From positions 480,001 to 544,000 of the forward strand of contig CAWBEI010000002.1 in NCBI GenBank assembly GCA_963787835.1: a stretch of DNA of 64,000 nt. The letters run 5' to 3'. A program made the position numbers and the translations under genes. The stretch comes from Ignavibacteriota bacterium. GTDB lineage: Bacteria; Bacteroidota; Ignavibacteria; Palsa-1295. The notes below the pieces were generated by a model, which was given only the letters and a program-made list of their open reading frames with translations, was not told where the DNA came from and ran no database searches. How positions within the stretch are numbered: the stretch's first letter is position 1; each line of letters opens with the position of its first letter. Positions 1 to 64,000 of the stretch are shown one piece after another.

Positions 1-37
1 TAAGGGGTGGCTGCAAGTTGATATTCAAACCATCCCA

Positions 38-472
38 ATGAATAATGTCGAGGAGGTCTATACCGACCCAGAGCGCCGTTGGGCTCTGGTTCTTGCGGAG
101 ATCCCTTCAACGGCAGAATTCCGCCGCAGCGTAGCCCGCGATGGCATGCTGGCGCTTCCGGACCAATCTTTTGCCTCAAAATATGCCAAAGCGCCCGGAA
201 ATCTTGTCCTGACAAGGCCAGCAGAGGTCTATTCCGAAAATGGAAAGCTATTTGCAAGCTATAACTACTCTGAAACAGGAACAGACTCGCTGCACCGAAT
301 AGAGAACCGGCAAGTGCTATTTACGACCGGCTCTAAGTTTTACGAGCTTGGAATGATAGAAATCGATACGACCGCGAACAGCCAGTCAGAGCGTGTTCAG
401 AACTTCCGCCTGTTGGAGTCTGTTACGGCGTCGCTCGAAGGAGTAGCCGAAATTCGAGCAGACACGCTTTGA
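38..472 (+). CDS. hypothetical protein
   Basis: 144-aa ORF, no recognised motif; the start is uncertain near the window edge. Confidence 0.45.
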   Translation: MNNVEEVYTDPERRWALVLAEIPSTAEFRRSVARDGMLALPDQSFASKYAKAPGNLVLTRPAEVYSENGKLFASYNYSETGTDSLHRIENRQVLFTTGSKFYELGMIEIDTTANSQSERVQNFRLLESVTASLEGVAEIRADTL

Positions 473-752
473 AAGGATGAGGGCTGAAGGATAAAGGATG
501 AAGGTAGGAAAATCCAAGAAATTTCCCCGTTCATACTTCATAATTCATACTTCATACTTGCCATTGGGGCGTCGCCAAGCGGTAAGGCACCGCCCTTTGG
601 AGGCGGCATTCGGAGGTTCGAATCCTCCCGCCCCAGCTTTTTGGGAAAAGATGAATTATGAAGTATGAAGTATGAAAGAATATCGGTATTTTTTCTCGCT
701 TCTTAATCACTAAATTTTCCGGCATTTTTTCATACTTCATAATTCATACTTG
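472..752. repeat. inverted clusters of heptamer tandem repeats (TTATGAA/GTATGAA vs TTCATAC/TTCATAA) flanking tRNA-Gln
   Basis: ttcatacttcataattcatacttcatac ~530-557; atgaattatgaagtatgaagtatgaa ~651-676; ttcatacttcataattcatac ~730-749. Confidence 0.8.
565..636 (+). tRNA. tRNA-Gln(TTG)
   Basis: TGGGGCG/CGCCCCA acceptor stem, anticodon loop CTTTGGA, GGTTCGAATCC T-arm; CCA not encoded. Confidence 0.95.
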
Positions 753-759
753 CTCAAAA

Positions 760-2070
760 ATGTTACCTACAGTTGCAATAGTCGGTCGGCCGAATGTCGG
801 GAAATCGACGCTGTTCAACCGGCTGGCCGGTGAGCGGCGCGCTATCACCGAAGCGACATCCGGCGTTACCCGCGACAGGCATTACACCAAAGCCGAATGG
901 TCCGGGTATGAGTATAATCTGATCGACACCGGCGGAGTTGTATCCGGTTCCAATGACATTTTCGAACGTGCGATCAAAGAACAAGCTGAGATCGCGATCG
1001 AAGAAGCCGATGTGATCCTCTTTGTTGCCGATGTCACCTCCGGACTTCATCCGCTCGATTCCGAAGTAGCGCAGATGCTGCGGAAATCCGGCAAACCCAT
1101 TTTTTTGCTTGCTAACAAAGCCGATAACGAAAAACGCGAACCGCTTGCAGCCAGCGAATTTTATCCGCTCGGCTTGGGCGAACCAATTCCTATCAGCGCC
1201 ATCAACGGACGCGGCGTAGCGGATTTCCTCGATGAGCTTCTGAAGAAATTCCCGCCCAAAGAAGAAAAAAGCGATGAGCCGGAGCCATTGAAACTTGCAA
1301 TCGTCGGCAAGCCGAACGTCGGAAAGTCAAGCTATTTGAATGCCCTGTTAGGACAAGACCGCGCCATTGTCACCCCCATCGCAGGAACCACGCGCGATAC
1401 GTTACATACCGATTACAGCTATTACGGACAAAAGATCACGCTCATAGATACCGCCGGACTTCGCCGTAAGAAATATATCTCCGACTCGATAGAACTTTAT
1501 TCCACCATCCGCACGATGAAGGCCATCGAGGAGTGCGACGTTGCACTGGTCATGCTCGATGCCACGCAGGGGATGGAAAATCAGGATGCAAAGATCGTTA
1601 ATGAAGTGGTTGAGGCGCGAAAGGGTGCAGTGATCGTCATCAACAAATGGGATGCCGTTGAAAAGGACACAATGACCTCAGCGAATTTCGAAAAGCAACT
1701 GCGCGAGACGTTCCGAACGCTGGATTACATTCCCATCGTCTTCATCAGCGCACTGACCCATTTGCGGCACACGAAACCCATTGATATTGCTCTGAAAGTA
1801 AATGCCGGTCGCAAGAAACGCATTGACACCAGCGAGCTGAACGGTGTTCTTCTCGAAGAGATCGGCCGCACTCCACCGCCCGGCGTGCGCGGACACGACC
1901 TGCGCATCAATTATATCACGCAAGTCAATACCGAGCCGCCCGTCTTCGCCTTTTTCTCCAATTTTCCCGAGGAGATCCCCAGCGCCTACAAACGCTTCCT
2001 CGAACGCGCGCTCCGTAACCATTTCGGCTTCGAAGGCGTGACGGTTTCGTTTGTGTTTAGGAAGAAATGA
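760..2070 (+). CDS. der: ribosome biogenesis GTPase Der (EngA)
   Basis: two G-domains (GRPNVGKS..DTGG..NKAD; GKPNVGKS..DTAG..NKWD) and a KH-like C-terminus. Confidence 0.97.
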   Translation: MLPTVAIVGRPNVGKSTLFNRLAGERRAITEATSGVTRDRHYTKAEWSGYEYNLIDTGGVVSGSNDIFERAIKEQAEIAIEEADVILFVADVTSGLHPLDSEVAQMLRKSGKPIFLLANKADNEKREPLAASEFYPLGLGEPIPISAINGRGVADFLDELLKKFPPKEEKSDEPEPLKLAIVGKPNVGKSSYLNALLGQDRAIVTPIAGTTRDTLHTDYSYYGQKITLIDTAGLRRKKYISDSIELYSTIRTMKAIEECDVALVMLDATQGMENQDAKIVNEVVEARKGAVIVINKWDAVEKDTMTSANFEKQLRETFRTLDYIPIVFISALTHLRHTKPIDIALKVNAGRKKRIDTSELNGVLLEEIGRTPPPGVRGHDLRINYITQVNTEPPVFAFFSNFPEEIPSAYKRFLERALRNHFGFEGVTVSFVFRKK

Positions 2071-2116
2071 GCGGGGTCTATATTCATTCTTTCGTCAAGC
2101 TAAACATTAAGAGGCC

Positions 2117-2944
2117 ATGATTCGAATTGATGGTAAAGATACTTACATAGTATATGCCGACTGGAATATTTTTGACGATATTACAAAATCAAGACAGAAT
2201 GAGCTCGAGAAAGTTGTTGCTTTAGCAAAAGAGAAGAAATCAATTATTTGTCCATATTCCATCATCCACCTCCATGAGGCTAGCAACGTCGATCTTACAA
2301 TTCCCGATGGAGATAAATTAGTTGATATTAACTATAATTCAATCCGTTCTTTCTCAGATTTTTGGCATATCGAGAATGCCGATGCTTCGGATCTCAGAGT
2401 GCGAAGAGTCGATCCTTCCGAAATTCTTGACCCACCTTTAGCCCGATCGTTTATCACGAACTTTGAAAATGCGATAGCTCCAATTATGGAAGGAATTGCT
2501 ATAGTCCGTCAAAATGCTAAAGATCATGGATTAGATTCAAAAGTTTTAAATAACACATCGTCAAAAAATTTTATATCAAGAGTTGATGATATTCTTGTTT
2601 CACAAGAAAATTTAGCAGAATACAGGCATCTTGCACCTGAGGGTTTAACCTTCGATGATCTCTTGGTTTTAGGCTCAAAAATTGCTGGGACAAATGCCCA
2701 TCAGGAGCTTGTGCTTGTTTATGTTCTCTCAGACCTGACTGGCTATCACAGTGATCGCGTCGCTGATTTAAAATCGCTCTGGAGGGACGCCTCCCATGTC
2801 GCCTTTGCACGAGGTGCAGATGTTTTAATATCTTCAGATAAGCGTTTGCGACAGAAGGCTACCTTAACTTATGAAAAGCTTGGTTGGCCAACCATAGTTC
2901 TTGATGCCGTTGATGCTGCAAAATTAATTGAGCAAATCCCTTAA
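2117..2944 (+). CDS. AT-rich hypothetical protein, possible PIN-like nuclease fold
   Basis: YADWNIF near the N-terminus and DASHVAFA..DVLISSDKRL near the C-terminus resemble PIN acidic motifs; lower GC than its neighbours. Confidence 0.55.
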   Translation: MIRIDGKDTYIVYADWNIFDDITKSRQNELEKVVALAKEKKSIICPYSIIHLHEASNVDLTIPDGDKLVDINYNSIRSFSDFWHIENADASDLRVRRVDPSEILDPPLARSFITNFENAIAPIMEGIAIVRQNAKDHGLDSKVLNNTSSKNFISRVDDILVSQENLAEYRHLAPEGLTFDDLLVLGSKIAGTNAHQELVLVYVLSDLTGYHSDRVADLKSLWRDASHVAFARGADVLISSDKRLRQKATLTYEKLGWPTIVLDAVDAAKLIEQIP

Positions 2945-3077
2945 TTTGATAGGCATTAAGAAATCCCCTCCCCATTCGGCACAACTTGGGCGATCTGTAA
3001 GTTTAAGAGCGTCCCGCATGATTGCTCATCCGATGACCGCTCATCCCCCGCGCATGATTGCTCATGCTTGATTTTTC

Positions 3078-4499
3078 ATGGTTTTTAACAGCCTTGCGTT
3101 CGCCATTTTCCTGCCGATCGTCCTAATCGGCTATTACCTGCTGCCCTTCAAAGGCCAGAACAGGTTTCTGCTGGTGGCCAGCCTCTTTTTTTATGCCTGG
3201 TGGGACTGGCGGTTTCTGTTCTTGCTTGGCCTCACCATCGTCGTAGATTACTATTCCTCGCAGGCCATCAAGCGGGCTACGGAAAGGAAAATAAAGCTCC
3301 GCTGGCTTAGGCTATCGCTTGGAAGCAATCTTCTCGTACTCAGCATATTCAAGTACAGCAATTTTTTCATCTCTTCGTTCGCCGCGATGCTTACGCAGAT
3401 CGGGTTCCATGTGCATCCGGTTACACTCCAACTTGCGCTGCCGATCGGAATAAGTTTCTATACGTTCATGTCGATGTCCTACGTGATCGACGTGTATTGG
3501 GGCAAGTTCGATCCGGCCGAGAATTTCTGGGATTTCGGGCTCTTCGTTTCTTATTTCCCGCATCTTGTGGCTGGCCCAATTTTGCGTGCAGGTCAACTTC
3601 TGCCGCAGATCATGAAGCCGCGCACTGTTTCGAAAGAGCAGATACGCGATGGATTGGCGCTCATCCTGCTCGGACTCATTCGCAAAGTGCTTATCGCCGA
3701 TCTTGTGGCGGGTATGGTCGATGAAGCATTCACCAGCGTTCACGCGATGACAAGCGCCGATCTGCTGTTCCGCATGTGGCTCTTTACCATCCAAATTTAT
3801 GGCGATTTTGCAGGATATAGCGACATGGCTCGCGGCATCAGCAAATTATTTGGGATCGAACTCCATATCAATTTCGCGACGCCATTTCTATCGCAGAACA
3901 TCACGGAACTTTGGCGCAGATGGCATATCTCGCTTTCAAGCTGGCTGCGCGATTACGTTTATATCCCGCTCGGCGGAAGCCGAAAAGGACCTGCCCGAAC
4001 CTACTTCAATAATTTTATCACCATGATCGTGAGCGGCCTTTGGCATGGCGCGAACTGGACGTTCGTCGGTTTTGGCGCAGTCAATGGGATCGGACTTGCC
4101 ATTCATAAAGCGTGGCTTAGGATCACCAAACGAACGGTTCCCAAAGGATTTGGAACTCCCAAATGGACGTGGAAATCGCCATTTATGATTCTCATGACGA
4201 TCAATCTCTATTCTTTCTCCCTGTTGCTGTTTCGCACTCCAAATTTTGCTACATTCGGCGCGTATGTGTCTCGAATGTTTTCGTTCGTGCCGGGAATTCA
4301 TAAAGGAGCCACACTTTTTGTTCTGCCACTAATATTACTCTCGTTCACACTCGATATTCTGCAATACACAGGATTCGGACAGCGTATGTTCGAGCGCATG
4401 AATTTTGCAACGCAAACCGTGGCCTTCGGTATTCTCTTCGCGCTCGTGCTCATTGCCGGTTCGGATAATAGCATTCCATTCATTTATTTTCAATTCTAA
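3078..4499 (+). CDS. MBOAT family O-acyltransferase (AlgI/DltB-like)
   Basis: LPIGISFYTF, YGDFAGYSDMA, WRRWHISLSSWLRDYVYIPLGG and GLWHGA motifs; many TM segments. Confidence 0.95.
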   Translation: MVFNSLAFAIFLPIVLIGYYLLPFKGQNRFLLVASLFFYAWWDWRFLFLLGLTIVVDYYSSQAIKRATERKIKLRWLRLSLGSNLLVLSIFKYSNFFISSFAAMLTQIGFHVHPVTLQLALPIGISFYTFMSMSYVIDVYWGKFDPAENFWDFGLFVSYFPHLVAGPILRAGQLLPQIMKPRTVSKEQIRDGLALILLGLIRKVLIADLVAGMVDEAFTSVHAMTSADLLFRMWLFTIQIYGDFAGYSDMARGISKLFGIELHINFATPFLSQNITELWRRWHISLSSWLRDYVYIPLGGSRKGPARTYFNNFITMIVSGLWHGANWTFVGFGAVNGIGLAIHKAWLRITKRTVPKGFGTPKWTWKSPFMILMTINLYSFSLLLFRTPNFATFGAYVSRMFSFVPGIHKGATLFVLPLILLSFTLDILQYTGFGQRMFERMNFATQTVAFGILFALVLIAGSDNSIPFIYFQF

Positions 4500-4502
4500 G
4501 GA

Positions 4503-5525
4503 ATGCAGAACCGATTCATCTCACAATACTTTGCGGAATTTCGCTACACATTTGCAGCGGGAATCTGCATTGTTGTAATTGCCTACGCGGTGATCGTTGG
4601 GCTTGTGCTTGCCGTGCCGCATTTGCCATTGGCGAACAAGCGCACCTTCTATGGCTTACTCCGAGCACAGATGGCAATCGATGAAGGCAAAAAGCTTCCG
4701 GAAACGAAGCAGGAGATGGTGCTTTTTCTTGGCAGTTCTGTGGTCGAACGCGGAGTTTCCGAACTTTCGATGGATAGCGTCTTCCGGAACGAACATCTTC
4801 CTTATGAAACGATGAACGCTGGCACCGGCGGTTTCTGCGCCGATGCAAACCTTCCTATGTTCCGCGCCATGCTCGATGATGGATTAAAGCCAACGTTCGT
4901 CATTTACGGCGTTAGCATTCAGGAGTTGAATGGCGCTTCAACCGTCCATGCTTTTTTGGGAACGAAAGATACGGCCTCCGTAAAACTAAAACCCAAAACA
5001 TTCTGGAATATCTTGCGTTATGGCCCAACGGCGCTTGCTCCTCTTATGAGTGGCGACCACTTCCACCAGTATGTTTTTGCGGCGAATAATGCCTTTCGAG
5101 ATGTGCCGAACCTGAACCTCTTCAACCGCCTGATGTTCGGCGAGAATAGCCCGCCACGCGACAGCACCTACGTGTTTAACCCTATCTACCTTCAGGATCT
5201 AAAAGAGATCGTGACGATGTGCCAGTCACGCGGGATAAAGGTAGCTCTTTATAATGCCCCGCTCCGCAAGCGCACAACGAGTGAGGTGGATATTCCGTAC
5301 GAACATCGCGGCGACAGTTACGAAAAAGTTCTCGGCCTCGCGAAAGAGCAGCATATTCCATTCTGGAATTTTGACAGAGTGGGAATTTTCACTTATTCGG
5401 AATTCCAGGATAATTACCATCTCACCCCGATGGGCGCGAAGAAGATCTCTGCCATGCTTGCCGATTCCATTGCTCACTGGCAAGCAAGTTCTCACACTCA
5501 GGATGGCATCGAGACGCTGGAATAA
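4503..5525 (+). CDS. membrane-anchored SGNH-like protein (AlgJ/DltD-like partner of the MBOAT)
   Basis: N-terminal TM segment, FLGSS block I, DNYHL (DxxH) catalytic motif; 3 bp downstream of the MBOAT gene. Confidence 0.75.
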   Translation: MQNRFISQYFAEFRYTFAAGICIVVIAYAVIVGLVLAVPHLPLANKRTFYGLLRAQMAIDEGKKLPETKQEMVLFLGSSVVERGVSELSMDSVFRNEHLPYETMNAGTGGFCADANLPMFRAMLDDGLKPTFVIYGVSIQELNGASTVHAFLGTKDTASVKLKPKTFWNILRYGPTALAPLMSGDHFHQYVFAANNAFRDVPNLNLFNRLMFGENSPPRDSTYVFNPIYLQDLKEIVTMCQSRGIKVALYNAPLRKRTTSEVDIPYEHRGDSYEKVLGLAKEQHIPFWNFDRVGIFTYSEFQDNYHLTPMGAKKISAMLADSIAHWQASSHTQDGIETLE

Positions 5526-6077
5526 CTAACTTCGGATCAGAAAAAAAAGCGCCACAACAGCAGCAGCCCCAAGCACGACCATAATCGGTTCCAGCGTGTT
5601 CGACCAAAAACCGCTCTGCGGAGGTCCGTAGTGCACGTAGCGCGATGCGTTATTCTGTAACTGCATCCAATCGCTCGGGGTGAGATCAATAGTTACTGTG
5701 CGAGCAAGCGTGCGTGAGACCGCGATGGAATTCATCGGCTGCAGGAGTTCGCCTTGCATTCTAATATCCATACGGGCCTTCCCGGAATCCATCCGCTGAA
5801 CATTCGCAGAAAGTTGGGATACATAAAAAAGCGGTGCAGAGGCAACCATCGCCTTTTGCACCGCCGTAAATAATGGAGTATAGGTGCTATCGCCAGCCAG
5901 TAATGCCTGGCTACCGTTGATTGAAGGCACCATCGGCATGAGCGAAGACGCAAGCACACTATCTACTCGAGTAAGTTGCGCACACAATCCTGACGGTAAG
6001 GCGAAGATCGTCGAGGTGAAGATCAAGAGATTTAACGCCATTGCGAGGAGAATAAAGCGACCCGCATGATCGGTCAT
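5526..6077 (-). CDS. hypothetical exported/membrane protein
   Basis: signal-like N-terminus and C-terminal TM segment; start moved to MTDH because the ORF-track extension is translated repeat. Confidence 0.6.
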   Translation of the reverse strand: MTDHAGRFILLAMALNLLIFTSTIFALPSGLCAQLTRVDSVLASSLMPMVPSINGSQALLAGDSTYTPLFTAVQKAMVASAPLFYVSQLSANVQRMDSGKARMDIRMQGELLQPMNSIAVSRTLARTVTIDLTPSDWMQLQNNASRYVHYGPPQSGFWSNTLEPIMVVLGAAAVVALFFLIRS

Positions 6078-6180
6078 GCGTGAAGGAATCTTATTAGACG
6101 AAGCAATCTCCGTCTCAACATGCAGCGATTGCTTCGAAAGAATCACTCCGCTTCGCTTCGTGACTCTTTCTCGCAATGAC
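6073..6180. repeat. palindromic element of the GTCATTGCGAG..GAAGCAATCTC..GATTGCTTCG..CTCGCAATGAC family
   Basis: nested inverted repeats; a second copy lies at 45134-45277. Confidence 0.75.
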
Positions 6181-6215
6181 ATCATATCAATGTTTTTATT
6201 CTAGCGACGTGTACC

Positions 6216-7541
6216 TTATCCGTAGATGCCTCGCAACTTGAGCGTGCGGGCGACCTTATCGATCGCGAGGATATACGAGGCAAGCCTTAACGAGACCTTG
6301 TAATGAACGGACGTTTCATAGACCCGGTCGAACGCGCCATTCATCACCTCTTCAAGCCGATCGTTGACGACTTCAAGGGTCCAATGATATCCCATGCGGT
6401 TTTGCACCCACTCGAAATAGCTGACTGTTACTCCACCGGCATTTGCAAGAATATCCGGTACTACAAGAATGCCTTTGGATTCCAGGATCGGATCGGCACC
6501 GGCTGTGGTCGGACCGTTTGCGCCCTCGACGATCAGTTTCGCCTGAATATTATGCGCATTGCGCTTGGTGATACGGTCCTCACGAGCGGCCGGAACAAGT
6601 ACATCACAATCGAGCGTCAGGAGCTGTTCATTAGTGATCTTTTCCCCGCCCTTCCAGCCCTCGAGCAAGAAATCGTGCGATTCCGAATAGCGAATGGCAT
6701 TTTCAACATCAATACCACCATCGTTATAATAGGCTCCAGAAATATCTGAGATACCGATCACTCTTGCACCTTCGCGAGAGAGCAACTGCGCTGAGATCGA
6801 GCCGACATTTCCGAATCCTTCAACGGCAACGGTCGTGTCCCGAGGTTTGAGTCCAATTTTATCCATGGCACGTAACGCCGCGTGCATCACACCGCGCCCG
6901 GTGGCCTCTTTCCTTCCCTTACTGCCACCAAGCACGAGCGGTTTGCCCGTGACGACGCCTGGCTCGGTACGCTTCATGTGCATGGACCATGTATCTAAGA
7001 TCCACGCCATAACCTGCTCGTTGGTGTTAACATCCGGCGCTGGAATATCGCGATCCGGGCCGAAGACATCGAGCATATTAGCAGTGTATCTCCGCGTGAT
7101 CTTTTCGAGCTGCTGGATCGTAAGGTGCCGCGGATCGCAACGGACTCCGCCTTTTGCACCACCGAATGGGATATCGACGACTGCGCATTTCCATGTCATC
7201 CAGGCGGCTAAGGCTTTTACTTCGTCAAGATTTACATCCGGCGCGTAACGGATACCACCCTTGCTGGGACCTAAAATATCATTATGAATAACGCGGTAGC
7301 CGTCAAAGACCTGAATAGAGCCATCATCCATTTGAATGGGAATAGAAACGATGACGGATTTGACTGGGGTTTTGAGATATTGATAAATGCCTGGTTCGAG
7401 GTGAAGGATCTCTGCTGCGCGATCGAATCGCTGCATCATGGACTCTAATGGATTATCTTTATCAAGGATCGGAGCCGGCTCTTTATATACCGATGGAGCG
7501 GATTCGGCAGTTTGGGGGAGGTCGTTCGTTGTAGTTGCCAT
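6216..7541 (-). CDS. gdhA: Glu/Leu/Phe/Val dehydrogenase (glutamate dehydrogenase)
   Basis: GPSKGGIRY, GGAKGG, DIPAPDVNT, GFGNVG and EGANGPTT motifs. Confidence 0.93.
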   Translation of the reverse strand: MATTTNDLPQTAESAPSVYKEPAPILDKDNPLESMMQRFDRAAEILHLEPGIYQYLKTPVKSVIVSIPIQMDDGSIQVFDGYRVIHNDILGPSKGGIRYAPDVNLDEVKALAAWMTWKCAVVDIPFGGAKGGVRCDPRHLTIQQLEKITRRYTANMLDVFGPDRDIPAPDVNTNEQVMAWILDTWSMHMKRTEPGVVTGKPLVLGGSKGRKEATGRGVMHAALRAMDKIGLKPRDTTVAVEGFGNVGSISAQLLSREGARVIGISDISGAYYNDGGIDVENAIRYSESHDFLLEGWKGGEKITNEQLLTLDCDVLVPAAREDRITKRNAHNIQAKLIVEGANGPTTAGADPILESKGILVVPDILANAGGVTVSYFEWVQNRMGYHWTLEVVNDRLEEVMNGAFDRVYETSVHYKVSLRLASYILAIDKVARTLKLRGIYG

Positions 7542-7627
7542 TCTTGTTTTGTTGAGTCAAGTCTGGGCGCAAGCCCTTTAAATGGGTACGCCGTTAAAAT
7601 ATTTGCCGGGGTATAACAATCCTCTTC

Positions 7628-8555
7628 CTACTTTCTTTCCACGAGATCAAAGAGTATTTCCCCTTCATCCGCGGATACAATGTCTGTGCCAAGTACCCGG
7701 GCAAGAAGACGCTGAGTAAGTGTGGGGTCATCATCCAGAAAATGGCGAGAGTGCTGACGCGCCTGACGAACCTGCTCTGGATCGATATCGGCAACGATCA
7801 GGTCTTCCTCAAAAAACGCCCCTCTATCGATCGTTTCTCCCGATGGAGCGACTATTTCCGATCCACCCCAAAAATTTACACCATCCTCGACTCCCACACG
7901 ATTAACGAATATGACGTAACAACCAAGCAACCTCGCATACGCTGCGTGATGCTCGCGGTTGATGATGTAATTCTCTGGTACGTTGGGATGATGGAGCTGG
8001 TTTTCTCCGGTACCTAAGCGGGTCGGGCTTGCAGCGATGGTTATGATAAGCTGCGCACCATCGAGTGCCAGAACATACGGAAGAGCGGGATGCCAGAGAT
8101 CTTCGCAAACCAGCATTCCGATGCGGCCTAGCCGATCTGATGTGAACGCCTCGGCTGCACGGCCAGCGGTAAAATATCTTCCTTCCTCGAAAATTCCGTA
8201 CGTTGGAGGATAGACTTTACGATGGGTATATTTGACCGTACCATCCTCGAATAAAAGTGCGGCATTGTAAACCGCGCCGCGCTCATCTTCCTCGATAGCC
8301 CCACAAATAATAGTGATCCTTTTTGAAAGTTTCCGTAATGGTGCGTAGGCCGCTGCTTCCGATCCGGCCGCACAATCGAAATTAAGATCGCGGACGGTGT
8401 AGCCGGTAAGTGAAAGTTCGGGAAAAATGATGGCATCAGCGCCCCGTTCGATCGCACGTTCTGCCCGTTCCACATGCCGCTCGACGTTGCGATCCACATC
8501 ACCAAGAACAGAGGAGATCTGGGCTAATGCAATGCGGGAGGGTTTTCAAAAGCAT
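7628..8555 (-). CDS. carbon-nitrogen hydrolase (nitrilase family), apparent +1 frameshift near 8537
   Basis: FPELSLTGY, HRKVY and VCEDLW give the E-K-C triad; removing one C joins MLLKTL to RIALAQ. Confidence 0.85.
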
Positions 8556-8573
8556 CTTGTTTGGAAAGTCATT

Positions 8574-9875
8574 TTAGCGATCGATCACGAACATCCGCTC
8601 CGCATGTTGATCTCCAGACTCCAGACGATAATAATATGCACCGTTCGGGAGGGAGTGTCCGTCAAACGAAACATTGTATCTCCCTGGAGAATAATAGCCA
8701 TTGGTAACTATTGCTACCATGCGTCCGGTGAGGTCGAAAACGGAGAGCGAAATTGGCCCTGGGTCTGAAAGTGAAAAACGGATCGACGTCGCCAAGCTAA
8801 AGGGATTCGGTGAATTCTGATCCAGAACGATGGCAGACTGCGATCCCGCAGAGCCCTCCTTCACACCACCTAATCCGCTGGGGCTATATTTAAAAACACC
8901 GTTATCTGTAGCCGCGAACAGGGTTCCACTATTATTGAACGCAAGCGCATTGATAGTATCGGTCGTCAATCCAGAAGAAATGTCTTTCCAGGTTTTTCCG
9001 GTATCGGGCGAGACGGATATCCCCCCCGTCTTGCCATTGGTAGAATTCGTCCCTATGAAGATTTCTCCGTTCGAGGCTACCACTAAATTGTAGTACGTGG
9101 AATTGGTGGCCCACGGAGGGGTGATCGAAGCCCAATAGTTACCGCTATCCTTAGAAAAATACAGTCCGCCCGTTCCGCCTGCCACGATTAGCCCACTATT
9201 GAGAAAGCCGAATGCAACGCCAGCGCCGAAGGCTGGAGCTCCAGGAATCGAATCCCAAAACTCACCGGTTCGCCCCAAAGCGCGCGCAAGAGACGTTTGT
9301 GTTCCGGCAAAGATCAGCCCGGATTGGCTTGCTGCAACAAAGGAAGGAAAGTTGGTGTAATCCTGAAAGACCCCCTGCTCGTACCAGCTATCCCCATAAT
9401 TGTCGGAGGCCCATAACTCGCTGCCCTGCGAGGAAGCGAACATCGATCCCATCAGTCCAATGGAATATGATCCTATTACCGGATCAAATGGGTTGCCAGA
9501 ATCGATCACCATTTGCTGCCACGAATTTCCATCGTCCGGCGATCTGAATTGCCGTGTGCTCCCGCCCACAAAAAGTTCACCTTTCGCATCCACGCCATAC
9601 ACGGGACCCAGTTGGGCTTCCGCTATTGCAGGTTTAGGAATTAGTACCCAGGACCCTCCATTATTCGTCGAACGAAATACGCCTGCAAAACTGCCGAATT
9701 TGGTCAAAGCCCCGGCAAAAAGAGTTCCATCCGGGGAGACGGCGAGTGAACCTACCGGCGCGGAAAGACCAACCGTATCCGGTACCCAATATTGCGCATT
9801 CGCCACACCAGAACTAAGAGCAAGACTGAACGTTAGAATCCAAATGCATTGGATGAATGACAAGAAGCGAAGCAT
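8574..9875 (-). CDS. secreted BNR/Asp-box beta-propeller protein with T9SS C-terminal domain
   Basis: signal peptide, repeated S-x-D-x-G-x-x-W motifs, QNSPNPF...GAYYYRL CTD. Confidence 0.85.
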   Translation of the reverse strand: MLRFLSFIQCIWILTFSLALSSGVANAQYWVPDTVGLSAPVGSLAVSPDGTLFAGALTKFGSFAGVFRSTNNGGSWVLIPKPAIAEAQLGPVYGVDAKGELFVGGSTRQFRSPDDGNSWQQMVIDSGNPFDPVIGSYSIGLMGSMFASSQGSELWASDNYGDSWYEQGVFQDYTNFPSFVAASQSGLIFAGTQTSLARALGRTGEFWDSIPGAPAFGAGVAFGFLNSGLIVAGGTGGLYFSKDSGNYWASITPPWATNSTYYNLVVASNGEIFIGTNSTNGKTGGISVSPDTGKTWKDISSGLTTDTINALAFNNSGTLFAATDNGVFKYSPSGLGGVKEGSAGSQSAIVLDQNSPNPFSLATSIRFSLSDPGPISLSVFDLTGRMVAIVTNGYYSPGRYNVSFDGHSLPNGAYYYRLESGDQHAERMFVIDR

Positions 9876-10050
9876 AACGTAAAAAACCCTTCCTATACTA
9901 AAGTGAACATCGTTGAGACCTTTTTGCGACTTCTAAAAAACAACTCAATGGCTGGAAAGTTACAGCCAATCATATGGTTTCTATCAGAAAGACCGCGCAC
10001 CTCACGAGCTTCGCTGGTGTTCACTGTAATCCGCACCACTATTCATTACG

Positions 10051-10881
10051 ATGATCACGACTTTTCGAGGCAAATCCAGCATCGCAGCACACGCTATTCT
10101 CCTTGTCGGGTGCATAACGATGTTCTTCCCGCTGGTGTGGATGGTGCTGCTTTCGGTAAGTAATAACCCTCCGGGCGATGCTTCGATTGGCGAACTGCTT
10201 CGCGGCGTATTTACGCTTTCGAATTATACGGACGCATTGCGATCCGATCAATTTGGGATCTATTTTTTGAATTCCGTGCTGGTCGCTTCGGTGGTTGCTG
10301 TTGGCAGCGCATTGTTCTCGACCACTGTAGCTTATGCCTTCGCCCACCGAGAGTTTAAAATGAAGAACTGGCTCTTTGCGAGCGTTCTTGGGGTACTCAT
10401 GGTCCCTCCACATGTTGTAATGATACCGCTCTTTCGTGAGATCGTGAATTTTGGATGGATCAATACGTATTTTGCCCTTACACTTCCGTTCATCGTCACA
10501 CCGTTCGGGATCTTTTTGATGAGGCAATATATCGAAGGACTTCCAAAAGAATTAGAAGAAGCCGCTCGAATCGATGGTGCAAGAACAGTTGGTATATTGC
10601 GTAGCATCATTTTTCCGCTCTCTACACCTATGCTGGTGGTGCTTTTCATCTACCAATTCCTTACAACGTGGAATGCATTCTTATTCCCATTTCTCTTCGT
10701 CAATAAAGCGACCATGCGTACCCTGCCGGTCGGGCTGGCATTTTATCAGGGCAAACAGTCGATCGATTGGGGCCATCTGATGGCTGGCGCAGGGATGAGC
10801 GCCATCCCCGTGCTGATCTTATTCGCTGTGTTCCAACGTAAGATCATTACCGGATTCACCGCCGGCGCGCTCAAAGGTTGA
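10051..10881 (+). CDS. carbohydrate ABC transporter permease (MalG-like), no partner genes nearby
   Basis: EEAARIDGA EAA loop and about 6 TM segments. Confidence 0.92.
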   Translation: MITTFRGKSSIAAHAILLVGCITMFFPLVWMVLLSVSNNPPGDASIGELLRGVFTLSNYTDALRSDQFGIYFLNSVLVASVVAVGSALFSTTVAYAFAHREFKMKNWLFASVLGVLMVPPHVVMIPLFREIVNFGWINTYFALTLPFIVTPFGIFLMRQYIEGLPKELEEAARIDGARTVGILRSIIFPLSTPMLVVLFIYQFLTTWNAFLFPFLFVNKATMRTLPVGLAFYQGKQSIDWGHLMAGAGMSAIPVLILFAVFQRKIITGFTAGALKG

Positions 10882-10895
10882 GCATGTCCATGTTA

Positions 10896-11456
10896 TTAAT
10901 TCAACTTCAAGTATCGTTTCATTTTATCAAAACGAGTTTCCCCAATACCGTGGACATTCATTAGTTCTTCGAGCGTTCGAAAATTCCCACGCTCTGTCCG
11001 GTATGCAAGGATCAGTTCCGCGGTTGCCGGACCAACCGAAGGCAGCCGAATAAAGTCTTCTTTTGTGCCCAGATTCAATGAGATCGAATACGGCGTGAGG
11101 CCATCGGTCTTCGAATGAGGTTTTGCCTTTGCTCGACGTACAGCCTCGGGCAATAGAGAATCTTCAGGAAGCGAAAAGAAGAGAGAGTCCCGAGTATTTG
11201 CTGCACCTGAGAGTGCAAGAAAAAGGCTGTCTGCTCGACGCCTATCGAGAGTCTCACTCGAATCTCGTTTTTCTGGAAACCATGTAAAATATGTCTGCTT
11301 GCCAAAACGGAATAAGAGCACAGCGATCCCAATACCAAGGAATAACGCCAAAGCCCGAAATTCACGCGGTGTGTAGAATTGAGAACCAGCCGCTACGATC
11401 TGCCGGCGAATTTTGCTCAACCATTGACGGAGTTTTCCTGGGACTATTCTTCTCAT
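10896..11456 (-). CDS. ComEA-like helix-hairpin-helix DNA-binding membrane protein
   Basis: TM segment then LPSVGPATA and VHGIGETRF HhH motifs; start set at MRRIVP to avoid overlapping dnaJ. Confidence 0.8.
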   Translation of the reverse strand: MRRIVPGKLRQWLSKIRRQIVAAGSQFYTPREFRALALFLGIGIAVLLFRFGKQTYFTWFPEKRDSSETLDRRRADSLFLALSGAANTRDSLFFSLPEDSLLPEAVRRAKAKPHSKTDGLTPYSISLNLGTKEDFIRLPSVGPATAELILAYRTERGNFRTLEELMNVHGIGETRFDKMKRYLKLN

Positions 11457-11499
11457 CCCAGCGAAGTTACGGAAAAAATAGGAGTAGGACCAGAAACCC

Positions 11500-12702
11500 T
11501 TATGCGAAGATACTTCGAATATTCTCGAAGAGCCCGTCTTTGGAGGTCGCTTTCTTATGTCCCTTGCCCTGCTTGCCTTTTGGTTTATCCACCGGAGGCG
11601 CTTCTTTAGACGGTCGAAAATGCTCAAGGGTGGCGAGCCGTTCGAGAAGATCACGCTCCTCTTTCGTCAAATGATCGGGCGTAGCGATCTGTATTCGGAC
11701 GAGTTCGTCCCCTTTCCCGGAATGAGATAAATGTTGAATGCCTTTTCCTCGCATTCGAAGCAATGTCCCTGCCTGCGTACCCGCCTGGATCGTTAACAAC
11801 GAATGCCCGGCAAGCGTAGGAACTTCGACATCTGCTCCAAGCAATGCCTGCGGCACGGTGATCTCAAGATCAAATACGACATCATCCCCATCCCGCAGGA
11901 AATGATCGTGTGGAAGCTCTTGGACGACAACGAGCGCGTTCCCTGCCGGTCCGCCGCGCCGGCCCGCATGTCCCTGACCTGAAAGCGTGAGATAGTTACC
12001 TTCGCTAACGCCAGCGGGAATTTTCACGGAGAGTGTTGTTTCCTCCTGCACTCGGCCATCTCCATGGCAGACAGTGCATCGCTCACGGATCGTCTGGCCC
12101 GTACCTTGACAGGTAGGACAAACCGTCACATTCACAAATTGCCCAAAGCCCATAGAGCGAACCTGGCGAATTTGGCCTGACCCATGGCACATCTGGCATG
12201 TTTCGATCGCTGTTCCGGCTTTGGCGCCCGTGCCGGAGCACGTGGAACACGTTACTAAATGGCGAACTTTGATCTTCTTTTCAACGCCATCCGCGATCTC
12301 TTCCAGCGTGAGCGCTAACGGAATTTGAAGATCATTCCCACGCTCCGGCGCATTGGGATTGCGGCTTTGGCCGCCTCCAAAGAACTGCTCAAAAATGCTT
12401 CCGCCGCCCATGCCACCAAAAATGTCGGCAAAATGGGAAAAAATATCGTTGGTATTCTGATAGTGTCCAAAATCGGTCGCGCGAACGCCTTCATGCCCGA
12501 AGCGGTCGTAGCGGGCACGTTTGTCGGTATCACTCAATACTTCATACGCTTCGGTCGCTTCCTTGAATTTTTCTTCCGCCTCTCTATTGTCAGGATTGCG
12601 GTCCGGATGAAACTCCATCGCAAGCTTACGATACGACTTTTTGATCTCGTCGATCGTAGCTCCACGCGATACGTTTAGTATCTCATAATAATCACGCTTC
12701 AT
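11500..12702 (-). CDS. dnaJ: chaperone DnaJ
   Basis: J-domain HPD, G/F region, four CxxCxGxG repeats. Confidence 0.97.
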
Positions 12703-12726
12703 GTATTAGCCGTACGCTCCCATTAA

Positions 12727-13239
12727 TTATTCTACCGCCTTTGACACGAACACTTTTGCATGGCGCAGAATAGCATCATGCAGAAAATATCCTTGTTGGA
12801 TCTCACGAGTGACCATACCAGGCGCAATATCGCTGCGCGGCTCTTCTAAGAGCGCATCGTGCTTCATTGGATCGAAGGCTTCGCCAACGGTCTGCATGGG
12901 GCGCACCCCATATCGTTCGAGCATCTTGAGAAAACTCTTGTAGATGAGTTCGACGCCTTGCGTCATAGGATCTTTTGCGGATAATGCATCTTTCGATTCC
13001 GAGGCGTGCTCAATTGTACGCTCAAGATCATCAATAATTCCGAAAAGATCCATGATGAGCCTTTTGTTTGCATCGTAGATCAGTTGCTCTCGCTCCTGCT
13101 GATGACGGCGGCGCATGTTTTCGAGCTCGGCAGTTCGCCGGAGCAGTTGATCGCGGGTACTGTCGAGCGTTCGCTCGACCTCGGCGATCTTGTCATCTAC
13201 AACATCCTCATTGATCAGATTTTCTTCGTTCTTCGCCAT
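12727..13239 (-). CDS. grpE: nucleotide exchange factor GrpE
   Basis: AELENMRRR, FDPMKHDA and GY..LRHAKV motifs; lies between hrcA and dnaJ. Confidence 0.95.
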   Translation of the reverse strand: MAKNEENLINEDVVDDKIAEVERTLDSTRDQLLRRTAELENMRRRHQQEREQLIYDANKRLIMDLFGIIDDLERTIEHASESKDALSAKDPMTQGVELIYKSFLKMLERYGVRPMQTVGEAFDPMKHDALLEEPRSDIAPGMVTREIQQGYFLHDAILRHAKVFVSKAVE

Positions 13240-13251
13240 ACATTTTAAATA

Positions 13252-14358
13252 TTATTTTATAGCCAATAGCCCGGACATGGCACGCGCCACATATTCTACG
13301 AGCGGTGCAATGCGCCCATAGTCCATTCTCTTCGGCCCGATCAAGCCTATAATACCCCGCTCCCCGCCGATCTGGTACTTTGTGCTTATAAGGCTATAGC
13401 CCGTCATATTCTGTTCTTCCAGTTCACTACCGATGCGGATTGCGATCCCTCCAGTGGAAATAGAAGAATCATTTCCTGCCGCCCCTTCGAGTACATGGAT
13501 CACGACCTCTTGATTATCGATGAGTTCTATAATGCTTTGAAATTCTTCATCGCGAGTCAGATCCCGGCGCTGAAATTCCGGTTGAACGAAAATATTTTTT
13601 GCACCGCTGATCTTTACACGATCCGAACCACTCTCGTCGAACAGCCTTTCCGGTGCATCGATAAAAAGCCGGAGAATCGATCGATCATGCTCAGAAAGAT
13701 CGCTCATCCGCTCTCGAAAGGTTGCTTTTACTTCCCGAAAGCTGCGTCCGGCCAGCCGCTCGTTGAGCAAAAATCGGAGTTCGTCCAGCTTAGATTGAGC
13801 AAGCACGTTATCCGTTTCAAGCGTCACCGTTCTTACTCGTCCACTCGATGCCGCAAGGACCACAAGCAAACGGTTCGAGGAAAGCTGGGCGATCTCTACT
13901 CGTTCCAGTATTCCCTCATCCAATGCCGGAAGCAATGCAATCGAAAGTTGCTGCGAGAGCTTTGCAAGAATATCAGAGGACGCTTCCAAAACATCCTCTG
14001 CCGTGACAGCATCCGCAAGCGACCGTGCAACTGCTTTGCGATCTGCTGGTGTCACATGTTCCCGAGCCATCAGGTCGTTTACATAAAGCCGGTAACCTTT
14101 GTCCGTAGGCATTCGGCCTGCGCTTGTATGAGGATGATCGACATACCCCATATACTCGAGATCCGCCATGATATTCCTAGTGGAGGCATCGCTCAAACCT
14201 AACGAACTTACACGCGCAAGGTAACGAGAGCCGACCGGATTGGCTGTCAGAACATAATGACGTACGATCAACCGTAATATTTCTCGCTGGCGCTCGGTTA
14301 ATTCCGCACTTTGTGCTGTCACTACAGATTGATGTCGCTGTTTCGTGTCCTCCTTCAT
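13252..14358 (-). CDS. hrcA: heat-inducible transcription repressor HrcA
   Basis: PVGS, ASTRNIMADLE..GY..HPHTSAGRMPTDKGYR and IGPKRMDY motifs. Confidence 0.95.
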   Translation of the reverse strand: MKEDTKQRHQSVVTAQSAELTERQREILRLIVRHYVLTANPVGSRYLARVSSLGLSDASTRNIMADLEYMGYVDHPHTSAGRMPTDKGYRLYVNDLMAREHVTPADRKAVARSLADAVTAEDVLEASSDILAKLSQQLSIALLPALDEGILERVEIAQLSSNRLLVVLAASSGRVRTVTLETDNVLAQSKLDELRFLLNERLAGRSFREVKATFRERMSDLSEHDRSILRLFIDAPERLFDESGSDRVKISGAKNIFVQPEFQRRDLTRDEEFQSIIELIDNQEVVIHVLEGAAGNDSSISTGGIAIRIGSELEEQNMTGYSLISTKYQIGGERGIIGLIGPKRMDYGRIAPLVEYVARAMSGLLAIK

Positions 14359-14444
14359 ATCCTTGGCGAAGAACACGTTGGTTTACGAAGGGAGTTTCGT
14401 GAAGCGTATTAATGGTGCTATTCTGTAGCATTCGTTTAAATCGG

Positions 14445-14478
14445 GACTGCCCGCCGTGGATAACCACGGTGGGCAGTC
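14445..14478 (-). terminator. hairpin downstream of giant surface protein copy A
   Basis: GACTGCCCGCCGTGG-ATAA-CCACGGTGGGCAGTC inverted repeat; identical copy at 20403-20436. Confidence 0.6.
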
Positions 14479-14540
14479 GCTTGATTTCGGTTGGGATGTT
14501 TTTTGCTTCCCGTATGTCCGTCTTACCGAGCTTTCCCGTC

Positions 14541-17500
14541 TTACTGTTTTTCGATGGTGAGCTTGCTCGAGAGCGTGGCGCTGCGGCCGTCGGCTCCGGT
14601 GGCGGTCATCTCATAGAGATAGCTGCCGCTCGGTAGCGAGGTCAGGTCGAGCTTCACGTTCTGGGTGCCCGCCTCGAACGACTGGTTCGTCACCTCGCTG
14701 TTGACCACCTTGCCCGTCACGTCCATCACCCGCAGCGTTACCTGCGAGGCTTCCGGAAGCGTGAACGATACCTCCGTCACACCGGCCGAGGGATTCGGAT
14801 AGCTCTGGCCCAGTGTAAAGCCAAGCTGGCTTGCATCCGGACCCAGTTCCACCGTATTCGAGTACGTCTCCGCACCCGTCTCATCGACCGCCGCAATGCG
14901 GTACGTGTACGACTGCGAAGGATCCAGACCCGTGATCGAGGAGGCATAGTCCGTCTGATCCGCGACCGCCGTCACCGGATGCAGCACCGTCCAGCTGTTC
15001 TGGTTCTGCTGCTCCACATCGTAGCGTACCACGTTCGGCAAGCCTACCACATCCCACGTGATCGTCGCGGCATTACCGCTGACCCGCTGAATGCTCGCAC
15101 TCACATTGTCGATCGGTAGGATCGTACCATTGTGACTGCGGAAGAAGGCAAAGGCTGCTGCAAGCGTTCGTGTCGTACCGCTCGTCAATGCATCCTGTGC
15201 CGCCGTGCTCGGAGACGTCTGGTGCGGGTTCGCCCAGTCAAAGGCATAGAACACCGTGTTCACCAGGGGATCGTAATACGATACACCCGCTCCATTGTTC
15301 GGATTGCTGTACGAGTAGTTCGAGTACGTGTACGCATACCCGTTGACCTTCGGACCCACCGCAGGCGTCGTCAGGGATGGCATGATCACGTTCGGTGTCA
15401 GGCTCGAGGTCAGATCCGTCGAGCATTCCTCGCAGTCACTCCCGTTCGGATTGACCGGGATCGAAAGGCTGTCCGCAAACGTCCAGTACGCCGGCTGCTG
15501 GCCCACGATCCGGCCAATATACGAGGAACTCGTCGGGTAGTTCGCCACATACTGTGTGTGCATCGTCGATTGCATCCATTGCGTATCCGTCACCGGATTG
15601 TTCGACTGCACATACCCATTGTAGTAGGCAATGTGCTGGCCCGCGATCACAAGGCTCTTCTTCGCATAGCTCTGCCCTGCGCCCAGATACCGCGTGATCT
15701 CATCCGTCTCCTGCAGCGTCGGACCGCCCTGACCCGTCGACTGACCGGCAACCGGGGCAACGCCCGGATCGCCGCTCGACCACACGATCGTCCACCACGG
15801 CGTGTAATCGATGATCGTCGTGTTCGGAAGGCCCTTCGGAGCGTTACGGTCGATCGTGTCGAACGGTACCCCTAATCGGTTCAACGCCGCGATCACCGAA
15901 TCACGGTTCTGACGGCCATCCGAGGCCGCACCATTATAGGAAAGCAATACCGCATTCTGCTTCAACAGGATCGTAAACGTCTTCGTCTGCGAGTTGTTCG
16001 CGTCGTTCTGGTCGTTCGGGACGCTCACCGTTACCCGGAACACCCCCGTGCTGTTCGACGCCGTCAACGCCGGACCCTGGAACGCGACGCTCTTCGACTC
16101 GCCCACCTGCCACGTCAACGGGGCAGACGTGCCCGTATACACCGTCGTCCATACACCATTGACCGAACGCTGCACCGTCGCCGTGACCTTCTGGCTATAG
16201 ACGCCTACGCTCGATAGGTTCTTCACCACGCCCGTGATCCATAACGGACTCTCCGTCGTCACTAAGGACGTGTCGCTCGTCTGCGAGAACCCGCCCGGCT
16301 GTGAGATCTCTAAGACCGCAAGATCGTTCGTGAACTGGAACCCGTCCCATTCATCCGCCCCGATGTCCGGGCTCGGATTGTTCTGCGAACGAACGTCTCC
16401 GTCGAAATCATGAGCCTCCGACGACGTACCAAGCCACGCGCCGTTGTTCGAGGCCGGACTTTCGATGTACGTCAAGGCCGGTGGCATGTGCAACGAATCC
16501 ACTCCCATCGCTGGCGTACCGAACAACGGATCGCCCGATAACGAGTGGCTGTCCTGACCCACATACGTACGCCAGTCGTTCAAACGGCGGAAGTACAGGC
16601 TCTGGAATACCGTCCCATACCGTGCGTCGTACTCCGTCACCGAGTCGAAGACGTTCGTGCCACGCAAATCGAATACGTTATAGTCCGAACTGATCGAACT
16701 TGCATACGGACGAGGTACCTCTAAGTTGTAGTTCGTGTACGGACCGGTGCCCGTGTTCTGGAAAATGTTGTTCCAGATGAACGCGTGCTTCGCGTATTTG
16801 ATCGTGATGTTCGATGTCGCGTTGTTCGTCGAGATCGAGTTGTTGAACACCGAATCCTTGTCCGTCGAATACGGAACCGTGCCCGACGTCGAAGAGATCG
16901 TCGTCATCAGGATCGGGAACACCTTCCCCGCGCTCGTACGAAGGTCTAAGATCATGTTGTTCGTCAATCGGTTCTGCGTTACCGCCGGTAACGTCGATTT
17001 CACATTCGTCAGACCCGTGCTCGTGTACTGCCACGACGACTGCTGCAGCGCGATCCCATGCGTGTTGCCCGCTGCCGATGTCATGATACGGATCCGGTTC
17101 GCATCGATCCAGGCACCCGTCACGTTACCCGTGTCACCCGCCCACTGAGGGTTCGAAGGCGGGCCGATGTACGTGTTCATGTTCGGCTGTACAATGCCAT
17201 ACACATTCCACGTCGCTCCGCCGCCCTGCGGTACTACGTTCGCGTTCACGTTCGAGATCTCGTTGTGTGAGATCACGATCCCGGTCTCGCTGTTGAACTG
17301 GATGCCCGCGTACGATAATGGGTTCGACGACGTACCTACCGTGTTCCGCGTGATCACGTCATTGTAGTTGCGCCACGTCGTGTACGCACCCTTCACCGGA
17401 TCGTACGCATCGTGGTACCCGTGATCGTAGATCCCATACTTCGCATTGCCAAGCTCGCAGTTGTTGACCGTGATATTGCTCGTCGCAACCGTATCGTGGA

Positions 17501-20150
17501 TCCCGGATGAATACACGAAAAAGTTGTGCTCGTTGTAGATACGAACCGCCGAGCACGAGTCGTTCGCGAACATCCCGTTCCCGTGGATCACCAGATCCTT
17601 CAGCGTGATGTTGCTTGCACCGTATTCGATACCGAAGACCGCACCCGCCTTCGTCTCGTTGCTGACGATCGTCAAGCCGCGCTTCAAGGGCTCTGCCGTC
17701 ACCTTGTCCGGGGACGGAACCGTCGACGGGTTATAGCCCTCGAAGTTCATATAACCAGGGAAGTGGTCGCCCATGTAAAAACAGAATGGCTGTGAGCCGC
17801 TGAACGTGATCGTCGGATTTTGGCCCGGATATGGGATCCATGTTACCGTCGAACTCGCCGAAAGGCCGTTGATCTGGCCAAGGTCCACCGCGCCATACGG
17901 AGAGGCCACATCGGTGTTCCCGTTCTCCGTGTAGGACGCATCCGTCAGGATCATCCGTACGTTCGCTCCGATACCGCGGAACCGCATCGTGTCCACCGCC
18001 TGATGGATCGTCTGGAACTGGCGCCCTACGCCCACATAGTAATCGCCCTTCAAACGGTCGATGATCGAAAACTGCGTGCACGACGTGTCGTTCGTCTGGT
18101 TCTCGTCGCTGCCCGCGCTGCTGCTGAAGTCTGCGATCGCGCACAGCGTGTAGCATCCCGGCGGGATCGTCGCGATCGTGTGGTATGCACCCGCGTTCGC
18201 TGTCGTTGGAAACTTGAACAGCACCTGACCCTGGTCGATGTTCAAGGCATCTTCTACCGTATCCGACTGGAATGCCAGCAACCCATCCGAACAACGGCGG
18301 ATCTGGCAACGGATCTTGAAGCTGAACAGGTCCGATACACCCACCGACTGGAACAGCGCCGATGGCTGCCACGTCGTCAAATACGGCTTCTCTTCACCCG
18401 GCTGAGGGTTGAACACTCCCACCGAGGCCGCATCGTAAAGTGGAAGGATCGGCGTCGGAGATTTCGTCGTGTCGTCCGCACGCAGCTGATCGTTACCCAT
18501 GATCGCAATACCGAAGACCGTATCCACGCCCAGCGTCACCGGAGTCCACGTCGGGCTTGAAGGGAACGCCGTATCGTAATACGCGCCTCTACCCGGACCC
18601 TGACCGCTCGAGGAATAATCCGTCACCCCATCCGAGTTGCCACCCATTGGGCCGGAAGGCCAGTATGGGATCACGACCGTGTCACGGAAGACCACTTTGC
18701 CCGTCGCGTCGTGTACCGTTGCCGTCACCGGTACATTGTATTGCGTGTCCGTTCCAAGGTTACGGAAACGGATCGAGATCGGCGTCGCAATATCCACCTG
18801 AGTACGGGAACCCGCCGGAGGATTGATCACCGAGACCCCCTTGATATCGTTCGGTGGAGCGCACGTCCACTCATCCGTCGATTGGTTGTCCGATGGATCC
18901 TGATCTGCCGTCGGCTGCAGATTGAACACCGTCATCGTGTCCTCGTAAATACCGTAGCCCGTGCTCTGCGCTTCGCCGAACTGCGCCGGTTCGCCAGGTG
19001 CGAACGCCGGGAACGTGATCGTCGTCTGGCTGAACCCTGCCGGGATCTGCGAGCTGTTCAGCGTGATCGTCTGATTATACACCTGGCCTACGCCATACTC
19101 CGAGATCGTGAAGTTCACCTGGCACGACGTCGAGACCTGGGAACCCGAATTAGCAAGGATCGCCGTTGGGGTGAAATACGTATTGATCGCCTGTGGAGTT
19201 TCGCTGGCAGGATTGGTGATCGTACCGGCCGTCAGATTATATGGCCAAGCAATCGCGATGCGGTAACTGACCTGCGGGAGCAACGGCTCCGTCGCGTTGT
19301 CTTCCGCATATCCGTAATAATCGACGATCGGCTGATTCGATGGGTTGCCGCCGTTGCCGTTCCAGCCAATGGTCAGGAAGTCGCCGCCGCCCGATCCCTT
19401 AATGCCGGTCAGGCCGCTGTAAGCTTCAATAAGCCAGCCGCCATAGGAGTAATAGTAACCCCAGCTCGAATTAAATGTACCACTCTGTGGACCATAATTG
19501 AATTGGAAACTCGATATACCGCTTTCATAGACAACAGCCTGAAAATCTCCATTGAGGCCGGCCGAAGAGCCGTATTCATATGCATAAAGGCCGAGGGTCT
19601 GCACGACGAGCTCGCGGTTCGGGGCAGAGCCTAAAACGGCATAAGAGCAATTCGGAGCCGGACCATACGTGAGGAAGCCCTCGAACGGTGCTAGCTTATA
19701 GTTTGGATAATAGGACTCATAAGGAGCATAGTCATATTCACTCTCCAAAAAATCATACTCATAATCCTCGTACACATAGCCATACTCACTCAGATAAAAA
19801 AAATCGGCATCATAATCGTACGCATAGTTGGCGGTCCAAGTGGGGCTAAAGATGACAGAACCGTATGAATTAACTTCAAAATTGCCGGTGGTGGCGATCT
19901 GTTGGTTTTCAAACCGGAACGCGAACGGCACCGTATAACTCGGAGACATCTGATAATAATATCCCAGACCCGAGACCGCCGTTCCGCTGATCGCACTCCA
20001 GTTCGGGCCTGAACCCAAACCCTGAGCATCAGGCGTCGTGATCATGTGCACAAGATAGCTTCTCATAGAGTACGTTTGCGCACGCACGACCCCGGTGGAA
20101 ATCAAGCCGAACGCAACGAGCATGATTAGGAAAGCGTAGAGTTTTTTCAT
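14541..20150 (-). CDS. giant T9SS-secreted surface protein, copy A (Tyr-rich variable N-domain, Ig/CARDB-like repeats, beta-helix-like region, FN3-like domain, CTD)
   Basis: signal peptide MKKLYAF..VRAQ; D..ND-ending Ig-like units; LGQSYPNP..GSYLY CTD. Confidence 0.85.
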   Translation of the reverse strand: MKKLYAFLIMLVAFGLISTGVVRAQTYSMRSYLVHMITTPDAQGLGSGPNWSAISGTAVSGLGYYYQMSPSYTVPFAFRFENQQIATTGNFEVNSYGSVIFSPTWTANYAYDYDADFFYLSEYGYVYEDYEYDFLESEYDYAPYESYYPNYKLAPFEGFLTYGPAPNCSYAVLGSAPNRELVVQTLGLYAYEYGSSAGLNGDFQAVVYESGISSFQFNYGPQSGTFNSSWGYYYSYGGWLIEAYSGLTGIKGSGGGDFLTIGWNGNGGNPSNQPIVDYYGYAEDNATEPLLPQVSYRIAIAWPYNLTAGTITNPASETPQAINTYFTPTAILANSGSQVSTSCQVNFTISEYGVGQVYNQTITLNSSQIPAGFSQTTITFPAFAPGEPAQFGEAQSTGYGIYEDTMTVFNLQPTADQDPSDNQSTDEWTCAPPNDIKGVSVINPPAGSRTQVDIATPISIRFRNLGTDTQYNVPVTATVHDATGKVVFRDTVVIPYWPSGPMGGNSDGVTDYSSSGQGPGRGAYYDTAFPSSPTWTPVTLGVDTVFGIAIMGNDQLRADDTTKSPTPILPLYDAASVGVFNPQPGEEKPYLTTWQPSALFQSVGVSDLFSFKIRCQIRRCSDGLLAFQSDTVEDALNIDQGQVLFKFPTTANAGAYHTIATIPPGCYTLCAIADFSSSAGSDENQTNDTSCTQFSIIDRLKGDYYVGVGRQFQTIHQAVDTMRFRGIGANVRMILTDASYTENGNTDVASPYGAVDLGQINGLSASSTVTWIPYPGQNPTITFSGSQPFCFYMGDHFPGYMNFEGYNPSTVPSPDKVTAEPLKRGLTIVSNETKAGAVFGIEYGASNITLKDLVIHGNGMFANDSCSAVRIYNEHNFFVYSSGIHDTVATSNITVNNCELGNAKYGIYDHGYHDAYDPVKGAYTTWRNYNDVITRNTVGTSSNPLSYAGIQFNSETGIVISHNEISNVNANVVPQGGGATWNVYGIVQPNMNTYIGPPSNPQWAGDTGNVTGAWIDANRIRIMTSAAGNTHGIALQQSSWQYTSTGLTNVKSTLPAVTQNRLTNNMILDLRTSAGKVFPILMTTISSTSGTVPYSTDKDSVFNNSISTNNATSNITIKYAKHAFIWNNIFQNTGTGPYTNYNLEVPRPYASSISSDYNVFDLRGTNVFDSVTEYDARYGTVFQSLYFRRLNDWRTYVGQDSHSLSGDPLFGTPAMGVDSLHMPPALTYIESPASNNGAWLGTSSEAHDFDGDVRSQNNPSPDIGADEWDGFQFTNDLAVLEISQPGGFSQTSDTSLVTTESPLWITGVVKNLSSVGVYSQKVTATVQRSVNGVWTTVYTGTSAPLTWQVGESKSVAFQGPALTASNSTGVFRVTVSVPNDQNDANNSQTKTFTILLKQNAVLLSYNGAASDGRQNRDSVIAALNRLGVPFDTIDRNAPKGLPNTTIIDYTPWWTIVWSSGDPGVAPVAGQSTGQGGPTLQETDEITRYLGAGQSYAKKSLVIAGQHIAYYNGYVQSNNPVTDTQWMQSTMHTQYVANYPTSSSYIGRIVGQQPAYWTFADSLSIPVNPNGSDCEECSTDLTSSLTPNVIMPSLTTPAVGPKVNGYAYTYSNYSYSNPNNGAGVSYYDPLVNTVFYAFDWANPHQTSPSTAAQDALTSGTTRTLAAAFAFFRSHNGTILPIDNVSASIQRVSGNAATITWDVVGLPNVVRYDVEQQNQNSWTVLHPVTAVADQTDYASSITGLDPSQSYTYRIAAVDETGAETYSNTVELGPDASQLGFTLGQSYPNPSAGVTEVSFTLPEASQVTLRVMDVTGKVVNSEVTNQSFEAGTQNVKLDLTSLPSGSYLYEMTATGADGRSATLSSKLTIEKQ

Positions 20151-20263
20151 AGACTTCAATGAATGGAAAAATAAGTGACTACAAATCGTTTTGCCCCAAA
20201 GGACGACCAGTTAAATAAAATAATACCTCAAGAATCGACCGGTTTTCCCCCAAGTATTTAACT

Positions 20264-20291
20264 CGACACGCCAGAACCACCGAAAGTTACA
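20264..20291 (-). promoter_or_regulatory. ECF-type promoter TGTAACTTT-N12-CGTGTCG upstream of copy A
   Basis: same motif and spacing at 26269-26296 and 34245-34272. Confidence 0.7.
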
Positions 20292-20402
20292 TCCCGTTCT
20301 CAATTTTTTTGAAAATTTCTTAGAGAATCCTAAAACTAAGGCTTTGTCATATCTCCTTTGGCAACCCACAATTTTATATTGTATTTACTGCGTTTAAATT
20401 GG

Positions 20403-20436
20403 GACTGCCCGCCGTGGATAACCACGGTGGGCAGTC
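20403..20436 (-). terminator. hairpin downstream of giant surface protein copy B
   Basis: identical to 14445-14478. Confidence 0.6.
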
Positions 20437-20498
20437 GCTTGATTTCGGTTGGGATGTTTTTTGCTTCCCGTATGTCCGTCTTACCGAGCTTTCCCGTC

Positions 20499-23400
20499 TT
20501 ACTGTTTTTCGATGGTGAGCTTGCTCGAGAGCGTGGCGCTGCGGCCGTCGGCTCCGGTGGCGGTCATCTCATAGAGATAGCTGCCGCTCGGTAGCGAGGT
20601 CAGGTCGAGCTTCACGTTCTGGGTGCCCGCCTCGAACGACTGGTTCGTCACCTCGCTGTTGACCACCTTGCCCGTCACGTCCATCACCCGCAGCGTTACC
20701 TGCGAGGCTTCCGGAAGCGTGAACGATACCTCCGTCACACCGGCCGAGGGATTCGGATAGCTCTGGCCCAGTGTAAAGCCAAGCTGGCTTGCATCCGGAC
20801 CCAGTTCCACCGTATTCGAGTACGTCTCCGCACCCGTCTCATCGACCGCCGCAATGCGGTACGTGTACGACTGCGAAGGATCCAGACCCGTGATCGAGGA
20901 GGCATAGTCCGTCTGATCCGCGACCGCCGTCACCGGATGCAGCACCGTCCAGCTGTTCTGGTTCTGCTGCTCCACATCGTAGCGTACCACGTTCGGCAAG
21001 CCTACCACATCCCACGTGATCGTCGCGGCATTACCGCTGACCCGCTGAATGCTCGCACTCACATTGTCGATCGGTAGGATCGTACCATTGTGACTGCGGA
21101 AGAAGGCAAAGGCTGCTGCAAGCGTTCGTGTCGTACCGCTCGTCAATGCATCCTGTGCCGCCGTGCTCGGAGACGTCTGGTGCGGGTTCGCCCAGTCAAA
21201 GGCATAGAACACCGTGTTCACCAGGGGATCGTAATACGATACACCCGCTCCATTGTTCGGATTGCTGTACGAGTAGTTCGAGTACGTGTACGCATACCCG
21301 TTGACCTTCGGACCCACCGCAGGCGTCGTCAGGGATGGCATGATCACGTTCGGTGTCAGGCTCGAGGTCAGATCCGTCGAGCATTCCTCGCAGTCACTCC
21401 CGTTCGGATTGACCGGGATCGAAAGGCTGTCCGCAAACGTCCAGTACGCCGGCTGCTGGCCCACGATCCGGCCAATATACGAGGAACTCGTCGGGTAGTT
21501 CGCCACATACTGTGTGTGCATCGTCGATTGCATCCATTGCGTATCCGTCACCGGATTGTTCGACTGCACATACCCATTGTAGTAGGCAATGTGCTGGCCC
21601 GCGATCACAAGGCTCTTCTTCGCATAGCTCTGCCCTGCGCCCAGATACCGCGTGATCTCATCCGTCTCCTGCAGCGTCGGACCGCCCTGACCCGTCGACT
21701 GACCGGCAACCGGGGCAACGCCCGGATCGCCGCTCGACCACACGATCGTCCACCACGGCGTGTAATCGATGATCGTCGTGTTCGGAAGGCCCTTCGGAGC
21801 GTTACGGTCGATCGTGTCGAACGGTACCCCTAATCGGTTCAACGCCGCGATCACCGAATCACGGTTCTGACGGCCATCCGAGGCCGCACCATTATAGGAA
21901 AGCAATACCGCATTCTGCTTCAACAGGATCGTAAACGTCTTCGTCTGCGAGTTGTTCGCGTCGTTCTGGTCGTTCGGGACGCTCACCGTTACCCGGAACA
22001 CCCCCGTGCTGTTCGACGCCGTCAACGCCGGACCCTGGAACGCGACGCTCTTCGACTCGCCCACCTGCCACGTCAACGGGGCAGACGTGCCCGTATACAC
22101 CGTCGTCCATACACCATTGACCGAACGCTGCACCGTCGCCGTGACCTTCTGGCTATAGACGCCTACGCTCGATAGGTTCTTCACCACGCCCGTGATCCAT
22201 AACGGACTCTCCGTCGTCACTAAGGACGTGTCGCTCGTCTGCGAGAACCCGCCCGGCTGTGAGATCTCTAAGACCGCAAGATCGTTCGTGAACTGGAACC
22301 CGTCCCATTCATCCGCCCCGATGTCCGGGCTCGGATTGTTCTGCGAACGAACGTCTCCGTCGAAATCATGAGCCTCCGACGACGTACCAAGCCACGCGCC
22401 GTTGTTCGAGGCCGGACTTTCGATGTACGTCAAGGCCGGTGGCATGTGCAACGAATCCACTCCCATCGCTGGCGTACCGAACAACGGATCGCCCGATAAC
22501 GAGTGGCTGTCCTGACCCACATACGTACGCCAGTCGTTCAAACGGCGGAAGTACAGGCTCTGGAATACCGTCCCATACCGTGCGTCGTACTCCGTCACCG
22601 AGTCGAAGACGTTCGTGCCACGCAAATCGAATACGTTATAGTCCGAACTGATCGAACTTGCATACGGACGAGGTACCTCTAAGTTGTAGTTCGTGTACGG
22701 ACCGGTGCCCGTGTTCTGGAAAATGTTGTTCCAGATGAACGCGTGCTTCGCGTATTTGATCGTGATGTTCGATGTCGCGTTGTTCGTCGAGATCGAGTTG
22801 TTGAACACCGAATCCTTGTCCGTCGAATACGGAACCGTGCCCGACGTCGAAGAGATCGTCGTCATCAGGATCGGGAACACCTTCCCCGCGCTCGTACGAA
22901 GGTCTAAGATCATGTTGTTCGTCAATCGGTTCTGCGTTACCGCCGGTAACGTCGATTTCACATTCGTCAGACCCGTGCTCGTGTACTGCCACGACGACTG
23001 CTGCAGCGCGATCCCATGCGTGTTGCCCGCTGCCGATGTCATGATACGGATCCGGTTCGCATCGATCCAGGCACCCGTCACGTTACCCGTGTCACCCGCC
23101 CACTGAGGGTTCGAAGGCGGGCCGATGTACGTGTTCATGTTCGGCTGTACAATGCCATACACATTCCACGTCGCTCCGCCGCCCTGCGGTACTACGTTCG
23201 CGTTCACGTTCGAGATCTCGTTGTGTGAGATCACGATCCCGGTCTCGCTGTTGAACTGGATGCCCGCGTACGATAATGGGTTCGACGACGTACCTACCGT
23301 GTTCCGCGTGATCACGTCATTGTAGTTGCGCCACGTCGTGTACGCACCCTTCACCGGATCGTACGCATCGTGGTACCCGTGATCGTAGATCCCATACTTC

Positions 23401-26159
23401 GCATTGCCAAGCTCGCAATTATTAACCACGAGATTGTTCATCGCTACGGTATCGCGAATACCCGAGCCATAGACATAGAAGTTGTGCTCGTTGTAGATAC
23501 GGACCGCCGAGCACGAGTCGTTCGCGAACATCCCGTTCCCGTGGATCACCAGATCCTTCAGCGTGATGTTGCTCGCACCGTATTCGATACCGAAGACCGC
23601 ACCCGCCTTCGTCTCGTTGCTGACGATCGTCAAGCCGCGCTTCAAGGGCTCGGCCGTCACCTTGTCCGGGGACGGAACCGTCGACGGGTTATAGCCCTCG
23701 AAGTTCATATAACCAGGGAAGTGGTCGCCCATGTAAAAACAGAATGGCTGTGAGCCGCTGAACGTGATCGTCGGATTTTGGCCCGGATATGGGATCCACG
23801 TCACCGTCGAACTCGCCGAAAGGCCGTTGATCTGGCCAAGGTCCACCGCGCCATACGGAGAGGCCACATCGGTGTTCCCGTTCTCCGTGTAGGACGCATC
23901 CGTCAGGATCATCCGTACGTTCGCTCCGATACCGCGGAACCGCATCGTGTCCACCGCCTGATGGATCGTCTGGAACTGGCGCCCTACGCCCACATAGTAA
24001 TCGCCCTTCAAACGGTCAATGATCGAAAACTGCGTGCACGACGTGTCGTTCGTCTGGTTCTCGTCGCTGCCCGCGCTGCTGCTGAAGTCTGCGATCGCGC
24101 ACAGCGTGTAGCATCCCGGCGGGATCGTCGCGATCGTGTGGTATGCACCCGCGTTCGCTGTCGTTGGAAACTTGAACAGCACCTGACCCTGGTCGATGTT
24201 CAAGGCATCTTCTACCGTATCCGACTGGAATGCCAGCAACCCATCCGAACAACGGCGGATCTGGCAACGGATCTTGAAGCTGAACAGGTCCGATACACCC
24301 ACCGACTGGAACAGCGCCGATGGCTGCCACGTCGTCAAATACGGCTTCTCTTCACCCGGCTGAGGGTTGAACACTCCCACCGAGGCCGCATCGTAAAGTG
24401 GAAGGATCGGCGTCGGAGATTTCGTCGTGTCGTCCGCACGCAGCTGATCGTTACCCATGATCGCAATACCGAAGACCGTATCCACGCCCAGCGTCACCGG
24501 AGTCCACGTCGGGCTTGAAGGGAACGCCGTATCGTAATACGCGCCTCTGCCCGGACCCTGACCGCTCGAGGAATAATCCGTCACCCCATCCGAGTTGCCA
24601 CCCATTGGGCCGGAAGGCCAGTAAGGGATCACGACCGTGTCACGGAAGACCACTTTGCCCGTCGCGTCGTGTACCGTTGCCGTCACCGGTACATTGTATT
24701 GCGTGTCCGTTCCAAGGTTACGGAAACGGATCGAGATCGGCGTAGCAATATCCACCTGGGTTCGGGAACCCGCCGGAGGATTGATCACCGAGACCCCCTT
24801 GATGTCGTTCGGTGGAGCGCACGTCCACTCATCCGTCGATTGGTTGTCTGCGGGATCCTGATCTGCCGTCGGCTGTAGATTGAACACCGTCATCGTGTCC
24901 TCGTAGATCCCATAGCCCGTGCTTTGGGCTTCGCCGAACTGCGCCGCCTGACCTGGCGCAAACTGCGGGAACGTGATCGTCGAATTGCTGAACGCCGCCG
25001 GGATCTGCGAGCTGTTCAGGGTGATCGTCTGATTATATACCTGGCCTACGCCATACTCCGAGATCGTGAAGTTCACCTGGCACGACGTTGAGACCTGCGA
25101 ACCCGAATTTGTAAGGATCGCCGTTGGGGTGAAGTTCGTATTGATCGCCTGTGGAGTTTCGCTGGCAGGATTGGTGATCGTACCAGCCGTCAGATCGTAC
25201 GGCCAAGCGATGAACACACGATAGCTCGATTGCGGGAGCAGAGGCTCCGTCGCGTTGTCTTCCGCTGCATAGCCATAGGCAAAACTGGTGTAGCCACTAT
25301 TAGAATAATTATTGCAGTATTGAACCAACGGTTGATTCGAAGGGCTGCCGCCGTTGCCGTTCCAGCCGATCGTCAGGTAATTACCGCCTGTGGATTTGAC
25401 GGCAGTGTAGCCCGAGTATGATTCGATCAGCCAGCCGCCATAGGAGTAATAATACCCCCAGCTTGAGTTCCACGTCCCGGTCATCGGACCATAATTGAAC
25501 TGGAAGTTCGAGATCCCTGACTCATAGACAACCGTCTGCCAGCTTCCAAAACATTGTGATAAGCCATAATAATAAGAGGGTACAGCATCGGCCTCTACGA
25601 CAAGCTCACGATTCGGAGCCGAGCCGAGAACCGTATAGAGCACGTTATAGCCAGAGCTGGGGCCATCTGTCAAAAACCCTTCGAAGGGGGCCAGCCTGTA
25701 ATTGCCGTAATAGGAGTACCCGTAGTTGTAATCCTCTTCGTTCTCATAGAGGCAGTATGGAATGTAGTCATACACGTACCCATATTCACTTAGAAAAAAC
25801 CAATCGTACCCACCGTAATCGTAGTTGGCAGTGCTGGGCCAGGTGGGGCTGAACACGACCGTGCCATAGTTGTTAAACCGGAACGTGTTTGTCGTCGCGA
25901 TCTGCGTGTTTAAGAACCGGAATGCAAACGGCACCTGATAGGCCGCCGACATTTGTTCGCCATCGTACTGCGATGACAATCCGCCGCTGGTGCCTGTGAC
26001 GGAATGCCAGTTCGAGCCGGAACCTAATCCCTGCGGATCAGGCGTATCGACCTTCCGGACGAAGTAGCTGGTCATCGTGTACGTTTGCGCCTGCGCAACC
26101 TCGGAGGAAATGATTCCGAGCGCGAAAAGCGCGAGAAGAAAAGCGTAGAGTTTTTTCAT
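20499..26159 (-). CDS. giant T9SS-secreted surface protein, copy B
   Basis: paralog of copy A; C-terminal ~1,450 aa nearly identical, N-terminal ~320 aa divergent with indels. Confidence 0.85.
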   Translation of the reverse strand: MKKLYAFLLALFALGIISSEVAQAQTYTMTSYFVRKVDTPDPQGLGSGSNWHSVTGTSGGLSSQYDGEQMSAAYQVPFAFRFLNTQIATTNTFRFNNYGTVVFSPTWPSTANYDYGGYDWFFLSEYGYVYDYIPYCLYENEEDYNYGYSYYGNYRLAPFEGFLTDGPSSGYNVLYTVLGSAPNRELVVEADAVPSYYYGLSQCFGSWQTVVYESGISNFQFNYGPMTGTWNSSWGYYYSYGGWLIESYSGYTAVKSTGGNYLTIGWNGNGGSPSNQPLVQYCNNYSNSGYTSFAYGYAAEDNATEPLLPQSSYRVFIAWPYDLTAGTITNPASETPQAINTNFTPTAILTNSGSQVSTSCQVNFTISEYGVGQVYNQTITLNSSQIPAAFSNSTITFPQFAPGQAAQFGEAQSTGYGIYEDTMTVFNLQPTADQDPADNQSTDEWTCAPPNDIKGVSVINPPAGSRTQVDIATPISIRFRNLGTDTQYNVPVTATVHDATGKVVFRDTVVIPYWPSGPMGGNSDGVTDYSSSGQGPGRGAYYDTAFPSSPTWTPVTLGVDTVFGIAIMGNDQLRADDTTKSPTPILPLYDAASVGVFNPQPGEEKPYLTTWQPSALFQSVGVSDLFSFKIRCQIRRCSDGLLAFQSDTVEDALNIDQGQVLFKFPTTANAGAYHTIATIPPGCYTLCAIADFSSSAGSDENQTNDTSCTQFSIIDRLKGDYYVGVGRQFQTIHQAVDTMRFRGIGANVRMILTDASYTENGNTDVASPYGAVDLGQINGLSASSTVTWIPYPGQNPTITFSGSQPFCFYMGDHFPGYMNFEGYNPSTVPSPDKVTAEPLKRGLTIVSNETKAGAVFGIEYGASNITLKDLVIHGNGMFANDSCSAVRIYNEHNFYVYGSGIRDTVAMNNLVVNNCELGNAKYGIYDHGYHDAYDPVKGAYTTWRNYNDVITRNTVGTSSNPLSYAGIQFNSETGIVISHNEISNVNANVVPQGGGATWNVYGIVQPNMNTYIGPPSNPQWAGDTGNVTGAWIDANRIRIMTSAAGNTHGIALQQSSWQYTSTGLTNVKSTLPAVTQNRLTNNMILDLRTSAGKVFPILMTTISSTSGTVPYSTDKDSVFNNSISTNNATSNITIKYAKHAFIWNNIFQNTGTGPYTNYNLEVPRPYASSISSDYNVFDLRGTNVFDSVTEYDARYGTVFQSLYFRRLNDWRTYVGQDSHSLSGDPLFGTPAMGVDSLHMPPALTYIESPASNNGAWLGTSSEAHDFDGDVRSQNNPSPDIGADEWDGFQFTNDLAVLEISQPGGFSQTSDTSLVTTESPLWITGVVKNLSSVGVYSQKVTATVQRSVNGVWTTVYTGTSAPLTWQVGESKSVAFQGPALTASNSTGVFRVTVSVPNDQNDANNSQTKTFTILLKQNAVLLSYNGAASDGRQNRDSVIAALNRLGVPFDTIDRNAPKGLPNTTIIDYTPWWTIVWSSGDPGVAPVAGQSTGQGGPTLQETDEITRYLGAGQSYAKKSLVIAGQHIAYYNGYVQSNNPVTDTQWMQSTMHTQYVANYPTSSSYIGRIVGQQPAYWTFADSLSIPVNPNGSDCEECSTDLTSSLTPNVIMPSLTTPAVGPKVNGYAYTYSNYSYSNPNNGAGVSYYDPLVNTVFYAFDWANPHQTSPSTAAQDALTSGTTRTLAAAFAFFRSHNGTILPIDNVSASIQRVSGNAATITWDVVGLPNVVRYDVEQQNQNSWTVLHPVTAVADQTDYASSITGLDPSQSYTYRIAAVDETGAETYSNTVELGPDASQLGFTLGQSYPNPSAGVTEVSFTLPEASQVTLRVMDVTGKVVNSEVTNQSFEAGTQNVKLDLTSLPSGSYLYEMTATGADGRSATLSSKLTIEKQ

Positions 26160-26268
26160 AGACTTCTAATGAATGGAAAATAAGTGACTACAATTCTGTT
26201 GCCCGAAGGATGGCCGGTTATTCAAAACAATACCAAAAGAACCGGAGGGTTTCCCCCAGGTATTTACT

Positions 26269-26296
26269 CGACACGCCAAAACCACCGAAAGTTACA
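26269..26296 (-). promoter_or_regulatory. ECF-type promoter TGTAACTTT-N12-CGTGTCG upstream of copy B
   Basis: same motif as upstream of copy A and of the ECF sigma gene. Confidence 0.7.
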
Positions 26297-26366
26297 TCCA
26301 GTTCACGATTTTTTATGTATTCTTAAGGAGTGCCTGGGATAAGCAGGGAAATTCTTTCTAAAGATC

Positions 26367-29300
26367 CTACCGGTCAATAATAAAAGGAGTGGCAACCCGC
26401 CATCCAAGCGAGCTCACCTCAAGCATATACCGGCCAGAACTCAAAGCGTCCATCGGTATATTAATGGTATAAGTGCCACGGGTAAAGCTCTGAGCCAGAA
26501 TGTTTGTGATCAATTTCCCCGTCATATCATAGAGTCCGGCTTCAACGAACCCGTCGTTGCCAAGTTGAAGACCGAAACTGGCGGACTCCGAAGCCGGATC
26601 TGGCGTGACTGGTCCTATCGCGTAGTTGCCACCAGGCACGAATTGCCCATTCAATCCAGTGCAATCCGTCACCACAACGCTTCCACGGGTTACCTCAATA
26701 TTTACTGAAGTATCGGTCGTAAGTTTGAGCCCGATCGCAGAGGATGCTCGCGGGCCGAGCAGCGTCAGCCACGAAATGGCTTCTATAAAACCTGGGTTGC
26801 TGAAATCGATCGTTTCAGAAAAAGCAACGGAATCCTGCAAAACGGAATGCGCAGGGCTTGTAAACCCACTGATAAAAGCAACAACGGATGGATCGTAGGT
26901 AACAGCGACACTTGCCGGATATTGGCCTTTCAGCGATGATGAATCAAGACGGATCGTTGTGACAACAGTATCGCCTGCACGCGCCGCCGCATTAGAAATA
27001 GTGAAATGTGCCCAGAGACTTCCCTCTTTGAACCCTGTTCCACGAAGTGCCAATTTGAATGGCTGACCGATATTCGGATAGAGCGTCGCTGTATCGATCT
27101 CTGTGCCGGAGTCCGATGGACAAAAACGAAACTTCACTTCTGCCGATCCGAAAGATGGAACCAGAATCGGCATTGAAGAAGCAGGTTGAAACGCTGAACT
27201 CTTCCAGGCAATGGAGTCGATCGATACAGAGGGCCCACACGGGTTCCCGATGAGCGAGGAATCTTCGCCGCAATCCGGCACGAGAACGGAATCGAAGTCA
27301 ATACTTTCTGCGGCCAGACCGCTATCAATTCCTTTTCCGGATAGAATAATATCAATAGTAGAATCGCAGCCGGCATCACCCAAGATAAGTTGGACAGTGT
27401 CCAACATTTCGACGGTATCCGACGGCTCCGATGGGGTAAACGAAAATCGTAATGAGGAAATCTGGCCAGGAAGCATCCGGCTCACAGTATCCAGGATGGC
27501 GAACCGTCCTCCTGAATTGAGATTAGAAATCGAAACGGCAAGCGTGTCAAGCCCGAGATTGACCAAGCTATCGCCGGCCATCACACTATCGCTGATGCAG
27601 ACAAAATGAAATGGAACGACCGAATCGAAATGAACCTGTGCGCCCACCACTCGATACGAAAGGATCGTAGAAAGAATAGTATCGGAAAGCTGATAGAGGA
27701 TCGTATCGGTAAATCGCCCAGTGGAATCGGGAACCCATGAAATTTGCACAGGATAACGCTCGTTCGGCTGGAGTATCACATCGATGCTATCGTGTTGGGG
27801 AGGCTCTTTACGTTGCAATGTTTGGAGCGTGATGGTGTCATTCCCTAAGTTTGAGATAGTATCGGTAAAGGTGATGGTGTGTCCTAAGCAATTCGGCCCA
27901 AGATCATGTGCTCCAAGCGACGATGCAAGACGACTCACTCCTACACCTGCTAATTCGATCGAATCCTGACGGTCATCGAGCGCTTGCGTTTGTCGAACAT
28001 CGCCCGAATCCGTTGGGCAAAATGTAAGGATCAGCATTCTTTTCTGCGAAGGTGCAATTGCGGTATCAGGCGGATCGAGCCTCATAGAAAAAGGTGGAGT
28101 GTTCCACGAACTACGATCAAGGTAAAGCGTATCCGCTCCGGCGGAAAGAAGAGACACGGTGTCACTCTTGCACTGCCCGATCGGTACATTCCCAAAGTTG
28201 ACATTCGATGGGGAGATCACGAGGGAATCCTGCCTTACAAGTCCTGTTCCAAAGAGGGTCATAACTTTGGTTGAATCGGTTGGATCGTTAGAAAGGAATG
28301 TGATAGCGGCCACATCAGAAGCTGCAGAATCCGGGCAGAATTCTACCTGAAGTGTATCCGACTGGGATGGAGGGATCCGAAGCGCGGTATCGGGAACCAG
28401 TGAAAACCCGGAAGGGCCGGAGATGGAACCTTTGCCAATCGAGAGCGGTGCTTCCCCTTCATTCCGGATGACCAGCGCAAGTGTTTTGCAGCGGCCAACG
28501 CGCACGGTTCCAAAATCCAGTGTATCCTGAACAACAAGGAATGGCGATGCCGAATGGGAAATGATCGCCATGCTGACATCAGACACCAGCCAGCCCGGTT
28601 CATAGGTGAAGTGCATTGGATCGGATGATGGCTGGTTTACTTCAACAAACGCGACCACATAGAGCAAGGAGTCATGTAAAAGTGGTAACCATTTTGCCCA
28701 ATTCCCGGCCGGAGCTCGAACGGTGTCAACCCACTCCCAATCCGTGTGTTGCGTTCTATAGAATATCCTAATGGTATCGAGCGTATTTGTGAGATCCTGA
28801 GCGGTTCCCGTTACAAGCACAGAACCGTTCGAATTCACAATGGTCGGCGTGGGCACGACAGCGATGCCCTCAGTCCAGACCGGCGATAGTTGTTGAGCCG
28901 GAGTCATGTTCGAAGCACCATCTATACGTACGCGCCCAAGCCCACCAAGCCCACCAGCAAACCCAGATGAATCTATGCCCGGTTGACCTGCATTTCCACC
29001 ATCGACATTAATACTTGTAGAAGAACCACGAATGCCTTTTGGACTTGCCAGATAGATCGCACCACCTGATCCGCCGCCGCCGCCCGCAGCAATTTCTATG
29101 CCCGAAGTGCCTGAATCTCCTCGCGCGCTGAACGTTGAAGAAATTGCGACTATCGAATCGAAAGAAACCAGTTCGATCGCACCACCACCACCACCGCCCG
29201 AACCACCTAACGTACCATCGCCAAGATCGACCGAATTTCCCGCACCGCCGCCGGAACCTCCCGCAAGCGGCACGAGAAATCTTCCACCATTTACTTGACC

Positions 29301-30386
29301 GCCATTCGCCCCGTTCCCAAATTGCTGATCAAAACCACCAATGCCCGCAGTACCAAATCCCCCACCTCCGCCGCCGTATTCAATGAACGGATTAACATCC
29401 TCTCCTCCGCCGGAACCGCCACCAAAACCGCCAGATGACGATGGCGATGAACCCAAACTTGCCACACCGCTCATTCCATAGGGCGCACCGGTACCACCAC
29501 CACCACCCTGATCATCCGGATTACTTTGCCCTCCCACGACACCGGTCGCAGCGCCTCCTCCGGATGCGCCAAGCGTATCGAACCCCTCAGAAGCGGAACC
29601 GGAATTCCCAAGTGAATCGCTCGGGCAACTTCCTCCGCCAGTGAAACCTATTCCGCCGGCACCGCCCCAACCATGTCCACCCCCACCGCCACCGGGGCCC
29701 CCGTTGATACCTTCGGCATCGACGGAGACCGTCGAATTCGAAAGGCGAACCGGTCCTTTGGAAAGAAGCACAACCGGAAGGAGTCTTGGGTTGCTCGGGA
29801 ACGTATCAGGGTTAATTGTTGAAAAAAAGATATGTGCGTTCGTAACGATGAGCGAATCAACCAATAAGGTATTGCTTCCCGAGAGCTGGCCAAATCCATC
29901 ACCGATGGTGGTATCCTGTGTGATGGGGCCTAAGTGTTGCAGCGAATCAATATAAAAATTTACCGTGTCGGACTGCCCCAATAGCGGGCTAAATACAAAA
30001 AATGGCACTGACCCAAACGAGGCGCCGGGTACAATAAAGAGGGGGATCTGAAGCACCCTCCCATTCCAGGTAACGATGGTTGGTCCGACGATCACACGAT
30101 CGGTGTCCGCAGCATTTAATAGAACAAAGCGTACCGAGGAATCGAGTGCATCATATCCAAACGGACGGAAGTCGCTCCCGCGCGCAAGAAGTTCCACAAC
30201 TACATTCATTCCCGGCGCGGCACGGTCCGGACGAATCGTTACTATATGACCAACCTGAGCCTGTGCGGGAAACGCGAAAGACAGCGCGAGAATCAATAAC
30301 AACAAATAACCACTAACGAATGATGGATGAAGGAATTTTTCCCCCCATTCACCATTCGCCATTCGTAATTCGTAATTCCTTTTCAT
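26367..30386 (-). CDS. large secreted protein with Gly-rich region, several ASH/Ig-like (choice-of-anchor D-like) domains and T9SS CTD
   Basis: GGSGGGGGGAI repeats; DFGxV..C..N.G...L.I..F.P..L.G.G units; TPDPAS..SGRYML CTD; ATGA overlap with the upstream stop. Confidence 0.8.
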   Translation of the reverse strand: MKRNYELRMANGEWGEKFLHPSFVSGYLLLLILALSFAFPAQAQVGHIVTIRPDRAAPGMNVVVELLARGSDFRPFGYDALDSSVRFVLLNAADTDRVIVGPTIVTWNGRVLQIPLFIVPGASFGSVPFFVFSPLLGQSDTVNFYIDSLQHLGPITQDTTIGDGFGQLSGSNTLLVDSLIVTNAHIFFSTINPDTFPSNPRLLPVVLLSKGPVRLSNSTVSVDAEGINGGPGGGGGGHGWGGAGGIGFTGGGSCPSDSLGNSGSASEGFDTLGASGGGAATGVVGGQSNPDDQGGGGGTGAPYGMSGVASLGSSPSSSGGFGGGSGGGEDVNPFIEYGGGGGGFGTAGIGGFDQQFGNGANGGQVNGGRFLVPLAGGSGGGAGNSVDLGDGTLGGSGGGGGGAIELVSFDSIVAISSTFSARGDSGTSGIEIAAGGGGGSGGAIYLASPKGIRGSSTSINVDGGNAGQPGIDSSGFAGGLGGLGRVRIDGASNMTPAQQLSPVWTEGIAVVPTPTIVNSNGSVLVTGTAQDLTNTLDTIRIFYRTQHTDWEWVDTVRAPAGNWAKWLPLLHDSLLYVVAFVEVNQPSSDPMHFTYEPGWLVSDVSMAIISHSASPFLVVQDTLDFGTVRVGRCKTLALVIRNEGEAPLSIGKGSISGPSGFSLVPDTALRIPPSQSDTLQVEFCPDSAASDVAAITFLSNDPTDSTKVMTLFGTGLVRQDSLVISPSNVNFGNVPIGQCKSDTVSLLSAGADTLYLDRSSWNTPPFSMRLDPPDTAIAPSQKRMLILTFCPTDSGDVRQTQALDDRQDSIELAGVGVSRLASSLGAHDLGPNCLGHTITFTDTISNLGNDTITLQTLQRKEPPQHDSIDVILQPNERYPVQISWVPDSTGRFTDTILYQLSDTILSTILSYRVVGAQVHFDSVVPFHFVCISDSVMAGDSLVNLGLDTLAVSISNLNSGGRFAILDTVSRMLPGQISSLRFSFTPSEPSDTVEMLDTVQLILGDAGCDSTIDIILSGKGIDSGLAAESIDFDSVLVPDCGEDSSLIGNPCGPSVSIDSIAWKSSAFQPASSMPILVPSFGSAEVKFRFCPSDSGTEIDTATLYPNIGQPFKLALRGTGFKEGSLWAHFTISNAAARAGDTVVTTIRLDSSSLKGQYPASVAVTYDPSVVAFISGFTSPAHSVLQDSVAFSETIDFSNPGFIEAISWLTLLGPRASSAIGLKLTTDTSVNIEVTRGSVVVTDCTGLNGQFVPGGNYAIGPVTPDPASESASFGLQLGNDGFVEAGLYDMTGKLITNILAQSFTRGTYTINIPMDALSSGRYMLEVSSLGWRVATPFIIDR

Positions 30387-32571
30387 TGGCCTCGCTCGAT
30401 GGTTATGTTAACGGTTCGAGAGAAGAAACGTCCCTCAGGAAGGTTGTTGTCGTACGGAAGATCTCGAGAACCACGCCCCTGACTATGAATCTCGATGGCT
30501 GTGGGTTCGACCCCTTCCGTACGAAGCATACCTTCGAGGCGAGATCGCACATTATCCGCCCGCGTCTCACTTAGTTCGTCGTTATGTGCGGGATCTCCCA
30601 TTTCATCCGTGTATCCTTGAATGAGGACACGCTTTACAGGCACTTTGGGTGTCATATCCGCTGCACTTCGAATCGAACGCTCGTTTCCAATGCCAAGCTG
30701 GGATTCGTCGAAGCCAAATAGAATAAGGCTAAAACGTTCGATTCGTTCCGGCCGGTCGCTCGCAACGCGGATGATACTCAGCGGGATGCTTGAATGCGCA
30801 TGAGCATGATCGCCAAGCGAGTCTGACACATCATAATCAATGTCGAGTGAATCTCGAAGCTTGTTCAACGTCTCTTCCGTCGGTGCCCATTCTTTTTCCT
30901 CGGCACGGTTCATGGAATCATTTCCAAAACTTTGAAGCACGATGCCCTGTGCACTGATCGTGGCGCTGGAACGGTCAATTGGTGATTGGGTCGTTACGGT
31001 GGGAAGCAGCTTGATTCGGTCCGGAGTAGCCAGATGCTCGATGTTCGTCACTGTAACGGGCGCCGTGATACGAAACGCCGTCGAATCGCTTCCATCCACG
31101 CGGAATTCTACCCGGCGATCCTCTTCCCGCCCATGTTCTGTTCCCGAAGGACTCGGCTTCGCTGGTAATAGCATCGCTTCAACTTTCAACCGCGAGGGAT
31201 CTATCTTCCAAATTTTGACAAGATAATTCTTTACCGTCTCCGCCCGTTTTCTTGCGAGCGCGAGTAATGCCGCATCGGAGCGATCTGCAATGCTATCGCG
31301 GTCGTCGGTATTATCCGTACTGCCGATGAGCGTGATACGAGTCTTCGGGAATTTTCGCATCCGGTCACCAAGAATATTCAATGTTTCCCGGTAAAGATCC
31401 ATCAGCTTAACGTCATGCCGTTCCGAGGAACCCTGAAATTCCCGCGCTGCCTCTTCCGGCGTGGCATACGTTACATATCGCGAGGGGAAATTTACAGACC
31501 CGGCATCGAAGAAAATATAATTAAGGATCGGGTCGGCGTTACGGGTACGGATCTCCTCGACCGTCATTTGCACCACCGGCGAGGTATCGCCACTCGATGA
31601 GATAGCAATTGCCCGAATCGAAGCACGTAGCTTTGGAACTTCCTCTGCTTGCGCTTTAGACAGTAGTGGCACGACGACCGGAACTTCACTTTTTACAAAA
31701 ACGGGTACCCGCTCCATCCTTGGCGTGAGATCGAACAGTAATGCGAACGTTGCATTTAATTCTATCTCTCGCCAATAACTTGCATCCCGCCCAATCGGAA
31801 CAGCGATGTTCCGCCACCGGCTTGACCACCGAATGGCATTGTTACTCCAAAGCCCGGCTCGGCCCACAGCTTCTTCGAAAGCGGCGCATCATAGTTCATG
31901 CCAAGTGAGAGTGCGGGAACCAGTGCAAATTTTTTCGGAAAATTTCCGGAACCGGTGGTCGTATCCCGTGTTCCGTCGTTGAGTTCATTCCCAGGCTCAA
32001 CCACATGGAGTGATGTCTGATACGATTGCAAGAAAAGCATCCCTACATTTGCTCCGGCAATGGCATGCCACCGTTTTGCGAACTCATAATAAAAACCGCC
32101 ACCAATTCCAGCTTCACCGATCGTTGCAAGCAGTTCATGGCGGATGCTGAACGGCGTAAGCGTGTGATTGACCGCGTCATAGCTCAGATCGCTTTCGGTC
32201 CAGTTGAATTCCGGATGGTGATACTGCAGGAACAAACTCGGCTGAAAACTCCAAGGATCATTATCACCCCAGAGTGGCATATCGGCAAGGAATCGAAATC
32301 CATAATCATTGCCGGTTCCCATCGAGTATTCATCACAACCGATCAAAGCTATTGGCGCAGGGATCGTCGCTTCATAATAATCCCCCCAACCATAATTGAT
32401 CTGGATTCCTGCTCGGAGCGGCTTATGCTCGATCAGGAAAGAACTTTCGATCAGCGTATCCTTCATCACAAGGGAATCTCGCCGGGCACTGCTTGGAGCT
32501 TGCGCCCGCACGCCGGCAGAGGCAAGGAGAAATATGCTCACATATAGATACAGGAGATTTCTTCGCCTCAT
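30383..32571 (-). CDS. OmpA-family protein with N-terminal beta-barrel-like region; split by an apparent -1 frameshift near 31790
   Basis: two OmpA-C-like domains (GSTD..LARKRAETV..RRVEF; GYTD..LSETRADNV..RTV); adding one G at GGCGGG fuses 31762-32571 with 30383-31867. Confidence 0.75.
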
Positions 32572-32752
32572 TCGCACTAATAGAAATTTCAGCCATGCAG
32601 GTAGCACTTCCCTTTAACGGGTCAGAACCATGATAATTTCCCGTGCCAGAAAATTAGGAAGCTCGCTCCGACCTAAGGAAAGTATTTCCTGCGATCCAAG
32701 CGAGCTTCGGGATGAGATGTACTACAACTATTTTTCTTGACCCAGTGAACGG

Positions 32753-33427
32753 TTAGTGCCCTGGACTGATTTTCGGCGGCTCAAGACTTACTGGCCCTCC
32801 ACCGGCTGCACCACTAACTGGTTCTGAATCTCTGGTTTGAACCGCATTCTGTTGGTGGTTCATTGCATGGGCCGATCGAGAGTGAACTACAGGTTTATTC
32901 TCCGCCGACTTCATTTCATTGCTGATCGGAGCAGAAGAAACATTCGGAGCCACATTCGTCGATGGCAATTCTTTCACAGACGGAGAAACCGGCTGGGCCA
33001 TACGAGTAACTTGCTGAACCTGAGGTACGACGGGATTAACGACCGCGCGTACTCCATATCCCACAAGCGCCGCAACCGAGAGGCTGGCCACAGTAACGAG
33101 CGTACTCAGCTTCGTGGCAAATAGCGCCTTGATAACGCTGCCCGAAGATGCCGCCTGAACCGTACCCGCTTTGGTCGCGCTTAGTCCCGAACCGCTTAGA
33201 CCGGCGCCGAGGCCGAGCGTCGCAAAGACTGCGCCGCGAAGGTTACGCGGAGGGTTCAGAACTGCTTCATCGTGATGAAGAACTTTTTTCAGCACGAGTT
33301 CCGAGCGAAAGGACTTTCTGAGCGCCTCGCTGGAGGCGAGCGCGATCAGGAATTCCTGCTCATGTTCGGCAGAGAACTCGTTATCGATGTATGAACTGAT
33401 TCGATCGTCGTGTGTCATAAAATTCAT
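32753..33427 (-). CDS. putative membrane anti-sigma factor
   Basis: ISSYIDNEF anti-sigma-like N-terminus, one TM segment, directly downstream of an ECF sigma gene. Confidence 0.7.
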   Translation of the reverse strand: MNFMTHDDRISSYIDNEFSAEHEQEFLIALASSEALRKSFRSELVLKKVLHHDEAVLNPPRNLRGAVFATLGLGAGLSGSGLSATKAGTVQAASSGSVIKALFATKLSTLVTVASLSVAALVGYGVRAVVNPVVPQVQQVTRMAQPVSPSVKELPSTNVAPNVSSAPISNEMKSAENKPVVHSRSAHAMNHQQNAVQTRDSEPVSGAAGGGPVSLEPPKISPGH

Positions 33428-33495
33428 TCGATTCCATTAATCCTGAAAATCAAGCCTGAACATCCGCTTGAATCGGCGTACTCCAGGTTCTGGCT

Positions 33496-34143
33496 CTACT
33501 CCGTTTTCCGGAGTTCCAGCCAGGCTGCGATCATTTTTCTCAAACGCTCGCGTGCGCGCCACGCCCTTGTTTTTGCGGTCACAGCAGGAGCTCCGATGAT
33601 CTCGGATAGCTCATCGTACGAATACCCGAAGTACTCATGCAAAATGAACGCCTCTCGCTGTGCTGCCGGAAGCCTAAGTAACGCTCGTTCGAGCATATCG
33701 CGCAGGTCCGAATCTTCCAGCCCATCGCCGCGCACCGCAAGTTCCGTCTCGGGCGTATCGTCGATCGAGATGTTCGGCAGCAGCTTTCGGTCGCGGATGG
33801 CGTTCAGCGAAAGATTTCGTGCCACCGTAAATAGCAGTCCCGAAAATTTCAGGACAGTCTTTCGCTCGCCGCGGAGTCGGTACATCCGTGTCCAGACATC
33901 CTGAAAGACATCCTCCGCATCGCTCCTCGATCCGACGAAACGCACTACATATAAGTAGAGCGGACGTTCGAATGCATCGTAGAGCGCCCGGAAAGCCTCG
34001 TCGTTCCCATCCAGAAAGCTGTTAAAGGCTTCTGTGTCGGCATCGGTGGAGGGGGGCACTGTGCCAGGATCAAATTCCGAGACGCCAGTCGATAACTCGG
34101 CTGGAAAAACATCATAAATGCTCTCGTTTCGATCTAATGGCAT
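33496..34143 (-). CDS. ECF RNA polymerase sigma factor
   Basis: region 2 DAEDVFQDVW..LFTVARN; region 4 LPAAQREAF..YSYDELS. Confidence 0.93.
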   Translation of the reverse strand: MPLDRNESIYDVFPAELSTGVSEFDPGTVPPSTDADTEAFNSFLDGNDEAFRALYDAFERPLYLYVVRFVGSRSDAEDVFQDVWTRMYRLRGERKTVLKFSGLLFTVARNLSLNAIRDRKLLPNISIDDTPETELAVRGDGLEDSDLRDMLERALLRLPAAQREAFILHEYFGYSYDELSEIIGAPAVTAKTRAWRARERLRKMIAAWLELRKTE

Positions 34144-34244
34144 AGCTTAGGAACCCCAGAAATCCGACTTTTGCGCCCGGCGCATCCGTTTTGCACCATA
34201 CATCGCCGCCCGATCAACTGGTAATTCTATCCCCCTCCCATGAG

Positions 34245-34272
34245 CGACACGGCGATAGACCCAAAAGTTACA
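34245..34272 (-). promoter_or_regulatory. putative autoregulatory ECF promoter TGTAACTTT-N12-CGTGTCG
   Basis: ~100 bp upstream of the sigma start; AAC/CGT cores typical of ECF promoters. Confidence 0.7.
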
Positions 34273-34650
34273 AGCAGTATCAAAAAAACGCATTTTGTCT
34301 CCAAGAAATGCTTGGCAGTGTGTTTGTTCTTTTGGAGTTCATGAACTGTCGCGTTATAGACTCGGAAACGCCATCTGTTCTTTCGGCAAAGTGCCATCAT
34401 ATTTTTTTTACATATTCATTTAATGAACTTTTTTCTCGCTCGAATCAACTATTCATGAATTCAAGCGTCATTACGTTCGAAATTCCCATCCTTCTTTAAT
34501 CTTTAAGATCCATCCTTTCTTAATCCTGAAAATCCTGTAAATCGTGGTCTAATTTACACTTTCCGAAACAGGTGCCCATAATCCCACTCTCAAACATACA
34601 ACATCCCAAACCCAAAAGCAAGGAAAATCTGAATATAATTGAATTTTTTC

Positions 34651-34795
34651 AGCGCCGTTAGGCGCGGCCCGTTTGTAGAAAATGATCGTTTTATGAAATC
34701 GATCGAGCTCCGTAAGAGCGGGCACAGGTCGCTCCTACGGAGCTTGAAATGCCTAAATGGGATAATTTCTACAAACTGGCCACGCCTACGGCGTT
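34651..34795. repeat. MITE-like palindromic element
   Basis: gcgccgttaggcgc..tttgtagaaa..gagctccgtaagagc / gctcctacggagct..tttctacaaa..acgcctacggcgt nested inverted repeats. Confidence 0.65.
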
Positions 34796-34827
34796 GTCAT
34801 TGTCTGAACCTGGAATTCTGAGATAAT

Positions 34828-34887
34828 GTGTACACCGGGTTTCAACCCGGTGCGGGATTCTTCACCGGGTTGAAACCCGGTGTACAC
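34828..34887. repeat. REP-like doublet (possible terminator of 34898-37366)
   Basis: GTGTACACCGGGTTTCAACCCGGTG...CACCGGGTTGAAACCCGGTGTACAC inverted pair. Confidence 0.75.
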
Positions 34888-34897
34888 TTGAAACAGG

Positions 34898-37366
34898 TTA
34901 CCGCATCAACACCACCGGCTGCGTCTCCACCTGCCCATTTATCCGAACGAGGCATTCATACATCCCCTGTGTAGCGCAGGCATTCTTGCCTGCGTCCCAT
35001 GAGAAGTTATGCTCTCCAGCACCCAACTCACCCGAAAACAGCCGCGCAACCTCCACGCCAAGCATATTCACAATAGAGACCTCCGCATATCCGGCGGATT
35101 GCGAAGCGAAGCTGATTTGTGTGGATTGCGAGAATGGATTGGGCGCTGCCGTTACTATTGAAGAGAACTCCGATTGTGGCTCAACTCCTGCTACCCCGTT
35201 AGCCGTACCGATAAGTGTAATGTTTATTCTCTTTGCTTCCGATACTATTCCAATGTTAGCAGTATAAACTCCCGGTTGCGTTGGCGTGAATAGAACTTCG
35301 AACGTGAAGTGCTCGCCAGGATTTAGGATTACCTCACTTGATAGATCGCTGGTGATGAAAGCATTTTGCGATTGTGTAATCGGAAATGACTCGATAGTGA
35401 CTGCCGCTTTTCCATCATTCGTTATAGTTACAAATTGCAAGGAATCTTTACCCACCGGGATGGTACCAAAGTTGATCGTGTCGGCACTTGCGCCTAAAAT
35501 GTAAGGCGATGTAGTCATTTCGGAAAGTGGACGCCGCCAGATTGTGGGAGATGATGAACTGTAAGAGTTAATGGAATAAGCGCTGGCGTAGAGCATGCTC
35601 TCAAAGATCGTTAGGGCCCTAACGGAAGTATCTATCATTCCGGAGTCTTGTTCAACCCAATTATCTCCATTATCATAAGAAACAAAAAATCCATTCTGGG
35701 AACCGGCAAAAAACATCGAGTCAAACGACATTATAGCTGAAATATCTTCCAAAGAATCACCTATAAGCACCCAAACCTGGTTATGGATACTTGATCGATA
35801 CATACCGGCAAAATCAGAAATCGCAAAAATAAAAGTATCGATTGAAGTCACAAATTTTAAGTCACCTTGTGGTGTACTATGTGAAACCCACGTCTGTCCT
35901 TCATCGCTCGAAATGAAAATTCCCCATATGACACCATAAGGAGGACTGGAACTCTCTACCATAATATCATTTCCCGCCGCGCTGAGAGCTAATACTTGTA
36001 ATTCAGATGACAACCCATTATTTGCCTCGTTCCATGTTGCTCCACTATCTGACGAGACAAATACACCATTACTCTTGGTACCAGCAAAGAGTTTGGAATT
36101 TTTTGAAATAAGAGATACAACATAATCTGCCGGCAATCCACTGTCTCGAGGTATCCATGTATTTCCATTGTCAGTGGTAAGAAATACTCCGTTCGACCCT
36201 GCGTAAAAATTAGGCCCAAGAGAAGCAATAGAAGAAATCGTGTTCAAAGTAGAATTTGCCAGTGCATGAACTCCATCCAGATAAAATGACCATGTATAAC
36301 CGGAATCCTTCGATCGGAGAATAGCGCCGCCTACATTAGCGTAAAGAGTGTTGCCGCAAGGCATAAGCGAAGAAGCAGGTACGGATTCTCCCGTATTAGC
36401 AAGAACCCAACTTTTGCCAGTATCATACGAAATGAATACACCATAACTACCAGTACCAGCAAAAAGAGTTTCGCCATTGGAAGTAAGAGAAAGAATCCAA
36501 TCCTGCGGTAGCGTGAGCGGACTTTGCCAACTCGATCCATCATCTGTGGAATAAAACAGACCTTGAGGCGTACCCGCAAGAATGGTATTACCCAAAATAG
36601 TCAGATTAATAATCTCTGTCCAACCAGGATTATTTGTTAGTGTTTCCCACGTAACTCCCAAATCGGAAGAGATTAAGATAGTACTGAGAGAGGTTCCAGC
36701 CAATAGATTTCTCCCGTCTGCTGAAAGACAAGCAATCTCAGATGCAGCCGATCCCGAATCGACATAGCTCCAATTATTTCCAAGATCCGAGGAGCGAAAC
36801 AATTTTCCTGTATTCGTTCCCACAAAAAGGGACGAATCTATTACAGCAAAACCGGAAACCACATCACTGTATGGATTAATGTTTATACTATCGCTTACAA
36901 TTTCCCATGTAAGTCCTTGATCCGTGGAACGTTCAATGTCGGTTGTCGGCGGGACAGTGGTATTAGTTCCCACAAAAATGGCACCATCACTGCCTATATA
37001 TGAACTTATATACGGGCTTTCAGCTTGCATTTTTCCTCTCTTTATCCATTCGGAACTACTGTCAGACCAGAGGTATATGGCAGAATCGGTAGAGAGCAAG
37101 ATTATGCCACCGCCGCCTATCAGTGCAGTATTGCCGCCGAGACTGATGCCTTTATTTGAAGGTATCCAGTTTAAACCATGATCAGTTGTTCGGGAGAGTC
37201 CGTACCCTGCAGCGAATACGAAAGTTTCTTGTTCGTTTGAAGCTGAAGTTTGTATCTCTCCTCCATAAAGCCCATTCATCGGCTGCCACTGCGCGCGCAG
37301 CACACACGTCGGCATCACCGCAAGTGCGGCGAAAAGAGCGAGAGTAAGAAGACGTTTCGGGAACAT
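34898..37366 (-). CDS. secreted BNR/Asp-box repeat protein with ASH/Ig domain and T9SS CTD
   Basis: signal peptide, more than 10 S-x-D-x-G-x-x-W repeats, AAPNPF..GMYEC CTD; AT-rich interior. Confidence 0.85.
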   Translation of the reverse strand: MFPKRLLTLALFAALAVMPTCVLRAQWQPMNGLYGGEIQTSASNEQETFVFAAGYGLSRTTDHGLNWIPSNKGISLGGNTALIGGGGIILLSTDSAIYLWSDSSSEWIKRGKMQAESPYISSYIGSDGAIFVGTNTTVPPTTDIERSTDQGLTWEIVSDSININPYSDVVSGFAVIDSSLFVGTNTGKLFRSSDLGNNWSYVDSGSAASEIACLSADGRNLLAGTSLSTILISSDLGVTWETLTNNPGWTEIINLTILGNTILAGTPQGLFYSTDDGSSWQSPLTLPQDWILSLTSNGETLFAGTGSYGVFISYDTGKSWVLANTGESVPASSLMPCGNTLYANVGGAILRSKDSGYTWSFYLDGVHALANSTLNTISSIASLGPNFYAGSNGVFLTTDNGNTWIPRDSGLPADYVVSLISKNSKLFAGTKSNGVFVSSDSGATWNEANNGLSSELQVLALSAAGNDIMVESSSPPYGVIWGIFISSDEGQTWVSHSTPQGDLKFVTSIDTFIFAISDFAGMYRSSIHNQVWVLIGDSLEDISAIMSFDSMFFAGSQNGFFVSYDNGDNWVEQDSGMIDTSVRALTIFESMLYASAYSINSYSSSSPTIWRRPLSEMTTSPYILGASADTINFGTIPVGKDSLQFVTITNDGKAAVTIESFPITQSQNAFITSDLSSEVILNPGEHFTFEVLFTPTQPGVYTANIGIVSEAKRINITLIGTANGVAGVEPQSEFSSIVTAAPNPFSQSTQISFASQSAGYAEVSIVNMLGVEVARLFSGELGAGEHNFSWDAGKNACATQGMYECLVRINGQVETQPVVLMR

Positions 37367-37417
37367 GGTTTGCTACATTGCAAAGCCGCACGGGAAGTTA
37401 AAAGTGCCCGATAATCA

Positions 37418-37810
37418 CTATTCGAGGATGGTAATTTTGATCGGAGAATCAATGCCGCGAAAGTGACGATCGATCGTGATAAACTCCAGTCCGAAAAGCT
37501 CCGCTACAGCAAGTTGGTATGCATCGTCGAATCCTAAGCGATGCCGCTGGTGGATCGCAATTAAAAGAGAATATTCGGTCGAGGGCAATGCGAGCAAATA
37601 GTTCCGTACGAGCACATCGTTCAGGAACGCCTGAAAGAGCATTGCCTTTTGCTGGCCGAGCAGTGTGACTCCGATAGAGTGTAATGCAAAATCGGTAAGC
37701 GCGGACACTCCACGATATTGGCGTAACAGATCTTCGCATACGCTCCAACGCTTCTGCTCCAGCAGAACTTCGAGAAAAATGTTGGTGTCTATCAGGATTC
37801 GAGCCGCCAC
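37418..37810 (-). CDS. PIN-domain toxin (VapC-like)
   Basis: IDTNIFLE, GFDDAYQ and TIDRHF PIN motifs. Confidence 0.88.
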   Translation of the reverse strand: MAARILIDTNIFLEVLLEQKRWSVCEDLLRQYRGVSALTDFALHSIGVTLLGQQKAMLFQAFLNDVLVRNYLLALPSTEYSLLIAIHQRHRLGFDDAYQLAVAELFGLEFITIDRHFRGIDSPIKITILE

Positions 37811-38016
37811 TCGGATGCCTTATGCTGAAGTTCGACGGACGTGTAGTGATCGCGGAGTTCCTTGAGTCCTCCGGCCCAGTCGAACGAGTAATCGTCATTC
37901 GTCTTTTGCAGCCGTCGTGCTGCGCGGAGCTTTTCTGCAAAGTGCTCCAATTGTGAGCGAGCCTCCGAAGGCAGCTCTTCAAATATTTCGACTAATTCAC
38001 GCGTGCTCATCTTCAT
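37792..38016 (-). CDS. antitoxin, DUF2281-like
   Basis: FDWAGGLKELRDHYTSVELQH..W motif; overlaps the PIN gene start. Confidence 0.8.
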   Translation of the reverse strand: MKMSTRELVEIFEELPSEARSQLEHFAEKLRAARRLQKTNDDYSFDWAGGLKELRDHYTSVELQHKASEWRLES

Positions 38017-38118
38017 TAAAGCAAACACTTCCATGCACTAAGGGTTCCTTCTATACATTCGTCTGCATCTCTGCGCATGATGCATAAGTTCATTCAGAAA
38101 TTATGGAGATGGTAAATA

Positions 38119-38144
38119 GTCATTCCCGCTTTCGCGGGAATGAC
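38119..38144. repeat. GTCATTCCC-N8-GGGAATGAC palindrome (dRS3-like core)
   Basis: gtcattcccgctttcgcgggaatgac. Confidence 0.7.
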
Positions 38145-38188
38145 ACGAATCCATCTGCGTAATCCGCTTTAATCCGCGTAATCCAGGT

Positions 38189-38737
38189 TTACAATCCGAA
38201 ATTCAGCGTGGCGATCCCACCCCATCCGGTGATCGGCGCAACGCCGTTGGATTCGCCGATGTAATTGACTCCGATGCCGAGCGAGAGCATTTCGGGAACG
38301 ATCTCGAATTGATACTGCGCCTGCGCATCGTACGCAAGGGAGTTATACGACGAGATGTTCGTGGAGATCGAAGTCGGTATGCTTGGCGGCTGCGACGTAG
38401 TGGCTCCAAAGCCCACTGCACCCGAAACCATGATATGGAATAAGGTAAAATCCCCACCGCCGAGAATTCCATTCTCGCGAACAAAGGCATTGCTCTTGCC
38501 CCAATCGACATGCCGGTATTCAAGGAAGAACGTCATGAATGAGCCTCGCACGGCGAAGAAATCGTTCGTGCCAAATCCTACGGAACCGACACCCGAAAGG
38601 CTGGAGGTTTGCCCGCCTCCGATGGCAGTAGCGCTGATCACAGCACCCGGCACCTGCGCGTACGCCTCATCGATAAACGAGCTTGTTATGCTTAATGTGA
38701 GGAAAAAGAAGAGAGTTAGAACTAATAGCTTTTTCAT
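38189..38737 (-). CDS. exported hypothetical protein, likely small beta-barrel
   Basis: signal peptide, alternating beta-strands, aromatic residue near the C-terminus. Confidence 0.65.
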   Translation of the reverse strand: MKKLLVLTLFFFLTLSITSSFIDEAYAQVPGAVISATAIGGGQTSSLSGVGSVGFGTNDFFAVRGSFMTFFLEYRHVDWGKSNAFVRENGILGGGDFTLFHIMVSGAVGFGATTSQPPSIPTSISTNISSYNSLAYDAQAQYQFEIVPEMLSLGIGVNYIGESNGVAPITGWGGIATLNFGL

Positions 38738-38791
38738 AATGATCGGTTTTTGGTATATCTTGTCATACGCGACAAGTGCTGTGCCGATTCA

Positions 38792-39316
38792 TCATTGCTG
38801 AAATGGCTTCGTGACAAATTGTTCAGACTTCCCCCGTGGTATAGAAAGCGTTTTCCATTCGGAACCCTTCAAATGCTTACCAATATACACAATCTGTCCT
38901 ACATGGTAGCCATAATGGCTGATCTGCCGTAGGATCGCCTCCATCACCGTGTGGGATTCACTACGAATGAAAATTTCTTTATCGAGATCGCTGTCGGTCA
39001 GCGGGCGGATCGCAGAGAAAACGAGATCCCAGCCAGCACCCCAACGCTTCTGCAATTCATCGAGCGATAAGCGTTGCTCGATAAATTCCCCATCGCGGTT
39101 GCGATCTGGCTTTTCACCATCGCTCGTGAGGAAATCGGTAAAACGAGAGATCATGTTGCCATACAGATGCTGCACGATGATGGCGATAGAATTCGATTCC
39201 GCGTCGGGCGACCAATGGATCTGTTCGTCGTTCAATTGCTCCAATGTTTTCGTTCCAAGCGAATGAAGCTGCTCGAACCGGTCGAGCGAAAGAGTAAGGA
39301 AAGTTTTGTCGTTCAT
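38792..39316 (-). CDS. DinB-like protein (DUF1572)
   Basis: SNSIAIIVQHLYGNM.SRFTDFL.SDGEK..R.RD.EF and HY.YHVGQI motifs. Confidence 0.88.
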   Translation of the reverse strand: MNDKTFLTLSLDRFEQLHSLGTKTLEQLNDEQIHWSPDAESNSIAIIVQHLYGNMISRFTDFLTSDGEKPDRNRDGEFIEQRLSLDELQKRWGAGWDLVFSAIRPLTDSDLDKEIFIRSESHTVMEAILRQISHYGYHVGQIVYIGKHLKGSEWKTLSIPRGKSEQFVTKPFQQ

Positions 39317-39351
39317 AATTATTTGTTATTCTTAATCTGATTGGCAGCGGC

Positions 39352-39963
39352 TCACGAGCGAAAGAACAGGCCCAGTCCGAAGACTCCTTCCATGAACGTG
39401 ACCGAATTTCGTCCGTATGCCTGAATGCGGTTCATCCCAACGTACTCCCGGAATTCCACATAGAATAATTGGTCCGACCATCCGGCGCCAGCCGTCACTA
39501 CCGGCGAGGAAAAAGTCGCCGCACCATAGTATTGTTTTAACGCGATGTTACTTGCGGAATCGGTAGTTCCCAAAGCATATCCGGCCCCGGCGCTGGCGAA
39601 TACGTTATTCAAGAAATAGTATCGCAGCACCAGACTATTGATCTCGACGCTGCTCGAATAGCTTAAGTTCTCATAGCTATACGGATCGGCCAGGATCGAA
39701 TGCTCATACCGATAGACGCACTCGAACCGCCCAAGAAAGCTCATGCCGCCTGTGAGTTCCCAATGCGGAATAATGAGCGGGATCTGTCGCGAGGGCGAAA
39801 CAATGCCGACCCCAAGCGCAAGATACACATGTGGATGGAAGCCGGACGCGGTATCCGGAAAAGGACGCGATCCGTCGTCCGCATTAAAATTGAATTGTGC
39901 AAAGCTTGACCGTGCTGAGAGCGCGATCAATAAGCAGGATCCGATAATAACCCTTTTCATCAT
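39352..39963 (-). CDS. exported hypothetical protein, likely outer-membrane beta-barrel
   Basis: signal peptide ending SFAQ; amphipathic strands. Confidence 0.6.
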   Translation of the reverse strand: MMKRVIIGSCLLIALSARSSFAQFNFNADDGSRPFPDTASGFHPHVYLALGVGIVSPSRQIPLIIPHWELTGGMSFLGRFECVYRYEHSILADPYSYENLSYSSSVEINSLVLRYYFLNNVFASAGAGYALGTTDSASNIALKQYYGAATFSSPVVTAGAGWSDQLFYVEFREYVGMNRIQAYGRNSVTFMEGVFGLGLFFRS

Positions 39964-40559
39964 TGTCCTGCAAAACTTCCCACATCCCAATCCTTCTTTG
40001 CCAATTCACTGCGGAAATGCTGAACGTACATCAGATAATTCGTCGAGCCATCGAGGACCATCTTGCGCTCATACTCATTGAGCGGACGCAAAATCTTCGC
40101 GGGAATACCCGCGACAAGCATTCCCGGCGGCACGACGGTCCCGCCGAGCACAACAGCCCCGGCTGCTACCAACGATTCTTCACCGATCACCGCGCGGTCG
40201 AGCACGACGGCGTTCATGCCGATGAGCGCCCGATCTTTAACAGTGCAGCCATGCAGCACCGCGCCATGACCAACGGTCACTGCTTCACCGACCCATGTAG
40301 GATTCGAGAAATTGGTAACATGGATCGTCGCGTTATCCTGAATATTGGTATCCTTCCCAATGCGAATGCGCTCGACATCCCCGCGAATAACCACATTGAA
40401 CCACACGCTCACGTTCTCGGCGAGTTCCACATCGCCAATGACTCGTGAACCAGCCGCAAGAAAAACACTTTCGTGGACTTTGGGAATTTTACCGTCGAAC
40501 GCATAGAGCTTGCCGGTCTCAACGGATGATTCAATGGGGAGTAGTTCTATTTCGCGCAT
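39960..40559 (-). CDS. gamma carbonic anhydrase family protein
   Basis: RGD, NIQDNATIH and GHGAVLHG hexapeptide repeats with three His ligands. Confidence 0.93.
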   Translation of the reverse strand: MREIELLPIESSVETGKLYAFDGKIPKVHESVFLAAGSRVIGDVELAENVSVWFNVVIRGDVERIRIGKDTNIQDNATIHVTNFSNPTWVGEAVTVGHGAVLHGCTVKDRALIGMNAVVLDRAVIGEESLVAAGAVVLGGTVVPPGMLVAGIPAKILRPLNEYERKMVLDGSTNYLMYVQHFRSELAKKDWDVGSFAGQ

Positions 40560-40592
40560 GATATTATGAACAACAGGCCGTGCAGTGGGCGT

Positions 40593-41531
40593 TCAGCTTC
40601 TCGATCGGGCTTTTGGCGCGTGTTTGACGCTCCCAGCAGCATCGTTTGATGGGCCCCTGCGCGTGCGAGGGATTCTTACAAGCCCATGCCGCTCCTTATA
40701 AAGCCATCCCACTTCCGCACCAATGAGAAATGCAAGACTGGCATAGTATAACCACAGTGCAATACCGGCGAGAAACGCGTAGGTCCCATAGAGCGTCCGA
40801 ATGGAACTGATATGTGTCATGTAATACACGAACAATAAGCGCATGGCTTCCGTAAGGATGACGGACGTTGCAGCAGAAACATAGATCACCTTTCTCGGTA
40901 GCCGTTCATGCGGTAGCATCCAAAATAACACTCCATACAGCACGATCGAAACAGCGAGCGTCAGGAAGCGTGGCACCGTCGTATTTACGATCGCGGCGAG
41001 CCATTGCGGCAGCACTTCCGATCCAAGCCGCTGCATCAAATTTACTACGGGCGAAAGAAAGGTTGAAGTGAGCAAGAGCACAAGAACGAGGATGATCAGA
41101 ACAAAATCCAGCAGCTTTTGAAAGACCATGTTCTTCTTCGCGTTCTGGTGAAAGACAATATTGACCGACGTGCGCAGCGTCGAGAACAGGATGCTCGCCA
41201 GCCAAAAAAGCGTTATCCCGCCGACAATTCCGGCAATGGTACTATTGTGGCCCATTTTCGAAAGCTCACCCACTAACCACGCCCGAACGTCATGCGCGCT
41301 GATCGGGATGGGAAACGATGCCGCCACATAGCTGACCACATACCCTACCGCTCGGCCTCTTGAAAGAGCTGCTGAGAAAAAATAAAAGATCACAAGAGAA
41401 AGTGGCAGCACGCAATACAGCACGTTGAATGCAATACCCGCCGCCAACAGGAAATAGTGATCCTCGTCAGCATGTTTATAGATGCCTACGATGTAATACC
41501 TGATCGATTTTGCGATGCGGGTTAGATTCAT
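40593..41531 (-). CDS. YihY/BrkB family membrane protein
   Basis: AAGIAF..LP and YGTY..LWLYY..LIGAE motifs; multiple TM segments. Confidence 0.88.
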   Translation of the reverse strand: MNLTRIAKSIRYYIVGIYKHADEDHYFLLAAGIAFNVLYCVLPLSLVIFYFFSAALSRGRAVGYVVSYVAASFPIPISAHDVRAWLVGELSKMGHNSTIAGIVGGITLFWLASILFSTLRTSVNIVFHQNAKKNMVFQKLLDFVLIILVLVLLLTSTFLSPVVNLMQRLGSEVLPQWLAAIVNTTVPRFLTLAVSIVLYGVLFWMLPHERLPRKVIYVSAATSVILTEAMRLLFVYYMTHISSIRTLYGTYAFLAGIALWLYYASLAFLIGAEVGWLYKERHGLVRIPRTRRGPSNDAAGSVKHAPKARSRS

Positions 41532-41666
41532 TTGCTTCAAAAATACGACACCGCCACGCTTATCATCCTGAGCGGAGCAAATCAGGGTCACATTAACTCA
41601 TTTCATATTATCAAATCTTTTCCTTACGGATTGCTGTTTTCTCATACTTCGTTATTTTACGCTACT

Positions 41667-44600
41667 ATGAACCATCGTCTCCTACTCTTCGTCGCTACAT
41701 TTCTTCTCTCTATTCCAGCTCTTCGCGCATCTGCGCAACAGCCGGACACGATCGTCGTGCAAACTCTCACCTTTGATTCGATCGGCCGCGCCGGATACTA
41801 TCAATTCCCGGATACGGGTTCGTTCGAGAAAGTGATCATGCAATACACGATGCGCTGCCATAATGCGCTCATTTCCAACGATAACAGCCCCAATCAAGGC
41901 TGCGGCCAATGGGATTACAACTGCGAATCCTACATCTGGGACTCGACTCGAACCGATTCGCTACTCAATTATGCCCCTTCCGCGATCATTTCCAATTACC
42001 CGGAGTATGCCAAATTCTCATACACTACGATAGGGACTTCATCCATCACACGAAGAGACGAGAAGCTCGTAAGCTATCCAGCCGGAACAACGTTTATCTC
42101 GGTTACCGGCGATACCACACAAACAATTCCGGTATGGCATCAGGAATGGACTAAACCGTATCAGCGAACGCTCTACGTTTTGCCTGCAAGTAAGAACGTG
42201 TGGAGAGGCGTGAAAAATGCTTCGCTCATCCAGGGGCTCATCTATAAATCAGGAATAGGTTCGATGTACGATTTCCGGATCAGGATGCACACCGTTAAGC
42301 CAGGCACCTACAATACATTATCTATTTTCGCAGACACCAGTTTTGTAGAGGTCTTTCATGCTTCGACCCTTTACACATCAAAACCTGATACGCTCTTTTT
42401 TTACAATCCGTTCAAGTGGGATACTACTTCGGACGTCGTGATGGAACTAAGCTATGCGGGCACTGGAAGCCAAAATGCCGACACGTCCTCCGAATCGGCG
42501 CTCAGTTTTGCAGGCTCCGAATTTGTGCCGGTTCCCGCTACCGCGCTCAACCAGATCTACGATCACGTCTCCATCGCTTTTTGGGCCTACGGCGACACCA
42601 GCTACCTCCCCGGTACTAATTGCGTCTTTGCGGAAGGCCTGGACAATTTGAAAAACAGACAGATCAACATTCATCTTCCCTGGAGCGATGGAAACGTATA
42701 TTGGGATTGCGGCGGTGATTCGCTTGGGAACTACGACCGCATCCAGCAAGCACTTCCGAAACGGTATGCCGCAGGCAGATGGAACCATTGGGTCTTCACC
42801 AAAGACGCCATCGCGGGCAAAATGTCGATCTATTTGAATGGAGCACTGTGGTTAAGCGATACCGGAATGCACCGACCCATTCATGCAACAGAAATGCTGC
42901 TCGGCGGCGCAGCAAGTTCCGGAATAGGGTACTATGGCGATGTACGCCAATTTGCGATGTTCGATGCGGTGCTTGATTCGAGCCAGGTCACGCAGATCAT
43001 GATGCAGGATAGTGCGATACCCGCACTTCAGCCCGTCACGTATTTCAAGTTAAATGAGGGTTCTGGCGGAACTATCGCAAATGCTGCATACCTGATGCCG
43101 AACTCGAGCGTCATCGGAGTTCCAGTCTGGCACTTCGTAAACGCGAAGGATCTCCCGAATAATTTTGGTGCTTCGAGCTTCCAACCATCGTTCGTATTCC
43201 CTAATGTTACCGTCCTGCAACTTTCCGATTCTGCAAAACCACAGATCGCGGACCATTATACCTACGATACCATTCCCGATCATGCACATATCGTATCGAA
43301 CTATGCCATCGGCCACAACTATGCATTCAATGCGAACGACAGCGTGTATGCAACCGATACGATCTATGGAGATTATCTCGCTACAAAATCCTACACGTAT
43401 GACGAGAGCGGAAATAAAGTGGATTCGGTAAATGTCGCCGCGCAGGACACGGTACGCCCCGACACCCTCTTTTATTTCACGCGTGGACCGCAAAAATTCG
43501 AATTGATGTCATTCGTCACTCCGTATGGACTTGGCCTGGATCTTGGCAAGACCGGCAAAATGTGGGAATTCGATGTGACCGATTACCTTCCTATCATGAA
43601 AGGATGGCATCGCCTAACAATGGAGCGCGGCTCCGGCCAGGAAGAGTTCGACCTTAAGTTCCTATTCATTAAGGGAACCCCCGCACGAAACGTGATCGAT
43701 CTGGATCAAATCTGGCCGATGACAGAGGAGAATTATCAAACCATCCAGTCCAACTTGCGCTATCAGCCGCTTTCTGTCTATCTTGAGCCAAGCGCAAAGG
43801 CATACAAATTGCGTTCTTATATCACCGGCCACGGTCAGCAAGGGGAATTTATTCCGCAGACGCATTATATTTCAGTCGATAACACGAAGTACGAACGGCT
43901 TGTCTATAAAATATGCTCGCTCGATCCGCTCTATCCACAAGGAGGAACATGGACGTACGACCGTTCTGGATGGTGTCCCGGCATGGCGACCGATCTCGCT
44001 GAATATGAGATCACGGGAACCGTTACACCCGGAGATTCTGTGACGATCGACTATGGAGTAGAGCCAGGGCCTACCGGCGATTCACGCTATGACCCCGGTA
44101 CGCAACTTGTCAGTTACGGCCCACCCAATTTTACACTCGACGCTGCCATTGTGAACATTCAGCGGCCATCGCCACTCATTGCGTATGGGCGTATCAATCC
44201 TGCCTGCGACCGTCCCATTGTGTTCATCAAAAATAATGGCTCCCAAACGCTGACCTCACTTCAATTCGATTATTATGTCGATAACGGGCCGCACGAAACT
44301 TTCCAATGGACGGGCAGTCTTCCGTTTTTGGATACAGCATCCGTTACACTTCCTGTGGACTCCCTGAATTTTTGGACTTCCGCAGATTCGGGCGGTTTCC
44401 ACGTCGATATTTCCAAACCCAACGGCGGCACCGATCAATACGATCAGGACGATCATTACTCTACTTCGTACAAACAACCTCCGGCGTATAACGGCATCGT
44501 GGTCGTAAATTTATATACCAACAACGACCCACAGGATAATTATTATGAAGTCCTCGATCATGATGGCGACACCGTATTCTCGAATGGTAACTTCGATGCA

Positions 44601-45101
44601 ACAACCTCCTATTACGATTCACTGATCCTTCCGGTCGGTTGCTATACTCTCGTCTTCCATGATGACGGCGAGGATGGACTTTCCTATTGGGCCAACCCGG
44701 ATCAAGGAAACGGATACCTTAGGCTTCGGCAAACCTCAAAGACAGGAAAAATTCTTAATACATTCAATCCCGATTTTGGTATGGGCGTCCAGTATGATTT
44801 TTCAATTGTTAGCTCGCCACTTGCCGTTGGAACAACCCAACCCCAGTTCCGGCATGTTGGGCTTTACCCAAATCCTACGGCTGGCGAACTCAATATCGAT
44901 CTCGAAGGAATGCCGGATGGGATGATCACGCTGGAGGTGATCGACGCGACCGGGCGAACACTCCGACGAGAGCAGCGATTCACCGATCCTTTAGGAGCGC
45001 TGCACTCCGGCATGGATCTAACTGGAATCCCCGCAGGAAACTACTTCTTGCGAGTTACCACCACCGACGGCCAAACAACTCAGAATTTCGTAGTGGAATA
45101 G
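41667..45101 (+). CDS. secreted peptide-N-glycosidase F-like protein with LamG-like domain and T9SS CTD
   Basis: CGQWDY, FVTPYG.GLDLG, TGHG and QGGTWTYDRSGWCPG motifs; LamG-like WNHWVF; LYPNPT CTD. Confidence 0.8.
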   Translation: MNHRLLLFVATFLLSIPALRASAQQPDTIVVQTLTFDSIGRAGYYQFPDTGSFEKVIMQYTMRCHNALISNDNSPNQGCGQWDYNCESYIWDSTRTDSLLNYAPSAIISNYPEYAKFSYTTIGTSSITRRDEKLVSYPAGTTFISVTGDTTQTIPVWHQEWTKPYQRTLYVLPASKNVWRGVKNASLIQGLIYKSGIGSMYDFRIRMHTVKPGTYNTLSIFADTSFVEVFHASTLYTSKPDTLFFYNPFKWDTTSDVVMELSYAGTGSQNADTSSESALSFAGSEFVPVPATALNQIYDHVSIAFWAYGDTSYLPGTNCVFAEGLDNLKNRQINIHLPWSDGNVYWDCGGDSLGNYDRIQQALPKRYAAGRWNHWVFTKDAIAGKMSIYLNGALWLSDTGMHRPIHATEMLLGGAASSGIGYYGDVRQFAMFDAVLDSSQVTQIMMQDSAIPALQPVTYFKLNEGSGGTIANAAYLMPNSSVIGVPVWHFVNAKDLPNNFGASSFQPSFVFPNVTVLQLSDSAKPQIADHYTYDTIPDHAHIVSNYAIGHNYAFNANDSVYATDTIYGDYLATKSYTYDESGNKVDSVNVAAQDTVRPDTLFYFTRGPQKFELMSFVTPYGLGLDLGKTGKMWEFDVTDYLPIMKGWHRLTMERGSGQEEFDLKFLFIKGTPARNVIDLDQIWPMTEENYQTIQSNLRYQPLSVYLEPSAKAYKLRSYITGHGQQGEFIPQTHYISVDNTKYERLVYKICSLDPLYPQGGTWTYDRSGWCPGMATDLAEYEITGTVTPGDSVTIDYGVEPGPTGDSRYDPGTQLVSYGPPNFTLDAAIVNIQRPSPLIAYGRINPACDRPIVFIKNNGSQTLTSLQFDYYVDNGPHETFQWTGSLPFLDTASVTLPVDSLNFWTSADSGGFHVDISKPNGGTDQYDQDDHYSTSYKQPPAYNGIVVVNLYTNNDPQDNYYEVLDHDGDTVFSNGNFDATTSYYDSLILPVGCYTLVFHDDGEDGLSYWANPDQGNGYLRLRQTSKTGKILNTFNPDFGMGVQYDFSIVSSPLAVGTTQPQFRHVGLYPNPTAGELNIDLEGMPDGMITLEVIDATGRTLRREQRFTDPLGALHSGMDLTGIPAGNYFLRVTTTDGQTTQNFVVE

Positions 45102-45133
45102 AAAACTCTATAAAAAGGATGTTTTCGTATTCT

Positions 45134-45277
45134 GTCATTGCGAGAAGGAATCACGGAGCGATAGCGGAGTAATTCCGACGAAGCAATCTCTTCACTTCGA
45201 GACTGAGATTGCTTCGTCTCCTTCGGCCAGCATCGTCGGCGATGCGCCTCCGGTCGCCGAATGCTCCTCGCAATGAC
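45134..45277. repeat. GTCATTGCGAG-family palindromic element with nested inserts
   Basis: gtcattgcgag..gacgaagcaatctc..gagattgcttcgtc..ctcgcaatgac. Confidence 0.8.
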
Positions 45278-45424
45278 ATTATGCTAAAGGAACCGAAGGG
45301 CACGGCTTTTTGTCTATTCGCGCTCTGGGAATGCTGTCCGGTAGGATTTTCTTGATCCTTCCGGCTTTTTTTTGGAAAATAAGCAGATTTCAGCGAATAT
45401 CTAAGTGACACGGGCGGGCAACGC

Positions 45425-45497
45425 GCGGGAGTAACTCAGTTGGTAGAGTCACAGCCTTCCAAGCTGTTGGTCGCGGGTTCGAGTCCCGTCTCCCGCT
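45425..45497 (+). tRNA. tRNA-Gly(TCC)
   Basis: GCGGGAG/CTCCCGC acceptor stem, loop CTTCCAA, GGTTCGAGTCC. Confidence 0.95.
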
Positions 45498-45506
45498 CTT
45501 TATTGG

Positions 45507-45580
45507 CAAAGATGAAATATTAAAGATGAAAGATGAATTTCATCCTCGGTTTCATCTTTCATCTTTAATATTTCATCTTT
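45507..45580. repeat. inverted heptamer repeats (AAGATGA/TCATCTT)
   Basis: aaagatgaaatattaaagatgaaagatgaa ... ttcatctttcatctttaatatttcatcttt. Confidence 0.8.
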
Positions 45581-45587
45581 AGTACAG

Positions 45588-45842
45588 GTGACGCCACCAA
45601 AACTATGCGGCGATTGCGGGACGCAGATGGATGTCAATCCAGAGCTGTTCGCACTGCCAAGTTTGGATCCGATTCCGAATCCGAATGGTGGCATCACGCT
45701 GAATTTTAATTTTTCACGTGCGCTGCCCATAACGGCGTACGTCTGCCCGAACTGCGGGCGGTTCAAGTTCATGTCGGCGATCTTATTGAATAATATCGAA
45801 GGGATGCCGGCCCCTCAACCACGAGCTTCGGAAGAAGCATAA
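45588..45842 (+). CDS. small zinc-ribbon protein
   Basis: CGDCG...AYVCPNCG; 84 aa. Confidence 0.7.
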   Translation: MTPPKLCGDCGTQMDVNPELFALPSLDPIPNPNGGITLNFNFSRALPITAYVCPNCGRFKFMSAILLNNIEGMPAPQPRASEEA

Positions 45843-45907
45843 CTGCTGTTCAAGAAGTTTTTTGCTGCAAAGCGTAACAGCTTCTTGAAGAAGCGAAGGA
45901 TCCTATC

Positions 45908-46057
45908 ATGAGAGACATTATCACACTCGAGTGTACCGTCTGCAAAATGCGGAATTACTCGACCACAAAGAACAAACGCAAGCAATCGGGCCGCGTAGAA
46001 TACACGAAATTCTGCCCGAAGGATAACAAGCGGACCCTGCACAAGGAGACGAAGTAA
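45908..46057 (+). CDS. rpmG: 50S ribosomal protein L33
   Basis: translated by hand: [49 protein letters not shown] (too short for the ORF track). Confidence 0.95.
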
Positions 46058-46060
46058 CTC

Positions 46061-46124
46061 GTAGGCGTAACCTTTAGGTTACGGTGTGATCGCTTCGCCA
46101 CCGTGACCTAAAGGTCACGGCTAC
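46061..46124. repeat. GTAG-type REP doublet
   Basis: GTAGGCGTAACCTTTAGGTTACGG...CCGTGACCTAAAGGTCACGGCTAC. Confidence 0.7.
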
Positions 46125-46128
46125 CCAT

Positions 46129-46202
<74 letters not shown>

Positions 46203-46212
46203 CGAGCTAAAA

Positions 46213-46291
46213 AATTATGAATTATGAAAGAGGAATTATGAAAATAATTCGCCAAACCAATCTCATAATTCGTAATTCATAATTCATAATT
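46213..46291. repeat. inverted heptamer repeats (AATTATG/CATAATT)
   Basis: aattatgaattatgaa..ggaattatgaa / tcataattcgtaattcataattcataatt. Confidence 0.8.
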
Positions 46292-46300
46292 TCCCCTACG

Positions 46301-46534
46301 ATGGCTGAAACAACAGTAATACAACCGGGCGAAAAGCAAGGGCTTGGAAAAAAGTCCTTCTCGTTCTTTACAGACGTTGCGCGCGAAATGCGCAAGGTAA
46401 GCTGGCCCAAGCGCGCAGAACTTCAGGATGCGACCGTTATCACGCTGGTACTCTGTGTGGTGCTCGCACTTTTTACGTTCGGGGTCGATAAGATCTTTGA
46501 AACGATCATTCGCGGAATTTTCAGGTTATTCTAA
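46301..46534 (+). CDS. secE: preprotein translocase subunit SecE
   Basis: EMRKVSWP motif plus a TM segment; upstream of nusG. Confidence 0.93.
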   Translation: MAETTVIQPGEKQGLGKKSFSFFTDVAREMRKVSWPKRAELQDATVITLVLCVVLALFTFGVDKIFETIIRGIFRLF

Positions 46535-47088
46535 TGACAGCAGAACCACAAGCGATCGCTTTAAAATGGTATGCACTCCGAACCTTCACTGGCTCGGAGG
46601 CGAAAGTCAAGGCCTATATTGAGGACGAGATGAAGCGTCGCGACCTCACCGAGCGCGTGCCAGAAGTTGTGATCCCGAATGAGAAGGTCTATGAAGTTCG
46701 CGACGGAAAAAAGAAGGTAAAAACCAAGAGCTTCCTTCCCGGCTATATTCTCATCGAAGCTGCGCTCGATAAAAAACTGATCGATCTTATTCTCTCCATT
46801 CCCGGCGTCGTCAGCTTCGTCGGCCCGACGAAAACACAGCCCACCGCGCTCCAGCCCGACGAAATGCGCCGCATTCTCGGCAAGGTAGAAGAAAAACGCG
46901 GACTGGAGTCACCGGAAGTACGTTACCACATGGGCCAGCCCGTGAAGGTAATCGATGGACCGTTCTCCGGCTTCGGCGCTCAGATCAAAGAGATCAACGA
47001 AGACAAGCAGAAGCTGAAAGTTGAAGTCTCCATCTTCGGACGCAAAACACCCGTCGAGCTGGACTACACGCAAGTCGAACCGGAGTAA
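46534..47088 (+). CDS. nusG: transcription factor NusG
   Basis: NGN domain (WYAL..PGYILIE) and KOW (VIDGPFSGF..IFGRKTPVEL). Confidence 0.96.
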   Translation: MTAEPQAIALKWYALRTFTGSEAKVKAYIEDEMKRRDLTERVPEVVIPNEKVYEVRDGKKKVKTKSFLPGYILIEAALDKKLIDLILSIPGVVSFVGPTKTQPTALQPDEMRRILGKVEEKRGLESPEVRYHMGQPVKVIDGPFSGFGAQIKEINEDKQKLKVEVSIFGRKTPVELDYTQVEPE

Positions 47089-47093
47089 ATCAG

Positions 47094-48428
47094 GTGCGAC
47101 GCGCGCTTTTTGTCCTCCTGATCGCGCTCGTTCCATGCACTATATTTGCGCAAGGCTACCGCGGCCGCGATTTCTGGATCTGCTTTCCGCAAAATGCGGT
47201 CATCGAACAGAATCACACGCTTCATCTCTCCATCTATATTACTGCTGAGTCGCGCGCGATCGGCTCGATCACAAATTTATTAGACAGCACCACTCAAAAT
47301 TTCTCGGTTGAATCTGGCGCATCCATTGAACGGGACATCGATACCGAGATCGAGATCGGTTCATCGGAACGATCGCAGCGTAATTCCGTCCACATTGTAA
47401 GCGATCAGGACATTTCGGTCTATGTCGTCGATCACCGCCCCGCATCTACCGACAGCTACATGGCGATACCAACAGAATATTTAGGAAAGGAATATGTGGT
47501 CGCTGGATATACCACCCTACGCTATGGTGGTATCAGATTTGGATTTACTTCCCAAGCCACGTTCGTTGCGACCGAGGATAACACCTGGATCGCGGTTCAT
47601 CTTGCAGGAACTACTACCGGAGGACTCCCTAAAGGACGAACCCTTATGTTCGGATTGAATCGTGGCGAGACGTATCAAATTCAAGGCGGATACGAGAGTG
47701 GGGATCTCACGGGTTCCACCATTTCCTCGACGAAGCCCATTGCGTTCTTCACCGGTCACAGATGTGCACAGGTGCCAAGCGAAGTCGAGTTCTGCGATAT
47801 GTTGCTGGAATCGGAACCACCCGCAAATGACTGGGGAAAAGCATTTGTGCTTACAAAATTCGAGGGTAAAGACTATTCGGTGGCGCGAGTAATCGCAAAT
47901 GCCGATTCCACTCAGGTCTCGATAAACGGAGCCAATGCCAAAACGATCAACCGTGGCGAATTCTATGAAGTGGACACGTTGTATCACGATGCGATCATTA
48001 CCACGAGCAGACCAGCACTCGTTGCGCAATATTGCACAAGCTCGGACGCCGATACGATCAAAATTGGAGATCCGTTCATGCTCATCGCAATCCCAAGCGA
48101 TCGGTTCACCAAAGAAACGACAACCACATCCGTCGTCGATACTCGATTCGAGCATTTTCTGAATATCGTTGTGCCTGATTCCGGCGTTACTTCTCTCAAG
48201 ATCGACGGAATGATGGCAGCACTTGGATCATTACCACCGGGAGTTTCCCTTTCTTCGAAACGAATACTTGCCGCTGCCAGAGCGACCGTGTTTGCATTTC
48301 GCGTCCCATCCGGCCGGCATATGGTAGAGTGCAATGCTCCAGTAGCTGTTTATTCTTACGGCTTTGGAGTAGCCGATCAAAATTACGACTCCTACGGCCA
48401 CTCCTGCGGAATGCGGCTGGACAAATAA
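47094..48428 (+). CDS. exported IgGFc-binding-protein N-terminal domain protein
   Basis: GRDFWICFPQN, GETYQI, DLTGS.I.S.KPIA..GH.C, GDPFM and SYG motifs; signal peptide; no CTD. Confidence 0.75.
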   Translation: MRRALFVLLIALVPCTIFAQGYRGRDFWICFPQNAVIEQNHTLHLSIYITAESRAIGSITNLLDSTTQNFSVESGASIERDIDTEIEIGSSERSQRNSVHIVSDQDISVYVVDHRPASTDSYMAIPTEYLGKEYVVAGYTTLRYGGIRFGFTSQATFVATEDNTWIAVHLAGTTTGGLPKGRTLMFGLNRGETYQIQGGYESGDLTGSTISSTKPIAFFTGHRCAQVPSEVEFCDMLLESEPPANDWGKAFVLTKFEGKDYSVARVIANADSTQVSINGANAKTINRGEFYEVDTLYHDAIITTSRPALVAQYCTSSDADTIKIGDPFMLIAIPSDRFTKETTTTSVVDTRFEHFLNIVVPDSGVTSLKIDGMMAALGSLPPGVSLSSKRILAAARATVFAFRVPSGRHMVECNAPVAVYSYGFGVADQNYDSYGHSCGMRLDK

Positions 48429-48524
48429 TTATCGTAAACTTGCCATTAGGTGCGATAATAGCCATATAATGCCCTTTTTTGAACTAACGGAAGCCCCTTC
48501 GGGTTACAGGCGCGCCTTCCAGAA

Positions 48525-48607
48525 AATGATGAATGATGAATTATGAATGATGAAGTGGGAAGGAAGTTAAAGAAATCAACATAATTCATCATTCATAATT
48601 CATAATT
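48525..48607. repeat. inverted heptamer repeats upstream of fusA
   Basis: atgatgaatgatgaattatgaatgatgaa / cataattcatcattcataattcataatt. Confidence 0.8.
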
Positions 48608-48614
48608 GTCAGCA

Positions 48615-50711
48615 ATGTCACGCAAACAACCTTTAGAGCGCACGCGAAATATCGGGATCATGGCGCATATCGACGCCGGTAAGACCACGACCACCGAGCG
48701 CATCCTCTTTTATACCGGCCGGGTTCACCGCATGGGCGAAGTCCACGAGGGCGGCGCAACTATGGACTGGATGGAACAGGAGAAAGAGCGTGGCATCACG
48801 ATCACGTCTGCCGCCACAACCTGCACCTGGCGCGATACCGCGATCAACATCATTGACACCCCAGGCCACGTTGATTTTACCGTAGAAGTCGAGCGTTCGC
48901 TGCGCGTACTCGATGGTGCGGTTGCGCTGTTTTGCGCGGTTGGCGGAGTAGAGCCGCAATCGGAGACGGTGTGGCGTCAGGCCAACAAGTATGGTGTGCC
49001 CCGTATTGCGTTCGTCAACAAGATGGATCGCGTCGGCGCAGACTTTTTTAACGTCATCACGATGATCAAGGAGCGGCTCGGAGCAAATCCGGTTCCGATC
49101 AATCTCCCGATCGGTGAAGGCGAAATGTTCGCCGGCGTCATCGACCTGGTCGAGAACAAGGCGCGCATGTATAATGAAAGCTCCCTTGGCACAACGTGGG
49201 ATGAAATTGAAATTCCCGAAAAGCTGAAAGAACACGCCAAAGAATGGCGTACACGCCTCTTTGAATCTGTTGCAGAAATTGATGACACGCTGCTTCTGAA
49301 ATATCTCGAAGGCGAAGAGATCACGCGTGAAGAAGTGATGCGCGTGCTTCGTTTGGCTGTTATCGATTCGAAGATCATTCCCGTACTTTGCGGGTCGGCG
49401 TTCAAGAACAAGGGCGTGCAGGATCTGCTGGATGCCGTCGTGGATTACCTCCCAAGCCCCGTCGATGTCGGCGCGATCGAAGGGCATCATCTGAATTTGA
49501 CCGATCACATCAAGCGCGAGCCGGACGATAAAGAAAAATTCGCCTCGATCGCGTTCAAGATCATGACCGACCCGTTCGTCGGGAAGCTCACGTTCTTCCG
49601 CGTGTATTCCGGTACCTTGAAATCAGGTTCCTATGTATTGAATTCCGTGAGCGGACGCAAGGAGCGCATCGGGCGCATCCTGCGCATGCACGCGAACCAT
49701 CGTGAGGATATTGAAGAAGCTTACACAGGCGATATTTGCGCCGCTGTCGGACTCAAGCAAACACGCACCGGCGATACGCTCTGCGATGAGGATGATCCCA
49801 TCGTGTTGGAACGAATGATCTTCCCGGAACCCGTTATTTCGCTCGCCGTCGAGCCAAAAACCAAAGCAGATTCCGAAAAAATGTCGGAAGCATTACAAAA
49901 GCTTGCCGATGAAGATCCTACGTTCAAAGTGAAAACGGATGAAGAGACCGGGCAGACCATTCTTTCCGGTATGGGCGAGCTGCATCTGGAAATTCTGGTC
50001 GATCGCATGAAGCGCGAATTCCGCGTGGAGGCCAACGTCGGTAAGCCGCAGGTCGCGTACAAAGAAACGATCCGCAAGAAAGTTACACAGGAAGGCCGCT
50101 TCATTCGCCAGTCTGGCGGACGCGGTCAGTTTGGTCACGTCTGGATCGATGTCGAGCCGAACGAGCCAGGAAAGGGTTACGAGTTCGAGAATGCCATCGT
50201 CGGAGGAACGATCCCGAAGGAATATATTTCCCCGGTCAGCGCGGGCATTGTCGAAGCGATGAAGAATGGCGTGCTCGCCGGGTATCCCGTCGAGGACATC
50301 AAGGTTCGTTTGTTCGATGGCTCGTTCCACGAAGTCGATTCGAGCGAAATGGCGTTTAAGATCGCAGGCTCCATGGCCTTTAAGGAAGCCGCGCGTAAAG
50401 CGAATCCCGTTATTCTGGAACCCGTGATGGATGTCGAAGTCGTGACGCCGGAAGATTACATGGGCGACGTGATCGGCGATCTCACCAAACGCCGTGGCAA
50501 GATCGAAAGCATGACTGCGCGCTCGGATGCACAGGTCGTAAAAGCCTCTGTGCCGCTCTCGGAAATGTTCGGGTATGCGACGGTGATGCGCTCGATGTCG
50601 CAGGGCCGCGCGATCTACTCCATGCAGTTCTCGCGGTACGAAGAAGCGCCGCGCGCCGTGCAGGAACAGATCATCGAAGCCCAAAAGGGCAAGAGCGGGT
50701 CGGGATCGTAA
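48615..50711 (+). CDS. fusA: elongation factor G
   Basis: [37 protein letters not shown] and DSSEMAF motifs. Confidence 0.98.
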
Positions 50712-50724
50712 TCACGAATTTCAA

Positions 50725-51295
50725 TCCCGAAAGGACGGCATATTTGCAGCCCCGGACGTGAGTCCGGGGTTTTGCGTTTTGTATAAACGCGTAGGTCGGT
50801 GCTTCCATCGTGGGCGATGGAGCCAGCCCGACAATCCCCGAGAACGAAAGAAAAAGTGCCGTAGGGACGTGCTGCGCACGTCCTTTGTGCCGGAGCGCTA
50901 ATTCCAGATTTTGGATGATCTCAAATTCGTTTGACATTCACCGGGGCGGACGTGCGCAGCACGTCCCTACGGATCCAGCTCCGATATGAGCGGCATATTG
51001 GTAGCCCCGTGCGTAAGCGCGGGGTGCGCGGGATCTTTTTAAGAGCCAGAGTCCCGGAGCGACGACACAAAAAAGTGCCGGAGGCACGAAGTACCCGCAG
51101 CCCAGGGTGGAGCGAAGCGGAACCCTGGGTAACGAATAAAATTAGAGTTTATTAGCCCTGAAAGGGCGATGTTTGCCGCCGGGATTTTACAACGCCCTTT
51201 CAGGGCTTGGGAACATAAAACGCAACGCTAACCCAGGGTTCCGCTCGCAAGCTCGCTTCACCCTGGGCTGCGAGTACTCCGTCGCTCCGCGACTA
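50725..51295. repeat. cluster of palindromic repeat units (left end of island)
   Basis: AGCCCCGGACGTGAGTCCGGGGTT half unit; GTAG REP pair 50861-50970; half unit ~50978-51070; full AGCCCTGAAAGGGC/GCCCTTTCAGGGCT unit ~51073-51294. Confidence 0.85.
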
Positions 51296-51300
51296 ATTGC

Positions 51301-52197
51301 TCATTCAATTATTGGAACTATCTGAATTTTGTTGGACAGTTCGGTACGACCGAAACTTTTCAGGAAGGATTGCAGGGCGTTGAAGCCGGATTGGTCAGGT
51401 ACGACGATTTCCAAAACATCCTCATCGTTGAACGTTAAGTTGAATTCGGGCTTTAACCATTTATCGTCAGAACCAGCGTCAATAGTTTCGTCGCCCTTAA
51501 AACCATGAGGAGACAGTGCGCGCCATTCCCTCTCATCATAATTGCGAATGCGCTCTCCGGTTGGGAGATTTTCTTCGTAGCAGCGCATATAGGAGTCGCG
51601 ATCCTCAAGTTCATTGTGGAGCCTGCGTATAGCCCACATTAGAGCACTGAAGGTTTGCCGCATTGCTTCATCTTCTGGCAGGTTGCCATCTGCAATCGCA
51701 ACTAATTCCCGCATGTATTTTTCGAGTTTGCCGTGTTCGGTTCGAAGAGCCGTTGGGTCCATTGGCGTTCCATCTCCATATTGCTCAGAGAGTTCACGGA
51801 GTCTTGATGCCTGCAACATTTGCAAATAACTTCTGTCCGAACTATATGGCTCCGGCAACACGTCCGGCAAATGATTTAAGTTCTTGAATGCTAAGTACGA
51901 GCCTCCGACACCTACGGAGTCAGTATGCACATAACGGACGGGCGAAATCCGATTTTTTATTCCCCATTCCTTTGTCAAACCAATGGCCACCGGACGCGCT
52001 TTGCGAAGGTGTGGAGCGTCAGATGAAGGCAGGTCGCAAAAACAAACAACATAATTGGTCTGCGTGTAAGGAAACTTGGGGTATGGAACCGTTTCGACCT
52101 GTTTAGAATAGCGGAACCCGCCACAGGCCAGAATCGATTTGCATGCCTCTAATGATGTATAATGGAAAAGCGTGTCAGTACTGATCTTATTGGGCAT
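51301..52197 (-). CDS. AbiGi-like abortive infection family protein
   Basis: LFHYT..IL..GF.., VCFCDLP, IGLTKEWG...ISPVRY and YDEREWR motifs (family recalled, not searched). Confidence 0.7.
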   Translation of the reverse strand: MPNKISTDTLFHYTSLEACKSILACGGFRYSKQVETVPYPKFPYTQTNYVVCFCDLPSSDAPHLRKARPVAIGLTKEWGIKNRISPVRYVHTDSVGVGGSYLAFKNLNHLPDVLPEPYSSDRSYLQMLQASRLRELSEQYGDGTPMDPTALRTEHGKLEKYMRELVAIADGNLPEDEAMRQTFSALMWAIRRLHNELEDRDSYMRCYEENLPTGERIRNYDEREWRALSPHGFKGDETIDAGSDDKWLKPEFNLTFNDEDVLEIVVPDQSGFNALQSFLKSFGRTELSNKIQIVPIIE

Positions 52198-52222
52198 ATC
52201 CCCTCCAAAATTTTACATTATT

Positions 52223-52642
52223 TTACGCCTTCAAAAACCCCAGCTCATACACCATTGGCTGTAACTTTTCCGTCAATGCTTTGTAGGCCGATTCGAAGGG
52301 TTTGAAGCTGACGGGCGGGAAATCGCCGCTTTCGTTACGAGCTTGCAACGCCTTGCGGATTTGATACCACCCCACATCCGCGCGGTTTAGTTTTAGTTCT
52401 TCGCGGACGGTGTGAACGTCAGTATCGGCAAAATATGCTTTCCACAATGCTTTTCCGGCTTCGAGCACTGCGCTGGCTTCTTTCGAGAATTTCTTACCGC
52501 GCATATATTGCACCATAAAATCGCTCTCGAACCTGTCGGGCGCGCCGACCTCTTTTTCAGTGAAGGGAATGAAATGGTTCACGATGCTCCACTTCTTTCC
52601 GTTCCATTCTAAATCGTTGGCGCTGGCGGTGAGGTTGCTGCC
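52223..52642 (-). pseudogene. C-terminal fragment of a large restriction-modification-like protein
   Basis: NHFIPFTEKEVGA..FESDFM and R.DVGWYQIR motifs; the ORF-track N-terminus is translated repeat. Confidence 0.6.
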
Positions 52643-52651
52643 TAAGAATTT

Positions 52652-52751
52652 AGTCCCGAAGGGATGGTGTACTCGCAGCCCAGGGTGTAGCGTAGCGGAA
52701 CCCTGGGTTCGAGGTAGGTATAAATTTCTAAGCCCCGAAGGGGCGATGTAC
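52652..52751. repeat. half palindromic unit
   Basis: gtactcgcagcccagggtgtagcgtagcggaaccctgggt..agccccgaaggggcga, homologous to 51073-51170. Confidence 0.8.
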
Positions 52752-53093
52752 CTAATCATCGTCCTTCAAAAAATATTTTGGATCGTATTCAATCCCTGCC
52801 GCTTTCAACATATCCTCAAACTCTTCTTGGAACGTCTTATGACGATGATGTTCCTCTTGATTTTCGATGTATTGCGCGACATTCTTGAGATGACTTGCGC
52901 TTACGCTGAATACACCATAACCGCCTTGCCAGCTAAAATCTTTTCCTAATTTTGATTTCAACCAAGCCGATGATTTCGATTTTATCTCACGAACGACGGT
53001 TGCGACCGACGATTCACGACCGAGATCGATCAGGAGGTGCACATGATCAGGCATTCCGCCTTCCATAATCAATCGCGCCTTGCATTCGTGCAA
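52752..53093 (-). mobile_element. tnpA: IS200/IS605-type Y1 (HUH) transposase TnpA, 5'-truncated
   Basis: DHVHLL HUH motif, WQGGY, YIENQEEHH catalytic Tyr; N-terminal strand missing. Confidence 0.88.
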
Positions 53094-53101
53094 GATCGGA
53101 G

Positions 53102-53378
53102 GTTAACCCAACATTCCGTCCGCCGCGGCGGACTCCATGTTGGGCTGCGAGTACTCCGTCGCTCCGCGACTATTGAATCTCAGTGGCGAAGCCACGATGT
53201 ACTCGCAGCCCAGGGCGCGCGAAGCAAGCCCTGGGTCATGAATTTTAACAAAATCAAGCCCTGTAAGGGCGGTGTACTTCGCCCTTTCAGGGCTTGATAA
53301 AAATAAGAATGGTTCCGTTAACCCAACATTCCGCTTCGCTCCATGTTGGGCTGCGAGTACTCCGTCGCTCCGCGACTA
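53102..53378. repeat. half unit plus full palindromic unit
   Basis: gttaacccaacattcc..tccatgttgggctgcgagtactccgtcgctccgcgacta at ~53102-53172 and ~53317-53378; agccctgtaagggc/gccctttcagggct centre. Confidence 0.85.
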
Positions 53379-53817
53379 AGATTCGCCAACAAGTGCATCC
53401 ATGATTGGAATATTTCTCCGGCGGGAATTATCGTGCAAGCAACATGTCACGAGATTATCGTATGAATTATCCCCGCCTTTTGTGACAGGCTGAATGTGAT
53501 CGAGCGTCGCGCTGAATCGTGTTAGCTGCTTACCGCATTTGTAACACTTGTAGCCGTCCCGTTCGAAAATCTTGAGACGATTTTCAGCGACATTGTAAAA
53601 GAGTGCCGAATTCCACGACCGAGTGACGAAACAAATACCAATAGAATGCGGCCTCGTATGGTAACAATCGGGGCTGAAGAAAATCCACAATCTGACAGAC
53701 GATACCTGGATGTTCGAGAGCGTCGAAGTTTCTCTCGAACGAATCCGGAGCGGCAGCCTTTGAATCCGTTTCGATCTCGTTAAGCAGTTCTCGAATTTTT
53801 TCGATTTGTTCTTTCAT
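53376..53817 (-). pseudogene. HNH endonuclease gene, disrupted
   Basis: N-terminal part 53584-53817 is out of frame with RDGYKCYKCG..TLDHIQP..GGDNSYDNLVTCC (53376-53600). Confidence 0.7.
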
Positions 53818-54265
53818 ATTTTTACAAAATTACGAATAAACTCATCTTCCTGCGTTTCGATCTTGAAGGAAACGAGGTGCGTACCGATATACTGCGAGAC
53901 GGTGTCCAGCGCTTCCTGCGTAACGTCGCTCGCCCGCTTGCCCCACTTGATCGTCTTTTTTTCGAGGAACGGAATAACGTCCGCGCTCTTCATTATAGCC
54001 GCTTTCTGCGTATCGACCACCGCAAGAAATGGCGGAACATACTCGCCCTTGTTCAATGCCTGCTGCACATAATGCAGACCGCCGCGGCGGACGTGAACAT
54101 CGCATAACTGGAAAGCTTGGAGTTATCCTTCGCCTCGAACCAAATTTCTTTGGTTTGAATATCGATCAGGTTTTTCGAATACCCCTTCAACCCCAGCGCC
54201 TTGATGTAAATATCCTTCACATCCTCCTCGCTTTTGCACTGTTTCAGTTTTTCAAAGAGGGTCAT
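53814..54265 (-). pseudogene. N-terminal fragment of a restriction-modification-like protein, frameshifted at a palindromic insert
   Basis: SEEDVKD..ID....WFEAK..MFT..LHYV (PD-(D/E)xK-like); frame break at 54078-54091. Confidence 0.6.
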
Positions 54266-54370
54266 GCGTGTGAAGGGTTATGGATTGGGTTATGAATTCG
54301 GGATTGATGCTTTGCGGGCGCGGGAAAGAACATAGTGGGCACCTATTTCGTGTTCCATCCATCCCACGAT

Positions 54371-54462
54371 TTGTGCCGTCCCTCCGGGACTTTTAACTCT
54401 AAAAAAATCGCTAACCCCGGACTCACGTCCGGGGCTACGAATATGTCGTGCCTATCGGCACT
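54371..54462. repeat. half palindromic unit (right end of island), inverted relative to the left-end units
   Basis: ttgtgccgtccctccgggact..aaccccggactcacgtccggggctacgaatatgtcgtgcc. Confidence 0.8.
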
Positions 54463-54854
54463 AAGAAAATAATTTGGAATTTTGAGGCGTCTCGGAAAAG
54501 TGTCGTATATTAGGTGGTGAGATGATGGGCACCTATATCAATTACGAATTAAGAATTACGAATTAAGAGTAGGGGCTCGGGGTTCATTGACAATCGTCGG
54601 CGGTGGCTTTCGTTATGAACGAGTCCTTTGAGAAAATGGATTTTACTATTCTTTCAGAACAAATGGCGAAAGCAGCTCGGAAACGAGGGGTCTTCGGGAA
54701 CTCACAAGAAAAAGAAATGGCACCTATTTCCAATAGAACATTAGTAAGGGTGGTAAACATTTTTACCTACGTACCGGGAAACGGGAAGGAGCAAAATTCG
54801 TTGTGAAGGTACTCTGGCACGTTTAGCCGGAACATCCTCCATAATCACGACACG

Positions 54855-56114
54855 TTGCCTTTGATCGAACCACCCTCCACTCCCACTGGAAATCCGGTCC
54901 CGCCGGATCTGCCACCCGATCCACATATCATGGATTACGTGGTGCTTGCGACCAGCCGTAAGTGGACTATGCTTGCGATCACGCTCCTGTGCGGGTTTGG
55001 AGCGCTGGCACTTACCTATATGTTGCCACAGGTGTTCATGGCGCAGGCGACGTTGCTGCCGCCGGATCGGCTATCCTCCTATAACCTTCTATCGAAGTTC
55101 AAGTCGGGTTTCGCCTTGGAAATGTTGAAGGAGGTGGAAAATCCCTCCGTCGATCTGCTCCAGAATATTCTGGAATCCCGTTCGCTCGATGAGCGGCTCG
55201 CTCAGGATAGTGCGATCCATCGCTATTTTAGCGCGCAGGGTCTGCATGGGAAAGAGTTGGTCCTTGCCGTCCAAAAATCGATCAAGGTTTTACCAGGATT
55301 TTCGAAAGTGGATGTTCAGGGAACCGTGGGTACAGGTTGGTTCCCAACCGGAGCGCAAAAGGAGAATGCCAGGGTAATGTCATCGTATTTCACGAATCTG
55401 GCGATCGACTGTATGGATAGTACGCTCCGAGCGGCTATTCGTTCTTTGGCTCACTCGACGATGCTGTTTGCCGATTCCGATTATGCGCTTAAGAGCCGGG
55501 AATTGGATTCTCTTGACCGCGTTCAGGAAGCGTTTGAGCAAGCCAACGGAGTCGTGAAATTGGAGGCACAAACCATAGCTTCCATCGAGCATTTGGGCGA
55601 ACTGAAAGCTGCTCGCGATGAGGCAGAGATCAAACTCCACCTCCTCGAATTGGACTTGTCCGATGATGACACTAAAAAGGAAGAGGCCGTTGCAAAGCTG
55701 AATGAAGCTGAGTTCGTCGCCAACACGTATGAAACGGAACGGCAGATCGGCCCCGCATTCGACTCGCTTCCGGAAGTAAGCCGGCGTTATGCAGAATTAC
55801 TTCGTTCCAGGAAAGAATTGGAACCGATTGTTTCCTTCCTCCGAATAGAAACCGAGCAACAGCGGATCTTCGAGGTTCGAGAAAAATCCTTTATCACAGT
55901 TTTAGATCCTGCGGAACCTCCGGAAACCCGGATTAGCCCGATACGATCCCAGATGGGAATTCTGGGATTGATTGTCGGCGCCGCTCTTTCGATCCTGTAT
56001 ATGGCCTTCTATGGGCTGCGTCTTTCCTGGAAGAAGGAGCGAAAATCGCGCAATGAGACCAGACCGGAAGTATTAGAAGCCGCAAAGAGCATCTTTGCCC
56101 ATAATAACCTATGA
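54855..56114 (+). CDS. Wzz/Wzc-like polysaccharide chain-length determinant
   Basis: two TM segments around a coiled coil; ATLLPP and VLDPAEPPE..SP motifs; start uncertain. Confidence 0.85.
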   Translation: MPLIEPPSTPTGNPVPPDLPPDPHIMDYVVLATSRKWTMLAITLLCGFGALALTYMLPQVFMAQATLLPPDRLSSYNLLSKFKSGFALEMLKEVENPSVDLLQNILESRSLDERLAQDSAIHRYFSAQGLHGKELVLAVQKSIKVLPGFSKVDVQGTVGTGWFPTGAQKENARVMSSYFTNLAIDCMDSTLRAAIRSLAHSTMLFADSDYALKSRELDSLDRVQEAFEQANGVVKLEAQTIASIEHLGELKAARDEAEIKLHLLELDLSDDDTKKEEAVAKLNEAEFVANTYETERQIGPAFDSLPEVSRRYAELLRSRKELEPIVSFLRIETEQQRIFEVREKSFITVLDPAEPPETRISPIRSQMGILGLIVGAALSILYMAFYGLRLSWKKERKSRNETRPEVLEAAKSIFAHNNL

Positions 56115-57508
56115 GCAACATACGGATCCCCGAGCATGCTCTCGATCGCAGAAGGGTGTTCTTCTCGATACGGATGGTAAAGTATTTCCTTTGCTGGCTG
56201 CTCCTCTGGCAGGATGGGATGGTTCCCGGTTCATTACTTCAACTCCGGACCTTCATCCCCATACCGCACGACATCACGATGATGGAGGTGTTAGCCGCAA
56301 TGCTGTTCATCGTAGTACTTATCGAGCGTTCGATCACACTGGATTTCACGATACGGCGATCCTATTTCAGCGGTCCACTCCTGTTGATGGCGCTGGCGTT
56401 TTTTATCTCATGGTGCCGTGGGAGTTATATGAAACAGCAGATCGCGTTCATCCTGGAATTCCACGATGCCTTTGAACTTCCATTCACATTCCTTCTTATT
56501 AGTTCCGCATTTCGCGATGAACAAGACCGGGAAATGCTATGGAAGCTGCTGTTCTATGCCATTATTGCAAAGGCATTCGATGGAACATACATCTACTTCT
56601 TTTCCGCCCGGCCTGAAAAATATTGGGGCGTGGTGCAGTCCTGGCGGGATGGCTACCTTCTCGGAATCGGATCGATCGGGTTCCTCTTGTTGCTCCAATA
56701 CCACGGAACATATCTTCGACGTCTGAAATGGCTCATGATCGCAACCTTTCCTGTACTGGCGCTCACCTTTGTCATGAGCTTCCGGAGAACATTTTTTGTC
56801 GGGGCCTTCATTTGCATGGTGGCAATGTTTTTTACTCTTCCGAGTGAAAAACGAAAGCTGCATCTGTTGTTAGTAGTTTGTGTGTTGGGAGGATTTCTCC
56901 TCACCGTCTTTCTGACCAACCCTCTGGAAGTTGCCACGCGTCTGACCGGTATCGTTGCACCCCAGAATGAAGGTTCTGCCTTCATCCGTCTGATGGAACT
57001 TCCAAACGTCGTGCAAAATATCCTGAGAAATCCCATTTTCGGTGTACCGGTAGGTATCCCCTGGACGACCTACTACCGCATGCCTGTCTCCGCAGTTTAT
57101 ACGACGCTTGGCACGCATAATACGTATCTGTACTGGTCTCTTCGAGCCGGTATCGCCGGCTCCATTGCCTTTATCTGGCTGATCTGTAAGATATGGAAAA
57201 CTGCCCTCATCAACTATCGGCTTCGAAAAACAGAGGAGGACTTCCTGTTCAGCCAGTGGGGTATTCAGATGATGATCATGTATCAAGTAGCTTGCTTTTT
57301 TGGACTCATGTATGGTGATGCAATGTCTGGTGTTATGTCAGTGCTGATGACGGTCTTTCATCTCCAAACCAAACACCTTACTGGACGTTCGAGTCTGCGA
57401 GAGGTGGCATTCCTGAAAACGATGCGAGCTGGAGAACTCGTTTATAAAGAACCTTTCCTCCGCAAGCTGTATGGTCTTTATAGGAAACGTCCTCTCGCTA
57501 TTCAATGA
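56111..57508 (+). CDS. O-antigen ligase/polymerase (Wzy_C) family protein
   Basis: many TM segments; SFRR, R...PIFG and HNTYL..GIAG motifs. Confidence 0.8.
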   Translation: MSNIRIPEHALDRRRVFFSIRMVKYFLCWLLLWQDGMVPGSLLQLRTFIPIPHDITMMEVLAAMLFIVVLIERSITLDFTIRRSYFSGPLLLMALAFFISWCRGSYMKQQIAFILEFHDAFELPFTFLLISSAFRDEQDREMLWKLLFYAIIAKAFDGTYIYFFSARPEKYWGVVQSWRDGYLLGIGSIGFLLLLQYHGTYLRRLKWLMIATFPVLALTFVMSFRRTFFVGAFICMVAMFFTLPSEKRKLHLLLVVCVLGGFLLTVFLTNPLEVATRLTGIVAPQNEGSAFIRLMELPNVVQNILRNPIFGVPVGIPWTTYYRMPVSAVYTTLGTHNTYLYWSLRAGIAGSIAFIWLICKIWKTALINYRLRKTEEDFLFSQWGIQMMIMYQVACFFGLMYGDAMSGVMSVLMTVFHLQTKHLTGRSSLREVAFLKTMRAGELVYKEPFLRKLYGLYRKRPLAIQ

Positions 57509-57518
57509 GCTTAGTTCC

Positions 57519-59984
57519 TTACACTAATCTTCTACGCCAATAGATTGCGCACAGGAGAACTATAACTGCAGTAGCCACTGAGCACCCTGCACCAATAATG
57601 GCACTGTATGGCTTGAATATAAAAGAAATATGATGTTGCCCAGGACTTAGAAAAACCGCACGCATCGCGAAATTTGCTCGATAGATCGGCTGTTCGCGGC
57701 CATCCACATAACACTTCCAGCCAGGATAATAGGTATCCGACAGCACGAGATAAGCAGGTCTTGAAGGATTCGCAGTAATATCAACCTCGTTATCCTCTTC
57801 TTTTATAATGTGTGTCGTGTCTGGAATGGCTCCAATTGCCGAAGAATTATAAACGTTAGGTGTAGGACCGGAACTCGCTGTAAAGAGTACCTCATTATGA
57901 TCGTTGCTTTCATCAAAAATAGCAGTGAGCACAGCCGAGTCGTTGGGCAGAACCTTTGAGCGATAATACAATGTGGCCCGGTTACGCACGCACGTATCCG
58001 AATAGATCATCACCGCTCCCGAATCAGCGACAGGCAAGGTTCCCGGCGGAACAACACCAGGCACGAACATCAGGTATTTCACTCCCATGAGTCCCAGGGC
58101 GTGTGTATGCGGCGATGAACCGGAAATGGTATCGAGGTATGGATAAAATGACCGTAGAACTTCGCTTTCATACCCGGTTACTTCGGAGATGCCATACAGC
58201 GAAGGAATGTTATCAAGAAAAAGGTACTGACGCCCCGGATACCCGCGTCGGACAATAAAGGCGCGCTCATCGCCAAGATGGGATTTCAAGTATGTAATGG
58301 AGCTGTGTGTCGGTTGTAACGGGAAGCGATGTGGATCGAGCATTGGGAGATAGCTGAACCACCAAAAAATACTATGAAGAAACGAACATGCAAACAGCGC
58401 CATAATAAAATAACGCTGATAGGAATGTGACCATCGCTTCCAACGCAGGAACAACAAACATACTGCAAAGACTACCCCAAACGGAACGAGCATCATCGGC
58501 GAAAGAACAGAATAGTGCTGAAACGTGTCAGCGACGCGATCGTGAACCCAGCCAGCATTTCCATCTGCGAACGGTGTTCCTGCAGCATGCGAGAAAAGGA
58601 ACGATTCCATTGCGGAATGGAGCGTGGGAATCAAGGCCAAAAGCAAATTTAAAAGTATCAACAGCGTAAACCCAGCGAGTCCAGCGCGAACGGCCCACCT
58701 AGCCCATTTTCGTCCCCGTTCGCGGAGTTCAGCGTTGGTAAGAAACGCTTCGAGCCGTTCGGCAGCAAGAACCGCAAGCCCCAGCGTTCCGACAATAAAA
58801 AAACGATGATACAGCCACGCAAAGAGCGGTGTAAAGATCGGTAGCAGAAATCCCGCGGCTACAAGCCAGACGTAGGGACGAACATCCTTTTCCGAAGAAC
58901 GCATACTGAATATGGCCCATACCCCAAGTAACATTTCGGCAAACCCAAGATATCCACTGAAATCCATCGGATATAGCCCCACCAAGGATGTCACGCTCAT
59001 GCTTCGGACGATCCCCATCGTTTCAGGCACAAAAAAAGTGAGAAGCAAGAGAAATGAAAGCAAACGATTGATCAACGAGTACGAGTGCGCGTGTGCCGGA
59101 GAGTAAAGGGTTCCATGCTTCGTTACTTCTAAAAACAGTTCCATCGCGGGCACCCACATAATAGCAGCAAGTGCTAGCGCCACGCCCAAAGGGATTCCAA
59201 TACTTCTAAATACTTTTCGCATCCACAATCGCAGCCGCATGGTCCACAATGCTTCCGAAGACGCTATACCCCGTGCAGACCATCCAGCATTCACTATTAC
59301 AATGGTGATCGTCGCGAACCCGACAGACTGAATGGTTGAGCCGAGCAACGCGAGGCCAAGAAAAAACCCTGCGGCCAACAAATAGCTGGGCGATCCCTTA
59401 CGATGATATAGGAATGACATCGCAAGTGAGAACGGTATCCAGCAAAAAGTAGCAAGTGCCCATAAATTGAGCAGATCGGTAAGAAACATCCCATTGAATA
59501 TCCACGCCGATGCGAACATGGTGGCAATAATGCGTCGCCTGCCATGCACTCGGAGCAGCACATACATTCCTACTCCGGCAGTAAATAGCTCCAGGATTAT
59601 GATCATGTTGAATGCGAACGGTAGGTCGAATGGAATAAGAAGGAGATTAAAGACATCGTATGTTTGCCGCGATGTGGCATACTGCGGGTATCCATTCAAG
59701 ATAAGAGGGTTCCAATAATAGAATTCCCCGTTGCGGAACGCGTGTTGCGCAGCGACCTTCCACGGGTAGCTCTGCATCAATCCATCGGTAAAATTATGAT
59801 TGTATGCTTGCGGAGGGCCGAATTCGCTCGAAAACGGAAGCGTCATCGTATCGAATTGATCGGTAGGCAGCAATAAGCGCCCCTCGAAGAGAACCGGCCA
59901 AAAAACGATCACGATGAGGATCCCAAGGAACGAGAGGCAAATCGCGTCTTTCCAACAGCGCTCGAACAGGCGAATTCTCATCAA
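57519..59984 (-). CDS. YfhO family membrane glycosyltransferase-like protein
   Basis: WNP...GYP near the N-terminus; LVLSDTYYPGW..VDG....RAN..RAV.L.PG.H near the C-terminus. Confidence 0.85.
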   Translation of the reverse strand: MMRIRLFERCWKDAICLSFLGILIVIVFWPVLFEGRLLLPTDQFDTMTLPFSSEFGPPQAYNHNFTDGLMQSYPWKVAAQHAFRNGEFYYWNPLILNGYPQYATSRQTYDVFNLLLIPFDLPFAFNMIIILELFTAGVGMYVLLRVHGRRRIIATMFASAWIFNGMFLTDLLNLWALATFCWIPFSLAMSFLYHRKGSPSYLLAAGFFLGLALLGSTIQSVGFATITIVIVNAGWSARGIASSEALWTMRLRLWMRKVFRSIGIPLGVALALAAIMWVPAMELFLEVTKHGTLYSPAHAHSYSLINRLLSFLLLLTFFVPETMGIVRSMSVTSLVGLYPMDFSGYLGFAEMLLGVWAIFSMRSSEKDVRPYVWLVAAGFLLPIFTPLFAWLYHRFFIVGTLGLAVLAAERLEAFLTNAELRERGRKWARWAVRAGLAGFTLLILLNLLLALIPTLHSAMESFLFSHAAGTPFADGNAGWVHDRVADTFQHYSVLSPMMLVPFGVVFAVCLLFLRWKRWSHSYQRYFIMALFACSFLHSIFWWFSYLPMLDPHRFPLQPTHSSITYLKSHLGDERAFIVRRGYPGRQYLFLDNIPSLYGISEVTGYESEVLRSFYPYLDTISGSSPHTHALGLMGVKYLMFVPGVVPPGTLPVADSGAVMIYSDTCVRNRATLYYRSKVLPNDSAVLTAIFDESNDHNEVLFTASSGPTPNVYNSSAIGAIPDTTHIIKEEDNEVDITANPSRPAYLVLSDTYYPGWKCYVDGREQPIYRANFAMRAVFLSPGQHHISFIFKPYSAIIGAGCSVATAVIVLLCAIYWRRRLV

Positions 59985-59993
59985 AATATAAGG

Positions 59994-60380
59994 TTACAAC
60001 AGAACGAGGGTCGTCATCAAGTGTTCAAGTTCCTCAGCTGGATTCGTGCAGATTCCAGAGTGCACTTCCGAAGTTTGGATCATCGTGCTTTTCGGCGAAA
60101 CAAGCCAGTGCCAGCGCTCATGTTGGGGAAGTTCCCCAATCGGCCCTGCGCCAATTCCACCCTCACAAATTTTTGGAACAAGCGATAAATGCCGCTCGAT
60201 CTCTGAAATATCAACTTCCGGAAAAAGAGACCTCAGGCGATCCAAATCAAGATGAGCACGCGCATCCAGATAGCGAAGCGTTCGCGCAAACACGATCACG
60301 CCCGCGTTGATAAATTCCGCGCGCTCGACACGCGGAACAATGCGAATCACCGCATAATCAAATGAGATTAGCTCTGGCAT
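59994..60380 (-). CDS. DUF3037 domain protein
   Basis: YAVIRIVPRVER.EFINAGV and ERWHWLVSP.ST.IQ.S.VH.G motifs. Confidence 0.88.
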   Translation of the reverse strand: MPELISFDYAVIRIVPRVERAEFINAGVIVFARTLRYLDARAHLDLDRLRSLFPEVDISEIERHLSLVPKICEGGIGAGPIGELPQHERWHWLVSPKSTMIQTSEVHSGICTNPAEELEHLMTTLVLL

Positions 60381-61137
60381 TTATTGCTTCCCGTTCAAAA
60401 ATATTCGATGACTCAAGCCGCTTCATCAGAAAATCAAAATATGCCCCTCGATGGTCCCTAATGCTCTCGAAAAAAGGCTCGCCTTCCATCCATTCATCGG
60501 GAATAAGCTCAACAATCGATTGAAATATATCTTTATTTAGTATTCTTTTAAATTTTTCACTGGCATCATTAATGTTTTCGGCAAAACGAAGTAGGACATG
60601 ATCCTTGACCGCCACGAACGGACTTCCAAATTTATCGGAAGCCGTCTCCCATTGATGATGGAAAAAAAGCGATGCTCCGTGATCGATCAAATAAAGTTTC
60701 TTATGCCACATCAGCATATTCGTGTTGCGCGCCGTACGATCGACGTTCATAATGAACGCATCGAACCAGACAATTTCCGATGCAAGACTTGTATCGATGG
60801 TGTTCGCTACGGGATCGAACGTGATGGAGCCCGGAAGATAATCCATAGCAAGATTAAGCCCAGCGCTGGATTCAAGAAGCGTTCGGATCTCATAGTCAGG
60901 TTCGTTGCGACCCAACATGGGATCGAGCTGCATAAAAGCCAATTGCGGCACCGGCAACCCTAGTGCTCTGCCAATTTCACCTGCAATCAGTTCAGCAATG
61001 AGCGCCTTCCCACCCTGCCCTGCTCCACGGAATTTTAGGACGTAAAGCCCATCGTCATCCGCTTCAACCAGAGCAGGCAATGAGCCACCCTCCCGGAGCG
61101 GTGTGACATAGCGGGTTGCGCGGAGAGTTTCAAGCAT
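60358..61137 (-). CDS. HipA-like kinase
   Basis: REGGSLP..YVLKF, NVDRT..N.N and LIDHG kinase motifs; overlaps the DUF3037 gene. Confidence 0.85.
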   Translation of the reverse strand: MLETLRATRYVTPLREGGSLPALVEADDDGLYVLKFRGAGQGGKALIAELIAGEIGRALGLPVPQLAFMQLDPMLGRNEPDYEIRTLLESSAGLNLAMDYLPGSITFDPVANTIDTSLASEIVWFDAFIMNVDRTARNTNMLMWHKKLYLIDHGASLFFHHQWETASDKFGSPFVAVKDHVLLRFAENINDASEKFKRILNKDIFQSIVELIPDEWMEGEPFFESIRDHRGAYFDFLMKRLESSNIFEREAINARANLI

Positions 61138-61201
61138 TGGACATGAAACAGTAATGTTGCGGGAGTAGTCTCCCGCTATCTCACGTTTTGCTGAACTCAT
61201 T

Positions 61202-63283
61202 ATGCCGAATTTCAAACGCACCCTCATCACCGCCGCGCTACCGTATGCCAACGGACCGCTGCATATTGGCCATTTGGCTGGCTGCTATTTGCCCGCAGAT
61301 CTTTATGCGCGCTACAAACGGCTCGTCGGCGAAGAAGTCCTTTTTATCTGTGGCTCGGATGAGCATGGCGTACCCATCACGATCTCGGCCGATAAAGAAA
61401 AGGTCTCGCCGCAGGATATTGTTGATCGCTTCCACAATCTTAACAAAGCTTCATTCGAGAAGCTTGGAATTTCTTTCGATTATTACGCTCGCACGACCAG
61501 CCCGGTTCATCGTGAAACTTCACAAGAATTCTTTCTAACGCTATTCAATGGCGGCTTCCTTATTCCACGCGAGGAACCGCAGCTTTATGACGGAGTTGCA
61601 AAAATGTTCCTACCCGATCGCTATGTCGAAGGAACCTGTCCCGTCTGCTCGAACCCGAATGCGCGCGGTGACCAGTGTGAGAACTGCGGCACCTATCTCA
61701 ACCAAACGGAACTAATAAATCCACGCTCGAAAGTGACAGGGTCGATCCCTGTTGTTCGTCCGGCTAAACACTGGTATTTTGCTCTCTCGCGTTTTCAGAA
61801 AGAGTTAGAGCAATATATTGAATCGCATCACGATGATTGGAAGGAAAATGTTCTCCAAGCCGCTCGGAGTTGGCTGAAAACCGGACTGCAAGACCGCCCC
61901 ATCACCCGCGACCTCACATGGGGCGTACCCGTACCGCTTCCAGATGCTGAAGGCAAAGTGCTCTATGTGTGGTTCGATGCGCCCATCGGTTATATTTCTG
62001 CAACGAAAGAAGCAGTAGGCAATGACAACTGGCGCACATGGTGGCAGGATGATGCAACACAATGGATCACATTCCTCGGAAAGGATAATATTGTTTTTCA
62101 TACGATCCTTTTTCCGGCCATGCTTTTGGCCCACAATAATGCCGACAAAAGTCATCGTTTTATCCTTCCCGAGAATGTTCCTGCAAACGAGTGGATGAAT
62201 CTGGAAGGCCAAAAACTTTCGAAATCGCGCGGATGGACAGTTGAATTGCATGAAATCGGACAACGATATTCTCCTGATGTGATTCGTTATGCGTTCGCCA
62301 CCATGCTCCCAGAGCAAAAAGATTCCGATTTCCAGTGGAAGGAATTCCAGGCGCGTGCGAACAATGAGCTTGCAGATATTTTTGGGAATTTTGCAAATCG
62401 TGTACTTACCTTCGCTTCCAGGCATTTCGAGAACAAGATCATGGGCAATCGCAAGGAGCTTGATACTGAAGGCCAGGCCCTGCTCGATGGATTTGGCGTT
62501 CGAGCAAAGGAGATCGCCGGAATGTACGAGCGTTTCCGCCTGCGCGATGCAACTGCGGCTACAATGGATCTTGCTCGTTCGGCCAATAAGTATTTTAACG
62601 ATGCGGCACCGTGGAAACTTATCAAAGACGATCGGGCACATGCTGCGCAAGTTATTCGCTCATGCATTGAAGCAGTTCGCGCACTTGCGGTATATTTTGC
62701 GCCGATCACGCCCAACGCCAGCGCGCAATTATTGAAAACGCTTGGAGTAAACGCAACCGAAGAAAATTGGTCGAATGCGCATGAGGCAAAACTACATGGA
62801 CAAACAGAACTTGGCCCCATCGAAATTTTATTCCCAAAGATCGAGGATGAAACTGTGATCGAAGAAATTAAACGACTTGAAACAATGGCGGAAGGTGTAA
62901 CAACGCGCGAAGTTGCTGCGGCTGTCGCTACTAAACCAGTAGCCACGCAGGAATCGGGACTTATCACCATCGACGATTTCAAAAAGATAAAACTTCGCAC
63001 CGCAAAAATTCTCGAAGCAGAGCGTGTGCCGAAATCGAAAAAGCTGATAAAGTTACAAATCGTTTTAGGCGAAGAAAAACGCCAGATCGTTGCTGGAATT
63101 GGCGAGAAATTTACACCCGAAGAGCTGATCGGCAAAACGATCGTCGTCGTTGCAAATCTTCAGCCCGCAAAACTCATGGGTCAGGAATCGAACGGGATGC
63201 TGCTGGCAGTGAATGATGAGAGTGGGCCAGTTTCACTTATCACAAGCGAGGTCGAAGTAGCAAGCGGACTTGAAGTCCGATAA
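61202..63283 (+). CDS. metG: methionine--tRNA ligase
   Basis: ALPYANGPLHIGH, zinc knuckles, KLSKS, C-terminal tRNA-binding OB domain. Confidence 0.97.
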   Translation: MPNFKRTLITAALPYANGPLHIGHLAGCYLPADLYARYKRLVGEEVLFICGSDEHGVPITISADKEKVSPQDIVDRFHNLNKASFEKLGISFDYYARTTSPVHRETSQEFFLTLFNGGFLIPREEPQLYDGVAKMFLPDRYVEGTCPVCSNPNARGDQCENCGTYLNQTELINPRSKVTGSIPVVRPAKHWYFALSRFQKELEQYIESHHDDWKENVLQAARSWLKTGLQDRPITRDLTWGVPVPLPDAEGKVLYVWFDAPIGYISATKEAVGNDNWRTWWQDDATQWITFLGKDNIVFHTILFPAMLLAHNNADKSHRFILPENVPANEWMNLEGQKLSKSRGWTVELHEIGQRYSPDVIRYAFATMLPEQKDSDFQWKEFQARANNELADIFGNFANRVLTFASRHFENKIMGNRKELDTEGQALLDGFGVRAKEIAGMYERFRLRDATAATMDLARSANKYFNDAAPWKLIKDDRAHAAQVIRSCIEAVRALAVYFAPITPNASAQLLKTLGVNATEENWSNAHEAKLHGQTELGPIEILFPKIEDETVIEEIKRLETMAEGVTTREVAAAVATKPVATQESGLITIDDFKKIKLRTAKILEAERVPKSKKLIKLQIVLGEEKRQIVAGIGEKFTPEELIGKTIVVVANLQPAKLMGQESNGMLLAVNDESGPVSLITSEVEVASGLEVR

Positions 63284-63284
63284 C

Positions 63285-64000
63285 CTACTTCTTCAAAAAA
63301 TTCGCTATCCCCTTCTTCGTATCCTCCGTCCCACGCGCGAGCGCATTCATGCTCGCAGCATATTCCAATCCTGCTTCGAGGCTCATCCCATGCTGCGCGG
63401 CAAGCAGTGATTTTGTCAGCGCAATCGCGGATTGTGAATTCTTCGATACTTGTATTGCATATTGCTGAACCGCCGCTTCGAGCGAGCCGCACGGCACAAC
63501 ATATTGTGCAAGCCCCAGGGAATACGCTTCTTCCGCACTTATTTTTCTCGCGCTCAGGAGCAGTTCGCGTGCATGTTGCTCCCCAATTTTGCGAACGAGG
63601 AAGATCGAGACAAGCGCGGGAATAAATCCGATGGCGGTTTCGGTGTAACCGAATTCAGAATCATCGGCGGCGAAAATTACATCGCAGACGGTGGCGAGTC
63701 CACACCCACCTGCAAGAGCCGCGCCGTGAACTTGCGCGATGGTGAATTTCGGGAAGGTATAGATCTTCCACAACAGATCGCGCAGCCTGCGTGAATCGGC
63801 AAGATTTTCTTCCGGTCCATTCTCGGAGATCTTCTGAAGATAAGCCAGATCCGCGCCCGCGCTGAACGTATTGCCCTGCCCCTTGAGGATAACGACGCGA
63901 ACATCCTCGTCGCTTTTCAATTCATCGAACGCTTGCGATAGCTCGCCGAGAAGTTCCGGCGAAAGCGCGTTGCGTTTCTCCTCTCGCGTCATCGTGATGG
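63285..64000 (-). CDS. enoyl-CoA hydratase/isomerase (methylglutaconyl-CoA hydratase-like), 5' end outside the window
   Basis: KRNAL, FSAGADL, GAALAGGCGL and crotonase catalytic region. Confidence 0.9.
   Translation of the reverse strand, partial: ITMTREEKRNALSPELLGELSQAFDELKSDEDVRVVILKGQGNTFSAGADLAYLQKISENGPEENLADSRRLRDLLWKIYTFPKFTIAQVHGAALAGGCGLATVCDVIFAADDSEFGYTETAIGFIPALVSIFLVRKIGEQHARELLLSARKISAEEAYSLGLAQYVVPCGSLEAAVQQYAIQVSKNSQSAIALTKSLLAAQHGMSLEAGLEYAASMNALARGTEDTKKGIANFLKK

Follow-up and report, generated by a model that had tools for sequence, protein, structure and literature searches.

The locus analysed here raises the question of what connects a gene for an ECF sigma factor with the genes for two giant surface proteins encoded on the same strand, each of which is preceded by the same two-box signal. 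An earlier note on this DNA had proposed that the signal is an ECF-type promoter and that the genes form a regulon. Comparative analysis of the sequence leads us to a similar answer, which we hold with a probability of roughly 0.75: the 28-nt signal is likely a promoter that is read by this sigma factor (sigma-1) and drives its own operon together with five transcription units for secreted surface proteins. To our knowledge, gene regulation in the Kapabacteria/Ignavibacteriota-like soil bacteria is almost entirely uncharted, and genetic studies exist for none of them.

Within the window, i.e., the whole stretch of 64,000 nt that was analysed, the pattern TGTAACTTT-N12-CGTGTCG has 3 exact matches, all on the minus strand (Table 1), with a mean of 0.00 and a largest count of 0 in 100 dinucleotide-preserving shuffles of the window. 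This bears out the recurrence at exact spacing described before, and the distances between sites and start codons fall within the 100-140 bp that had been given. The signal is composed of TGTAAC, 15 nt, and CGTGTCG, and the spacer of the sigma site is indeed unlike that of the copy A and copy B sites. The regions 5' of copies A and B are paralogous (~70% identical), and the sites of these two genes therefore share ancestry; amid these surroundings, the site is kept at 27/28 positions. The geometry is that of an ECF promoter, as proposed earlier. The invariant -10 core across relatives, however, is GTGTC and not CGT, because the preceding C is replaced by T in several of their genomes.

Table 1. 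Positions of genes, predicted promoters, and hairpins of the sigma-1 module within the window.
Feature	Position	Strand	Evidence or remarks
ECF sigma operon promoter, predicted to be autoregulatory	34245..34272	-	-35 TGTAAC, -10 GTGTC; exact match; 33.4 bits; 101 nt 5' of ATG (34143)
ECF (group 4) sigma factor sigma-1, 215 aa	33496..34143	-	Sigma70_r2 and Sigma70_r4_2
Predicted single-pass anti-sigma factor, 224 aa	32753..33427	-	Alignment of 19 orthologues
Outer-membrane beta-barrel with two OmpA-like domains	30383..32607	-	tblastn, Pfam OmpA, AF2 model of orthologue
Secreted protein, choice-of-anchor-D/ASH Ig-like, 1339 aa	26367..30386	-	Last gene of the predicted sigma operon
Predicted sigma-1 promoter, giant gene copy B	26269..26296	-	Exact match; 29.8 bits; 109 nt 5' of ATG (26159)
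Copy B of the giant T9SS surface protein (1886 aa)	20499..26159	-	Por_Secre_tail 43.9 bits, fn3
Terminator-like hairpin after copy B, 15-bp stem	20403..20436	-	5' of the copy A promoter
Predicted sigma-1 promoter, giant gene copy A	20264..20291	-	Exact match; 28.7 bits; 113 nt 5' of ATG (20150)
Copy A of the giant T9SS surface protein (1869 aa, counted from ATG)	14541..20150	-	Por_Secre_tail 44.1 bits
Hairpin after copy A, same as that of copy B	14445..14478	-	Module end; followed by hrcA-grpE-dnaJ

Across the 3.57-Mb genome of the window (G000), the exact pattern was found 4 times, and a fifth site is 1 base off. A scoring matrix derived solely from the 23 sites that lie 5' of the sigma gene in other genomes, leaving out the G000 site, revealed six sites at 23.5-33.4 bits; the next best match reached 18.4 bits, and no site of at least 23 bits occurred in 5 simulated genomes (3rd-order Markov; maximum 20.1 bits). 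All six sites are intergenic, lie on the same strand as the downstream gene, and are located 38-148 nt 5' of the gene start. One stands before the sigma operon, one before each giant gene, and the other three before unlinked loci coding for secreted proteins: a choice-of-anchor-D type IX secretion system (T9SS) protein pair, a BNR/sortilin-like protein pair, and a fibre-like protein that ends in a Peptidase_S74 chaperone. T9SS tails above the curated cut-off were found in copy A, copy B, and the 963-aa and 787-aa target proteins; the cut-off was not reached by the 925-aa, 1344-aa, and 709-aa target proteins. Behind the five non-sigma sites, the first gene carries a T9SS tail in 3 cases (2/4 if copies A and B are counted once), which agrees weakly with the previously expected enrichment before T9SS cargo genes. 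However, nearly all of the at least 150 tails in the genome (~150 among ~2850 crude ORFs) lack the motif. Since the genome holds this many cargo tails, the signal is not a general T9SS-cargo promoter, and with only six sites in the genome it is not the general housekeeping promoter either; identity with that promoter is what the earlier note had named as speaking against its proposal.

The protein encoded behind the strongest site belongs to the ECF superfamily (TIGR02937, sigma70-ECF: 80.3 bits, cut-off 42.9). Its only Pfam domains are Sigma70_r2 (44.1 bits) and Sigma70_r4_2 (51.8 bits), and it scored below the cut-off for all NCBIfam equivalog models. At every locus examined, position +1 after the sigma gene is occupied by the gene for the predicted anti-sigma factor, which comprises a conserved N-terminal stretch of 60 aa, a single membrane helix, a Pro/Ser-rich linker that varies, and a short motif conserved at the C terminus, with sub-threshold matches to RseA_N in 17/19 orthologues (best E 1.7e-4) and to zf-HC2 in 10/19. 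The subsequent barrel/OmpA gene, which encodes ~745 aa in relatives, is split in the window into two overlapping ORFs (281 and 494 aa) by two additional letters near 31781; the intact 742-aa orthologue of G014, used as a tblastn query, spans both frames, and the 2 letters are absent at 31781 in both covering short-read contigs, one from each of two runs. In an AF2 model of an orthologue, which has a low overall pLDDT of 55 and strands at 70-88, the N-terminal part matches 8-stranded barrels (OmpA transmembrane domain 1bxw, E 1.4e-6, TM 0.65 to target; OmpX; Ail), and the C-terminal part matches OmpA-like peptidoglycan-binding domains. The gene for the 1339-aa protein overlaps the preceding gene by 4 nt. 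Its product matches Pfam ASH (81 bits) and NCBIfam choice_anch_D (74.6 bits) and remains below the Por_Secre_tail cut-off of 27 with 20.1 bits; the G014 orthologue scores 27.5 bits. This gene is found in the same position in G002, G006, G008, and G014, as is the entire order of sigma, anti-sigma, barrel/OmpA, 1339-aa T9SS, and giant protein. The 20-kb co-oriented module that had been suggested as a dedicated regulon is thus real and syntenic in these four genomes, but the regulon extends beyond it in the prediction, as three unlinked loci carry the site.

Orthologues of sigma-1 with 51-80% identity were identified in all 24 other genomes of the family, an uncultured, Kapabacteria-like group from which 25 genomes were compared. 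The boxes xGTAAC and GTGTC, 16 nt apart, are located 5' of the sigma orthologue at fixed spacing in 24/25 genomes (in the wider form xxxxAC-N16-GTGTC), the 25th having a spacing one base shorter, and the spacers vary. An AAC-type -35 box combined with a conserved -10 box at 24/25 orthologous sigma loci points, at the level of sequence, to autoregulation. Furthermore, the site is present upstream of the giant-protein family in all 8 other genomes examined for it, which represent 3 genera (G002, G003, G004, G006, G008, G014, G015, and G020), as well as twice in G000.

These observations bear on two explanations that do not involve a promoter in use. The repeats could be functionless remnants that a duplication or a dispersed repeat has left behind, given that copies A and B have paralogous upstream regions and that dispersed repeats are abundant in the intergenic region 5' of the sigma gene, filling the rest of it. 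Yet none of these repeats covers the sigma site, the unlinked sites have unrelated flanks, conservation across the 25 genomes is confined to the two boxes, and the 5 simulated genomes yielded zero sites of at least 23 bits; we consider this explanation extremely improbable. Alternatively, the boxes could constitute the binding site of another DNA-binding protein, a repressor or activator, as parts of the spacer (TTnGGG) are semi-conserved, which a sigma factor would not strictly need. The boxes are not palindromic, however, and the fixed 15/16-nt spacing, the AAC-type -35 box, and the placement close upstream of a co-oriented gene, including the sigma gene itself in nearly all genomes, together represent the standard signature of autoregulated ECF promoters, which makes such a binding site very unlikely as well.

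If the sites are ECF promoters, it has to be asked which sigma factor reads them. A second one (sigma-2; G000:C6:73123-73854), 27% identical to sigma-1, could do so, either by itself or along with sigma-1 through overlapping specificity, and the regulon would then not be dedicated to sigma-1. TGTAAC-N16-GTGTC is located at -46 to -73 of sigma-2 orthologues in 11/12 genomes of the genus, with core and spacing as in the sigma-1 class, and because of this near-identical core motif the core boxes alone cannot name the reading sigma. A precedent is provided by Bacillus subtilis sigma-W, sigma-X, and sigma-M, ECF sigma factors with overlapping -10 specificity. The positions around the core differ, however: sigma-2 sites have T before GTGTC, C or T after it, and a spacer that is not conserved, whereas the targets resemble the sigma-1 version, in which GTGTC is preceded by C and followed by G and the spacer contains TTnGG. 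Accordingly scored, all G000 targets and 12 targets in relatives are of the sigma-1 type (log-likelihood ratios of +2.2 to +21.2), with -7.7 for sigma-2's own site, a comparison that is partly circular in that the targets were found by sigma-1-derived matrices or a G-ending pattern. A scan of G000 with the neutral pattern TGTAAC-N16-GTGT returned 7 sites, of which 5 belong to the sigma-1 class, one is sigma-2's own, and one is another site. Moreover, a giant gene lies directly 3' of the sigma-1 operon in G000, G002, G006, G008, and G014.

A natural variant bears on the same point. In two other genera, g2 and g7, the -35 box of the sigma's own promoter reads TGTCAC in 7/7 genomes, and this change is common to sigma-1's own promoter and the targets. 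TGTCAC-N15-YGTGTC occurs 5-11 times per genome in these genera vs 0-1 times for a reversed-pattern control, and for 14 of the 17 unique TGTCAC-type sites in G015 and G020, an ORF of at least 290 aa begins on the same strand no more than 150 nt away. Among 15 downstream proteins that were scanned are 7 with a T9SS tail, 3 with ASH/choice-of-anchor-D, 2 of the BNR/sortilin type, and 2 giant-protein orthologues. Residue 203 of the sigma factor is K in 22/22 TAAC-box genomes and T or V in 7/7 TGTCAC genomes, an association that rests on two genera, possibly sister groups, and may reflect a single event. We consider reading by sigma-2, alone or along with sigma-1, unlikely and continue with sigma-1 as the probable reader of the six sites.

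The giant T9SS protein is the conserved core target of the predicted regulon and is present here as a tandem duplicate in which the N-terminal ~300 aa have diverged. Overall, copies A and B are 93% identical; the first ~900 nt of their coding sequences are ~60% identical, and the 3' ~4.7 kb are ~100% identical. Each of the two genes has its own two-box site and a hairpin after the stop codon.

On the reading that sigma-1 drives these units, the membrane anti-sigma factor encoded beside it would hold the sigma in the resting state until an envelope signal frees it. Sensing could occur via the co-transcribed outer-membrane barrel/OmpA protein, a step modelled on the proposal for dual-membrane (Dma-type) anti-sigma factors. 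Free sigma-1 would amplify its own operon, i.e., sigma, anti-sigma, barrel protein, and the 1339-aa T9SS protein, and would turn on both giant genes, the choice-of-anchor-D T9SS pair, the BNR/sortilin-like pair, and the fibre-like protein with the Peptidase_S74 end, with transcription expected to begin a few nt 3' of GTGTCG. A look for the stretch among RNA runs found it in none. A wider reading, which we offer tentatively and consider doubtful, is that the secreted surface coat is split among at least two ECF sigma regulons, the present one with six promoters and a second one with about a dozen TGTAACC-N14-GCGTTT promoters ahead of different secreted proteins and of two additional ECF genes; that sigma-1 forms part of a two-piece dual-membrane sensor, in which the conserved C-terminal peptide of the anti-sigma factor docks on the barrel/OmpA protein; that the T9SS cargo of the operon reports surface or secretion status back to the sigma; and that whole sets of surface proteins, including alternative giant N-terminal heads, are switched.

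The class of mechanism is ordinary, and the regulatory prediction is solid but fairly ordinary as well. The locus offers a cleanly delimited, testable predicted regulon, in which a single sigma and a single type of promoter serve six transcription units, as well as a natural -35 variant (A to C) that changes along with one sigma residue. Moreover, it would extend the little-studied barrel-linked (Dma/ECF21-like) anti-sigma systems by a promoter type that is new and by a link with cargo of type IX secretion instead of vesicle formation.

Escherichia coli sigma-E/RseA and B. subtilis sigma-W/RsiW are canonical autoregulated pairs of an ECF sigma and a single-pass anti-sigma factor. As in these, sigma-1 has sigma domains 2 and 4 only, a predicted anti-sigma gene is located at +1 with weak RseA_N/zf-HC2-like matches of its product, and a small predicted regulon is combined with an own promoter whose -35 box is of the AAC type and whose -10 box is short and conserved. 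Unlike in these pairs, GTGTC forms the -10 core, the operon includes the gene for an outer-membrane barrel protein, and the predicted targets are surface-display proteins instead of envelope-repair genes.

ECF21 sigma factors with outer-membrane-barrel anti-sigmas include Das1/Dma1 and Das2/Dma2 of Bacteroides thetaiotaomicron and EcfO/Reo of B. fragilis (PMC10927553, PMC7826278), and the entries for ECF21s9, s16, and s28 give the anti-sigma (+1) and the barrel (+2) as separate proteins (PMC7826278 supplementary file 1). The sigma-1 operon resembles these in a Bacteroidota-related lineage, an AAC-type -35 box, and an ECF sigma with a predicted single-pass anti-sigma behind it, the periplasmic part of which is long and disordered. 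As in the decoupled entries, the same operon also codes for a small outer-membrane beta-barrel as a +2 protein of its own, so that predicted anti-sigma and barrel are arranged in the +1/+2 form, with a low-confidence barrel model. In its layout, the operon matches the decoupled ECF21/Dma-Das arrangement. As a separate observation, read from sequence alone, the +1 protein of sigma-2 resembles the fused Dma form. The consensus TGTAAC / (C/T)GTGTCG differs from the ECF21 promoter GCAACC (-35) / CGTCT (-10) as listed in that file (PMC7826278 supplementary file 1). Further differences are that the barrel protein also has two OmpA-like peptidoglycan-binding domains, that the operon runs on into a T9SS cargo gene, and that the predicted regulon consists of large secreted surface proteins, unlike the NigD-type genes reported for Das1 (PMC10927553).

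The accounts of the PorXY-SigP cascade of Porphyromonas gingivalis and of the ECF-type 'SM6' promoters of Flavobacterium psychrophilum describe control of T9SS machinery genes (por, gldN, porU) and activation of SigP via the PorXY two-component system (PMC4800418, PMC7712824, PMC9723704). Unlike in these systems as described there, no T9SS machinery gene was found downstream of any of our six sites, for which all downstream genes were annotated, and a predicted membrane anti-sigma is encoded at +1. The tie between an ECF sigma and type IX secretion in Bacteroidota is shared, and the T9SS cargo gene inside the sigma operon parallels the feedback on the sigma that the same accounts attribute to the T9SS-tailed surface protein PorA of P. 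gingivalis (PMC4800418, PMC7712824, PMC9723704).

The pattern TGTAACTTT-N12-CGTGTCG has three matches in the window and none in shuffled sequence (n = 100). As claimed in the earlier note, which proposed one ECF promoter for the sigma gene and both giant genes, these matches precede the giant T9SS gene copy A, its tandem paralogue copy B, and the gene of the ECF sigma factor sigma-1. The co-orientation described there was likewise borne out, with every large gene from 14.5 to 41.6 kb lying on the minus strand. The sites of copies A and B are identical at 27 of 28 positions amid diverged upstream DNA, and since the two genes are tandem paralogues with upstream regions ~70% identical, these two sites share ancestry.

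Features discussed in the text, with window positions unless a contig (C) of the source genome or a locus (L) is named
Feature	Position	Strand	Description
Predicted promoter site, copy A	20264-20291	-	113 nt upstream of ATG
Predicted promoter site, copy B	26269-26296	-	109 nt upstream of ATG
Predicted promoter site, sigma gene	34245-34272	-	101 nt upstream of ATG
Copy A	14541-20150	-	fn3 and T9SS sorting domain
Copy B	20499-26159	-	1886 aa; fn3 and T9SS sorting domain
1339-aa protein	26367-30386	-	choice-of-anchor-D/ASH domain, weak T9SS tail
Barrel/OmpA gene	30383-32607	-	two overlapping ORFs, 281 and 494 aa; OmpA domains in the second
Predicted anti-sigma		-	224 aa; next after the sigma-1 gene; without family match
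ECF sigma-1	33496-34143	-	215 aa; sigma-2 and sigma-4 domains only; passes TIGR02937
Codon of sigma-1 residue 203	~33535-33537
Region upstream of sigma gene	34144-34897		754 nt
BNR/sortilin and ASH gene	34898-37366		822 aa; directly upstream of the sigma gene
Second ECF sigma (sigma-2)	C6:73123-73854 (L094:3068-3855)		243 aa; 27% identical to sigma-1
Predicted promoter site, sigma-2	C6:73067-73094		TGTAAC-N16-GTGTC(C/T)
Protein adjoining sigma-2	L094:3852-5132		426 aa
TGTAACC-N14-GCGTTT, examples	C2:61792, C2:550627, C2:1301855, C2:1331534, C3:398394, C3:455165, C4:297807, C5:279953, C6:24480, C7:62351
TGTAACC-N14-GCGTTT before two further ECF sigma genes	C2:285995, C3:45076

Across the whole 3.57-Mb source genome, the exact pattern occurs 4 times, and a fifth site is off by one base. 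A matrix built from 23 sigma-upstream sites of other genomes, the source genome not being among them, retrieved six sites scoring 23.5-33.4 bits (next best, 18.4), and five simulated genomes yielded none at 23 bits or above. Each of the six falls in intergenic DNA and shares its strand with a gene starting 38-148 nt downstream. Besides the sigma operon, copy B, and copy A, the targets are unlinked genes encoding a choice-of-anchor-D T9SS protein of 963 aa, with a 787-aa paralogue behind it; a BNR/sortilin-like protein of 925 aa, with a similar one of 1344 aa next to it downstream; and a secreted protein of 709 aa that ends in a Peptidase_S74 chaperone and whose site carries the -35 variant TGTGAC. 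A common genomic slot for this 709-aa gene and a 699-aa gene of the relative G004 was considered and rejected, their upstream neighbours being unrelated. The possibility that the motif is the housekeeping promoter of the lineage was checked genome-wide and is ruled out, because there are only six sites in total. The expectation that it would be found before T9SS cargo genes held for a handful of them but failed for a general cargo promoter, given that T9SS sorting domains scoring above the cut-off number at least 150 among ~2850 crude ORFs. T9SS machinery genes lie behind none of the six sites.

Orthologues of sigma-1 (51-80% identity) were identified in all 24 other genomes of the family, and xxxxAC-N16-GTGTC is found at fixed spacing upstream of the sigma gene at 24 of 25 loci, the source genome included; at the 25th, the box spacing is one base shorter. 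The spacers between the boxes differ among these loci, while GTGTC is the invariant -10 core, preceded by C or T. Four relatives (G002, G006, G008, and G014) share the order of the window, namely sigma, anti-sigma, barrel/OmpA, ~1340-aa protein, site, and giant gene. Furthermore, the site accompanies the giant-protein family in each of the 8 further genomes examined (these four and G003, G004, G015, and G020), with that of G008 reaching only 15.9 bits and keeping both boxes. The remaining targets differ by genome; they too belong to the choice-of-anchor-D and BNR/sortilin families. A family-wide pattern scan gave 3-6 matches each in five sampled relatives of genus g1, which is weakly above background in some genomes, as the reversed-pattern control reaches 0-4.

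In the genera g2 and g7, the -35 box in front of the sigma gene itself is TGTCAC (7 genomes), and five such genomes have the corresponding pattern TGTCAC-N15-YGTGTC 5-11 times each (control, 0-1). G015 and G020 together have 17 unique sites; 14 of these are followed within 150 nt by the start of a same-strand ORF of 290 aa or longer, and the other 3 are doubtful. A domain scan of 15 proteins downstream of these sites revealed T9SS tails (7), ASH/choice-of-anchor-D domains (3), BNR/sortilin domains (2), 2 giant-protein orthologues, both incomplete at the end of the sequence stretch, 1 beta-propeller, and 1 protein without match; an M24 peptidase 256 nt away probably marks a chance match. The sigma factor varies along with the box. 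All 22 genomes with a TAAC box encode K at residue 203, where the predicted region-4.2 helix ends, and all 7 with TGTCAC encode T or V there. This is a candidate specificity residue, but the perfect association is confounded by relatedness and could stem from one event shared by related genera.

Crosstalk of sigma-2, the second ECF sigma factor, on the predicted target promoters of sigma-1 may occur, as TGTAAC-N16-GTGTC lies upstream of the sigma-2 gene itself and is kept in 11 of the 12 genomes of the genus. Sigma-2 sites depart from sigma-1 sites in three respects: the base ahead of GTGTC is T, the one behind it is C or T, and the spacer is not conserved. All targets score as sigma-1 type, but since they were found with sigma-1-derived tools, this leaves room for crosstalk. 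The 426-aa protein adjoining sigma-2, without a match in Pfam, carries an anti-sigma motif at its N-terminus, one helix, a long linker rich in Ser, Pro, and Gln, and a beta-rich C-terminal part with an aromatic last residue; by sequence, it resembles a dual-membrane (Dma-type) anti-sigma in fused form. A second two-box motif in the source genome, TGTAACC-N14-GCGTTT, has a strikingly conserved spacer and occupies intergenic positions ahead of some dozen secreted-protein genes, several with T9SS tails, as well as ahead of two further ECF sigma genes; it probably belongs to another ECF regulon for surface proteins.

Regarding the sigma operon itself, sigma-1 matched equivalog models of NCBIfam below threshold only, and the Casas-Pastor supplement, queried for Ignavibacteriae or OmpA, yielded no fitting ECF group. 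The 224-aa protein encoded next opens with 60 strongly conserved residues, followed by a single membrane helix, a variable linker rich in Pro and Ser and, at the C-terminus, a short conserved motif; among 19 orthologues, sub-threshold matches to RseA_N were found in 17 and to zf-HC2 in 10, and we read it as the predicted anti-sigma of sigma-1. The two ORFs of the barrel/OmpA gene form a single gene of 723-754 aa in relatives, intact in five of them, and are split here by two extra letters at position 31781. This is probably an assembly indel, as the two short-read contigs covering the position, one from each of two runs, both lack the two letters; the sequencing runs containing the stretch are soil metagenomes from a single study. 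The intact G014 orthologue was modelled with AF2 at low overall confidence (pLDDT 55). The model shows some ten long strands between residues 57 and 304 plus two OmpA-like domains; in Foldseek, its first part matched outer-membrane barrels of 8 strands (OmpA TM domain, OmpX, and Ail) and the remainder peptidoglycan-binding OmpA-like domains.

Upstream of the sigma gene, the intergenic region is a mosaic of short dispersed repeats from at least four families, one of them a long palindrome near 34830-34890; the repeat at ~34510-34600 is present about 25 times in the genome, including once upstream of the unlinked gene for the 925-aa target. These repeats do not overlap the motif site, and leader RNAs sought with Rfam at gathering thresholds gave no match within 14000-38000. 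For the 822-aa gene beyond, whose family is motif-driven in G003, G004, G008, and G015, no motif site was found in the source genome.

The proteins of copies A and B are 93% identical. Their 3' ~4.7 kb are ~100% identical at the DNA level, which suggests recent conversion between the copies, while the first ~900 coding nt (~300 codons) are ~60% identical, so that one body comes with a choice of two N-terminal heads. Among the genomes examined, only the source genome has this tandem pair. Each giant gene is followed by a hairpin with a 15-bp stem, and the module ends after copy A, since hrcA-grpE-dnaJ come next. The variable N-terminal 440 aa were modelled with AF2 at pLDDT 66, and Foldseek found nothing in the PDB at E <= 0.001; a PDB sequence search gave only an fn3 match near the C-terminus. 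An Atlas search gave a best score of 0.89, without a named family, and a NIDO-bearing cluster at 0.87 as a lead only.

Directly observed are where the sites lie and how they are conserved, how they co-vary with the sigma factor's own predicted promoter, and the gene content; in silico, the six sites make up a well-supported ECF regulon. That sigma-1 reads these sites is, judged from sequence, likely, with a probability of about three in four. The predicted anti-sigma would hold sigma-1 at the inner membrane until an envelope or surface signal, possibly sensed via the barrel/OmpA protein, frees it; sigma-1 would then transcribe its own operon and five other units, with starts a few nt downstream of GTGTCG.

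Dma1, the anti-sigma controlling the ECF21 sigma factor Das1, has its N-terminus in the cytoplasm, spans the inner membrane with a helix, and continues through a disordered linker into an eight-stranded barrel in the outer membrane (PMC10927553). In the ECF21 subgroups s9, s16, and s28, anti-sigma (+1) and barrel (+2) are separate proteins, and the ECF21 promoter is GCAACC / CGTCT (PMC7826278). The sigma-1 locus fits the decoupled layout but differs in its promoter. The T9SS-linked ECF sigma factor SigP (PMC4800418, PMC7712824) and the ECF-type SM6 motif of F. psychrophilum (PMC9723704) are described as acting on T9SS machinery genes, whereas the six sites precede none. In open-access papers and bioRxiv, we found such machinery control (SigP and SM6) only and no description of an ECF sigma factor dedicated to T9SS cargo; for regulation in Kapabacteria, the search yielded nothing beyond ECF control of the T9SS machinery. 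ECF regulons as such are already known, and this one stands out by its unusual promoter consensus together with the barrel-linked anti-sigma layout.

Follow-up and report, generated by a model that had tools for sequence, protein, structure and literature searches.

Insertion sequences of the IS200/IS605 family (IS608, ISDra2) have transposase-less derivatives, the palindrome-associated transposable elements; in the classical family the left and right ends are dissimilar, with subterminal hairpins on one strand, and insertion takes place on the 3' side of a fixed tetra- or pentanucleotide and causes no duplication. Both IS608 TnpA and the Escherichia coli TnpA-REP recognize hairpins in single-stranded DNA (ssDNA). 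Restriction-modification (R-M) enzymes of types IIG and IIL (MmeI/Eco57I-like) combine in a single chain an N-terminal PD-ExK nuclease, motifs I and IV of a gamma-class N6A methylase, and a C-terminal specificity region, while the AbiG abortive-infection system consists of two genes, AbiGi and AbiGii. In REPIN-RAYT systems, a Y1/HUH gene is described as flanked by inverted extragenic palindromes that are also dispersed as inverted doublets (Bertels and Rainey 2011, PMC3116915; PMC3337134). R-M units have been described as inserting into or substituting for other R-M genes, with long direct target duplications and linkage to transposases or repeats (Furuta, Abe and Kobayashi 2010, PMC2853133).

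The hairpin units and the Y1 element found here, in a window of 64,000 nt from an Ignavibacteriota genome (G000, 3.57 Mb; window coordinates are positions on contig C2 minus 480000), belong to kinds of system that are already known. We consider that the stretch listed below is probably what erosion has left of a small anti-phage island. Its palindromes would derive from an IS200-group Y1 transposon, either as the inverted ends of the element or as doublets lacking a transposase, and would have spread, likely by the usual single-strand transposition, rather than serving as a gene-capture platform. X designates an R-M-like gene, and L and S the long and short types of hairpin unit.

48606..50711, plus strand: fusA (EF-G), conserved left anchor (701-aa ORF; 76 to 88% DNA identity in same-family relatives)
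50723..50785, plus strand: S-type (short) hairpin unit, truncated (Rfam RF01687, 36.1 bits)
50859..50972, no strand: palindrome of a third repeat family with 25-nt perfect arms (repeat search, I15)
50977..51071, plus strand: S-type unit (RF01687, 20.7 bits), complementary to the S unit at about 54370-54462 (inverted repeats I4 and I9)
51073..51174, plus strand: L unit A+ (nhmmer; E-values of doublet A, 7.7e-26 and 9.8e-28)
51186..51297, minus strand: L unit A- (nhmmer), tail-to-tail with A+ in a REPIN-like doublet, 51073..51297
51301..52197, minus strand: AbiGi-like gene, 298 aa, in the variable slot after X (Pfam PF10899, 8.9e-13, 49.1 bits; PADLOC AbiGi, 3.8e-11)
52223..52648, minus strand: X C-terminal fragment, aa 653-794 (tblastn, 88.7% identity to the intact X of G001)
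52648..52751, plus strand: L unit B+, the Y1 element's downstream arm, in contact with X at codon ~651-653 (nhmmer, 4.7e-24; junction alignment)
52752..53093, minus strand: Y1 (IS200-group) transposase, 5'-truncated (Pfam Y1_Tnp, 1.3e-17, match confined to profile positions 39-121), corresponding to residues 39-151 in the intact copy
53094..53173, minus strand: L unit C-, partial, hairpins 1 and 2 only (nhmmer, 5.8e-11, model positions 5-75)
53178..53277, plus strand: L unit D+ (nhmmer; values of doublet D/E, 4.1e-18 and 3.5e-23)
53274..53381, minus strand: L unit E- (nhmmer), tail-to-tail with D+ in doublet 53178..53381
53376..53817, minus strand: HNH endonuclease pseudogene in two overlapping frames (Pfam HNH, 8.2e-09), its stop codon supplied by unit E-
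53820..54265, minus strand: X N-terminal fragment, aa 1-146 (tblastn), with a frameshift caused by 8 additional nt (54078-54085)
54376..54466, minus strand: S-type unit (RF01687, 39 bits at 54415-54462 against a gathering score of 37; nhmmer, 2.3e-09)
54471..54731, no strand: ~260-bp multi-copy element with AATTACG/AATTAAG heptamers (copies at three other sites of G000 and in relatives)

The island lies between fusA and a wzz/wzy cluster, in a hotspot whose content differs in every relative examined. In G014 the site is empty, 660 bp from fusA to wzz with a hairpin doublet as its sole content. Homology to G014, G006, and G009 (blastn) stops at ~50782-50787, inside the first S unit, and the right edge relative to G014 lies within the multi-copy element, where homology picks up again at 54715. 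Insertion of the island at the centre of an S-type doublet was considered and rejected, the left break falling in a unit's spacer, neither centre nor end. Five public sequencing runs contained parts of the stretch, all as contigs, four of them giving fragments of 84 to 3,605 nt; in one relative's contig the segment 51068-52215 (AbiGi and doublet A) is replaced or absent. No circle or excision junction joining a gene to a unit appeared in these contigs, a type of data in which rare molecules would not show. The initial annotation had described a cassette-like array of defence genes. The locus is of defence type and varies between relatives, and a variable, putatively defence-rich hotspot downstream of fusA is what survives of that description.

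The Y1 element and its hairpin units

With a refined nhmmer model, six three-hairpin units of ~105 nt were found within 51073-53381. Genome-wide there were 42 matches, 36 of them at E<1e-8, so that the cluster, with 6 of these 36 inside 2.3 kb of the 3.57-Mb genome, is above chance. A two-hairpin pattern scanner was discarded as noisy (55 matches against 37 in the reversed genome). The matches form 17 loci, intergenic throughout according to crude longest-ORF calls, including 11 tight tail-to-tail doublets and three loci linked to Y1 genes. Compensatory changes affect 13 of the 20 predicted pairs of the three hairpins in an alignment of 30 units, which also has a conserved AG, often TTAG, at the outer unit ends. 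Folded as ssDNA, doublet A+/A- reaches -78.6 kcal/mol (z = -11.55), equalled by none of 200 shuffles.

The association of these palindromes with a Y1 transposase, already proposed in the initial annotation, is confirmed by the intact tnpA that the annotation had advised searching for. This copy (153 aa, contig 4:47686-48147, minus strand; 81% identical to the window fragment) is flanked by inverted units at 47585-47689 (+) and 48150-48253 (-), and an enzyme that could act in trans therefore exists. The same unit-Y1-unit layout recurs in decayed form in the window and on contig 5. The source genome has seven Y1 genes, each with its own inverted flanking repeats; three copies are L-type, one of them intact, and G002 has at least four Y1 matches with the L-type profile span, one carrying a stop. 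Among 31 Y1 matches in 8 genomes, units in opposite orientation were found on both sides of 8 and on one side of 5 more.

The resemblance to REPIN-RAYT systems is clear in the dispersed extragenic palindromes, mostly inverted doublets folding into long hairpins, and in the contig 4 Y1/HUH gene placed between inverted copies of one of them. However, these units are ~105 nt long with three hairpins instead of a single 20- to 60-nt palindrome, and the Y1 gene, rather than being single-copy and domesticated, occurs in several copies that are often decayed. Its protein is also classified differently, with 68.9 bits for the NCBIfam IS200/IS605 model NF033573 (cut-off, 55) and 92 bits for Pfam PF01797 but only 28.8 bits for the RAYT model NF047646 (cut-off, 80). 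A TnpA-only element of ~660 bp with hairpin ends, multiple copies, non-autonomous derivatives, and a Y1 score above the curated cut-off is consistent with IS200/IS605, as is its location inside a coding gene (X codon ~651), although its two ends are inverted copies of one another, unlike those of the classical family. The Y1 HUH enzyme may recognize the units as hairpins in ssDNA, in the way of IS608 TnpA and E. coli TnpA-REP.

The contacts between units and gene ends that had suggested an array are all present in the sequence. The AbiGi stop codon (51301-51303) lies 3 nt from A- (the initial figure was ~6 bp), R-M homology begins at 52648, the outer end of B+, the Y1 fragment is enclosed by B+ and C-, and the HNH stop (TAG, 53376-53378) falls inside the terminal TTAG of E-. 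The cargo is, as stated there, entirely on the minus strand (all ORFs of the ORF list), and the local tnpA is indeed truncated, lacking its first ~38 codons. Such placement at gene ends probably arises because, in an operon so tightly packed, insertions persist only between genes. Selection for intergenic sites alone is nevertheless not a sufficient explanation for the over-representation of units beside X, where 17 of 24 X 3' ends in family loci have a unit as the first repeat of the following 1.2 kb, and where X-derived modules account for 3 of the 10 unit loci of G001.

Genome-wide, eight of the 14 plain unit loci lie between divergent genes (three between convergent and three between tandem genes), and many of the neighbours are housekeeping genes (proS, SMC, YidC, SecA, ClpX, RNase E/G, and HPr kinase are among them), an arrangement that is not cassette-like. 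Unit position varies between species: the doublet upstream of proS is present in G000, partly in G006, and nowhere else.

The interrupted gene X and its neighbours

X is one gene of ~794 aa encoding a putative single-chain MmeI-like R-M protein, contiguous in G001, G010, G012, G019, and G047 (793 to 795 aa). In the window, tblastn matches cover only aa 1-58, 61-144, and 653-794; residues 1-146 are frameshifted by the 8 extra nt, which are absent from a relative's contig, and no second copy occurs elsewhere in the source genome. In place of the middle, which contains the methylase motifs, there are an HNH gene with an internal deletion, a hairpin doublet, and the 5'-truncated Y1 element. Invariant positions in 23 sequences include D35, E44, and K46 (an N-terminal D..ExK), VWDMCCGVGNL (300-310, methylase motif I), and NPPY (387-390). 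Methylase matches were weak (PADLOC MTase_II, 1.7e-5; TIGR02987, 3.4e-4), and ESM Atlas placed X with N6_Mtase/Eco57I clusters at 0.96 but had no structure model for it. No Pfam family was detected at threshold, nor anything beyond noise at E up to 5, and a PDB sequence search gave no match. Judging from these motifs, X looks like a predicted single-chain R-M enzyme. Its family has no Pfam domain and numbers over 5,000 relatives, of which the best 120 show 72 to 100% identity and are spread across phyla.

Most of the cargo is broken: pseudogenes or fragments make up three of the five cargo units, two ORF groups are the halves of X, and the AbiGi-like gene, filling the slot directly after the X stop codon and followed by doublet A, is the only intact one. 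The two-gene AbiG system is not complete here, as AbiGi is present but no AbiGii match was found among the island ORFs with Pfam or PADLOC, and AbiGi of G001 also stands without its partner gene. A close AbiGi homologue was found in 1 of 34 family relatives. The G001 AbiGi module, which carries an X remnant of 84 nt, is located far from X, next to a carboxyltransferase gene that G000 retains without the other flank. Pfam and PADLOC scans covered the ORFs of loci outside L111-L122, and two L115 ORFs were compared with PDB sequences. The window HNH gene has an internal deletion of ~276 nt relative to the intact 237-aa form of G008, where X aa 1-196/208 is followed by the intact HNH gene and then by the counterpart of the HNH-adjacent doublet. 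An HNH-type R-M module probably inserted into X first and the Y1 element next, with the deletions coming afterwards.

The unit/X junction at codon ~651-653 is identical in the window, at G002 contigs 1 and 4, and in G005, and at G002 contig 4 the Y1 gene at this junction is intact (151 aa). The neighbours of the outer arm of this Y1 block differ at three loci (the HNH doublet, a MUG113-domain gene, and a 272-aa ORF).

Turnover in relatives and alternative readings

Gutted copies of X were found at 9 loci in 8 of 14 same-genus genomes. Compared with described mobile R-M genes, one widespread family is here repeatedly the victim, and its last ~50 codons persist as a recurring module boundary. 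No unit was present at the N-terminal breakpoint of any of the nine copies or at the C-terminal breakpoint of five, and the NotI-like (G006) and TdeIII-like (G014) endonuclease and methylase genes found inside X have junctions without units. The downstream slot starts right after the X stop codon at 7 of 8 loci compared, and none of the slots has units on both sides. The prediction that cargo breakpoints coincide with unit ends, on which the initial annotation had staked its model, thus failed for most boundaries but held for the outer arms of the Y1 block and, in the window versus G002, for the distal end of the slot. When the window is compared with G002 contig 1, the slot flanks are ~89-90% identical around different genes (AbiGi versus a 183-aa ORF), and divergence begins within 4 nt of the hairpin-1 foot. 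Divergence near this foot and changing neighbours of the outer arm are also the expected trace of activity at unit ends. Even so, gene swapping in the relatives is likely due to ordinary recombination and not to transposase work; recombination would take place within conserved flanks, provided by both ends of X and, in a passive role, by the repeats.

A more elaborate form of recombination, which we find rather unlikely, would treat X as a landing pad. Modules made of the last 26 to 60 X codons, one or two defence genes, and a hairpin unit would be swapped between X loci by general or homology-facilitated recombination, with X ends and dispersed units acting only as homology arms and Y1 having no catalytic part. 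X 3' remnants without the rest of the gene do precede unrelated genes in G003, G012, G013, G044, G047 (three), G001 (two), G002, and G009. Two ~155-nt remnants in G047 form direct repeats around a GIY-YIG-like and a Fic-domain ORF, and the displaced G001 AbiGi module would fit as well. For R-M genes, allelic substitution and long duplications of the target have been described (PMC2853133). Remnant 5' ends are spread over ~100 nt and are not nucleotide-exact, which fits recombination or deletion and not a site-specific cut. Divergence directly at the X stop codon, as seen at 7 of 8 loci, however, is sharper than illegitimate recombination alone predicts, and the preference for this one repeat family after X is left unexplained. 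That such modules are true mobile cassettes, moved between X loci by the Y1 enzyme or with the hairpins as recombination joints, seems to us quite improbable. If it were true, a conserved R-M gene and an IS200-type repeat would together make up a system for exchanging defence genes, not described before, in Ignavibacteriota-like bacteria.

The initial annotation went further, proposing a Y1-run, integron-like platform in which the 100- to 220-nt hairpins are attachment sites that capture and excise single-stranded gene cassettes. Co-oriented short genes each followed by a hairpin repeat, variable content, and defence genes do recall an integron, and the gene-end contacts, the Y1 enzyme available in trans, the breakpoints at unit ends, the enrichment of units downstream of X, and the defence- or toxin-antitoxin-like neighbours at 6 of 15 other unit loci could be read in its favour. 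Yet integrase, attI, and Pc, which in an integron adjoin an array of ORF-plus-attC cassettes, are absent, no recombinase other than the Y1 fragment was found among the island ORFs, and no such cassette system was found among the papers listed for REP-associated tyrosine transposases together with cassettes or integrons. The platform was not borne out and is very unlikely, because two of its supposed cassettes are halves of one gene, X is gutted (in G006 and G014 by R-M modules without units), boundaries in relatives are mostly off the repeats, and the units are transposon ends, dispersed between mostly divergent genes, that match a known motif.

This motif, RF01687 (Acido-Lenti-1), raises the further possibility, which we hold to be extremely unlikely, that the units encode a structured small RNA, their placement at gene ends reflecting an RNA-level role such as transcript stabilization or termination. 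The 46-nt model matches hairpin 1, the conserved linker, and hairpin 2. L units score 21 to 33 bits, below the gathering score, which the S-type unit at 54415-54462 surpasses; six other units give 21 to 36 bits, and 10 matches genome-wide are above threshold. In the table of Weinberg et al. 2010 the motif is graded as a probable RNA ("y"), and the compensatory stem changes agree with this, but ssDNA hairpins predict stem covariation equally. The motif is here only the outer half of the unit, which occurs on both strands as inverted doublets and shifts position between species, and its inverted pairs around Y1 transposase genes argue for a DNA repeat rather than a small-RNA gene. The available portions of the literature naming Acido-Lenti-1 did not mention RAYTs or REPINs.

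An eroded island with transposon-derived repeats, as preferred here, removes the attractive but unsupported idea of a transposase-run defence-gene integron and puts a concrete anatomy in its place. RF01687, which Rfam still lists as an RNA whose function is unknown, appears to correspond to the outer hairpins of Y1 transposon ends in this genus; if so, the annotation of thousands of matches would change. The X family merits a family model of its own, and its repeated gutting by other nuclease or R-M modules, with both ends kept, offers a clean natural case of in-place defence-system replacement.

A gutted, probable restriction-modification gene between fusA and wzz

The window is C2:480001-544000 of the source genome (G000; 3.57 Mb in seven contigs). 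In it, all sizeable ORFs between fusA and the wzz/wzy pair lie on the minus strand, with six long units, repeats of ~105 nt with three hairpins each (A+ to E-, 51073-53381), interspersed among them.

Features from fusA to the wzz/wzy pair (window positions)
48606-50711, plus strand: fusA, left flank of the minus-strand ORF group
51301-52197, minus strand: AbiGi-like gene (Pfam, 8.9e-13)
52223-52759, minus strand: 178-aa ORF without a family match
52648-52223, minus strand: gene X, aa 653-794 (tblastn)
52752-53093, minus strand: Y1_Tnp fragment (Pfam, 1.3e-17; only profile positions 39-121)
53376-53690, minus strand: HNH ORF, overlapped by a second frame at 53584-53817
53814-54068 and 54053-54265, minus strand: two ORFs overlapping each other, N-terminal end of X
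54077-53820, minus strand: X aa 61-146 (tblastn)
54265-54086, minus strand: X aa 1-58/60 (tblastn)
54855-57508, plus strand: wzz/wzy pair, right flank of the ORF group

The contacts between units and gene ends listed in the initial annotation are all correct in the sequence, and its label of a restriction-modification (R-M) fragment was right. Its separate cassettes did not hold up, as two of them are the two ends of one gene, X. The segments at 52223-52642 and 53833-54266, each conserved at 74-90% in a blastn comparison with 40 relatives, form in four of these (G001, G010, G012 and G019) the ends, ~1.5 kb apart, of a single ORF of 793-795 aa. In the window, 8 extra nucleotides separate the pieces aa 1-58/60 and aa 61-146, residues 147-652, which include both methylase motifs, are absent, and no second copy of X was found in the G000 genome. 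What was taken for an array is the gutted R-M-like gene X beside a single live gene, AbiGi, within a hotspot.

Two other repeats lie in this interval. A palindrome of a third family (50859-50972) has perfect 25-nt arms, and in G006 its motif stands directly after X. The right edge of the island is marked by a ~260-bp element (54471-54731) in which AATTACG/AATTAAG heptamers stand in tandem; copies of it occur at three other G000 sites and in relatives.

The X family is very large and strongly conserved (more than 5,000 proteins at an E value of ≤0.001 among 8,000 scored). None of the best 120 relatives (72-100% identity) has a Pfam domain, nor do members across many phyla (63-82% identity). The hosts of these proteins are Ignavibacteria, Bacteroidota, Campylobacterota, Spirochaetes, Proteobacteria and candidate phyla. 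Matches to adenine methylases, though weak, speak for an R-M enzyme, and among named Atlas clusters N6_Mtase/Eco57I come closest. Invariant positions in an alignment of 23 members are D35, E44, K46, VWDMCCGVGNL (300-310) and NPPY (387-390); the D..ExK we take to be comparable to the D-X9-ExK motif of MmeI. Because D..ExK, methylase motif I and NPPY occur together, X is probably a single-chain, MmeI-like R-M enzyme of a family probably not yet modeled.

Turnover of X and its neighbors in relatives

X or pieces of it are present in 22 of 35 family genomes (G000 counted). Five copies are full-length and open, with the intact X of G001 at L001:2705-5086, and one further copy has a stop. Gutted X with both end pieces kept was found at nine loci (the window, L003, L004, L008, L110, L111, L112, L119 and L121), in G000 and 8 of the 14 other genomes of the genus. 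The N-terminal pieces end at aa 84-232 and the C-terminal ones start at aa 630-735, with C-terminal breakpoints clustering near aa 630-653 and 733-743.

Fillings of gutted X
G006: NotI-like REase and N6_N4 MTase, without a unit
G014: TdeIII-like REase and MTase, without a unit
G002 contig 1: EAD7/MUG113 gene and Y1 block
G001, second locus: two hypothetical ORFs
G000 and G008: HNH gene

Turnover in relatives is real but lies mostly away from the units, at whose ends the initial annotation expected the breakpoints of gain and loss. In G008, X aa 1-196/208 is followed by a short methylase-like tail, an intact 237-aa HNH gene, the same doublet (two units tail-to-tail) as in the window and the contig end; the window HNH "gene" equals this gene minus about 276 nt, plus a frame change. 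At L110:3716-4357 of G008, the N-terminal piece continues into a short tail (…LKPAGSLYLHCDP…) similar to an N4/N6 methylase terminus. The arrangement suggests that the HNH gene came as part of an R-M pair that would have lost its methylase afterwards.

The Y1 block (arm, tnpA for an IS200-type HUH transposase, arm) places the CTAA end of a unit within 1-2 nt of X codon ~651-653, a junction common to the window, G002 contigs 1 and 4, and G005. At this junction, G002 contig 1 carries the full-length element, albeit with a stop codon, G002 contig 4 has an intact 151-aa gene and G005 keeps one arm only; the window copy has lost the first ~38 tnpA codons and the inner portion of arm C-.

Remnants of the X 3' end (last 26-60 codons) stand ahead of unrelated genes at many loci, their 5' ends being scattered rather than exact. 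On a 2,194-nt contig of G047 (L115:1-2142), two ~155-nt X 3' ends, as direct repeats, bracket two ORFs, one GIY-YIG-like and one with a Fic domain, which looks like an insertion with a long target duplication.

Divergence begins directly past the X stop codon in seven of eight aligned loci (window, L001, L002, L003, L005 and two in L007); in L004 it starts a few codons before the stop, and a repeat follows directly. The gene after X changes between loci, as does the content of the fusA-wzz gap, which is different in each of five genomes (window 50712-54854 versus L024, L025, L028 and L029). The locus is variable between relatives, as proposed, and the gap is a hotspot for defense and mobile DNA.

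Gene after X
Window, and an ectopic module in G001: AbiGi
G010: Shedu SduA (PADLOC, 1e-124)
G014: PDC-M19 pair
Other loci: hypothetical ORFs of 183, 224, 267, 272 and 316 aa

Content of the fusA-wzz gap
G014: 660 bp, only an S-type (short) doublet
G006: 8.6 kb, including a 1,119-aa Eco57I/MmeI-type gene
G005: DUF4258 gene and sortilin-like gene
G001: IS1595 and methylase

A close AbiGi homologue is present in 1 of 34 family relatives. The G014 pair (L008:4906-6602), past a gutted X, corresponds to the PADLOC candidate system PDC-M19 (B, 1.9e-114, and a DUF488 protein), and a PDC-M19A-like gene stands directly after X in L048, from another phylum. Other phyla contributed 69 usable loci, and at 29 of them an ORF on the same strand lies no more than 120 nt from X. 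Among these ORFs are AbiU2 (twice), DUF559, PLD, DUF488 and an HhH-GPD nickase, as well as housekeeping genes.

Hairpin units and the Y1 transposon

The order within each unit is AG or TTAG, a 5-bp hairpin 1, a GNAGTACYCGCAG linker, hairpin 2 with 8 bp and a variable loop, an AT-rich spacer and hairpin 3 (AGCCCTGAAAGGGCG). Compensatory changes in 13 of 20 predicted pairs (alignment of 30 units) and the fold of the A+/A- doublet as single-stranded DNA (-78.6 kcal/mol, z = -11.55) indicate genuine structured repeats. A refined profile gave 42 matches in the whole genome, 36 of them (E < 1e-8) in 17 loci, and there are 11 tight tail-to-tail doublets of ~225 nt.

The association of these palindromes with a Y1 transposase was confirmed, as "+" and "-" units bracket a Y1 gene at three loci (window, contig 4 and contig 5). 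The gene on contig 5 is fragmented, and the intact tnpA that was to be sought elsewhere is that of contig 4 (47686-48147; 153 aa, 81% identity to the window fragment). This layout of "+" unit, Y1 gene and "-" unit, plus dispersed doublets, is the one that PMC3116915 describes for REP-associated transposases and REPIN doublets. The protein, however, scored 28.8 bits against the RAYT model (cut-off, 80) and 68.9 bits against the IS200/IS605 TnpA model (cut-off, 55), and the Y1 gene is multicopy and often broken in relatives. On this score and copy pattern, we file the ~660-nt element provisionally in the IS200 group, with inverted three-hairpin ends plus nonautonomous doublets. The units represent a Y1 transposon's ends and its doublets. 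G000 has at least seven distinct Y1 genes, each with its own flanking inverted repeats; classical GTAG-headed hairpins flank three of the seven, whose proteins are longer (160-212 aa; contig 2:1501663-1502301 and 1492630-1493112; contig 6:115139-115741).

Hairpin 1, linker and hairpin 2 are covered by Rfam RF01687 (Acido-Lenti-1), which scores 39 bits in one unit (54415-54462) and 21-36 bits in six more; the window matches include 50723-50769, and the motif occurs at repeats flanking Y1 genes at contig 2:643202-643859 and 77289-77931. Among 31 Y1_Tnp matches in eight genomes of the genus, at least 8 had an RF01687 match on each side within 260 nt, the two on opposite strands, at least 5 more had one on one side and 18 on neither, the flanking counts being lower bounds because, in each genome, scoring covered 150 candidates out of 650-860 from a first look. 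RF01687 may describe a DNA motif, of transposon ends or REPs, and not an RNA gene.

Cassettes, passive homology and known classes

The earlier cassette model implied co-oriented genes beside the units. With genes called as crude longest ORFs, flanking genes were tandem at only 3 of 14 plain unit loci, divergent at 8 and convergent at 3. Neighbors include proS, ribosomal protein L10, SMC, RNase P protein, YidC, HPr kinase, SecA, ClpX and RNase E/G. By raw count, a defense- or toxin-antitoxin-like gene lies within two ORFs at 6 of 15 unit loci outside the island (type I R-M pair with PIN gene; PDC-S01; DUF4238; HigBA and TIR gene; DUF5677; HEPN gene). The figure of 17 loci overstates the number of independent events, since three of them (at 786 kb, at 997 kb and at contig 4:205 kb) resemble copies of one larger repeated segment. 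An integron-like mechanism is not supported, X being one gene in two halves with breakpoints mostly off the units.

Units are nonetheless frequent beside X. Past 17 of 24 X 3' ends in family loci, the first repeat downstream is a unit, at a distance of no more than 1.2 kb (the 24 are left of 26 once a duplicate and a 15-residue partial, neither with such a unit, are removed). In G001, 3 of the 10 unit loci are at X-derived modules, and the slot of the window shares flanks at 89-90% identity with that of G002 contig 1 around a different gene. These three facts fit passive processes, in which the repeats would serve as homology or the transposon would co-travel with the island. Activity at unit ends is compatible with them too, and on this ground we give a low probability to truly mobile modules of X end, defense gene and unit, moved by the Y1 enzyme or its hairpins.

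The locus belongs to known classes, that of IS200/REPIN-like repeats and that of R-M loci substituting for one another, the latter as set out in PMC2853133; here, the middle of X is swapped for other nuclease or R-M modules while its ends persist.
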